Origin: Eledone cirrhosa
Lineage: Eukaryota
DNA length: 64,000 nucleotides
Reading direction: 5' to 3'
Assembly (NCBI GenBank): GCA_964016885.1
Contig: CAXHJY010000159.1
Coordinates: 1 to 64,000, forward strand
Shown here: positions 1-64,000 of the stretch, piece after piece
How the letters are laid out: each line of letters opens with the position of its first letter
Numbering within the stretch: position 1 is the stretch's first letter
Program-made: the position numbers and the translations under genes
The notes under the pieces: generated by a model
What the model was told of the DNA's origin: nothing
Seen by the model: the letters and a program-made list of their open reading frames with translations, nothing else
The model's database searches: none

Positions 1-198
1 ATCTGTTTGTGGGGAATCTAGAAAGAGTGTTGGACTGAAACATTATTTGAAACTGCGAATAAACATCTACTGCGAGAGGCCCTCATTGTTGCAGGTTCTG
101 TGCAAGTGCGTGCAAGTCCCTAGCAGGACTTAAACCACGCCCATGATATTCATGCTTAGGGGTAAATCTATTGCATAACTCGAAAACGATTTGCAACC

Positions 199-7560
<7,362 letters not shown>

Positions 7561-7622
7561 ATATTTGTGCATATAGCTGCACATGAAAGTGTATGTATGT
7601 CTCTCTCTCTCTCTCTCTCTCT

Positions 7623-7711
<89 letters not shown>

Positions 7712-8029
7712 TATCTACGCACATAATTTTAAATGAGATTTGAATGTGAGTATGAAAAAAAATACTGTAGTTATATAATTAGCTGAACATACGCACATGA
7801 TATGTATATTTGTATAAATGGAACACGTGGGCATTATAGTAAAACGCCTGTATTACCAACTAATAGAATAAAAGGTTTTTTAAGTCTGTTTTAAAGAGTT
7901 TTATTGCGTTTCTTTTTTCTTCATACTAAACTGTCTTCTATATATTTTATTGATTTTATTGTTAATATCATCCTCTATGCTATGCAATTTCATTTGTACC
8001 TCCTTAAATTGGTATGTGTAACGCTGGTA

Positions 8030-8080
<51 letters not shown>

Positions 8081-8690
8081 AAGCCATATATGTGAAAGTT
8101 AGACTTCTTGATTCTCTCACTATTATTTTTTGCTTTTAAGAATGTAAAATTTGTTGAATTCATGGAGTGAATTATTGGTCATTGAGTCTACAATGATTTG
8201 CATTTCCCGGATGTAATTATCTTGAGGTATGTATGTAGTTAAAGAACACAACAGCGCTGAGGAAATAAATGTATCGTTGTACGATGCTCAAGCACAAAAA
8301 TAGCTACAATTACAGTCAGTTGCTCTAAAACAGCTTATAAAAAATCACATAAAGACCCCTTAGAAACAGAAAAAGATGTCTGTGGACGCCACGATGAATC
8401 GAACTTCGTATTTCAGATACCGGCTGAATGCTCTTATTATTTGTCTACGAGGCCTCTGACAACATCTTATCGTCTAAATTAAAGAGCTGAATCAAACAGC
8501 TTTTGAAAATGTAAACATATATCGTGCGTAACGTAATTGCTTATACCTTCCTGAGCTGTCACAGAGACAATTAAAAGAGAAAAATGAAACAGCAATTTAT
8601 TCAATATACACACACACACGCACACGCACACACACACGCATACACACACACACACACAAATATATGTATATATATATATATATATATAAA

Positions 8691-8910
8691 ATAATTGTTT
8701 CTACTTTGGACACAAGGCCAGCAAATAGCCAGTGCATTACTGGTACTTTATATCAAATAATTGTTTCTACTTTAGGCACAAGGCCAGCAATTACCCAGTG
8801 CATGACTGGTATTTTATTTTATCGACCCCGTAAGGATGAAAGGCAAAGTCAACCTCGGCGGGATTTGAACTCAGACCTTAAAGGGACGTATCTATGCTGG
8901 AAAGCATGGC
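8691..8910 (-). mobile_element. tRNA-derived SINE family A, with internal partial tandem duplication
   Basis: Reverse complement of the copies at 9121-9631 and 36968-37156 (GAGTTCAAATCCCGCCGAGGTTGACTTTGCCTTTCATCC...GGTCGATAAAATAAA). Confidence 0.85.
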
Positions 8911-9120
8911 AATGTTAGTTAAGACGGTATTAAATCACCATATGCTGAACCACTTCATTACTGGGTGGAGGTGCATGACCACCGGCATATCACAATTACT
9001 GCATAACTGCACCAATGCTTGCGTATGTAATAACTATGTAACAAATAACTATGTAACAGAAATATATATGATGCAATAAACAATTATGGTGATTTGATCC
9101 AGTCTTAACTACCATTATTT

Positions 9121-9631
9121 GATGGTGGATTGGCAGTATCGGTAGAGGGTCGGACGTCATGCTTTCCAGCATAGTTATGTCCCTTTACGATCTGAGTTCA
9201 AATCCCGCCGAGGTTGACTTTGCCTTTCATCCTTACGAGGTCGATAAAATAAAGTACCAGTAATGCACTGGGTAATTTCTGGCCTTGTGTCTAAAGTAGA
9301 AACAATTATTTGATAAATGTAGTTTCATCCTTACGGGGTCGATAAAATAAAGTACCAGTAATGCACTGGATAATTGCTGGCCTTGTGCCTAAAGTAGAAA
9401 CAATTATTTGATAAATGTAGGATTTGATAAACGGAGGATTGGCAGTATCGGTAGAGGGTCGGACGCCATGCTTTCTAGCATAGTTACGTCCCTTTACGAT
9501 CTGAGTTCAAATCCCGCCGAGGTTAACTTTGCTTTTCATCCTTACGGGGTCGATAAAATAAAGTACCAGTAATACACTGGGTAATTGCTGGCCTTGTGCC
9601 TAAAGTAGAAACAATTATTTTATAAATGTAG
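9121..9631 (+). mobile_element. Tandem cluster of SINE family A (full + 3' half + full)
   Basis: A-box-like TGGCAGTATCGG and B-box GAGTTCAAATCC. The body GCCTTTCATCCTTACGGGGTCGATAAAATAAAGTACCAG is repeated three times. Confidence 0.88.
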
Positions 9632-9701
9632 TGATTTGGTTCGCTGAAGCATGTTTATCATCAGGAAGTTACTACGTAATAACTAAGATAAACAACACTC
9701 T

Positions 9702-9733
<32 letters not shown>

Positions 9734-9748
9734 ATGAATTAGAAGGCA

Positions 9749-10315
9749 GTATGTTATTAGGTAATCCTGTGATACGTATTTCGATGGCATATGTTATGTA
9801 ATAATCAGACACGATCTCATCAAACAGTACATTACTTATATAGTCATTAGTAATGTGATCTTTGATTCGGTATACTAGCTGACGGGCTTACTGTTGTTTC
9901 TTCACCACTCAACTAGCAGGAGTTACCCAAAGATGTCTTTCCTAGCTCGCATCACTGAGGGCGTGGCTTTTCATTGGTCTATATTTCGAGGTGGTTCGTA
10001 TTAACATGTTTCGTCATTTTTTGGCGTCAAACTAATGAATTGGCCATTCATTATGATATTGTGATAATACGAACCACCTCTAAATATTGACCAATGAAAG
10101 GCCACGCTCTTAGTGATGCAAAAAAAAGAAATACATCTCTGGGTAATACCATATGTTAGCTGAGCGGTGAAGAATCAACACCTAAGCCCGCCAGCTGCTA
10201 TATTGGTTGGATATTTATATCACTAATGATTATCATTAGTCTGATGAGATCGTGTCTGATTATAACATAACATATGCCATCGAAATACGTTTTACAGGAT
10301 TACGTAACAACATAC
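9749..10315. mobile_element. Foldback/MITE-like element with about 250-bp imperfect inverted arms
   Basis: GTATGTTATTAGGTAATCCTGTGATACGTATTTCGATGGCATATGTTATG mirrors CATAACATATGCCATCGAAATACGTTTTACAGGATTACGTAACAACATAC. Pairing continues inward to about 10003/10066. Confidence 0.7.
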
Positions 10316-10551
10316 ACCAGACTGTCCTAAAAATAGCCGAAAATCGATTTCATCTCCAGAGAGAGGTGAAGCCAATCTGGCGACGCACTAGTGTTCTGCT
10401 AAAGTAACTGCTATGAAATTTACAGCAACATAACAGGACAAGATTATCAAGGTAATTTGACGGGAAGGTGTTCAAAATATAAGCATTTCGCTCGATCAAC
10501 CAAAGCGCACAACCGATCAAATCAAATTATCGGGAGTAAATTATAAATTTA

Positions 10552-11705
10552 CGAGGGGCATTCAAACAGTTCATGGAAAAGTTAATGAAAAGAAACTATC
10601 TTATGTAAAAGCTTTATTTCTTCACATAAGCATCACCAACATCAAGGCACTGTTGTAAGTGATGATACTAGCCGTTTAAACTGTTCTGATAGAACTGAAA
10701 ATCCTGAGAATTTAACTGTGTCAAATTAACATTTTTACAATTGGTTTTAGGAAATAAAAACAAAATCAGAAGTGCTAAATCAGGATTATACAGTGGATAT
10801 CTAATAATTTCCCATCAAAATTCCGACAAGGTTCCCTTTGTGTGACGAGAAGAATTAGCAGGGTCATTGTCATGGTGAAAAAACTCTCTGATGAAGTTTT
10901 CTGTGGCACTTTTCTACTAAATTTCTAGCAAATTTTCTCAAAACTTTTTCATAATAAGCAAGTGTTACTGTTTTTTCTTTCCTCTAAGAAATCAACTAAC
11001 AAAATACCCTCAGCATCCCAAAAGACACCTTTCCTCTTGGGCGATTCACTCATGGCTTGACTGGACCCTCTCCACTTTGGGGTAACCGTTATTTTGACTG
11101 AGTTTTGTTTCCAAGGTCATACCGGTAAAGCCATGTTTCATCTCCAATCACAATTTGCCTTAGAAAGCCTTCTGGATTTTGATCCCATTTGTTTAAAAGA
11201 ATGTTCTTCTCTTCTTTATTGTTGACTCGAGGGCAGAACGCTTGCAGAGCGGGCAGAGCGCTTACTCAGCTTTAATTTATCACTTAAAATTGTGTGAAAT
11301 GAACCAACCAAGATATCTAAAGTGTGAGCTATTTTTTGCTGCTGTTAATCGTCGATCTCCATGAATAAAATCTCGAAAAGCATCGATGTTTTTCTTCACA
11401 AACTGATATTGATCCGTTCATCATCTTCAGCACCGCCATGTGCTTCTTTGAAAATAGTTATCCATTTGTAAATTGCTAATTATTTTAAGGTTATTATCTC
11501 CATAAACATTTTTAAAAGTTTCAATAATGTCCTTTTACTTCCAACTAAGGTGTTCCATAAATTTCAATTAATTTCTTCAAATTACATCCAGATTAGACAG
11601 ATTAGAACACAGATGTGCATGTTTAAGTTGCTGAAGGCAAGTAGCAAAATATTTGCATGGTCCTCCTATAAAAAACATTTTCCACTAAATGTTTGCATGC
11701 CCCTC

Positions 11706-11706
<1 letters not shown>
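10552..11706 (-). mobile_element. Decayed mariner DNA transposon (HSMAR2/irritans-like)
   Basis: TIRs CGAGGGGCATTCAAAC / GTTTGCATGCCCCTCG flanked by TA. Minus strand encodes IVIGDETWLYRYDLGNKTQS (about 11100-11154) and FHHDNDPA (about 10857-10880). Confidence 0.88.
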
Positions 11707-11760
<54 letters not shown>

Positions 11761-11786
11761 AGCATGTATATATATATATATATATA

Positions 11787-11864
11787 CAGGGTGTCCCCCA
11801 AAAAATGTATACACACTTCAACAGCATTCTAATAAAAAAAATGCGATATACATTTTTGGGACAC

Positions 11865-11868
<4 letters not shown>
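11787..11868. mobile_element. 82-bp Tc1/mariner-type MITE inside (TA)n
   Basis: TIRs CAGGGTGTCCC / GGGACACTCTG with TA on both sides. Confidence 0.75.
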
Positions 11869-11910
<42 letters not shown>

Positions 11911-12169
11911 CAGTCGCGCCTTCATAATATATATATATATATACCTGTATTGGGCACAGAGACCCCAGTAGCATAATTAATGATAACGATCCAGACGATA
12001 ATAATAACAACGACATAAACACCAACGACCACCATCAGAACGATACTAACAATTTCGAACTCGACAGCAGAGACAACGTTATCAACCAAGGTGGTTTAAT
12101 ACGCTTGAAGATTGGAACTAACAATACACCAGGCGACAATAACAACACCAACCGCAACTGCAACTTCAA

Positions 12170-12500
12170 TAACCCAAGAAATTGTCCATTGGAAAGAACC
12201 TACGATAGAATATTGTATGGAGCACTGTCAGAATCCCGGACACAACCAAAGCATACATAGGCACAGCTACCAGCTGTTTCAAAGCACATTTTTATTCGGA
12301 CACTTATTCGTTTGGAAACAAAGCTAAATTAAATCTAACTTCATTGTTTAAGCATATTTGGAAGTTAAAAACCCCGAATACACCCTACCAACTAAAATGG
12401 AATAATGTAGCTAAGGCATGATTCTCCAGCAGTAACAAACGTGATTATGACCTCTATATCGATAAGGCCTGTGCACTTATCCATGTATAGGAAATTTGAG
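12170..12500 (+). pseudogene. Decayed Penelope-like element GIY-YIG endonuclease remnant
   Basis: Frameshifted NCPLE...TKAYIGTATSCFKAHF...KHIWKLK...YQLKW, homologous to the GIY-YIG segments at 32150 and 44750. Confidence 0.7.
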
Positions 12501-12784
12501 CAGGCACGAGGCAACTGCTATGCCTCAACACTGCTTCCATAATTAACCACCATTAACACGATAGCTCTATTAGAAGATTATTCAGATATACCACACATAT
12601 ATGCACACTAGAACTCAGCCATTCTAACACTAAACTGCAATACGCTCCCGGTGCCGTATATAAGCATACGTACAGGTAACATACCACATTATTAGGCAAC
12701 ATGGCCTGACCTATACTTCCCCTGCTGCCGAGATTCTACATATATGACTGACTACATGTAAGGCACTACTTATATGATAAAACA

Positions 12785-12942
12785 TTGGCAGGGACGTTAC
12801 TTAAGGCTCCTTAAAACGCTTCGGTATTCGTTCTGACTCAGTACACTCTCAGTTAAAATCCCGCCATGAATTATTTGCCTTTCATCCTTTTTATGTCAAA
12901 AAATCTAGTTCCACTCAAGTACTGAGGTTGATTCTTCCCCAG

Positions 12943-12987
<45 letters not shown>

Positions 12988-13103
12988 TATATTGAGAGAG
13001 AGAGAGAGAGAGGGGGGGGGGGGGGAGAATTAACCTCAGTACTTGAGTGGAACTAGATTTTTTGACATAAAAAGGGTGAAAGGCAAATAATTCATGGCGG
13101 GAT
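12785..13103. repeat. Decayed SINE-A fragment with a local inverted duplicate (12858-12940 vs 13021-13103)
   Basis: Arms are near-identical reverse complements, separated by (CT)(TA)(GA)/poly-G. Confidence 0.85.
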
Positions 13104-13199
13104 ATATATATATATTTTCCAATCGATCGACTTTCGTCAAATCGGACCGTGGAAACAATGTTTCCGTTGGTCTTTCCAATTGCTAATACTATCTATCGG

Positions 13200-13337
13200 T
13201 CGCAACTCCAGGTAGAAGGAGCAACGTGAAATAAAATGTCTTGCTCAAGGACATAACGCATCGCCTGGTCCAGGAATCGAACTCACAACCTTACGATTGC
13301 GAATCCAATTCTCTAACCACTCAGCCACACGCCTTCA
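13200..13337 (-). mobile_element. CORE-type SINE family B, 5' part
   Basis: Minus strand has a tRNA-like head (GTTCGATTCC) and CORE-like TGTCCTTGAGCAAGACATTTTATTTCACG, matching 23436-23775. Confidence 0.8.
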
Positions 13338-13343
13338 TATATA

Positions 13344-14074
13344 TATAAAGAATGAATATATCTAGTAACATATATATACATACAGATGCAGATCAATGCT
13401 AGCAAATATATAGGTTTTGTCTTAGTAACTTTGTGGTTCAATGCATGGGGTTGCAGAACAATAATATGAGAGACGTAAAATAAGAAAATTATAAAATTAA
13501 CTTACTTACTAAAATTTCACTCCCAACTAATTAGTTTCTGAAATGGAATAAATATATTTTCCGAAGAAGATATAGAGAATCATTTCGTCGTCAGGGAAGT
13601 CTATTCTCAGCTAAGTTTCCAGGCAAATCGTGGACTCTGGAAAACTTATACAAAAATAATTCAGTGGATAGAAAATAGCAAAGCGTGGACCGAATTCCTA
13701 GCCATTGAGAAAATCACTGCCTACTGCGTCGGTGGCAAATTCAAAAAGAATCAATCACGTGACATCGAGGTTAATCAGTGGAAAGTGGTTTGTTAAGAAG
13801 ACGGCGGCGTGCCTGCTACCATAGCAGCAGTCTTGGCCAATATTGCTCGACAAATAATTTGGAGATAATTATAAAGAATTAATATATCTAGTAACATATA
13901 TATACATACAGATGCACATCAATGCTAGCAAATATAGACTTCCCTGACGACGAAATGATTCTCTATATCTTCTTCGGAAAATATATTTATTCCATTTCAG
14001 AAACTAATTAGTTGGGAGTGAAATTTTAGTAAGTAAGTTAATTTTATAATTTTCTTATTTTACGTCTCTCATAT
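13344..14074 (-). mobile_element. Non-coding HHR-containing element: 526-bp unit with direct repeat plus inverted arm, in (TA)n
   Basis: Direct repeat 13344-13410 = 13870-13936; inverted repeat 13464-13604 vs 13934-14074; TA tracts on both sides. Confidence 0.8.
13938..14019 (+). ncRNA. Type I hammerhead ribozyme motif (mirror copy at 13519-13600, minus strand)
   Basis: ACTTCC-CTGACGA-c-GAAATG...CATTTC-a-GAAA-CTAATTAG-TT-GGGAGT: stem I, core, long stem II, palindromic stem III, GUU cleavage triplet. The basal pair of stem II is a C.A mismatch. Confidence 0.75.
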
Positions 14075-14089
14075 ATATATATATATATA

Positions 14090-14163
<74 letters not shown>

Positions 14164-14400
14164 AAAGAATAGAGGTGTAACACACGAGTTGTGATATATT
14201 GGTAAAAGGAAAAGAAAATGCTGACAAATTGTTCCCAGTGAAAAATAGTTTAATTAGGAATAAGTAAAAATTAGTAATAAGTATTGGTTAGTATTCAGTT
14301 TTAGTTGTAAATTTTTACCGGTTGCGCATTTCTAATGCTTTTCAAAAATAATTTTGAGATAGAGCGCCTGTGATGTTTGTTCTAATATATATATATATAT

Positions 14401-14929
14401 ACAAGCAAATTATAAATGTAAACATGTAAGTATGTTTTTGAAACGGTGCGCGAGTTTGAAAATTAGAAATTAGAAATTATAAGCTTTCACCGTATTTTAG
14501 ACTAAAGAAATTTCTAGCCTGATAGTGGGGTTTATAACCCTCGGAGAAATAGAAAAAAAAGATGAGTGTTGCCGTACATGGGAGTCGAACCCACATCTTT
14601 GGTTATCCAGACCAATGTGCTACCATTACACCAATACACATCCCGTCTCCCTCCATTTGAATTAGAAGCTATGAACTTAGCAAGTGAATGATAAACAAGC
14701 AAATTATAAATGTAAACATGTAAGTATGTTTTTGAAACGGTGCGCGAGTTTGAAAATTAGAAATTAGAAATTATAAGCTTTCACCGTATTTTAGACTAAA
14801 GAAATTTCTAGCCTGATAGTTCGACTCCCATGTACGGCAACACTCATCTTTTTCCATTTCTCCGAGGGTTATAAACCCCACTATCAGGCTAGAAATTTCT
14901 TTAGTCTAAAATACGGTGAAAGCTTATAA

Positions 14930-14937
<8 letters not shown>
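14401..14937 (-). mobile_element. Non-coding 294-bp unit with direct repeat plus inverted arm, carrying a tRNA-like gene, in (TA)n
   Basis: Direct repeat 14401-14526 = 14695-14820; inverted repeat 14469-14590 vs 14819-14937. Confidence 0.8.
14570..14640 (-). pseudogene. tRNA-like sequence (Gln-like D arm, folded anticodon GGA) followed by an oligo-T Pol III terminator
   Basis: TGGTGTAATGGTAGCAC; TTGGT-CTGGATA-ACCAA; GTGGG-TTCGACT-CCCAT. Acceptor stem imperfect; T8 run about 9 nt downstream. Confidence 0.7.
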
Positions 14938-14973
<36 letters not shown>

Positions 14974-15499
14974 GAAAACGAAAAATCAGGGATGCATCGG
15001 AACTCAATTTATTGCGTATTACAATTGTTTCCCCGGCGAACAGCGCGAGGAGCGAGCCGTGTTTGGATCGACCTGACTATATATATAGTAATAATAAAAT
15101 GTGAAGACTAAAATCCAAAGAGGGCTCGATGAGGATAAATATATATAAAATATATAAGAACCCTAAAATATATATATGGAAGAAATCTGTTGTCTTCAGA
15201 TCTGGAGAGGGGTGGGCTCCGTCAGGTTTTAAATGGCAAAAATACACTGTGTGTCAGGACGGCGTCCCTACGACTATATAAGAACTTATTATCTTATATT
15301 ATAAGGAGTCTAGACAGATACACACAACGTCCACCCCACCTCTGACATACTAAGACCAACCAATACCACCCGTGACAACACTTTCAGGGCTATCAGCATA
15401 TAATACACCACATGAAACAGCATATAGACTGTACACTATAACAAAGCAGACACACACACATACACACACACACACGCACACGCACACGCACACACATAC

Positions 15500-15541
<42 letters not shown>

Positions 15542-15879
15542 ACACATACACACACACACACGCACACGCGCACGCACACACACACACATACACACACATA
15601 CACACACACGCACAGAGTCACACAACAAATCAAATCATCACTAGTTAGCTAAAACTTGTCTAATGGAGGTGTACATATATTGTACATCACGATGAGGCTC
15701 AGGTTGATGACGCGCCAAAACTATATATTCTCACTAGCCAACTCTTGCAAATTCGTCACAAGCCAATTTCTTAACACTTTCGTAACAATAATTCTGATAA
15801 AAACACTCTGTATTTGAATTAATCAGTGAAGAATCTGAGGGGATTTATTAAAACTATTTTCATTAGTAAGATCATATCT

Positions 15880-16330
15880 AACGCAGTGGATTGGCAGTAT
15901 TCGTAGAGCATCGGACACTCTGCTTAACGGCATAGAGTTATGTCCCTTTACGTTCTGAGTTTAAATCCCGTCAAGGTTAGCTTTGCCTTTCATCCTTACG
16001 AGGTCGATAGAATAAAGCACCAGTAATGCACTGGGGTCGATTTAATCAACTTACCCCCTCTCCCCAAATTGCTGGCCTTGTGCTTATAGTAGAAATCATT
16101 ATTAATATTATATTTAGGACGGTAGATTGGCAGTATCGGTAGAGCGTCGGACACCCTGCTTCACGACATAGAGTTATGGCCCTTTATGTTCTGAGGTCAA
16201 ATCCCGCCGTGGTTAGCTTTGCCTTTCATCCTTACGAGATCGATAAAATAAAGTTCCAGTCAATTTAATCGACTTTTCTGCCCCACAAATTGCTGGCCTT
16301 GTGCCTAAATCAGAAACCATTATTAAGATT
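15880..16330 (+). mobile_element. Two tandem SINE family A copies
   Basis: Two heads (GATTGGCAGTAT) and two GCCTTTCATCCTTACGAG..CGATA bodies. Confidence 0.85.
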
Positions 16331-16612
16331 ATATTTGAATATAACAAGAGTTTTTATATAAAATTATTTTGGAAGATTTTTAATTGAGAAAAGCCCCTTT
16401 TAAATTGGTGACTTTGTTAGATAGAACTAGGGGCAATTTTGGGCGGGTTAGTATCGAAAGGATTAAAATGTTGACTCTCCAGCTATGTCGTTAGGAATTT
16501 CACGCATAGCATCACATGACCTCCATAGTACAACGTGGTCCAATGCAGTAAATATACAATTTTATTCAGTGCTTATGTATGTTTTGTTTTCATAAATATA
16601 TATTTTTATACA

Positions 16613-17455
16613 CGAAGGTCGGCTGAAAGGTTCATAGGCTGGAATATGACCAAATGAGGTTTATTTTTCAACATAGTTCCCCTTGCGGTTCACATACTTA
16701 TTATTAATAACAGATATGACATCATCACTACTGAGATACTGGTTCACAGCCAAGTGTTTTTTCATGTTGGGGAACAGATGATAGTCAGATGGGGCAAAAT
16801 CAAGAGAATAGGGACGGTGATCAATCAGTTCAAATCCACATTCATGCACAGCAGCCATTGAAACCAAGGACTTGTGTGCTGAAGCTTTGTCCTGATGAAA
16901 TAAGACACCTTTCGTCAGTTTTCCTGGGCGTTTCGTCATGATAGCCTTTCGTAACTGCCCAGCAAGTTGTCATAGAACTCTCAATTGTGCATCCAAAAAC
17001 ACTGATGCCATCACCTTCCCTGCAGATGAAACGGTCTTGGCTTTTTGGTGCAGTTGAGCAGGTGAGTTTCCGTTGCATGAATTGTCTCTTTGTCTATGGC
17101 TCAAAGTGATTAATCCAGCACCCCTCATGAATTCAGCTGTCCACTTTTGCACTGGTGATAAAGCTGGAGCGTCATCCATTAATGTAGCAACCATGTCAGC
17201 ACGAATACCCATGGGCGCCAAACTGTTTTTCTGTAGTTACTTGATAACGGCACAATGCCAAATTTTGTCGATTTTCAAGAGAAATCGCTATAAGTTATTT
17301 TTGAAATCTTCTTTGAACAGTCACATGTCAGTTTACCAGAAGGAAAAAAACAATGCAGTTATTAATAGGAAGAGTTGAAACTAATGTATGCAAGATTTCA
17401 CAGCTCTAGCGTTGCTTTTTCATGGTCATTCTGTGTACTTTTCAGCCCACCCTCG
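16613..17455 (-). mobile_element. Internally deleted mariner transposon
   Basis: TIRs CGAAGGTCGGCTGAAAGG / CTTTTCAGCCCACCCTCG-TA. ORF fragments SAGKVMASVF, LFHQDKASAH and PYSLDFAPSDYHLF (YSPDLAPSDY motif). Confidence 0.9.
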
Positions 17456-17754
17456 TATATATCTTTATATACTTTTCGCTTATAGTTTAGGATTCCACAA
17501 GGAGTAACATTCAGACATTAATGCCAGTTTGAAACTACAAACATCTCATAGTGAAATTCAGTGATATAATAATGTTGTATATATTATTCAACGATCTGGC
17601 AGATAACATGTTTTTACTTGCTTAATTACACACATGTTTGTGTGTATGTGGGTGGGTATATGTGGGGGTGTATGTGTGTTTGCGTGTGTTCTTTACCAGA
17701 AGAAAAAGCAATGCAGTTATTAATAGGAAGAGTTGAAACTAATGCATGCAAGAC

Positions 17755-18010
17755 CAACTTAAGCGAGCTTTCAAAAGCTGCGACCACAGCAACTGGGAAT
17801 CTGATGCGCAGTACAGGGAGCTTTGTAGGAAGGTGAAAACGTGTATAGCATACTTTGAGTTATCGAGAAAAGACGCCCTCGAGGCGAAGAAACAGGACTA
17901 ACTGACGGAAAAAAGCTCTGAAGCCCCACCCATCGCCATATATCCAATACTCAAGATGCCCCAGGCTCTTTCGTGCACAAATTAGACTGATATCCCACCT
18001 ACGGGTGATT
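17755..18010 (+). mobile_element. RTE-clade LINE 3' end remnant
   Basis: WESDAQYRE...FE..R...[16 protein letters not shown] resembles the RTE C-terminus. Confidence 0.6.
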
Positions 18011-18073
18011 AACAGAGGGAAACTTATCTTCTATACTCTGACAAGTGTCAATAATATTATATATATATATATA

Positions 18074-18139
<66 letters not shown>

Positions 18140-18144
18140 CACAC

Positions 18145-18183
<39 letters not shown>

Positions 18184-18189
18184 TACATA

Positions 18190-18236
<47 letters not shown>

Positions 18237-18482
18237 GTTTTAAGTATTTCCGTAGAAAAGGTAAAGGAAATAAGAGGGCTCTGTGTATAGTACAGAGCTA
18301 TTTAATTACATAATAAACAACCCAATATAATTATTCCATTACCAAAGGTTTCAAGAAACTAGACAATCTTTACAGAAACGTCTAGTTGTTTATTATGCAA
18401 TTATATATATATATAGGAACAAGTAGGACCCCGACAGCTGAGCTCAAGCCGTTTCGACGGCTAATTCTGGACTCTAATTCTG

Positions 18483-18556
<74 letters not shown>

Positions 18557-18683
18557 AGAAGCAAAAAATTGCTCATTGTGATCCAGTTCTTGGTTAAGAA
18601 AGCCAGTTTCATTGATGGTTTCAACGTACGGTTAGAGGTAACCCCACAAGTTTGTAAGAATTCTGTTCAATCTTGGAGTATAA

Positions 18684-19034
18684 AGTATAAAAGAGAAAAC
18701 ACAGGTAAGCATTAAGAGAAGGATCTTATCCAGGTATTTACGACCGTTTCATTGGTAAGTGCAACCTTATATTGATATACTGCAAATAGCAGCCACTCAA
18801 TTATAATTGTTGTTCACAGTCCAAATTTTCAACGAAAAAAAAAAAAAAAAAAAAAATCTTTAAAAAAAATTTTTTTTTTTTTTTTTGAAAATTTGGACTG
18901 TGAACAACAATTATAAATTGAGTGGCTGCTATTTGTAGTATAGCAATTTAAGGTTGCACTTACCAATGAAACGGTCGTAAATACCTGGATAAAATCCTTC
19001 TCTTAATGATAACCTGTGTTTTCTCTTTTATACT
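18684..19034. repeat. About 150-bp inverted repeat (18684-18832 vs 18885-19034) with decayed HHR, PLE pLTR-like
   Basis: Arms are near-identical. Plus arm reads TTGAAAA-t-TTGG...CCAA-t-GAAA-CGGTCG-TA; poly-A/poly-T spacer. Confidence 0.75.
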
Positions 19035-19065
19035 ATATATATATATATATATATATATGGGGAGG

Positions 19066-19493
19066 GTCATATTTGTGTAATAATATTGCCAGAATTAATA
19101 ACAGAACACACTCACTGTTTGGTTGGTTTTCGCTTCTGTGTTTTTTATATCAGTTAATTTAATATATGCGGTCCTCAATATTTATCATTGACTGACCAAC
19201 GGTCAAAAATACAGATATAATATAGACGCAAACAGATATATATAGTCTAACAAAGTTCTTTCGTTGCACATCTGCAACATCGTCAGTGGTGCTATTATGT
19301 TTCCTCATGTTTGTTAGACTATATATATCTGTTTGTGTCTATATTATATCTGTATTTTTGACCGTTGGTCAGTCAATGGTAAATATTGAGGCGCGAATAA
19401 ATTAACTGATATAAAAGACACAGAAGCGAAAACCAACCAAGCAGTGAGTGTGTTCTGTTATTAATTCTGGCAATATTATTACACAAATATGAC
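19066..19493. repeat. About 185-bp inverted repeat with an HHR core in the spacer (19255-19291, minus strand)
   Basis: Arms 19066-19254 vs 19310-19493. Minus strand CTGACGA-t-GTTGCA-gatg-TGCAAC-GAAA-GAACTT-TG; same pLTR type as 48412-48650. Confidence 0.8.
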
Positions 19494-19578
19494 AATATAA
19501 ATATGACAGTATAACAATATTTGTTTCGACACACGATTTCATATCAAAAACCTCGCAAAACTATATATATATATATTA

Positions 19579-19618
<40 letters not shown>

Positions 19619-19629
19619 ATATATATATA

Positions 19630-19785
19630 CGATAGGCTCCACCAGTTTCAGTCTACCAAATATCCCTCGCAAGGCATTGGCCAAACTGAAGCACTTGCCC
19701 AATGTGCCATGTAGTGGGAGTGAACCCGAAACCACGTGGTTGAAAAGCAAACTTCTTAATCATACAGTCATGCCTACGCCTGTGT
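19630..19785 (-). mobile_element. Octopus-type CORE-SINE family C fragment
   Basis: Minus strand CACGTGGTTTCGGGTTCACTCCCACTACATGGCACATTGGGCAAGTG...TTTGGTAGACTGAAACTG; related copy at 47035-47270. Confidence 0.75.
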
Positions 19786-20878
19786 GCGCATAAATATGTG
19801 TGCACATGTGTCTGCACGCGCGTGTGTGTGTGTGTGTGCATGTGTATCGTCATAGGAATACACATAGCAGAGCGTAAATGTGAGTGAGCCATATATGTGG
19901 GTGTGTACGTGTGTATGTGTATATGCGTAAATAGATAACTTTTTTTTTAAATTGCCTTCCAAAATGCTAAAATATTACCCTACTTAGTTTGATCATTTTA
20001 CGTTCAAATCCCATGTATAAGGTCGACTTTACCTCTTATCCTTCCGCATCGATAACATAAGTACCAGTCAAGTAAAGGGGAGCGTTTTAATCAATTTTCC
20101 CTTCTGCCAAAACTGTGTGACCTTGAGTAAATCATAAAAATCAATATTACGCATTGGCACAACAGTACACATTTTTGGCAGAAGGTACTTGACTGCTGCT
20201 TATTTTATCGATTTCAGAAGGAAGAAAGGGTAAATTGACACCGATAAGATCTGAAGTCAGAACGTAAAGGAACATGATTCAATACTGCAAGATAGTTTCT
20301 ACAGCGTCCTGTAGATTCTCTTAATTCTCTGCCCTCGTATTCTGCAATATTAAAATTATTTTCAATTACCAATTATTATATAAAGATTTTTCTTTATTGT
20401 TTGTCGTCTACACAACAATACGAATGTAATAACGTACGTATTATTACTCAATATAATATCTACACTACTATGATGTACGTAATATTTCTATTTAATAAGT
20501 TTCTATTATAATATAAATAATTGAGAATTTAATCATTTTTGTTAGTTTTAACATATAGAATTAATGAAAGCTATTTATAAAAACATATTATTTCATAATG
20601 TTTTATTAGTTTTAGCTCGATTAAACAATGCGCTGTCTTATACGACTTTAAATTAAAATACACGAGATTTTGCTTTAATATATCTATAAGGCATAACCAT
20701 TGAATCATGTCTAGATTCAACACTTTTAGTAATATTTATTTTAAAAATTTGTGTAATTTGAGAAAATCTTTTTTTCACGTCATACATTTCAGCCAACTCT
20801 TTAGAAAGGTATCCTCTTGTTTCACACTCAAACACAAACACAAACACAAACACGCACACACATACACACACATTCGCG

Positions 20879-20921
<43 letters not shown>

Positions 20922-22428
20922 GCGCGCGCGCACACACAAACACGCGCGCACACACAAACACGCGCGCGCGCACATACACACATACACAAACACGCACAAA
21001 CACACACTCACACACACACACAAACGCGCACGCACATGCACACACACACACATACACACAAACACACATGCACACACACACACAGCACAATTTTGAAATT
21101 TACCTTCATTGTTGAAAGGTTGTTGGTGGGTTGTAGAAAGGTGCTGCTGGTGTTTTGTGAAACGTTGCTTTTACAAGGCAAACTGAAATAATTTCCCAAG
21201 TTTTCCGATAAATATTACAATTAAAACGTTAACTTGAATGTGAATATGAGTTTAAAGTAATCCGGAATGTAAAAATTAAGCTTTTACAGCAAAATCTACC
21301 GTCGAACTGAAGAAAAGCGAACGCGTTAAGAAGAATGCAGTGTTCAGATAATCTTCAATAACCGGAAAAGAGCTAAGAATGTTGTCCCCTTTTTTACAGT
21401 ATTTTGCAGATAACGTATTTATATTTTTCAAATAAATTCATGAAAAACAAACAGTGTTAATCTGATGGTTGTGATTTTGATTCTTGTCTGTGAATAAAAA
21501 AATTTCACATTGCCTAAAATGGACTAATTCCCAAATAACAAATGTTTCAATTGTTTGATCTCTAAAAGGTGGTGGTTTATTCTTTAGTTTAACATCTCTC
21601 TCTTCTATAGACGTAAAACTTCGTGTGAATATAATGATTAATAATTTTTTTACACAGATGATTCTTCTATTAGGTAGTTGTAGTATCACCTTTTAAGAAG
21701 CATATATTGATCTGGACATAAAGGGATTGCTATGAAATCGGACCGCAAGTATATGCGAGTTCGTAAAGTAACATAAGCATTGCTCACATTAGAAGATGAA
21801 ATTATGAATGGTGAGCAAACTTGGAGCTGGACACGAGATGAGTCCCGCAGGAAATCAGGAAAACTTCCGTATACCTCAAACTACGATACGAGTGTTACAA
21901 CAAGCACAGTCGAAATTTATTACTTTAAAACATTTCGAAAATGCAGAGTAGCGTTATAATCTAGAGATTATATGTAGAAATCATATGTTGTATAGAATTT
22001 GAGTAATAGAGGAATTTGGCATTTACATGACAAGAGACAGAAAAGCAATAATTGAGTTTTTTTTATAAAAGATATCGAGAAATGAATCTAAGACTAATCC
22101 ACAGTCTAGGCTGAATTAATTAATGAATTCACAGCAAAATAATGCATGAAATGTTTTTGTATAACTTCTAAGTTATACTGAATTTCATTCAAACTTAAGT
22201 AAATAGAATTAACAAATTCCATTCAAATTTGCGTGATCTAATATCACAGAAAAGTCGTCTTAAAAGAGAAAAATAGAACGCTTCCAAAAAATAATCACTC
22301 ATTGAGACTATTTATGTACTTAATTACGTATTATTGGTATATGATATTAATGTTTCGTGATCGCGTGCAAATGATTATTCTTTACTGTTTTGATTTAAAT
22401 TATTTCAAAAGTAGACAATTTCTCTTTT

Positions 22429-22508
<80 letters not shown>

Positions 22509-23435
22509 TAAATTTAGCGAGAATCGCATTTCGGCGGGTAGAAATTGGCGAAACGCAACTTCTGTATTGTGCAGACAAGCGCTCCATGGATATGAAGATA
22601 TCAGAGCTATAAACATAAGTCAAAATGGTCATACAAACTGAGACGATGGTTAAGAAGCCATTAACCACCTTAGCCAAAAAAGCGAACAAGCTAAACGGGT
22701 CAAACAAAATAAGTAATGATTGAAATAGTTACCCGGACCCTCGGGGAAGATGGAATACTCCGATATTTGGGTTTCTGCAACACCTAAATCAATAATACTG
22801 TCTGCTTATAAAAAATAAGCTTTTGGTATAATGATCGAACAAGGCATCGCTTTCTCAACAGGCATTTTGCTCTTCGTGCGCCAGAATCTCACAGGTTATG
22901 AAAGCACATGTGAGGTTCTAAGGGGAGGAAACCCCTATTTTGGCCAGTGAATTCAGCATGTGTAGTTATTGCAAAAAATTGCAAAAAAAAGCACAAAACG
23001 AATTTAGCTCTCGACCGAGTTGTTTTTAAAATAAACTTAAGCGATTAATCAGTCAATAGAGTTATATATATATACATATCAAACAATAGCGAAAAGACAG
23101 TGAAAACGTGCGGAAACAGGCAACGAATGGATAAACACCTTGAACCTTAGAACGCTGGAGTGGGAGAAGGCAAAGATGGCGGCTGGTCATTATGATACTT
23201 GATTCTTCAGATATCAGGCGGGTATCTCCCTATTTTCTTCACCTAAAGTAGGGCTTCCTATCCAACGGAGTTAACAATGTAAAATAAAAACTAGTTTTAA
23301 TACCACTTGGAAATTGTACAAAAATACATATAAATGGGAGAAGACGATCATACTTGGATGAAATATATGTGTGTTTCATGTATGTGTGGGTATGAGTGTG
23401 CGTGTGGGTGTGTGTGGGTGGGGGGGGGTGTATAA

Positions 23436-23774
23436 AGGTGTGTAGCTTTGGGTTAAGGAGTTGAATTCACAATTATGAGATTGTGAGTTCGATTCCGAGA
23501 CCGGATGATGCGTTGTGTTCTTGAGCAAGACACTTTATTTCACGTCGCTCTAGTTCACTCAGCTGTAGAAATGAGTTGTGACGTCACTGGTGCCAAGCTG
23601 TATTGGCCTTTGTCTTCATGACATCGGTGGTATGGCGAGGGGAGACTGATGTGCATGGCTGACTGCTGGTTTTCCACAAAAACAACATGCCCAAGCTTGT
23701 GCCTCGGAAAGAATCCTTCTATGTGAATCAAAACCCATCTTCATTCATGACTGTTCAGTCACGAATGAAAATGG

Positions 23775-23775
<1 letters not shown>
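23436..23775 (+). mobile_element. CORE-type SINE family B, near full length
   Basis: tRNA head with GAGTTCGATTCC and CORE-like TGTGTTCTTGAGCAAGACACTTTATTTCACG; matches 38255-38557. Confidence 0.85.
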
Positions 23776-23865
<90 letters not shown>

Positions 23866-24064
23866 TATATATTCATTAGTTAAGCAAAACAAGACCACAA
23901 ATTTCACAAGGAAGACATTATTAAAAGATTGTCAACATATTTTACTTTGATGTAAGGAATGTAGAGAATAATAATAATAATATTAATATATATATATATA
24001 TATGAGTGAATGTATGTATATATATATATAGAGAGAGAGAGAGGGGGGTGGGGATAGATAGATA

Positions 24065-25016
24065 TCTTTCTTTATTTGCCACAGACGTGTACAAACGTGA
24101 CGGCGGGAGTTTTACATAAAAAATCATATAACTTTAACATTAACAATAAACTATATATAATAAAACAACAATTGAAATCCCAATAGGGGGGAAGGTTACG
24201 TCAGGGTAGTTTTACACTGCGTGGGTAGAACAACCCTCGACACCAGGAACACGTTTTGTAGGTGTTCCTGTCTTCCCTCTGTTTACTTCCACAACCTACA
24301 GGTTTATATACAGAGAAGGCCCATTCACTCGGGTCATTTTCGCCACATTCGCCCACCTTTCAGCGAATTTACTGGGATGTAGCACCTCTCTCTCCACTCT
24401 CACCTTCCTTCTGAAGTGGTACTTAAAGAAGGGGATAAGTTGTTGTCCGGAGAGAAAGGTGTTTGCCCTCAGTCCTTTTAACCTCGTCCACCATATTACC
24501 TCTTTCGCCATAGCCACCAGACAGAGGAAAACCGCCTCTCCTTCATTCTTAAATGAAGGCGGCGGGGTGAATCCTCACGATCGACTAGGCTGACAACTGG
24601 ATGCGTCCCACACGTGACAGTAGCTGTTCGACATAATTCCACAGGGCGGTCACCCCTGGGCACTGAACAAGTGCGTGCAGAACGGTTTCGATGTCCTGCT
24701 TGCATCTCGGACAGGTCCTTTTGGCAGGATCTCTGCCAGGGCGTCCGTGCCTGTAGATTTTGTCTCGAACTGGTAGAGCTTCTCGGTAGCACTGCCAGGC
24801 CACAGACCTCTGGAAGTTATCCATAGGCCCTGGACGAAAAGTCCTCCCGAACTGACTGGTCAGTTCGTCCTCCTCGATGCCTAGAGTTTCCCCGAGACAT
24901 TCGTCGCACTTATCCTCCACTAATCCCCTATAGAATGTCGAAGTGGAGTCTCCGCTCCGCTGATTGCCTTTTCCGCTTGGTAGAGGCCTGTGAGCGCCTG
25001 AAGGCACTCGAGGTGA
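24065..25016 (-). mobile_element. 5'-truncated L1/Tx1-type LINE
   Basis: C-terminal CPRCKQDIETVLHALVQC zinc knuckle. 3' end GTGGCAAATAAAGAAA followed by (TATC)n; homologous to the adjacent element. Confidence 0.9.
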
Positions 25017-25269
25017 CATAGATAAATAGATAGATAGATTTCTTTATTTGCCACAAGGGCGCACAAGAAAATGGGACAATACAAAGACATGCCGGGGATT
25101 TTACATACAGTCGTGTAAAAATATAAAACAAACAATTACAACAATCGAAATCCCCAATAGGGGGAAGCGCCACAAATGGGTTGTTTAATACCCCGTCGAT
25201 AGAACAACCCTCAACTCCAGGAGCGTGTTGTGCAAGTGCTCCTTTCTTCCTTTTGCTCTCTTCTTTAAC

Positions 25270-28200
25270 CTACAGGCTTATAAACAGAGAAGGCCCAATC
25301 ACACGGGCCATTTTCGCTTCATTCACCCACCTTTCAGTAAATTTACTGGGGTGCAGTGCCTCTCTCCACTCTGATTCTCCTTCTAAAGTGATACTTAAAG
25401 ACGGGAATCAATTGTTGTCTGGAGAGAAAGGCATCTGTCCTCAGTCCTCTCAATCTCGTCCACCATATAACTTCTTTCACCATAGCCACTGTACTGAGGA
25501 AAACCGCCTCTCTTTCGTTTTTGAAAGAGGTTGGCGGCTTGATCCTTATTATGGACTCGGCAGTCAACAGGATTTGTCCCATACGCGACAGCAGTTGTTC
25601 TGCTTAGTTCCACAGGTCGGTTACGCCCGGGCAGTGTACAATTGCGTGCAGGACTGTTTCAATGTCCTGCGCACATCTTGGATACGTCCTCTTGGAAGGA
25701 TCCCTGCCGGGGCGTCTGTGCCTGTAGATCTTATCACGAACCGGTAGCGCTCCTCGGTAGCACTGCCAGGCCAGGGACCTCTGGAAGTTGCCCATAGGTC
25801 CCGGGCGGAAAGTCCTACCAAACAGACAGGTGAGCTCATCGTCTTCGGCGCCCAGAGTCTCTCCGAGCAGGTCGTCGCCCTTGTAACGTACAATCCCGCT
25901 TGCCAGAGGACTGTGAGCGCCTGAGCGCATTCAATGTGCCAGGCGCCCATCGTTTTCGGTCTTTTCTTGACCCAGGACTGCAGCTCCGTCAGCGAGACGA
26001 GCTGTGGGAAAGCCTGTCTCACAAACGGTGCCCACACCGGTTGGGGATCGGTGAGGAATACCTGGAGATGCCGCAGCCTCATCGCATGTTTGCGCATCAT
26101 CAGCCACGGCATTCCCAGCCCTCCGTTGGAAGGGTGCTGACAGCAGACGGATCTCCTCACCAGCGGAGCCTGCTTCTTCCACAGAAACTGGAAGAGCATG
26201 CGTTCCATCTTGGCGAGGTGTTCACGGGGACAAGGCACGACAGTTAAGCGATAGTAGATGACGGACGCTATGAAAGTGTTCGCCACCACTGCTCGACCTT
26301 TCAAGGACAGTTTGCACTCTTCCCACTTCTGGGTGAGCGCAAACACCTTGGCGGTGACCTCGTTCCAGTTTTTCTAAACCTGGAGGTCTGGACCGAACCA
26401 GACCCCGAGAAATTTCACCGATGACGTCCGTCCAGCGTCAAACGACGCTGTCGGACGTCATCGGTTTGCCTCTCCACGTACCGAGTTGCAACCCGACAGA
26501 CTTGTCCGGGTTTAGTTTTGCTCCCGTCAGCATTTCGTATTCTTTCAGTAAGTTGCCGATCACCCCGATTTCCGAGGTGCTCGACACCATTACCGTCAAG
26601 TCGTCGGCATAAGCCGACACCGCTTTGCGCAGTCCCGGTTCTAGAGGGATGCCCTGCAACAGCTCCAATTTCCGCAGTAGTGGCTCTAGAATCAATACAT
26701 ACAGAATGGAGGAGAGAGGGCACACCTGTCGAATGGAACGCATGATTGCGAACGGCTCCGATATGTAGCCGTTCACCTTGACCCTCGAGCAGATTCTGGT
26801 GTACATCGCCTCGATCCAGCCTCTGAAAACGGGACCGAAACCGGCCGCCTTGAGAACCGCTTCCAAGTATCGATGGTCGACCCTATCGAATGCCTTAGAC
26901 TGATCCAAATTGATCAGAGCCCCACCAAAGCCGGGTTTACTACCCACTCTCTCTATGATATATCGTATGAGGTGGAGGTTGTCGTGTATGGACCTGGTCG
27001 GGATTGCACACGTTTGCGCTTTCCCTACCAGGTTCTCGACGACAAGCGCCAACCTCATCGCTAGCACCTTGACCAAAATATTTAACTGTGTTGAGCAGAG
27101 TTATCGGACTGAAGTTGTTGATTTCGTCCCCTTTGTTCTCGTCTTTTCTGATCAGCGTTACTACGCCCTTGCCTGCAGAACTGGGAATTCTCCCGTTCTG
27201 CTGCCAATTGCAGTAGACGGCTTCGAGGACACCAGAGAACAAGTCCGGCATGCCTATGTAAAACTCATAGGGTAGACCATCTAGACCGGGTGACTTGCGT
27301 TTCCCGCAGCGGCCCAGAGCGTCCCGTATCTCAGTGTCCGTGATCGGTCTTTCGCAGAATTTGGCGTCCGTGTTCGAGAGAGGCGGCAGGCCGTCGAGGT
27401 ATGAACTAAAATCCATTACCCCGTTCGGCTCACCGTCGTTCTGCTCAAACAGTCGCGCAAAGTGCTGCTGAAAGGCCGCCCACATTTGCTTGGGGTCAAG
27501 TAGCACGCGTCCGTTTTGGTCTTTCAAAGACCGAAGCGTGGACTTGTTGCCACTTTTTGCCTCCGCCACTCGGGCCCAGCTGACAGCTTTCGCTCCTTTG
27601 TTTCCTAGAGCACGTGTTTGCTTCTGACCACGCAGCCTCCGTGTTTCGCGAAGAAGAACTGGTCTAGTGCTGTTCTCGACGCTAACACTCTAGCCGCGTT
27701 GCCACTTCTAAGTGCCTCCTCTACCTTGGCTACTAGTTCTCTTTCTATTTTGTTTTTCTCTAAGTCTAACTCTTTGCTAAACTCTATCGATTCTACTCTA
27801 ATTGCTTTCTTGAGAGAGTACCACCATCTATTGTTGACGATGGCTCCCGTTAACTGTTGCTTGACTAGTCTACTTATCCGTTCACTGTAAGCTTTACGTG
27901 CCGGCAACGACACGTTCAGCTTCCGCTATCCGATGCCTGTCTATGTGTTCTATCACGGTTGACTAAGCAGACGACTAATTTGTGATCTGAATAGGCAACC
28001 ATGTGCATTCGTGGACAGCTTAACATCTCCTTGTCCCTTTCTCTAATGAAGAACCTATCTAAATACGATCTAGATGTCCCGCTGCGGTTTGCCCACGTCC
28101 ACTGTGGTGCAGTCGGGAAATCCAGTCGATACCTATCGGCCAGTTGGAATTAGCTGATTAAAGTTTTGAGGCTGTTGCACCCCCTCTACTGGGACATGCT

Positions 28201-28667
28201 CCCACATAGTCCCATTGTGCATCTAGGATACCATTCCAGTCCCCCACTAAAAGTAAGGAACGAGACGTTCCCAGCAAAGACTCTAGACGCTTAAAGAAGT
28301 CTGGCCGTGATTGCGATTGCCCGGTCGGGGCATAAACGGCCACCAGTCTGAAGGCTCTACCTCCAATACTGTTCACGTCTAGGACTACCAGTTTACCCTC
28401 CGGGTCCAAGTGTACTTTCTGTACTTCGACGTCCAGGTTCTTCCGAAACTTGACAGCCACTCCCTCTCCACCCCCTGGCTGACAGAGAGATGCGTAGATC
28501 TCAAAGTCGTCGAAGATGAGAGTTAGTTGCTGCCTGTTGTCGATCCTGGATTCGGTGATGGCTATCACATCCATACCGTGTGACCTAAGGTCGTTTAAAA
28601 GTTGGCCCTGTTTCCAGGGCATCCCTAGGGCACGCACATTCACTCTTCCAACTCGTAAACTAGCCAT
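25270..28667 (-). pseudogene. LINE ORF2 (APE endonuclease, reverse transcriptase, C-terminal zinc knuckle), disrupted
   Basis: NVRAL...ITES...VYAP...VGDWN (APE); KSPGLDGLPYEFY, LDQSKAFDRVDH, RQVCPLS and AYADD (RT); split over several ORFs. Confidence 0.93.
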
Positions 28668-28709
28668 GTTGGTGAAGAAAAGTTGAAGAAAAAGGACGAA
28701 AAGGTGCAC

Positions 28710-30532
28710 TTACCGTTTCGTTTCCTGGTGATCGAGTTGTTCAATCTCCATTTGGGTGCTGGATGGGGTGTTGGATGGGGTGGGGAAACATTTTAATAGG
28801 ACGCGGTTGATGGGTTTCTGGCAGGAGTTGCCCACGTCCTGTGAAAATTTATTTTTCAGGTCACTATAGGTCTCCATAGAAACCCTTATAAGTTTAAAGT
28901 GTGGAGACGATTCTGCTTTAGCGAAAGTTTTGCCCTCCGTCTCCACATTGGGGTTTTAGAAGATGACCTCCATCAAACTCTTGTTGTTTGTGTTGATGTA
29001 TGCGTATTGTTGTTTGTGTTTTTGTTGTGTTGTTTTAGTTTGTTGTTTGTCCGGGAGTTTTCTTTTTATGGTGGATGCTTGTGTTTGGGGTGGTGTTGGT
29101 GTTGGTTTTGCTGGTAGGGGAATGTTTGACTGTGGTGTTGTTTGTGTTGTTGTTTGTGTCTGTGGTTGTGTGTTGGTGTTGATGATTGGAGTTTTGGGGG
29201 TTTTGTGGTGTCTCTTTTTTTGTTTTTTAGATTTCTGAGGCTCTCCTTCTTCTTCACTTAAAGAAGGAGAAGCAGCCTCATCTGTCAATGAATAATCATC
29301 GTCAGGTGTGTGGGGTAGGGGTATGTTGTGTAGTGGTGGTGTTTCGGTGTGTGTGTTTGTGGTAGTGTTTGATAGAGTGGGATGGGGTGGGGCTGTGTTC
29401 CTCAGGGGTGTTGTCTGTGTTTTTTCTGTTGTTGTTGGTTGAGTGGCTGTTTGTTTTGGTGTGTTTGCTCGTTTCGTCTGTTGTTGTACTTGTGGTGGTG
29501 GTTGTTTTGGTCTTGGTGTTGGTAATAGTGTTTTTTAATGATGTTGTGGTGTGTTTGTGAAGGACAGGAGGCATTTAGGTGTGCTGTGCTACCACAGCGA
29601 AAGCAAGGAAGTTTTTTTACCCTCCACCGTAATGTTTATTTTGTTGTTGTCGTCGATGACGACTTTTTCGGGTATTTTGGAGATTCTCTCCGGCCTCATT
29701 TGAATCAGAATCTCCAAATCACTACCCGCCCACCTTTGTCTAATAGACTTTCGTATCGAAAGAATCATATCAGTCTCTGACTCTACGAAGCCAGCCAAGA
29801 TCCACCAGATGTTAATGTTTGGTGGGGGGGGGGGGGGGGGGGGGTTGTGTATTTTTTCCCATGTACGTAGAGAAAAGGGTGAATGCTTTTGACACCATTG
29901 GTGTCACAGAATGTTTTTGGTCGAGTGCCTCGCTTTTAAACAGTACGGAAACACTTCCGTACTGTTTTCCTCATTGGAGAAAGTCAATATTTGCTAGAGT
30001 CTCCTTGAAGATAGCTTCTATATCTGCTTGACTAACAAATATCGGCTTTCTCGTTGTGTTGGAGACAGTCCTAAAGGTCACTGTCCTACGAACTGTCTCT
30101 TCTTTTATTTCGAGAGGTGAGTTAATTCTAAACCCACCCTTGTCTTCGAAAGTTACAAATGTTCTCCCTTGCTGGAGCATATCTCTTGCATTGGAGATGT
30201 CAAGATTTATGAAATCTTGTTTTTTGTTCACTGTTTCAGCGAAAGACATTTTTTTGTGTGGTATTGCTGGTGTTGTTGTTGTTGTTGTTGTCGTTGTTAG
30301 CCTCGGTGTTGGAAATCTCAGTTCCTTGACGAGGTGAAACTTTATGTATAGATGTATCTGCGGAGTTGTTGATGTTGTCTTTTTCATGTGTATGTATATT
30401 AATAGGTTTAATTCCTGTGTTTTCCTGTGTGTTATTGTTATTTTTCTCCGCTTCGACGCTAGAAATTTTAAAATCTTCAAGTGGTAATATTTTTTTCTCT
30501 TTGTTGACAGTCGTATCTACGGCGACGTCCAT
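28710..30532 (-). pseudogene. LINE ORF1 (gag-like, CCHC knuckle), disrupted
   Basis: Minus strand about 29562-29608 encodes CFRCGSTAHLNASC (CX2CX4HX4C), followed by a Thr/Gln/Lys-rich tail. Confidence 0.8.
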
Positions 30533-32149
30533 AGTAGCAGAAGCAGATATAACGTTAATATCTGCTTCTCTACTTCTCTTCTCTCTCTCTCGACGTTCTC
30601 TAGCGTTCTTTCCGAGTTATTCATGTTTTATAGTTGGCAAAATTTGATATTTTAAAACAATTTTTAAATTAAATTTTCGCCCCTAAAGGGGCAAAAAATG
30701 GGATACCACCCAGATGACAATTCAGTTTGGGGGTTAATCGACAAAATGTTATGTTTTTTCAAACAATTAGTTCGGTTTTTTGCATAGAAATTAACAAAAA
30801 AGCTTACCGGCGATGTTCCAGGCGTCAGGCAGATAAAGAGATAGATAAATAGATAGATAGATAGATAGATAGATATTTCCCCTCATCAGTTGTTTGCTGT
30901 TGGTTTATGATGTTTCGGTGAATTAAAAACAATACATCTATCCGCAAGTCCAGTCAGACTTACATCTTACCATTTTTGCATTAACTCTTTTCCTCCCCCT
31001 CTCTTTCTCTCTCTCTTTCTCTCCCTTTCTCTCTCTCTTTCTCTCACTCTTTTCCTCTCTCTTTCTCCCCCTCTCTCTCCCTGCCCCCTTACTACTTCCA
31101 TTTCCTTCGTCTCTCTCTCTTAAAAATAAACGTGTTTCTCTTAGCCCTCTCGTTGTTAAGGTCTCTTAAGCCTAGCTGCCTTTTTTAACTTCGTTCTCTC
31201 TCCCCTTGGTTACTCTGCATACATACGCCCCTGACCTGCGTTTCCCCCTCTCTATCGGTATGCTTTTACTATTTTTTCTCTTCTTTCTTTCTTTTCTGTT
31301 TTTTTTTTCTCTCTCTTCGCTATCGTTTCTTTTTCGTATTTTCTTTCCCTAATAACTTTTTAAGTTATTATCGCACTACGGATAGATGTAATGAAATGAT
31401 AAAAAATAATGATAAAATATTAAAAAAATAAAAAATAATAAAAAGATAAAAAATACGGTTATTCTTAATAGTAGTAGTGGTGGTGGTAGATGAAGTTATA
31501 ATGGTGAGTAAGAGGATGTGTAAAATAGTGATGACAGTAATGATAACAATAACATGAAAAGAAATACGATATATGAAAGCAACATTTTGGGTGAGTGGAT
31601 ATAGTGTATTGAGTAGTACAGGATTAAAATAAACAGTAAGAGAAAAAGAGAAAAAGAACAGGAAATAGAGAATAAAGAGTAAGGATTTGAGGATGAGACA
31701 ATGGAGGTGAACTGACTATAGAAGGGGAAAGAAAGGTTTGGGGATTCACGATGTTGATTAATGGCCCGTTGGTTAGTTAACAGTTAATAACAGTGGAGTG
31801 ATGTTAGTACATTTAAATCCGGATGATTCTGACTGAATACTGAGATCGCTAGATCAAATTATGCCGGTTGCGGTTTGAAGCTGGAGAATTTAGTGGCTGC
31901 TTTGTGCCTACAGAAGATTGTACTCTACTGCAGCTAACATAGAATCACACATACATAAAATCAACTATAAAAGAATTTCTAAGGAATGTAATCTACCAAC
32001 ATACACCATGCACCAAATACAAAACGCAAATACATAATAGCATCACAACCACCCACACGCCAGATCACATCACAACAAAGCACCAATAAACTTAAATCCC
32101 AGATCATCCCTAACAACATACAGAACCGATGCGGGGAACCTGCACACAG

Positions 32150-32545
32150 GAAGGCCTCCAAGTGTAACTGCCACCTACCGGATAAATGCCCACTGCAGAA
32201 TAGATGCCTCGAATCAAATATAGTATACCTGTGTGCTATCAAATCTGGCAACCTAGCATGGCACTACATAGGTTCTACAGCTGGAGACTTCAAAAAAAGA
32301 TGGTATGCATAGACATTCTATAAAAAACTGTAAACTTGGGAATACAACGACACTGGCCAATAAAATCTGGCAGCTTAAAGATATCAACCAAGAATATGAG
32401 ATTTTCTGGTCGAAGTTATCGAGTGCAAGGGCCTACAAAAATGGAATATCCCACTGCGGACTATGCATTATGGAACTGCTCCATATTTTAAAATTTGATA
32501 AAAGGAAATTTCTTGTTGAGTCAAACAACGCCGTACGTTAAAACT
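32150..32545 (+). pseudogene. Penelope-like element GIY-YIG endonuclease remnant
   Basis: KCNCHLPDKCPLQNRCLESNIVYLC...HYIGSTAGDFKKRWY, then frameshift to HRHS...TTLANKIWQLK...CGLCIME. Confidence 0.88.
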
Positions 32546-32610
32546 ATCCACAGTATAGAGTACTCACAACTTCTAACTGGATACTTGTTATCCTATAATA
32601 TATATATATA

Positions 32611-33150
32611 TAAAAATTAGAATTGGAGCTCTGAAATAGCAATATATATATGGATGTATATATAATGTATTTTGCAATACACTTTATGCTTAATTAAAAG
32701 CATTTTGAAGACCGTATGCTATTGTTTTAGAGTAGTGACAAATTCACTTACTTTAATCTCAGCAAACAGGGGAGATAAGTCGACAAGGCCTTGTTTCGCT
32801 TTTGTTGAAGCTTATCAAGGCTAACTACCCCTCCTGTCTACTGAGATTACTGATGTTATATTCTTATAGAATTCTAGTAAATAATCAGGAACTGATTATA
32901 CAGAGCGATTGTTGGTCAGGCAGAAATTAAAAATTAGAATTGGAGCTCTGAAATAGCAATATATATATGGATGTATATATAATGTATTTTGCAATACACA
33001 TAAGCTTCAATAAAAGCGAAACAAGGCCTTGTCGGATTATCTCCCCTGTTTGCTGAGATTAAAGTAAGTGAATTTGTCACTACTCTAAAACAATAGCATA
33101 CGGTCTTCAAAATGCTTTTAATTAAGCATAAAGTGTATTGCAAAATACAT

Positions 33151-33161
<11 letters not shown>
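32611..33161 (-). mobile_element. Non-coding 317-bp HHR-containing unit with direct repeat plus inverted arm, in (TA)n
   Basis: Direct repeat 32611-32682 = 32928-32999; inverted repeat 32654-32815 vs 33000-33161. Decayed HHR at 32778-32822 (minus): TTGATAA-GCTT..AAGC-GAAA-CAAGGCCTTG-TC. Confidence 0.82.
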
Positions 33162-33220
<59 letters not shown>

Positions 33221-34508
33221 TAAAGGAATGAAAATTCCTATGTATTCGTATGGTACAATTTATGAAACACTATGGTTGTGAATAAAGTTTCAGAGTTCGC
33301 AATGTCATATCCTTGTGCAAAATAGTTAGCACTAAAAGTTTAGTTCCACATAATAAAGTACCTTACTTTATATATTATAGAAAAGAGTTTCTCTTACTCA
33401 CTACCGACTTAGATTCCACGCATCTTCATTAATCCTTCATTTATCATATGTAGCACTGACATTAACTCTGTGTTCAATGGTCGTTACAATTAACTTTCTA
33501 AGAGATTGATAACATTTAAACTGGATACAGGAAATGTTTCTGCTACGAAACTAAATAACATGACTACAGCTATTTGTCATGGTTTTCAACGGAACTTCTT
33601 TTTGAACAGTCATTAAAACAAATTGAGCTTAACGTAAATATGTTTTAAAAGCTTTGGTATTAACCAGGCTTCTTTCTAATCTCATTGAAAAACAGTTTCA
33701 AAATTATCTTAATTTATTTTTAGAAATGGCTTTTTCTTTTAAAAACTCTTTAAATGTTCCTTGTTGTTATACGAATTATCAATTATTTTATGACACAAAT
33801 GTAATTTAAATGCTTGACTACTAATGTAAAAAGTTCTTTGAACCCTTGATTCATTCAGAACATTTATTAATATTAAATACCCGTAATTAGTCCAAGAATA
33901 TTTCCTTTGTTGCATCATTAAACTCTAAAAAATAAAATAATACTGCCTCTTCGTCAGCAACACTAGACCAAATATCAATCAATATCGAACCAGCTGTCAT
34001 TACCAAGATTGTATTAGATTAAACATAATAAAAACTATCAGACCAACTGTTTGCCGGTCAAACTTCTTACTCTCTTAAATTGGTGCTTTTCTATTGAAAA
34101 CTAAGTTATTAATTTATTATTCTTATATGGCTGTGTTCTTTTAACCACAGTTCAACTCTGCTTAAGTACACCTTTCATTAAAGATGTTTTATCAGTAACC
34201 ATACCGTTCTTTTCTCAGATACGATGCTCCAAGGAATATACTATCTAATGCGTTCTTCTTTTTATGAGATTATAAGGTGTTATTCGATGAAGATTGACTT
34301 GATATTTCTTCCAGAACTTGCGAGCATCAGTATTATTTTTAGTCCATGCGGAATATCTAAATACAGTGTTCTATAGTTGCCTCAGAAACCCTTTTTTTTT
34401 ACCAATTATCTCAATATCTTTACTCTGTAGTATATAGTGTCCACGAATCTTCACGTTTTTGTTGCTTATTTCACTCCTACACAAACATACACACACACAC
34501 ATATATAT

Positions 34509-34556
<48 letters not shown>

Positions 34557-34599
34557 ACATACACATATATATATATATGTGTTAATGTGTATATACTCA

Positions 34600-34638
<39 letters not shown>

Positions 34639-34890
34639 TATATTGAGTATATGTTCGTTGTTTGCCGACACCTCAGTATGATTCCAGTTCCTAAGAGAGA
34701 TAACAACACTACCAGGAGTTGGACATATCGATGGATTGACGGAGTAAAACACACTTCAACAACATGTGTACCTGCCCTTCCCACACCAATTCAGAATGCC
34801 TGAAGAGGTCACAGCCAATGATGGCTGTCACTCGTATATCTATAATTAATTTGTAATAAGCGAAGCCAAATTTTACATATTTGACTTGAT

Positions 34891-35041
<151 letters not shown>

Positions 35042-35500
35042 GAAAATAAGAAACAGTAGAAAAATGCTAATAGAATTTTTACTGTTTCTTATTTTCTTAA
35101 TATATATCAACTCGTGTGTCACTTCTCAACATTCTCATATATATATGTATATATATATATATGAAAAAGTGAGTCCTTCATCAGTGACCCTCCAACCGTC
35201 CTCGGCATTTCATCGCTTTAAGGGCCATATGCCTCAGGTTGGTGCGAACAACGGCTAAAAAAAGTCGTTGGGACACGTAAATAAAGGGGGACGCTAGAGT
35301 AACAACAAAAGGGTTTAAGCAACGGAAAGTGAGTAGAAATAGACAAGTCCCAGATCTCTATGAATATAAACTCTGTGAAATCGTGAACAAGAGACGAAAG
35401 ACCATCGAACCTGGTAGAAATGTGAGCAAGGAAAGAATTTCGCCCAAGTTTGACGGGGGGGAAAAAGGAGAGAGAGAGAGAAAGAAAAAGGAGAGAAGAG

Positions 35501-35766
35501 GAAGAAGAAGAAGAAGAAGAAGAAGAAGAAGAAGAAGAAGAAGAAGAAGAAGAAGAAGAAGAAGAAGAAGAAGAAGAAGAAGAAGAAGAAGAAGAAGAAG
35601 AAGAAGAAGAAGAAGAAGAAGAAGAAGAAGAAGAAGAAGAAGAAGAAGAAGAAGAAGAAGAAGAAGAAGAAGAAGAAGAAGAAGAAGAAGAAGAAGAAGA
35701 AGAAGAAGAAGAAGAAGAAGAAGAAGAAGAAGAAGAAGAAGAAGAAGAAGAAGAAGAAGAAGAAGA
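35501..35766 (+). repeat. Pure (GAA)n tract, about 88 units
   Basis: Direct reading of the sequence. Confidence 0.98.
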
Positions 35767-36026
35767 TAAGGTGGTCTGGTCTGCGAATTCGGTAAACGCA
35801 AGTTTTGTGAAGTCGCAGACGAAAGAGAGAGAGAAAAAAAAATTCATACCAGCTCGGTCAAGACTGCGCGAGAAAAGAATTACACACAGGTCAAACTTGA
35901 AGGAGGAGGAGGAAAGAGGAGGAGGAGAGGTAGTGACAGAGAATGAGTGAGTGAAAGTTGAGGAGAGGGTAACAGCTAGAAGTGGTAAAGATACAAGGAA
36001 CGAAACAGACAGGCAGCATGGAAAAG

Positions 36027-36080
<54 letters not shown>

Positions 36081-36081
36081 A

Positions 36082-36112
<31 letters not shown>

Positions 36113-36284
36113 TTATAAAAATAACAGATTAAAGTTTAAGCAAAGAATCGCTGCTTTCACCCTTAACGGATCTTCTGAAACATATATATAATGATCAAAA
36201 GTTTAACAAGGTTCATTTATTAATCAATGAATAAAGTTTTACAATAGATTAGAAGCACTCAACAAAGAGGTTTCCTGGAGTTAT

Positions 36285-36575
36285 TAATATTACTTCAAAA
36301 TATTAATAAATATAGACATTCATATAATCAAATATATTTTATTATACATATTTCAGAGGTACTGAGCTATTTCATCAGTACGTCCTCATTAGATAAAATA
36401 AATTGATGTCTGACTGGAATTGAACCATCAGCACAGTTGAGGTATGTCAAACATCAATTTATTTTATCTGATGAGGACGTACTGATGAAATAGCTCAGTA
36501 CCACTGAAATATGTATAATAAAATATATTTGATCACATGAATGTCTATATTTATTAATATTTTGAAGTAATATTA
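36285..36575. repeat. 130-bp inverted repeat of an HHR-bearing pLTR end (36285-36414 vs 36446-36575)
   Basis: Near-identical reverse-complement arms; the left copy has the core mutated to CTAATGA. Confidence 0.88.
36460..36525 (+). ncRNA. Type I hammerhead ribozyme, intact core
   Basis: TATTTTAT-CTGATGA-ggac-GTACTGA..TCAGTAC-cact-GAAA-TATGTA-TA-ATAAAATA. Confidence 0.85.
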
Positions 36576-36967
36576 TATATATATATATATATATGCTGCG
36601 TGGGTTTTTTCTCTGTGTGTATGTGTGTTCGAGTTTGTATAATGTTATCTGAATGTTGGTTATGTGTGTGCGTGTGTAACTGTTATATTGTGTTATATGC
36701 ATGTCTCGTCATTGTTTTGCCCGTGTAACGTTTATTTCTTAAACGATGCGTGTATATAGCAAAGTTTTTGGTGCGCTAATCATGTGTAAATGAGTGCAAG
36801 GAATATGTGCTAATGCGTAGATTATTCATATGGGTGTCTGTATGCTTTTATTTGTAGTGTATGTGCGTGTGTGCATGTGTGTCTGTGTGCGTGGGGGGGG
36901 GGGGGGGGGGCGTAAGCGTGCCCTGTGTTTTTGTATTTATATATACGTGCATTATGTATTTATGTAT

Positions 36968-37156
36968 GACGGTGGATTGGCAGTATCGGTAGAGGGTCGG
37001 ACGCCATGCTTTCCAGCATAGTTACGTCCCTTTACGATCTGAGTTCAAATCCCGCCGAGGTTGACTTTGCCTTTCATCCTTACGGGGTCGATAAAATAAA
37101 GTACCAGTAATGCACTGGGTAATTGCTGGCCTTGTGCCTAAAGTAGAAACAATTAT
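36968..37156 (+). mobile_element. SINE family A, full copy with (TATG)n tail
   Basis: Nearly identical to 9431-9617. Confidence 0.9.
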
Positions 37157-37569
37157 GTATGTATGTATGTATGTGTGTATTTGGTTTTGGGGGAGATATT
37201 CATTACCAAAACTACATCACAAAGACTAGGATTCATTTTATAGCCAAGAAATGATTGAGACATGATTAGTTGATGACTTCATACAATCATTCCTCTAGCG
37301 TTTGAGAGGCTGGTGATGCTACACCCGCAAACATCATTGACTGGAGGCAAAAGAAACCATTCTGATGACTGGTATGATTTACTCACCAACACATTTCAAC
37401 AACTAGACTACATCTGCACAATTTCTTCGCTTTGTTTTTTATAGTGCTACTACAACAACCTCTTCTCCTTAGCTAACTATCCTAAGCTAGCTATCAGCAA
37501 GCCCTCTCCTACATTTTCTCTTTCCGTCGCCCCTATCAAGTTTCATCTCTGAATCGTTTTCCCCTCCTT

Positions 37570-37765
37570 ATAAATCATTATTGATGATTTTGATGAAAAT
37601 ACCATGATTCGTAAAATGTTTAGTGAAATAAAACCTAACAACCTAACGACTGAAGACAGAATAAGACACACCAGGAGACAAAAGACAGATACAAACAGTG
37701 CAGTATACAACACCCCCACCCCACCGCCATACATACGACAAACATACACATGCCAAAGACAGACA

Positions 37766-37841
<76 letters not shown>

Positions 37842-37975
37842 TGCATCGCAGACAAGAAAAAAACCATAGAGTAAACGGTTTAATATCAATAAAGAGACAC
37901 AGAGAAGAACAAATGTCATTGAGGAGGTCACGGAATGTGATACGAAAGAGTTTTGACGAACTAACCAATAACTAA
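37570..37975 (+). mobile_element. PLE 3' end/pLTR with decayed HHR (37915-37957)
   Basis: GTCA-TTGAGGA-g-GTCAC..GTGAT-ac-GAAA-GAGTTT-TGAC; same type as the HHR at 48608-48650. Confidence 0.65.
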
Positions 37976-38254
37976 TAATAAAGCTGGAGGGAAATTTGAA
38001 TAGTGCGTGAGCTTTTCTTGACAAAATTGGCAAACTGACCATCCCCAAATATAACAATATGAAATAAAACCGCTCAAAAGTTAATAAAATATATTTGAAG
38101 GTAGGGCAATGAAAAAATGTGGATTTGCGTTGTATGTACACGGTTTTAGAAGTAGAAACGATTCATCGTTTTCGGTAAATACTCATCCATCCTATCTCTG
38201 CATTAGTAAAAAAGGCAAACTATCAATAAAACTACAATTTTTAAAGGCCCCACT

Positions 38255-38557
38255 CGGTTTTGCACCTAGAAAGTTTCCTTCCGAGGCACAAGGCTGGGCA
38301 AGGTTTGTTTTGTGGAAGACCAGTAGTCACCCGTGCATGCCAGTCTCCACGCCACCGATGTTGTCAAAGGGAAAGGCAATGACCGATACAGCTTGGCACC
38401 AGTGACGTCGCAACTCTTTTCAACATGTGAGTAAACTGGAGCAACGTGAAATAAAGTATCTTGCTCAAAGATACAACGCATCACCCGGTCCGAGAATCGA
38501 ATTCACAACCTCTCAATTGCAAGCCCAATGCTCTAACCACTAAGTCATGCGCCTTCA
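38255..38557 (-). mobile_element. CORE-type SINE family B
   Basis: Reverse complement of the 23436 family. Confidence 0.85.
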
Positions 38558-38699
38558 TAATAAAACTACAATATCATAAATAAACAACAATTAAGTTAGT
38601 GTTAACATATTTAATTAAAAGGCTAACTAGAAATATAGTTATCAATCTCAACACCATCCAACGTTAATCTTATACATTTATTCAACAATTCTGTCATCT

Positions 38700-40396
38700 C
38701 TTCACTTTTTTACTCATGGACCCCTCTGATTCCTATTTTACTTGTGGACCCCAATAGCCATATATTGCGTGTTGTAGAAGTATATAACCAATTTAACTTT
38801 AACACGTAACTAAATTCTAAGGGAAATGAATGTTCACTAGTAAACTAAGTCATAAATATGCAAAGACATATTTACTTTAACAAGACACTACTTTAGTACT
38901 ACCTTGTTCAATGCGAATCTTATAGTTGATGCTACCCTGTTAGTTTTGTAATACTTCCAACGTTGACAATGATAATCGAAAATCACCTCGTTGTAGAATG
39001 TCGAGTTTTACGAGCTTATGAGAGTAAGATAGAGACACTGCTGAAACCAAATTCAACAAGGTAAGATTAATGAAATGCAGTAATGTAAAATGTTTTGCAG
39101 CGTCATTACTTTTCCATTCATTATGCTTCCAATATTTAAATCTTGCTTCAAATAGTTCATCCGTCTTCAATTAAATGGGATTCTCCTGCAAACAGTTATC
39201 TATATTATCTTCAAAAGTGTCAGCCAACATAGTGTATCTAACTTAAGTAGGTCGCTAAACCAAGCTTGTATATCACAGTGCAAGTTTTCTAAATGTTCCA
39301 CATACAATAGAAGGTCACCATCGTGCACATTTCTGCTAATTGATTCCAAACTAGGAAATTGTAATAGTGTTCGGCGTATGATATTCATTTTATAGAACTG
39401 TACTTCCCCAAGAAAAGTAGTAATAGCTCTTTTGGAGGATAGTAGATCAGAGTTTCCTCCTTAAAGCAGTTCAATAATTAAATGTATTAAAAATGTAAAA
39501 TACATCACATTTAGCTGCAACTATTTGTTCTCCGAGATGATTGTTAATCAGAAATAAGACGATAGAGTCCCAAAGTATAAGTATAACAAAACGATGTAGA
39601 CAATTACCTATGGATAACCATTCCATTTCTGTATGAATTACAAGGCGTTCAAACTCTTCTCCATCTTTATTACAGAATTCATGAAATATGCAATTTCCTA
39701 AACAATTAAACTCAATATGGTTAACCTCTTTTATTACAATATTAAGGACATCGTGCAGACTAATTATTGCCGCTGTATCACACAATATTTGCAAAATACT
39801 TCAGGCACGGCAGTTTTTTAAATGCACAATAAAATCTCTGCATCTGCCTATCATCGATGGAGCAGCATTGTTAGCTCAAGTCTATATTTTTTAGTGGAAT
39901 ATTATTTTCCTCAAAATAAATGACTTCTTGGAAAATTGTTCCGCTTTTAGTGCTTGTTTTAAGACTGCTAGCAAAAAGCATTTTCTTTCTGAGTCTATTA
40001 TCATCGAAAAATCGAACATACGCCAATATAATAGCTTCATTATTTCGAGGGCAGATTCATCAAGCCGAACGGCAAATTTCTTTGCTCAAACTTTGGCTAC
40101 TATTTGCTTTCCTACACCCTCAGTCATCAATACACCGCAACACTGATGAATTGCTTGAAGGAATGATACTAATAATTTCACTTGCATCTGTTTCACAACT
40201 TGTGGAATTATAACAGATATTGTTGGCAAAATTAGTTTCACTAATATTATTGAGTTTTCTAGTTTTGCAATTATCTTACAAAATTCATAAGATGCCATTA
40301 AACTATAATCCTTTTTACATGTATCTTCTTCTTCTTCTTCTTCTTCTTCTTCTTCTTCTTCTTCTTCTTCTTCTTCTTCTTCTTCTTCTTCTTCTT

Positions 40397-40427
<31 letters not shown>

Positions 40428-41350
40428 TTCGCTCACTTATTCTCGGGAAGTTCGTGGGGACAAAATCCAGAAGCACGCCTTCCAGTGGGCTCTCTCAGTA
40501 ACAATTGTCTCCAACTGATCCGGCTGAATCCCCAAGCAAGACCAGCTGAGCTCATGGATGTTATCCAACCATCTTGCTTATGGTCTAGCCCTGGGTCTCC
40601 TGCCGGTTGGTTTTGCTTGTAAAATCTGTCCAGTGATTCTTCCTTGGGAATTCTAACCATATATCTGTAGTATCGGAGCTGTACTCTCTCAAATCGGAGA
40701 AGTAGTGGCTCTACCTGGAGTGACTCTCTGATCTCTGAGTCACGCACTGTATCGAGTAACATTACTCCAAAGAACCTTCAAGGGAACCCCATTTCGGCCG
40801 CTTGTATTCGCGATCGTATTCTTTCGGTCATTACCCAAGATTCATGAACATAGGTAAATGTAGATACAAACACCGAATTGAAGATAGTGAATTTGGATTT
40901 TACACCTACCTCCTTTTTTCTGATGACCGAATGCTGATGCTGGCGTATCACTGAACCAGCTCTTGTATTTAATTTACCCTCCTGCCTTCCATCAAGCGTG
41001 AAAACGGCCCTGAGATACTTGAACTTCTCCACCTGCTTGAATGTAACTCCATTCGTATGTAGGGTATAATGTACTGCTCTGATTTCCATGAGAAGACGAG
41101 TTTCTCAGTCTTCCCAGTTCTGATTTTCTTTCCAGTCGTGCAGCACTCGGTAGCAAACCAATCAATTTTATTTCATCACCACATACATAATTATTTCATA
41201 ACTGATTTACAGTTTTTCTTGCTTGAAATATATCGCATAGTTTTCATGAGTATTCTACTGAATTGTTCTTTTCTGTGCTTCTTCGTGCTATCATTGGATA
41301 GTATATCTATACATTGGTTTGCTTCATTCTGTGGGTTATTTCTCTAACGC
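38700..41350 (-). mobile_element. Decayed hAT (Charlie/Buster-like) transposon interrupted by an RTE fragment
   Basis: ORF fragments LHDVLNIVIKEVNHI...LVIHTEMEWLSIGNCLHRF and RGDFRLSLS. Boundaries approximate. Confidence 0.75.
40324..41075 (-). mobile_element. 5'-truncated RTE-clade LINE with (GAA)n tail
   Basis: FKQVEKFKYL...YVHESWVMTERIRSRIQAAEMGF and VRDSEIRESLQVEPLLLR; (TTC)n at 40324-40426 lies at its 3' end. Confidence 0.85.
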
Positions 41351-41552
41351 TTGAATGTAAATTCTTTCATGTCTGCCTTTAATTAAGTAAGTAAATAGTG
41401 CAGTGATATTTGTATTATTTCAAATTTATTTATTCGGGTATTTCATCTTTTGTGTCTTTAGCTTTTATTATTTTTTTTTCTTCGGAACATTTTATCATTT
41501 TGATTAAAAATTAATTCAATTTTAAACTTAAATCTTTAAGTTATCAATAATT

Positions 41553-41768
41553 ATTTCTAATATAGGCACAAGGCCAGTCATTTTGGGGAGGGGAAAGTCG
41601 ATTAAATCTACTCCAGTGCATTACTGGTACTTTATTTTAACGACGCCATAAGGATGAAGGGCAAAGCTAACATCGGCAGGGTTTGAACTCAAATCATAAA
41701 GGGCCGTAACTCTATGCCATGATGCATATTGTCCGACGTTCCACCGATACTGCCAATCCACCGCCCTA
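41553..41768 (-). mobile_element. SINE family A
   Basis: Reverse complement of the family A head and body. Confidence 0.82.
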
Positions 41769-42610
41769 ATATAAGATCTCCACCGTCTCTAATACCTCCC
41801 ACTTGGCCACCGAGTCGGCTACTAATATTAAGTATAATGACTAAGAACGCTTATTAAGATAAGGTATGTCATATTTGTGCACTTTCCCTTATATTTGTTT
41901 TATTTTACCATATTTCCTATGGCTCGTCTGACTAAGAAGAGATGCCGACAGTATTCCGTTGAATGTCTATCTTATGGTTTTATTCCATCACCACAGAATT
42001 AAGCGAAACAACTAGGCTTCTTTTTCTAGCGCTTAAGATAGTTTTTTGTAATAAATAGTCTAAAACAAAGGTTCTCAACCCATTTCGGCCAAACGCCTCA
42101 TTTTGCCCCTCGAAATCACGAAACTCCCCCCCCCCCCCCACCTTATTTTTCCATTTTTCAATATACTATTGATTTTGATATCAGTAGATTACTGGGCAAA
42201 ATCAAGTTATGTTAGAATCTTTAAAAAATACTCGTACGAATTAAATACAAAAAAGTTTCAGTCCTAAACAAAAGCAAGTTATTTCAAATTACATATTTTT
42301 GAAAAATAGACGTGTATGTTCTCAAAGATTTGATCTCAGTCGAAAAAGCTTCTTTCTTTTTTAATTCTATATTTCACTGTTAGCTGTTGTAATATTTTGA
42401 GTGGATAGACAATTCTACAATTCAAACTGTAAAGTCAAAATACAAAAGATGCAAAATATGAAGAATTTCTTATCTTTCTCTGAAATCACAAACTCGGGGG
42501 AAAAATAGTACCTTGCATAATAAAATACTTCGTAGCAACGAATGAATTGAGAAGCTTGGTGACAGTAAAAAAGCAATGTTTGTATCCCTTCTATATATAT
42601 ACATAGATAG

Positions 42611-42643
<33 letters not shown>

Positions 42644-42780
42644 TAAACGTGCACGCACACGCACACACGCACACACACACACACACACACAAACTTGTGT
42701 GTGTGTGTGCCTCGGTTTTGGTACAGTTTTTATTGCCAGGTCAAAGGCCACTGCTCTTTTCAACAACGCCAAATAACAAG

Positions 42781-42824
<44 letters not shown>

Positions 42825-42959
42825 CAAAGGGATATTTAATTTGTTGGTAATTCAACAAATATATATATATTTATAACTGATTCGAAGCACTCAACAAGTT
42901 TTCTGGAGTATAATATCAATGATATTAATAAATGGAAACTATATTTATAAAACCATATT

Positions 42960-43020
42960 TATTCTATTATATATATTTCAAGGGTACCAAAACTTTGGTA
43001 CGCTCTCATCAGATAAAATA
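42960..43020 (-). ncRNA. Type I hammerhead ribozyme, intact core
   Basis: TATTTTAT-CTGATGA-gagc-GTACCAAA-gt-TTTGGTAC-cctt-GAAA-TATATA-TA-ATAGAATA. A short inverted duplicate (42922-42953 vs 43029-43062) surrounds it. Confidence 0.85.
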
Positions 43021-43232
43021 CAAAGTTTGTTTTATAAATATAGTTTCCATTTATTAATATCATATATATATATAGTATTAAGGATACTATTTATGGTTAT
43101 GTATATACTAAAACGTTTTATAGTTATATATATTTTAAACCCTAAACAGTGAAAGACAGTAATTTATTACTACCTTATTACCAGTAAGATAAATAGCTCA
43201 ATGTAATAACATCAGTTGTTCTACAGAGCAGT

Positions 43233-46200
43233 TATATAGAATACACAGAAATCAAAGATATGTTCAAACCATTTATTAGCTTACAATTGTTTCGTCCAAA
43301 CCGAGGTTTGGAGTCTTCGGACCATTTTTTCAATGTTTGTATACATACGTGACCTCCTTTCCAATGCAAGAGACATACAGATACATATGTATATATTGAT
43401 GCACAGTGGGTTGACAAATATTATATTATTTCTGAATGGCAATTTAAATTCAAAAATTAAAATCATATTAAAACAGAATCAAAGCAAAATTAAAATTAAA
43501 ATACAACATCGGCAGTTAACGTAGATAATGCAAGAGGATAGTTTGTTAGTCAGTTGTAGTAGTTATTGTATGCATTAGTTACACGTGGGGCATGCACGTG
43601 TGTCTTGTTTATAAATGATTATTGTGCAGCAGGGTGTTATATGCAATACAAGCACTTTAAGCGGGTAATCAAGAGTATTATGGAGGTTGTAGTGTTAAGG
43701 TATTTTTTGTGTATGTTAAAGGAGCTTGTGTGCAGAGAGATAGTATAAATGAGAAGCAAAATAATGTTATGGTTTTTGTATACACCACCATTTTCACAAT
43801 TCAGGAGACGTAATATATAGTTTATATCTCCTTCACATAATTAACGATGACTCCGTATTGGATGTTTGATGTATTAAGTTAAATTATTATAGCTTGTTGC
43901 GGCTCAGTGTTCTTTAATCCAATTTAATAGGATATATACTCAAGCATATATACACCATTCCATAAACCTAACGAAAAACTGATTTACGTAGATACCAAGT
44001 CTAATAACCCTAGATCAATATTAAACTCTATCTCTAAGGGAGTATCCAATAGAATCTCTAATCTATCCTATGACGTAAACATATTTAGCAAAAACTCACA
44101 ATATTATAATCAGGCATTAGCTAGATCAGGCCACAATAAAGAGATCGAGTTCCTACCTACAAAAACACATAGCTACAACATTATTTCGCACAATATGTCC
44201 ATGAGGAAAAATAGTAATAAGAATAACAAACACACACACACTAATATGAAGGATGCCAACAAACGTAACCCACACCACAGAAGTCACCATAATACCATAA
44301 ACGGAAACAACTCAACAGACATAAAAAAACAAAAATAGAAGAAGAAATAATACATTCTTCAACCCTCCTTTCAATCTAAACGTCTCTACCAACCTACCTA
44401 AGGCTTTCTTCTCACTCCTAGATAAAAACTTCCCATCTGGCCACAAGTACCATAGCCTTTTAAACAAAAACACAATTAAAATCTCCTACTCTACCACGCC
44501 TAACATATCATACCACATAGCTAGTAGCAATAAAAGAAAAATTAATTCTTACTTCCAACAAACTAAATCACAACAGGGAGTAAACCTTCAAAATAACATT
44601 ATATCAACTAACCCTAATAACAATAGTAATAATAGTAATAGCACTAATGTAAGCAATAACGCTGAGAGCGACAACCCCCATAACCATAATGCAACAGCTA
44701 CCATCCAGACTTCTACACAACATAGTAACCGACAGGCTAACATCCAAAATAATTGTAACTGTAGATCTAATAGAACCTGCTCTTTAGATAAAAAATGCTT
44801 AATCAAGGATATCATATACTCATGCACCGTCACAGCTACCAACTCTTCTGAAACCTATATAGGCTCTACTTCAAACTGCTTCAAAACCAGATACAATTCG
44901 CATCTCCATTCTTTCAAAAAACAGTCTAGCCAACTCCACTTCACTATCTAGCTACATACACTATCTAAAAACTAAAAATAGATCTTATACACTATGGAGT
45001 GATATCATTAGATAAATAGAGCATTAATTTATTAACATAAAAGAGGTATATAACCTATATGTTGAGTACAATGAATTATGTACAAGTGGTATGTGAGTTA
45101 TACATACATGTATAACTTGATAGATAGATTAATGGCATTGTAAGTGAGAAATGTTTTTTAGTCTACCCTAGAGATATTTAACTTTGCCATGCAATCAGCC
45201 ATATGCTGACCCAGAGCTTACCAGGGGTTATATAGACGTGGTTCTAATAGGGCCCCTGACAGGTTCTGTGAGTAGACTACATTTACAAAGAACTTTGATA
45301 TGCAAATCTGACTCTTCGTATGGAATATTCAGTTGTAGCACTCTATGATGGAGTGATCATCCTAATATAGATACCTTTAGTACTTCATGATAGAGTAGAC
45401 TGTAATTTAAGATAAGATACTTAAATTTGGAAACTGTATATAACCGTATATATAAGGGACTCAATTGAGACACCTTTTAAGGTATGTTGGAATAATAAAT
45501 TTAGTTATAGAAATCAGCTAGTTACCTCCCCTCACGCATTAACTCCTCTTAATCACACACATACTTCCGGATAATAAAACGATGTAAATTCTCGCAACAG
45601 AAACAACCTGCTCTATTAAATTGGATTAAAGAACACTGAGCCGCAACAAGCTATAATAATTTAACTTAATACATCAAACATCCAATACGGAATCATCGTT
45701 AATTATGTGAAGGAGATATAAACTATATATTACGTCTCCTGAATTGTGAAAAAGGTGGTGTATACAAAAACCATAACATTATTTTGCTTCTCATTTATAC
45801 TATCTCTCTGCACACAAGCTCCTTTAACATACACAAAAAATACCTTAACACTACAACCTCCATAATACTCTTGATTACCCGCTTAAAGTGCTTGTATTGC
45901 ATATAACACCGTACTGCACAATAATCATTTATAAACAAGACACACGTGCATGCCCCACGTGTAACTAATGCATACAATAACTACTACAACTGACTAACAA
46001 ACTATCCTCTTACATTATCTACATTAACTGCCGATGTTGTATTTTAATTTTAATTTTGCATTGATTCTGTTTTAATATGATTTTAATTTTTGAATTTAAA
46101 TTGCCATTCAGAAATAATATAATATTTGTCACCCCACTGTGCATCAATATATACATATGTATCTGTATGTCTCTTGCGTTGGAAAGGAGGTCACGTATGT

Positions 46201-46300
46201 ATACAAACATTGAAAAAATGGTCCGAAGACTCCAAACCTCGGTTTGGATGAAACAATTGTAAGCTAATAAATGGTTTAAACATATCTTTGATTCCTGTGT

Positions 46301-46310
<10 letters not shown>
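43233..46310 (+). mobile_element. 5'-truncated Penelope-like element with about 700-bp inverted pLTR
   Basis: Arms 43233-43930 vs 45613-46310. Internal coding relic YTPFHKPNE...FNPPF...CNC...C...C...IIYSC...YIGSTS. HHR-like CCGAAGA..GAAACAATTGTA at 46223-46261, followed by AATAAA. Confidence 0.9.
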
Positions 46311-46346
<36 letters not shown>

Positions 46347-46379
46347 GAGAGAAAGAGGGAGGGACAGAGAGAGTAAGAA

Positions 46380-46465
<86 letters not shown>

Positions 46466-46585
46466 AGTACACGTCTATCTATCTATTTATCTCTCCAACA
46501 GGGGGCTCAAACATGCGGCCCGCGAACAACTTTTCTGTGGCCCGTGGTAGAACCAATATTTCATATTGCATTATAACTGGTGAAA

Positions 46586-46808
46586 ATAAGGCGGTGAGCT
46601 GGTGGAATCGTTAGTACATCTGGCGAAATGCTTAATGGTACTTCTTCCGTTTTTACGTTCTGAGTTCAAATTCCACCGATCTCAACTTTGCCTTTCATCC
46701 TTTTGGGGTCGATGAATTAAGTACCAGTTGTGTACTAGGATCGATGTAATCGACTGAACCCTAAACTCCAAATTTCATGCCTTGTTCCTATAGTAGAAAT
46801 GATTATAA
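46586..46808 (+). mobile_element. SINE family A variant
   Basis: GAGTTCAAATTCC...GCCTTTCATCCTTTTGGGGTCGATGAATTAAGTACCAG. Confidence 0.82.
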
Positions 46809-46921
46809 CTGGTGAAAATCATCACCCACCACCACGTTTGGCCCACTGTGCCTCTCCTCCAGGACATAATGGCTCTTTTGTGTCCTTGAGTTTGAGACCC
46901 CTCTTCTACCCACACACACAC

Positions 46922-47009
<88 letters not shown>

Positions 47010-47034
47010 TTTACTTTTTTTCTGTCTCTGGACT

Positions 47035-47270
47035 ATGCCCATGCTGGAGCATCACCTTGGTAGGTTGTGGGGACGTCAACAAACCAACAAGCATTAGTGG
47101 GAGGGCAAACCCAAACGCAAAGACACACACAGTCATATATACATATATACGACGGGCTTCTTTTAGTTTCGGTCTATCAACTCCACTCACAGGACTTTGG
47201 TTAGCCCGGGCAGTGGGACTGAACCCGGAAATATGTGGTTGGGAAGCAAGCTTCTTGTCACACTGCGCAT
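47035..47270 (-). mobile_element. CORE-SINE family C fragment
   Basis: Minus strand AAGAAGCTTGCTTCCCAACCACATATTTCCGGGTTCAGTCCCACTG...GAAACTAAAAGAAGCCCGTCGTATAT. Confidence 0.78.
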
Positions 47271-47314
47271 ATATATAAAAGAAGAAATTAAAAGATGGTT
47301 AAAGAAGTTCCATA

Positions 47315-47384
47315 TATTTTATTATGCGCATTTCGAAAACAACATCATCCTGCGACAAAAATTGTGTTCTCATCAGATAAAATA
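47315..47384 (-). ncRNA. Type I hammerhead ribozyme, intact core
   Basis: TATTTTAT-CTGATGA-GAACACAAT...GTTGTTTTC-GAAA-TGCGCA-TA-ATAAAATA. Confidence 0.85.
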
Positions 47385-47750
47385 ATGTAACATGATATGA
47401 GGCCTAAAAACACTTGTCAACAGGAGAGTGAAAAACCTACATATGACAGAAAATATAAGAATAAAAAAAAGATAGGAAAATAGATAAAAAAGGAAAGAAG
47501 AAGGAGAAAAAGGAAAAAGAAAAAAGAAAAAAGAAAGAAGGAAGAGAGAGAAAGAGAAAGAGAGAGAGAGAGACTTTTGATCAGGAACGCTTTTAATTTC
47601 TTCTTTAATATATACTCTAATTTAATATATAACCATCTTTTAATTTCTTCTTTAATATATACTCCATATATACTCCAGTTCTACCAACTGTTGAGTGCTA
47701 CTTATCTGATATATGCATAGTTTTATTGTTCTACAACATTACTCACCTTC

Positions 47751-47856
<106 letters not shown>

Positions 47857-47912
47857 ACTGGAAGGTAATATCCGTAGTGGTAGAGCACTCAGTCCATGGG
47901 ACGAGTTAAGTG

Positions 47913-48046
47913 GAAGTGGTAATACAACAGTTAGTTCGCCATACCGAGAACAATTGTTTCACCTTAGCGGATATTACGAGGTGAGGATCCGCTAAGGTGA
48001 AACAATTGTTCTCGGTATGGTGAACTAACTGTTGTGTTACCACTTC
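47913..48046. repeat. 60-bp inverted repeat with near-intact HHR (47977-48014, plus strand)
   Basis: CGAG-GTGAGGA-tccgctaaggt-GAAA-CAATTG-TT-CTCG (C3 mutated to G). Arms 47913-47972 vs 47987-48046. Confidence 0.8.
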
Positions 48047-48050
48047 TATG

Positions 48051-48124
<74 letters not shown>

Positions 48125-48607
48125 CAAATTAACAATGAAAATAAAAAGAACAAAGTCAAGTTACTTTATAACTTTGTTTTTATTTTGTTGTTTTTATTTT
48201 TATTGTTAATTTAATACCTAATATCTGACTCTGTATCTAAAGAGTTAATTCAGCGAAACACAGAACTTCTCTTTGGATTTTAGAAGATTACATTGAGTTC
48301 TATCTACGGTATGGACCCTACACCCTACCAGAGGTAGACCGAACTGAAAAAAGAAAATATATATATATATGTGTGTGTGTGTATAATATATATATATATA
48401 TATATATATATTTCGTTTCTGAATTTATTTAGCAAGATTCTTTATCTGAAAATGTGTGTTGAAACCGATATTGTTATGCTTTGGGAGGGTCATGTTGCCA
48501 ATAAGAAACACACGCACCAGTTGCTTTCAATTCAATTTAATATAAATTAAATCTATAAATTTCCGGTTGGTTGGTTGGTTCCACAACCAGACGATTGTTC
48601 ATATATT

Positions 48608-48650
48608 GTCAAAGTTCTTTCGTCACACATTCTGTGACCTCTTCAGTGAC
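48608..48650 (-). ncRNA. Minimal type I hammerhead ribozyme in a PLE pLTR
   Basis: GTCA-CTGAAGA-g-GTCACA-gaatg-TGTGAC-GAAA-G-AA-C-T-T-TGAC. Confidence 0.8.
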
Positions 48651-49964
48651 TGGGGATTCTTTTCTTTGTTTTTGTGCCGCTCCTTTGTTCTGTCCTACGC
48701 CATCTTGTTTTTGTGTGTTGTGTGCTTAGTTTGCGCATGTGTTACGTCCGGGTGTCTGTGTGTGTTTATATTTGTTTATTTATTTGTTTATTTACATGTT
48801 ACTGGTTGGTTGTTTGTTCTATGTGTGTGTGTTTTCATTTTGTCCTTAATTGTAAGTTGTGATGTTGCTATTCAATTCATGTTTTCTATTTAATTTTGGT
48901 TGGAGTTCATTTATGTTTATTGCCTCTGTGATTTATCTAAACATTGCGTCTTTTCTGCGTGTAAATTCTATTTTTATTTCTATGTTCTCTAATTTACCCT
49001 TATGTTCTATTTTAGCATGTTGGTGGAGTACAGATGATTCTTTACTATCTTGAAGCTCTCGCCAGTGATCATTTATCCGTTCTCCTATACTACGAGCTGT
49101 CTCACCTATGTACACTATATTCTTATCTCTACATTGTCCTTCAGTACATCTTATGCTATATACTACATTTCTAGTTTTACAGTTAATATGGGGGCTTAGT
49201 TTACAGATTATACATTTCTTATCTATACAGGGAGGTCTTTGAAAAGGGTATGTATTGCTAATAAGTGTTTTTATGGAGGTACCTGGTCTTTCTACTATCT
49301 TAATATTGCGTTTATGTTTATCTAGGGCCCTTCTAAATTTGTAAGCTAATTCACCTCTAGGGGTTGTATTGATGAACATTACACTCTGGTATTTATTGCT
49401 ATCATACCATGAGTTTATTCTATTAACCTTATTCCTAGTTCTTTCTATTCTATTCCAAAATTTGCTCCTATACAAGGGGGGGGGGGGTCCCATTTGTATC
49501 ATTATTTACCATTTTTTTCCCATTTGGTTCTGGCTCCTCTATATACTCTGGTTTTATCTCTCTGATTGTAACCAGAGAACTGCATACGGTGGATGAAGTG
49601 TTGTATGTGTCTCTCTAGTTCTTTGGGGTTGCACATGCGGGACACGTTTCTCATCACCCGTACCAAATCCGCAATCCGTATGTTGATTTTGGTGTGGTCC
49701 GAATAAGCTGAGTTTCGGTGGATCAGATATTTGGAAAACCACGATGAACTAAAGAAAATGATTGCACATGCGGTGGGGGCCAGCATAAAATTAACCCTTA
49801 AGGAACATATGTTCAAATTTAATGGAAAAACATATGCCCAAGAGTAAGGGGCAGCCATTGGTGTTAGCATTGCAGGCGACATAGCTAACTTATTCATGGT
49901 ATGGTGGGACAGTAGACTTAAACTTAAACTTAAATAACAATTAGAAGACAGAAACCTCTTAACC

Positions 49965-50897
49965 TTGATAATGTACTCCCGCTACGTTGATGATATAAAG
50001 ATCGTAGTAAAAACACCCCCACTAGAGAACAGTCAGGAATTAGAGAAAAACACCATCGAAAGCATCCAGCAAATAGCTAACTCCATCCACCAGAGAATTA
50101 GAGTTACTATAGACTACCCAAGCAAACACCCCAACCATCGATTACCTGTACTAGACACAGAGCTCTGGTTAGAAACCATTAATAACAAAAAACAAATCCT
50201 CCATTCCCATTATGCCAAACCCATGACTTCCAAATATCGGATTCACCGAAACTCAGCTGTTTCGGACCACACCAAAATCAACATACGGATTGCGGAGTTG
50301 GTACGGGTGATGAGAAACGTGTCCCGCATGTGCAACCCCAAAGAACTAGAGAGACACATACAACACTTCATCCACCGTATGCAGTTCTCTGGTGACAATC
50401 AGAGAGATAAAATCAGAGTATATAGAGGAGCCAGAACCAAATGGGAAAAAATGGTAAATAATGATACAAATGGGACCTGCCCCTTGTATAGGAGCAAATT
50501 TTGGAATAGAATAGAAAGAACTAGGAATAAGGCTAATAGAATAAACTCATGGTATGATAGCAATAAATACCAGAGTGTAATGTTCATCAATACAACCCCT
50601 AGAGGTGAATTAGCTTATAAATTTAGAAGGGCCCTAGATAAACATAAACGCAATATTAAGATAGTAGAAAGACCAGGTACCTCCATTAAAACACTTATTA
50701 GCATTACATACCCTTTTCAAAGACCTCCCTGTATAGATAAGAAATATATAATCTGTAAACTAAGCCCCCATATTAACTGTAAAACTAGAAATGTAGTATA
50801 TAGCATAAGATGTACTGAAGGACAATGTAGAGATAAGAATATAGTGTACATAGGTGAGACAGCTCGTAGTATAGGAGAACGCATAAATGAACACTGA
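49965..50897 (+). pseudogene. PLE RT C-terminus plus GIY-YIG endonuclease (5'-truncated, premature stop)
   Basis: ORF track 310 aa: RYVDD, LPVLD, HYAKPM, C..C..C...C, VYIGET. The inverted copy reads through the stop (HWRELQ). Confidence 0.9.
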
Positions 50898-51414
50898 CGA
50901 GAGCTTCAAGATAGTAAAGAATCATCTGTACTCCACCAACATGCTAAAATAGAACATAAGGGTAAATTAGAGAACATAGAAATAAAAATAGAATCTACAC
51001 ACAGAAAAGACGCAATGTTTAGACAAATCACAGAGGCAATAAACATAAATGAACTCCAACCAAACTTAAATAGAAAACATGAATGGAATAGCAACATCAC
51101 AACTTACAATTAAGGACAAAATGAAAACACACACACATAGAACAAACAACCAACCAGTAACATGTAAATAAACAAATAAATAAACAAATATAAACACACA
51201 CAGACACCCGGATGTAACACATGCGCAAACTAAGCGCACAACACACACACAAACAAGATGGCGTAGGACAGAACAAAGGAGCGGCACAAAAACAAAGAAA
51301 AAATTCCCAGTTACTGAAGAGGTCTGTATAAATGCATAGCTATATACATACGTAAATGTATGTATGTATATATGTATGTATATGTACATATACATACATA
51401 CATACATACATACA

Positions 51415-51448
<34 letters not shown>

Positions 51449-51511
51449 CATACATACATACATACATACATACGTAAATGTATGTATGTATATATGTATG
51501 TATATGTACAT

Positions 51512-52150
51512 ATGGTGGCTGCCAACTCGTTTTCGAGTACGGCCACTACTTTACATCCATGTAGGATAACCCCTACCGAAGCGCTGAACGAGTGTGACTT
51601 TTTAGTCCAGCCAGCGACTTGAAACCTCTGGTACAAACACTACACCTGTGACAATCATTGACACATAGTGCTGGGCCCATGGTAGGACAATTATTGACAC
51701 ATAGTGCTGGGCCCATGTGAGGACAAGTGCAGAGAGATCTCCAGATATAAAGCAATGCCTGTGCCGTGAAGCTTTTATAGTGAGCAAAGGCACTGCACAA
51801 AGCCAGTCCCACTCTCTTAACCAAGATGATATTTACCAAAAAGAAGAACAAGTCAACATCATTGGATTACCATCAGGGTTGCAGGTGTTATATCAGAGTT
51901 TTCCTTCTCCTAGAATTCTGCCTTGACAAAGGCTAAGGGGTCATCTCTCCCGGTGATTTTGGATGGCCATTGACTCTTAAGAGCTCCTTTGCCCTTTGAC
52001 AGGTTTTGTTTTTAGTCCTGCAGGATGTCCAAAGTCACCCTCCTCACCAAGAAACCTTGGTGGGGTTGCCAGTTTAGTCGCCAACGACCCGACCATGAGA
52101 CAGGTTGTACTGGGATACATGTTACCAGTAGCACCAACTGGTGACCTGAC
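51512..52150 (-). mobile_element. About 640-bp non-autonomous RTE derivative (5' UTR fused to 3' end) with (ATGT)n tail
   Basis: RTE-like 5' UTR CTAGGAGAAGGAAAACTCTGAT; 3' CSVCTRGFKSLAGLKSH; no RT in between. Confidence 0.75.
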
Positions 52151-52612
52151 ATAACATACATACATACATACATACATAACATACATACATACATACATAC
52201 ATACATACATACATACATAACATACAAACATACATAACATACATACATACATATACATACATACATACATAACATACATACATAACATACATACATACAT
52301 ACATACATACATAACATACATACATACATACATAACATACATACATACATAACATACATACATAACATACATACATACATACATACATACATACATAACA
52401 TAAATACATACATACATACATACATACATACATACATAACATACATAACATACATACATACATACATACATACATAACATACATACATACATAACATACA
52501 TACATACATACATAACATACATACATACATACATAACATACATACATACATAACATACATACATACATACATACATAACATACATAACATACATACATAC
52601 ATAACATACATA

Positions 52613-52830
52613 CATGGCGGCTGCCAACTCGTTTTCGAGTACGGCCACTACTCTATATGTAGGAGAACCCCTACCGATGCGCTGAACGAGTGTGAATTTT
52701 TAGTCCAGCCAGCGACTTGAAAACTCTGTTAGGTACAAACGCTACACTTGTGACAATTATTGACACATAGTGCTGACCAAGATGATATTTACCAAAAAGA
52801 AGAACAAGTCAACATCATTGGATACCATCA
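52613..52830 (-). mobile_element. Second, truncated and internally deleted copy of the RTE derivative
   Basis: Matches 51512-51870 with an internal deletion. Confidence 0.8.
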
Positions 52831-52866
52831 TGTACATATACATACATATATACATACATACATACA

Positions 52867-53426
52867 TCTCATGGTCGGGTCGTTGGCGACTAAACTGGCA
52901 ACCCCACCAAGGTTTCTTGGTAAGGAGGATGACTTTGGACATCCTGCAGGACTAAAAACAAAACCTGTCAAAGGGCAAAGGAGTTCTTAAGAGTCAATGG
53001 CCATCCAAAATCACTGGGAGAGATGACACCTTAGCCTTTGTCAGGGCAGAATTCTAGGAGAAGGAAAACTCTGATTTAACACCTGCAACCCTGATGGTAT
53101 CCAATGATGTTGACTTGTTCTTCTTTTTGGTAAATATCATCTTGGTTAAGAGAGTGGGACTGGCTTTGTGCAGTGCCTTTGCTCACTATAAAAGCGTCAC
53201 GGCACAGGCATTGCTTTATATCTGGAGATCTCTCTGCACTTGTCGTCACATGGTACCATGGGCCCAGCACTATGTGTCAATATTTGTCACAGGTGTAGTG
53301 TTTGTACCAGAGTTTTAAAGTAGCTGGCTGGACTAAAAAGTCACACTCGTTCAGTGCATCGGTAGGGGTTCTCCTACATGGATATAAAGTAGTGGCCGTA
53401 CTCGAAAACGAGTTGGCAGCCACCAT
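52867..53426 (+). mobile_element. Third copy of the RTE derivative, inverted
   Basis: Reverse complement of 51512-52100. Confidence 0.85.
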
Positions 53427-53617
53427 ATGTACATATATACATACATACATTTACGTATGTATATAGCTATGCATTTATACATTTGTATATATACATCCAT
53501 TTAAATTTAAGTGTGTAAGGTTATATATATATATCCTTACACACTTAAATTTAAATGCATGTATCTATACACATGTATAAATGCATAGCTAAATGTATGT
53601 ATGTATATATGTATGTA

Positions 53618-53700
<83 letters not shown>

Positions 53701-53713
53701 GTATGTAGATTTT

Positions 53714-53746
<33 letters not shown>

Positions 53747-53750
53747 GTAG

Positions 53751-53805
<55 letters not shown>

Positions 53806-53808
<3 letters not shown>

Positions 53809-53939
53809 ATTATTATTATGTAATAAACAACATAAGGCAATTATTCCATTTACCAGTGGTTTCTTAAAAGCAAAAGGTTAAGAAACCACTGGTAAATGGA
53901 ATAATTGCCTTATGTTGTTTATTACATAATAATAATAAT
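53806..53939. repeat. Perfect 62-bp-arm palindrome of HHR 3' halves
   Basis: 53806-53867 vs 53878-53939; GAAA-CCACTGG-TA. A related island lies at 18236-18402. Confidence 0.85.
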
Positions 53940-54085
53940 TAAGCTCTGTTGCTTACATAGAGCACTCTTTTTTCCTGGACTTTTCCGATGGAATTACTTC
54001 ATATATATATATATAGGCAAAAGGAAAAACTTGAACCGTTAAGATCTCCTTCCTGGATATGTCAATATTTATAAAACAAATTTTG

Positions 54086-54146
54086 TATTTTATCTGATGA
54101 GGGCGTACCAAAGTTTTGATACCCTTGAAATATATATAATAGAATG
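54086..54146 (+). ncRNA. Type I hammerhead ribozyme, intact core (same family as 42960-43020)
   Basis: TATTTTAT-CTGATGA-gggc-GTACCAAA-gt-TTTGATAC-cctt-GAAA-TATATA-TA-ATAGAATG. Confidence 0.83.
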
Positions 54147-54706
54147 AATATGGTTTTATTAATATAGTTTTCTTTTATTAATATCATTGATATATATATA
54201 TATATATATACATTTACGTATGTATATAGCTTGCATTTATACATTTGAATATATACATGCGTTTATATTTAAGTGTGTAAGGATGTTGACATGATTTATG
54301 TGTTTTTTTGAGGGGGTAAGGAAAAAATTTTGTCTACAGATTTTATTACCTAGGGGGATTAAATACCACAGCTTTTGCTGAAAGCTGACCAGGTTCTCAA
54401 CCTCATCAAACACTAACGCCGGCCTGTGTGTGTATATATATATATATATCTTTACACACTTAAATTTAAATGGATGTATATATACAAATGTATAAATGCA
54501 TAGCTATATACATACGTAAATGTATGTATGTATATATGTACATATACATACATATATACATACATACATTTACGTATGTATATAGCTATGCATTTATACA
54601 GACCTCTTCAGTGACTGGGAATTCTTTTCTTTGTTTTTATGCCTCTCCTTTGTTCTGTCCTACGCCATCTTGTTTTTGTGTGTGTTGTGTGCTTAGTTTG
54701 CGCATG

Positions 54707-54766
<60 letters not shown>

Positions 54767-55603
54767 CGTGTGTGTGTATGTATGTATGTATGTATGTACG
54801 TATACATGTGTGTGTATGTTCGTCTGTATGTATGATGCAATGTCTGTATCATCACCATTGCTTCTTTTTGTTGTCATTTCTGTTGAAGTTGTTCTTGTAA
54901 CTGTTGTGAAAGTTGACGTCCTTATTTTTTTTTTTTTTTTATTTCTTTTGTTTTTCTTTTATCTCCCTAGGGAATTCGTTGACAAGCTTCTTTTATTTAT
55001 TTTCTTCGTTTTCTTCATTCAAATGCATTCACACTGGCTGTCAAAGAGACGTACAAATATGACTTATAAAACTTACCAAACTAAAGAGGCCTCCAGCGCC
55101 CCTCTAGCGCCCCGCAAAGCTTCAAACGCCCCCCTAACGCCCCCTTGCTCCAAAACGCTCGGGGGGGGGGGGGCATGTGCCCCCTGTTGAGAACCTTTGG
55201 TCTAAAGCAACATTTTTCATGGACCTTTAAAATACTACCCTGGACCCCTAATTTGCTATTTTTCTTGCGTGGTCCCTCATGGGGTTATATGGAACCCGGT
55301 TGGTTGCAAACTACTGCATCAGACTAATGCTCAAAATCTATGAAGTTGTCTCCCGTAGTTGCCTAAAATTATTAGAATAAAATGTAAACCGTCTATCATT
55401 AGATAAACGTTTCAGGATGAAGTATACCAGTTGAATTATTATTTCTTCTTGTAAAATAAGTAACAATAGCTAAAGAATAACCTTTGTTTCCTATATTTAT
55501 TTTTAATCAATTAATTTGGCATTAATTTCCTCTATAGACTCTGTTTCAATTATTAAGTCACCTCTTCAGAATGTTTCTGGAAAAGTAATTAAAAAATTGA
55601 CTT

Positions 55604-55812
55604 TTGAATTTGTTTGGAGAGATTTCTTATTTGAAAACGTGTATTGAAACAGATATTGTTATACTTGGGGAGGGTCATGTTGCCAATAAAAACACACGCG
55701 CCGGTTGGTTTTCACTTCAATTTATTATAAATTTCCGGTTGGCTGGTTGGTTGGTTGGTTGGTTGGTTGGTTCGATAACCGGAAGGTTGTTTATATATTG
55801 TCAAAGCTCTTT
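55604..55812 (-). mobile_element. PLE pLTR 3' end fragment
   Basis: Similar to 48420-48620, truncated at the HHR GAAA. Confidence 0.7.
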
Positions 55813-57441
55813 AAAAAATGTTTCCTCTCTTTTTTTGTTTCGGTTGTTTTTTTCTCCCAAGAGTCAATAAAAATATTTGAGAGTCATTTAAAGAATATTC
55901 TGTTTTTTTTTTGTTGTTGTTTTTTTGTGGAGATGGGGGTTAGAAATTATTTGCAGAAATTCCTAAAAGTTAAACTTTAGCTGTAGTCACTCAAATCCCT
56001 GTTAAACCATATTTTATTAGTGTACAGCAGGACATGTTTCCACTCTGCTATATCTGTGTGTAAAATTATCGTTTACTTATATGCTTTTACCTCTCTGCAT
56101 ACCTATTTTTAGTTAGCTTTTTAGTGATCCTTGTATTGAATATAGCGCTAACTTAGTTACTCATGAGGCTGCTATTAAATAGTTTGGTTCAAACATTTAC
56201 AAGATTTTGAGAAATATACTAAAATTGAAATATTGTAACGTCGTTTGACTTTGTATGCAGTCACTGAATAATCTTATAACCAAGTAATCTTATAACAAGT
56301 AATCTTATAACCAATCTTTAGCTCAGATAAACATCAGCTCTGAACTCTTCAAATAAATGCCAATTACAGACCTGTCAATTCTCCCCATTCGACGGGAAGA
56401 TCTCCCACCCACTTTGATGTGGGTGAGAGATATCTTCTCTTGTGAAAATGGGTATAACTTTCATTATGCAAAATCTCCCCCATTTTACCTCATTTCTCCC
56501 CGTTTGGGGGAACTTTTCTTCATGGTACTCCCCGTTTGGTTTTTAGAGGTTGGCAGTCTGCAATTATAGTTGATAGTAGAAGTTAAAAACGTTATAATTC
56601 GGAATCAATCCCATAAAGTTTAAACCTCATCATGTAGAATATTTGTTATACATGAAAATTGAATTGTTTCGGTAATTCGTTTTTTAATCCTTGAAATTGT
56701 TTCCCTTTTCTTTGAAATCGTTATCAATTACTGCTAGGTATTTGTTTTCGACAGAATGCTTTTCTTTTTGCATACATAATTCAGTACATCACCACTTACA
56801 TGAATTATTTAAATTTATGCCATTGCCACACATGAATTATTTCTCTTAGCTCATGTTTTGAAATTATGCAAAGTATACTGGCCAAAGTTTTCCGTAACTT
56901 CTTTTCTACTTGTAACTTTTTAATCAAAGAAGGCTTGTGTAGACTACACTGCTGAAAAATTCTATTAAGACCGAAACATATTTATTGCTGTCACTTTGTC
57001 CGCAGATTTTCTCCTAAGCAGGAACATTCAATTTACCGCGAACTAAAGTTTTTATTTCTTGAAATCATCTACCCTTTTCTTCGAGATAATTTTTAATTCC
57101 AACTAAGAGTTAAATTTCAATATATTGATAAGTGTTTGTGTACGTTATTCAGTACATCATTTTACGTTATTGATACACTAGAATTATTTTTCTTAGCTCC
57201 CGTTTTGTATGTTTTGTTAAAATAACTTAATTAATCATATATCAGTGTTATATTCTATACCATGAAATGTTAATTAACGACTATTATCTGTGTTTAATAG
57301 TCTCAAGAAATTAATTATTTTTGCTAAATATTAATACATTTTTATTTCATTGGTGTAATCATTGATGTGAGATTTCAGAGATGTTGATTCCTTTTTGATG
57401 CGTGTAGTTCTTCAGAAAACCACTCTATCAGATAAAGTATT

Positions 57442-57530
57442 TTAGTCTACGTCAGTAAGATTTCGAGGAAAGAAAGAACTTCTGCGTCCCAAGGAATGAG
57501 GACGTTGTTGAATACGTGGAACGGTTGCAT
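57442..57530 (-). CDS. Putative terminal coding exon of the Kv3/Shaw-like channel
   Basis: Acceptor tttatttcag, phase 1, compatible with the donor at 60343; encodes (D)ATVPRIQQRPHSLGRRSSFFPRNLTDVD*. Confidence 0.55.
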
Positions 57531-57594
57531 CTGAAATAAATACACATTAAATTATCTCTTCATAATGATAAATGAATCAACGTTTGTGTTAAAA

Positions 57595-57755
57595 TGAGGC
57601 GGGAAATTGGCAGAGTCGTTAGAATGTTGGATAGAACACTTTGTAATATTCGTTCCAGCTCTCTTCGTTCTGAGTTCAAATCCCGTCAAGATCAACTTTG
57701 TCTTTGGACTTTCGAGGTCGATAAAAATGTACCAGTCCAGTTGTGAGGTTGATTC
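57595..57755 (+). mobile_element. Decayed SINE family A (intronic)
   Basis: GTTCTGAGTTCAAATCCCGTCAAGATCAACTTTG...GAGGTCGATAAAA. Confidence 0.7.
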
Positions 57756-60343
57756 TTCTTCTATATCTCTTTTTCATATACACTCCCTCTCTATCTCTCT
57801 ATCTCTCTCTCTCTATCACTTTACATACATATATAGCTAACTAAATAGATAGATAGTTGAAAATGAACGAACAATACACAAGAGACATTTGTACACAGTT
57901 ATATTAGGTTCATGCTTGATAGAAGTGGAGGAGGTTTCATCCTTCTCTGGAAGAAATCGGCTGTGTTCAAACCTGGAGGAGGGATGGGCGCCACGAGGTT
58001 TAAAATACCCAAGACACGCCCTATGTCACGTCACTAGGGTGCCCCTATGACTCCACCAGCCGTTACGAGTCCATATATACAAATTGTGAAGATAGCTGTT
58101 TGTAACATAGGCACAAAGTAAGGTAAACATGATTAAATTCAATTTGATAAAATGATTAAATTCAATTTGACTGGTGAACCAGGGAAAGTTTTAACTCAGA
58201 ATGTATAAAAAGACAAATAAATACTAATGAGGATTTTGTTCGACGTTCTAATTCCTCATTCTCCATTGAGAAGATCATAACATTTTAACCATTACGATAA
58301 CTTAACAAAACAATTTCTTGTTGTTTCTTAAGAGGACTAAAATTCTACTTGTTACTGATATTCTGAATATCCTTAACATTGTAAGCACCACATTATAGAA
58401 ATTTACTTTTCTCAATAAAACACAGCAGCTTTAAGCAAACACAAATGATCAACCACAAATATTCATCCTATCTTGCAGGTGAGACACAACCTCTAAGGCT
58501 ATTTCCATAAAAAGTAATCGACCTTATCACAAATCTTTCTTCATAGAAACAACAAAGAAGTTTCTATCTTATCGTTAAGTTAGCTAATGTTGAAGTCATC
58601 TTTCATCGCAAATCTCCTATGTTCTTAATTGGATCGACTTGACAGAATTCACACATTTTGAGGTCGCATAATCCACAATAAAGAAGAAATATCTATGATT
58701 AGAAACATCTATTGAATTCGTCCAATTCCAAAATGATCTGCACAAACTCTGAACATAATCTGTTTTCCATTTTGCAGCACCAAATATTAAAAGGTTGATT
58801 AAATAATTGCACGTTAAGGTTTAATTGTACAAGGTGGAAAATTTCAGAATCCGTAGAGCGTCAAAGTGCCTTATTATTTAATTACGAACCTTTACATCTC
58901 GAATGAATTGAAATCCTGTCAATGTCCACTTTGCCTCTCATCCTTCTGGGATCGATAAAATAAATACTAGCCGAGTAATAAGTTGAAAATAATAGACGGG
59001 TCTCCAGAAATCAATGGGGTTGGTAACCCGTTGATGGCTATTCCTAATCACTGAAAGATCAAGCAACTGACTCTATTTATCAGCATTAGTACGTGAATAG
59101 ATAAATAGTATAGTAGAAGTAAAGTTATACGCAAGTTGATGTAGAGAAAGTGAACTTTCATATTGAATGCATTTTTTAGTTTATGAAATATTTAGTAGAA
59201 TGTATTGGAGAATATAAAGTGTCTGTCAGAAATCGTTAGCCCACACACGTTACTAGTACTATATTATGTCATTTTTATTAACACACTACCTTTGTGGATA
59301 GCCTCCTGTTTGTGTGTCTATTTATCTATAAAACCGCTGATAACTGATAGTAGAGCAACAAAAACATGACAATCTATGACTAGGAATTTCGTTTAATATA
59401 TTTCCAAGAAATGACTTTATGTTATATACAGAAATTAATACAGATGCTATGCTGTTCAATAGCTTCCTCTTGTTGGCCATACGTTTATATCTTGCCTTGA
59501 CAACTACATTTTGTTATTGTATTAGAACATAGCTTAAGCTTGTCTAATCAGATATCTATATTGCACTTCTCTGGAGATTTTATATTCCCATGAGGGAGTT
59601 TTGTCGATGACAATAATTTGAGAAAAAACAGTGTAAACTATTCCCTAAAAACAGTGTAAACAGTGTAAACTATTCCCTAAAAATCAATGATTACCTTTGT
59701 TCGCCAAAGGAACAAAGCAATTGACATTATCTGCATTAGTGCGTGGGAAATGTAGTATAGTATTATTATAAGGACGTAACGTATATACCCATAAAAATAA
59801 AATAAAAACATAAGTAGTATTATCAACATATATGTTACACATTAGATGCTCAGCAAGAACTCAATTATATGAATGTATTATTGATCATAACCATCACACC
59901 ACCTTGTGATTACAAATTGCCTTAGCTAGATAGCTGCATTTAGATATTGAATTCATTTAATCTCAGTTTGAAATCCCAAGTTCGTATAAACACATAGTCA
60001 CATACCAACTAATAGACACACGTTCATTTACCTATGGAGCAACACAACACACGATTTAGCTCTATTCAATAAACAAATTAGAATAATGATTTTCTTCAGA
60101 CAATACGAAATATATTCTATTGCAGCAGATACCAATTCTATATTTTTAATGGCGTTAATAGGCTGCAGACAACTAAAAATGCTAACAGAAAGTGCAACTG
60201 CTCTTCTAATAAATCACAATTATGTTCTTACTATGCATGAGAACAATTAAATATACGTTGTGTAGAAATAATTCTACTCTAATTTAATATTCTAGTAGGA
60301 AAGATACTTAAATACTTTATTAGAATTTGTCTATTTCTATTAC

Positions 60344-60505
60344 CTGAAGTCATTTCAATCTTTTCTGGTAATGGCTGAACGCTGTTTCTCTTCTCTAGAA
60401 TTTTCTTAGAGGACTGCTTTCTGTTAGTTAGATTTTCTTCAGTTCTTTCACCCACTTCATCGACATATATAACACGAATTCCCACCATTTCACTTGAATT
60501 GGCTT
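60344..60505 (-). CDS. Putative 162-bp phase-1/phase-1 coding exon of the Kv3/Shaw-like channel C-terminus
   Basis: Acceptor ttttcttttacag, donor CAG|GTAATA, open frame ANSSEMVGIRVIYVDEVGE...KRNSVQPLPEKIEMTS. Confidence 0.62.
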
Positions 60506-61157
60506 CTGTAAAAGAAAAGGAAAACTAAGGAGGAAGAGAAAAAGGTGGGGGAGAGAAGGAGAGAAATGGAGGCGTGTCATTTGCAATTAATGTTGGCAGT
60601 TTACCAAATCGATGTGGAATGTGCCAAATTACTTGATAACAATATATTACTACCAATTTTAAAAAGGAATTAAAAATGGAAGGTAAATGTTGCCAGGTTT
60701 TTAAATGTTCCCAAGGAACGCGATTTAATAAAATTTACAGCTCAATTAAACATTAATTAATTTGTACAATGTCAGTATTACTATTTAATTGAAGAAGTGA
60801 CAAACACCTTGGAGTAAAAAATAAATTCTCGGCTTACAATTACTGACTGAAAACGTTTCACTAGTTTTTCGCTACCGGTATCCTTGGAAAAAGTTCCATA
60901 ATCACAATATCCTATTTTCCCTATCCATAAAATTGAAACCTCAAGTTCAGTCTTCTATAATCAATATATTAGATATAAATGAATCAAATCTGTAAGCCTA
61001 TTTCAATTCTTTCTTTGTGTTATTTAACTTACTATACTTACAAGTTCCTTAGAACATCGGATTCACCGTTTCCAGAATATTACAAGTATCTTCCTAAAAA
61101 AATTAATATTTAATCCGAATTTATCGATGAAAAGTACAATTTACAGTTTTGACGGCA

Positions 61158-61400
61158 CATGACTTAGTTATTAGTGTGTTGAGCTCGCGATCATAAGGTA
61201 GTGTGTTCGATTTCCAGACCGGAAAGTAGTGTGCCATTCAGCAAGGCACTCCATTTCCCGTTGCTCCAGTTCACTCAGTTGAAAGATTAGTACTAGCGGC
61301 AGCTAGCGATCGGCTTTGCAATGGACTGGCGTCCCATTCAGGTGGGCGTCTTGTACTGTCAGTCATTTAACGCCTGTATAACCTTGATAAGCATCGGTTT
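61158..61400 (+). mobile_element. Decayed CORE-type SINE (intronic)
   Basis: GTTCGATTTCC...AGCAAGGCACTCCATTTCCCGTTGCTCCAGTTCACTCAG. Confidence 0.65.
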
Positions 61401-62495
61401 TCGTCCAACTCGTGAAAGCTTGGGAAAACGGACGTGAAACAATAACTCTCTAACTCTGATTTCAAACCCTGCTGTCTTTGCCTTTGTCTTTGTCTTCAAG
61501 CTTCAATTGTCGATAAAGTAAATAACCTTAATAGAAAAGTTTAATTCCTACAACCCTGGCTTTATACTACATGTGAAGAAAACGTTGTATAAATAGCCTA
61601 ATGACAGCAAAACTGCGGTAATTTTATATTTCCTCCACCTCAAAAACGAAGTAGTCAATCTCACACTTAGATGTCAGTATGCATATCCCAAACTTTCTGA
61701 CTCATAACAATTTATCAAGATTTTATTTACATCTTAGTAAAAACAATTTTATAGAAAAAGAAAGAAAAACATTTTAGATTGAGAAGAAAGAATGAAATGT
61801 AAAATAAGAAAATATAAAACAAAACGGAAAAGGAATGGAAAGGCAAGGGCTCTAGTGTCACGGAAGAATGCGGAGGAGGAAGGGGGAGATGAGTGGGCTC
61901 TGAGTCTAAGGCGCTGCGGTAATGGGGTTGCGGTCCGCGGACAAGACCGGAAAAGCATTCCCGCGAACTCTAGCCAGCGACACTCACTGGAATAGCCACC
62001 CCACCTCGCGGGGCTCCTTCATCGGAAGCCTAAGCTTTTCCTTCTGAGTTATTTTGAATCCAGCCAAATTCAAAACGATATTCAAGAGTAGTTTCCCGTT
62101 GATTTCTACTGAGAAATGTTCATGTTCATCTATAAAACACTTGTTAATTATACTGTACTCTGTTGCTTACATCGATGAACTCTACAATCGTGATTTTTTA
62201 CATTTGAGTTTGCTGTATGAGTACTATATACTTCTCGGCAAAACACAAAGGCATATGACCGTCAATGGCCCGTAGAATGACTGGTACTTTATCCAATCAA
62301 AGTTTAGTTACAATTTTGTATACAAATCTGTATTAACTACATAAACCTTAATGTTGTCAAGTGTCGTGTTCTAGGTTTCTTGGCTTGGAACAAAGCTCAG
62401 AGTCGATGATCAGCTTTAGGTAGGTTGTCAGAAAAAAATTAGTCTCAACAAGGTACCTGACTTATGTTTTAAGATTTTAGTGTATATTGAAAATG

Positions 62496-63428
62496 CTACG
62501 AACGCGTTTTGGAAGAACTGCCTGTGCTTTCAATTGCGCTGTCTTGACTAGTTTTGCCATCTAAAGTTGTGATGCTAGTGGAGAATGACCTCTGTTTTTC
62601 CGATAACTGATCTTCTTCACTAAAAACCATCTCTTTCAAGGCGTCAGCTGCGCCTACAAGAATTTTCTTTGTTTTTTTGGGGAGTTTCAACTTTGCCTGA
62701 GCATGTGAATAGTAAAGAGTAAAATTATTGACAATAACTGGTACTGGAAGCGCCAACATAAGAACACCACAAAGAGAACATATTGCCCCAACAATATAAC
62801 CGAGGAGAGTATCTGGGACATAGTCACCATACCCAAGTGTTGTTATAGTAACAAGGGCCCACCAAAATCCGATGGGAATGTTTAGAAATTTATTATGGAG
62901 TGTTTCATCAATTTGCTGAGCGTAATAAATAAGGCATGCAAATATTGTTATTCCCATAAATACAACAATTATCAATAGAAGTAGTTCCTTTGCACTCGCT
63001 TTCACTGTGTGGGCTAATATTCGTATTCCACTGACATGTCGCGTCAAACGCAGAATTCGAAAAATACGTATGAGGCGCAACATATTGACGTAATATGAAA
63101 CTTCTGTTTTTACTCCAACAAATCTGTCCACAATATCACGTAAGTAAAATGGTATCAAGGAGAAAATGTCAATCCAATTAAGAACTTTTTTAAAAAAGAG
63201 ATATCGATTGGGGCAAAATATTAGTCGAACAACTATTTCAAATGTAAAGTAAGCTATGCATGTTATTTCGAGGATTTTAAATATTAACATAGGATTTGTT
63301 TTCATGATTTTCTCCCGAACATTAAGTGTAGAGTTGTGTAATACTGGAATGCGAAAATCTTCAAGTGATTCCAATGTGAAAGATATAATTGACATCAAAA
63401 CGAAGAAGACGGAAATTCCCTCCATAAT
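62496..63428 (-). CDS. Voltage-gated potassium channel, Kv3/Shaw subfamily: exon encoding S1-S6 and proximal C-terminus
   Basis: Acceptor ttttgtag at 63429. S4 LRLIRIFRILRLTRH, pore IPIGFWWALVTITTLGYGD, S6 LALPVPVIVNNF and Shaw-like YYSHAQAKLKLPKK. The T1-domain exon(s) lie beyond the window; 3' boundary uncertain (62522, 62504 or the stop at 62496). Confidence 0.95.
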   Translation of the reverse strand: MMEGISVFFVLMSIISFTLESLEDFRIPVLHNSTLNVREKIMKTNPMLIFKILEITCIAYFTFEIVVRLIFCPNRYLFFKKVLNWIDIFSLIPFYLRDIVDRFVGVKTEVSYYVNMLRLIRIFRILRLTRHVSGIRILAHTVKASAKELLLLIIVVFMGITIFACLIYYAQQIDETLHNKFLNIPIGFWWALVTITTLGYGDYVPDTLLGYIVGAICSLCGVLMLALPVPVIVNNFTLYYSHAQAKLKLPKKTKKILVGAADALKEMVFSEEDQLSEKQRSFSTSITTLDGKTSQDSAIESTGSSSKTRS

Positions 63429-63512
63429 CTACAAAAGAGAAGAAAATTATCATTTTAATTATATAAAAATTTGCACAAATAGTTTTGAAAAAATTATACA
63501 TTTTAAAGTACA

Positions 63513-63988
63513 CAGTGTACGCCCTGCATTCGCGGTCGTAGTATTCGTGGTTCTGGTTATTCGTGGAATTTTCCTTAGAGCCTAACTAATAATTGTTCGT
63601 GGAAACCACCGCATATTCGTGGAATCGTAAATATCTTCCGTGATATTTTTATGGCTTTTTTCGTGGCAATATATATTTTTTTACGCTTTTAAACGCTAAA
63701 TGTCGAGAGGGGAGAGAGAGGGAGAGGGGGGGAGAGGAAGTGAGGGGGGGGGAGAGAGGGAGAGAGGGAGAGAGAGAGACGCAAAGAAAGGGTGGTGGTG
63801 AGGGTAAATGTAGAAAAGTATATTTAAAATTACATTCATAGAACAATATACCGTATTTGCCGGCTTATATTTTACGTAATGTTTTGACGTTTATAGGCAT
63901 TTTTATGGACCACGTCCAATATTTGCAGTTTTTCACTCTGCTCGGGTTTTCTAGGAACGTAACCCCTGTGAATAGCGAGGGACGACTG
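63513..63988. mobile_element. Tigger/pogo-like MITE (intronic)
   Basis: Degenerate TIRs CAGTGTACGCCCTGCATTCGCG / GTGAATAGCGAGGGACGACTG-TA; internal TATTCGTGG subrepeats. Confidence 0.55.
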
Positions 63989-64000
63989 TATATTATAAAG

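Follow-up and report, generated by a model that had tools for sequence, protein, structure and literature searches.

Insertions of Penelope-like elements (PLEs) take on a characteristic form that, together with the retrozyme class of noncoding elements, is already published. The accessible text of Craig 2021 (PMC8557442) describes PLE insertions at (TA)n that form partial tandems, with an inverted 5′-truncated copy and one tailed end, and Frangieh 2024 (PMC11167929), as far as its accessible text goes, reports two internal start sites for the PLE reverse transcriptase (RT), extension from both strands, and a predicted dimer. A literature search on twin priming in PLEs returned nothing relevant.

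The present study concerns three small units, E1, E2, and E3, in a window of 64,000 nucleotides from the cephalopod Eledone cirrhosa (GCA_964016885.1, contig CAXHJY010000159.1, positions 1 to 64,000, forward strand). As the available accounts describe them, the EN+ PLEs Neptune, Hydra, Naiad, and Poseidon resemble E1–E3 in their tandems, inverted arm, tail, (TA)n, and two starts; unlike them, E1–E3 have no ORF, and their tails measure ~26–120 nt, compared with 30–40 nt in PLEs. The PLE of Frangieh 2024 (PMC11167929), in the same partial account, primes without homology to the target and at start sites that are alike between the strands, whereas the ends of E1–E3 show short TA homology and a strict pairing of two sites, A and B. 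With animal non-LTR retrozymes, as portrayed in the accessible portions of PMC7229834 and 10.64898/2026.07.22.740005, E1–E3 share noncoding, low-GC tandem units of a few hundred bases and a proposed dependence on PLEs, and E3 also shares the type I hammerhead; E1 and E2 differ from them in having no complete hammerhead, and those portions mention no inverted arms, paired fixed ends, or tRNA head. The Chlamys MRC1-type elements (Craig 2021, accessible text) are likewise noncoding PLE passengers, multicopy and head to tail, but they are algal and have 3′ ends in common with autonomous families, whereas E1–E3 have none in common with the three PLE families compared here.

Results

The arms of the three units, and a coding PLE in the same window, are as follows.

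13344..13936, minus strand: E1 main arm, 1.13 monomers of a 526-bp unit; outer end at the far site, A, at 13344
13934..14074, plus strand: E1 second arm, with its outer end at the near site, B, which lies ~120 nt upstream of A within the unit
14397..14820, minus strand: E2 main arm, 1.44 monomers of a 294-bp unit (291 in the family consensus), with site A as its outer end
14819..14935, plus strand: E2 second arm, starting in the T-loop of a tRNA-like unit, with site B as its outer end
32611..32999, minus strand: E3 main arm, ~1.25 monomers of a 317-bp unit, with site A as its outer end
33000..33159, plus strand: E3 second arm, starting inside the hammerhead core, with its outer end at site B, which lies 26–31 nt upstream of A
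48412..51324, strand unassigned: coding two-armed PLE with RT and GIY-YIG, broken

A sequence-only reading of this DNA had proposed that three noncoding units without sequence kinship share direct redundancy, an inverted arm, and (TA)n, and the repeats, arms, and periods were all recovered. The direct repeats pair 13344–13410 with 13870–13936 in E1 (67 bp, 97%, period 526) and 14401–14526 with 14695–14820 in E2 (126 bp, 100%, period 294); in E3 they start at 32611 and 32928 (period 317) and extend, as read from the sequence, 72 bp as far as the 33000 junction, or 91 by BLAST. The inverted arms align over 137 bp in E1 (13934–14070, 100% identity to the main arm), 120 bp in E2 (14819–14935, 97%), and 160 bp in E3 (33000–33159, 98%), and (TA)n terminates all three units alike. 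Only AT-rich words are common to the monomers (best E 0.045), and the longest ATG ORF is 27–41 codons across the three consensus monomers. A window-wide repeat search was swamped by microsatellites. Short contigs from three runs of one sample, possibly the source sample, contain a (TA)n loose end at site B of E1 (13464) and joints of 14580–14584 to 14829–14836 that resemble E2 T-arm junctions; none of those listed spans the locus.

Each unit belongs to a separate high-copy family. A first look at the same genome gave at least 2615, 1724, and 1389 candidates for E1, E2, and E3, figures that are lower bounds rather than copy numbers, and an E2 34-mer had 749 exact matches, compared with 0 for its reversed control; the layouts are therefore neither chance nor one-off, and the possibility that the units are single-copy falls away. 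A 68-base stretch of E2 used as a DNA query yielded no candidates, and the accessible parts of PMC13282606 and PMC8490949 contain nothing specific to these families. Most insertion samples are top BLAST matches and so favor copies that are young or long; the one position-ordered sample comprises 80 E2 insertions, in which membership requires the exact 34-mer, and a first short-query E2 sample, which spanned the window's own junction, was left out of the stop statistics. The proposed geometry of more than one monomer holds for the three window copies but not family-wide, being found in only 14 of the 80 position-ordered E2 insertions. The E2 and E3 units fit the retrozyme range (noncoding tandems, roughly 150–450 bp, GC <50%), and the E1 unit, at 523–526 bp, lies above that range and within the 51–972 bp given in the accessible text of Li 2026 (10.64898/2026.07.22.740005).

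In every family the outer ends are fixed at two sites, A and B, beside (TA)n. Among 154 insertions (3 near-duplicates dropped), 119 were two-armed, 25 of them with an end at neither site; of the 94 with both ends classifiable, 88 paired A with B (p 4e-20 against 0.5) and 6 were homotypic. Pairing was 35/36 in the position-ordered E2 sample, whose loci partly overlap the larger set, and 13/13 and 11/14 in the sister families E1b and E2b. (TA)3 directly follows 105 of 131 E2 arm ends. The circularly permuted ends expected by the sequence-only reading are thus not what is seen. Nor is terminal redundancy in itself proof of a circle, since it is accounted for on any multimeric template by priming from a fixed internal site combined with random 5′ truncation. 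Its proposal of a PLE-type integration footprint and (TA)n targeting by noncoding mobile families is supported: the units combine a partial tandem and an inverted 5′-truncated arm with two fixed 3′ ends. The family of the coding PLE at 48412..51324 also has two fixed outer ends (14 and 15 ends, 56 nt apart) and may serve as a model for the machinery, rather than as an identified partner.

Copies within an insertion share subfamily alleles. Insertions with all-minor versus mixed alleles numbered 45 and 8 in E1 (13 and 81 expected if copies were independent), 16 and 24 in E2 (5 and 56), and 10 and 14 in E3 (2 and 35). Repeated copying of one molecule is favored as the source, although local gene conversion could also produce this pattern. 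Arms longer than one unit imply a multimeric or circular template, and arrays reach 5.4 units. A-to-G editing scars gave no clear signal: they make up 6/25, 1/8, and 2/8 of shared rare changes in E1, E2, and E3, and T>C is as common or commoner.

E2 carries a tRNA-like cassette with A and B boxes that the sequence-only reading overlooked.

14570..14642, minus strand: E2 tRNA-like cloverleaf (ARAGORN; Rfam RF00005, 43.5 bits, gathering 29)
14577..14585, minus strand: E2 T-arm stop stretch, tRNA positions 58–66, where about half of family arms end
14553..14560, minus strand: E2 T tract following the tRNA-like unit, T8 in this copy and T5 in the consensus

The A-box-like segment lies at 14623–14633 and the B-box-like segment at 14581–14591. 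The cloverleaf is a pseudo-tRNA whose variable loop is short and whose position 37 is U, and the minimum-energy fold predicted for the sequence is a different one (z +1.0 and -0.9). The tRNA core is identical between E2 and E2b at 61/61 positions, compared with 173/199 outside it (p 0.001). The T5 tract lies between the tRNA head and the priming sites; it is a possible Pol III terminator, which templates would have to read through. No hammerhead was found in E2. Its 5′ ends show a second pile-up at tRNA +1 (5/39 in E2, 12/32 in E2b, 3/4 in E2c), where RNase P cleavage would equally place them.

tRNA-derived SINEs have a tRNA-like head with A and B boxes and a unique body, and their copies start from tRNA +1. 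E2 resembles them in its head, boxes, unique body, and copies starting at +1, and differs in its two internal priming sites, tandem arrays, inverted arms, and lack of a LINE-like tail. tRNA-like SINEs are abundant in the window. The schistosome Sm-alpha/Sj-alpha repeats (PMC6765202, accessible text) are, like E2, tandem and equipped with a Pol III promoter, which in E2 is predicted; they carry a hammerhead, which E2 does not, and that text mentions no PLE-type paired ends in these repeats.

Among the 80 position-ordered insertions, 57 of 110 E2 arms entering the T-arm end within 9 nt, a 27-fold hazard. The two arms of an insertion are concordant in 29 of 30 cases (both stop in 15, both pass in 14), and stops occur at 56/103 first encounters versus 3/26 later ones. 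Single arms stop there as well (13/29), and the pile-up is therefore not only a product of palindrome joining. RNase Z cleavage was rejected as its cause: the arms retain the acceptor 3′ strand and start at 111–119, not after 126. Read-through copies show no excess of misincorporation at A58 (2/91 versus 12/1638 at other A, p 0.17), and m1A58 is therefore no more than a candidate cause; we infer that the stop reflects either m1A58 or the fold of the T-arm.

Type I hammerheads had been claimed for two of the units, but the claim stands only for E3, where the motif is complete.

13583..13594, minus strand: E1 hammerhead-core-like motif, incomplete, without stem II
32765..32832, minus strand: E3 type I hammerhead with U3–A8 core, palindromic stem III, and predicted cut after 32782

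The E3 motif matches the HH9 profile at 23.6 bits (E 0.0018), below the gathering threshold of 52, sits at the tip of a long stem (fold z -6.4), and covaries among relatives of 65–80% identity; the window copy has one stem I mismatch that is absent from the family consensus. E3 5′ ends have no hot spot at the cut site (3/101 arms entering). E3 fits the animal retrozymes; its RNA would be expected to cleave itself and may form circles. In E1, which lacks the full helices, CUGACGA and GAAA are one base apart, leaving no stem II, and a second register gains stem II at the loss of stem I; Rfam gave no ribozyme match for E1, and its 5′ ends are flat, with no pile-up. The sister family reads GCAA in place of GAAA. 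Short-stem hammerheads are reported from PLEs, and the E1 motif might be a hammerhead that forms only as a dimer. A retrozyme reading is thus supported for E3, but a single ribozyme-based system common to all three units is not.

Discussion

E1–E3 are copies of unrelated noncoding mobile families, each with two fixed ends beside (TA)n, and were probably inserted by a PLE RT-endonuclease. Such an enzyme would cut both strands of a (TA)n tract, and the two DNA ends would then prime on the same RNA, using site A for one end and site B for its partner, aided by 2–10 bases of TA-like pairing. Both cDNAs would extend toward the RNA 5′ end, stop, and be joined head to head by microhomology repair. 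E3 would then be a hammerhead retrozyme, E1 a ribozyme-less or ribozyme-decayed relative of the retrozyme kind, and E2 probably a SINE of the Pol III type, derived from a tRNA and moved by a PLE; E2 templates would comprise T-arm-blocked or cut molecules (about half), molecules starting at tRNA +1, and read-through multimers. Counting against this explanation are the want of sequence shared with any of the three PLE families compared, the 6 homotypic insertions, an E2 cloverleaf that differs from the minimum-energy prediction, the T5 tract, and the contrast with the priming reported by Frangieh 2024.

Several alternatives would dispense with parts of this explanation. That the units are 5′-truncated pLTR ends of coding PLEs is very unlikely: the footprint is that of the window's coding PLEs, and retrozymes are related to pLTRs according to the accessible text of bioRxiv 10.64898/2026.07.22.740005, but in mapped loci the long arms run into the next monomer and not into an ORF, low-stringency BLAST against three PLE families finds only AT-rich words, and no examined arm proved to be a pLTR end. 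Two head-to-head junctions with coding PLEs (loci L018 and L071) can be explained as nested insertions plus deletion; the PLE family at L071, with copies 80–91% alike, is much older than E3 and unrelated in sequence, and was rejected as its partner. Even less probable is an ordinary LINE-driven SINE as the identity of E2, or foldback or recombination after insertion in unstable (TA)n as the origin of the arms. E2 does have the tRNA head and Pol III-type boxes typical of SINEs, and the window is rich in tRNA-like SINEs; against this stand the head-to-tail arrays and the absence of any poly(A) or simple-repeat tail of its own, and the two fixed internal ends in strict pairs, with inverted arms, mean that E2 is not a classical LINE-driven SINE, while foldback would end both arms alike. 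The T-arm pile-up could instead reflect microhomology at the CATG/GTAC palindromes, or the disappearance of copies whose B box is intact, rather than a property of the RNA, and its peak (32/131 arm ends at 116–117) does lie on a palindrome and on an AT able to pair with the target. We regard this as unlikely, given that 17 other 4-base palindromes in the unit have no such peak, the hazard just downstream is flat (9/129 in 15 nt), the pile-up breaks off sharply on its upstream side, at tRNA position 58/59, and when one arm passes the other does so in 14/15.

The view of the sequence-only reading, in which all three units are ribozyme-made circular RNA replicons and the redundancy arises from RT passing around a circle with permuted ends, is doubtful. 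Arrays of up to 5.4 units, alleles common to the units along them, and E3 5′ ends without a pile-up at the cut, as expected of ligated or uncut RNA, are compatible with it, and animal retrozymes do form circles (PMC7229834, accessible text); but E1 and E2 have no complete hammerhead, the ends are fixed instead of permuted, and E2 copies often terminate at the T-arm or tRNA +1, as would fit linear templates. For E3 alone, a circle is slightly favored. That all templates are linear read-through of homogeneous tandem source loci, with no circle in any of the three, has somewhat less than an even chance; it is compatible with writing by a PLE enzyme and differs solely in template shape. The accessible text of Frangieh 2024 (PMC11167929) reports that uncut RNA is the main substrate in vitro and the hammerhead dispensable, that of PMC8557442 that nonautonomous Chlamys insert multicopy head to tail and that most Chlamys lack canonical hammerheads, and E1 arrays arise without a ribozyme. 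However, daughter arrays cannot outgrow a linear source, the purity of arrays for subfamily alleles suggests a one-unit bottleneck, and a repeat passage through the T-arm of E2 is seldom interrupted, as though one and the same unblocked site had been met again. More speculative is the full reading, which we hold only tentatively, in which E2 is a PLE SINE, marked with m1A58 by host tRNA enzymes in about half of its RNAs, with a PLE enzyme pair copying one RNA from both break ends at two fixed sites, and E1 and E2 form circles without a ribozyme.

No published tRNA-headed, ribozyme-free passenger with a PLE footprint was found in a search of mainly openly accessible papers, judged by title, opening of the abstract, or accessible text. 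The T-arm stop acts as a label on each RNA molecule, and the 29/30 concordance directly supports the origin of both PLE arms from one RNA; with such a label, the origin of PLE tandem and inverted structures becomes testable in vitro on a template of 260–290 bases. If the proposed explanation is true, E2, tRNA-headed, ribozyme-free, and bearing the complete PLE footprint, would place PLEs among the enzymes responsible for moving SINEs.

A shared two-armed layout

The three small units of the window, with periods of 526 bp (E1), 294 bp (E2) and 317 bp (E3), are mutually unrelated in sequence and belong to three separate young, high-copy families. Self-BLAST of the masked window, combined with the sequence itself, confirmed the layout that the sequence-only reading had proposed for all three: a minus-strand arm of more than one unit is joined head to head to a shorter plus-strand arm, with (TA)n outside. 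Their non-coding nature was likewise upheld.

13344-14074, E1, main arm minus, second arm plus
14397-14935, E2, main arm minus, second arm plus
32611-33159, E3, main arm minus, second arm plus

Copies of common SINE-like repeats lie at 8689-9638, 15860-16336 and 13218-13339, and E1 is found at the head of one such copy.

In the parts of Craig 2021 (PMC8557442) drawn on here, the typical layout of Penelope-like elements (PLEs) is partial tandems plus an inverted, 5′-truncated copy, with the tail often at only one end and (TA)n as target; non-autonomous multicopy elements are described in Chlamydomonas. According to excerpts of Frangieh 2024 (PMC11167929), the PLE tail corresponds to the sequence separating two internal RT start sites, and both DNA strands are cut and extended. 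E1–E3 are real features. Their reading as three non-autonomous families with a PLE footprint is quite probable with the mechanism taken in full, and more probable still for the footprint alone.

Fixed and paired ends

Mapping of 180 loci onto consensus multimers yielded 154 distinct insertions, with 3 near-duplicates removed. Each family has two outer-end sites, A (far) and B (near), each finishing in a few TA-like bases and lying about 120 (E1), 60-75 (E2) or 26-31 (E3) bases apart. Of the 119 two-armed insertions, 94 could be assigned to A or B at both ends, and A is paired with B in 88 of them; the same pairing is seen in the sister families E1b (13/13) and E2b (11/14) and in a position-ordered E2 sample (35/36). 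Thus, the ends are fixed rather than circularly permuted, and permutation was not borne out. The longest arms reach 2.3 (E1), 5.4 (E2) and 3.1 (E3) units. A coding PLE family of the window (48412-51324) likewise has two ends, 56 nt apart.

The 553-bp E1b (L181-L200), about 73% like E1, gave 2003 first-look candidates, which is not a copy number. It forms multi-unit arrays, has paired ends like E1 and contains no complete hammerhead.

Hammerheads

Hammerheads had been assigned to two of the units; the assignment holds for E3 and fails for the others. E3 has a type I fold with the U3-A8 core variant described in PLEs by Cervera and de la Pena 2014 (PMC4209133, in part), set inside a long stem (z -6.4, fold prediction). 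E1 has a core-like motif for which no register offers all helices, and the GAAA is lost in its sister family; E2 has none. Core, stem II and palindromic stem III vary together among E3 relatives of 65-80% identity, and one of these relatives has a canonical C3-G8 hammerhead. E3 is part of a broader retrozyme superfamily within this genome.

L180:280-896, E3 relative
L005:702-1111, E3 relative
L145:1911-2257, E3 relative

The hammerhead cut shows no accumulation of E3 5′ ends (3/101 arms entering), so the main template is not a linear cut monomer; a circle and an uncut multimer both fit this absence.

The sense strands of E1 and E3 in the window carry a splice-donor-like GTAAGT and, upstream of the ribozyme region, an initiator-like TCAGT, as PLE pLTRs do. 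The donor-like motif of E2 is on the antisense strand.

A T-arm stop in E2

The E2 sense strand carries a tRNA-like unit, described here with the usual tRNA numbering and box consensuses. Its 61-base core is identical in E2 and the 260-bp E2b (elsewhere 173/199 identical), and in E2b the acceptor stem pairs fully and the score reaches up to 50 bits. The position-ordered sample, drawn from the first 100 matches listed of an exact 34-mer along one contig (749 in the genome), comprises 80 insertions, and an arm exceeds one unit in only 14 of them.

Over half of the arms entering the T-arm (57/110) end at tRNA positions 58-66, a 27-fold hazard that breaks off sharply at 58/59 on the upstream side; just downstream, 9/129 end over 15 bases. 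The stop recurs in E2c, an older E2-related set (19/28), and arm ends form a second cluster at tRNA +1. In insertions whose two arms extend as far as the T-arm, both stop in 15 cases, both pass in 14 and 1 is discordant, and arms that have passed once stop later in only 3/26 encounters (two samples pooled). The blockage thus seems to reside in the RNA molecule itself, with both arms apparently copied from the same one.

The stop site is a GUUCRA T-loop, a motif that, in the portion of 10.1101/202747 used here, is methylated by TRMT6/61A outside tRNAs and truncates cDNA. Yet A58 is free of misincorporation in the read-through copies, so modification, RNA fold and cleavage all stand as candidate causes. 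A T5 tract between tRNA head and priming sites, and a cloverleaf that is not the predicted best fold, count against a simple Pol III model.

Junctions of E2 (e.g. L304, L315, L327, L124) contain short templated insertions between the arms, copied from nearby element sequence and resembling microhomology-mediated end joining.

Allele sharing within insertions

Non-consensus alleles are shared 4- to 11-fold more within an insertion than between insertions, which fits a single template for each insertion. At recurrent polymorphic sites, all-minor versus mixed insertions number 45/8 in E1 (13/81 predicted under independence), 16/24 in E2 (5/56) and 10/14 in E3 (2/35). Gene conversion could contribute to this sharing.

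Coding PLEs and other features of the window

43233-46310, coding PLE of the two-armed kind, with inverted arms of 692 bp and disrupted ORFs for an RT thumb and a GIY-YIG-like domain
48412-51324, two-armed PLE with RT, Cys-rich linker and GIY-YIG, presumably Neptune-like by its linker
9749-10315, inverted-repeat element
12858-13103, inverted-repeat element
18685-19033, inverted-repeat element
19066-19493, inverted-repeat element
36287-36573, inverted-repeat element
42909-43074, inverted-repeat element
51486-53450, inverted-repeat element
24165-30616, minus, broken LINE with RT and endonuclease frames, partial duplication at 24165-25882
62496-63428, minus, voltage-gated potassium channel exon
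62724-62837, Rfam K-channel RNA editing signal, above gathering score, inside that exon

By eye, the PLE at 43233-46310 has a variant-core hammerhead-like motif that precedes its (TA)n end by about 50 bases. Several of the seven inverted-repeat elements adjoin microsatellites and have copies elsewhere; further two-armed PLE-type passengers or MITEs may be among the seven.

At two loci (L018, L071) a coding PLE forms a head-to-head junction with an arm, which nested insertion plus deletion explains as well; the L071 PLE family is older than E3. In an older PLE family (L251-L270), the 3′ region includes a tandem repeat (about 305-330 bp) that has no relation to E1–E3.

Relation to retrozymes and SINEs

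Animal retrozymes and their link to PLEs are treated in parts of PMC7229834 and 10.64898/2026.07.22.740005, and the nearest published likeness to E2 in the sources cited is a SINE-like repeat of schistosomes that combines a Pol III promoter with a hammerhead (PMC6765202, in part). Judged by sequence, E3 is a new retrozyme member, and E1 is a ribozyme-less or decayed relative of retrozymes. Paper supplements or repeat libraries may already contain the E1–E3 families. Circular RNA is possible. E2 is probably a SINE of tRNA origin that a PLE mobilises.
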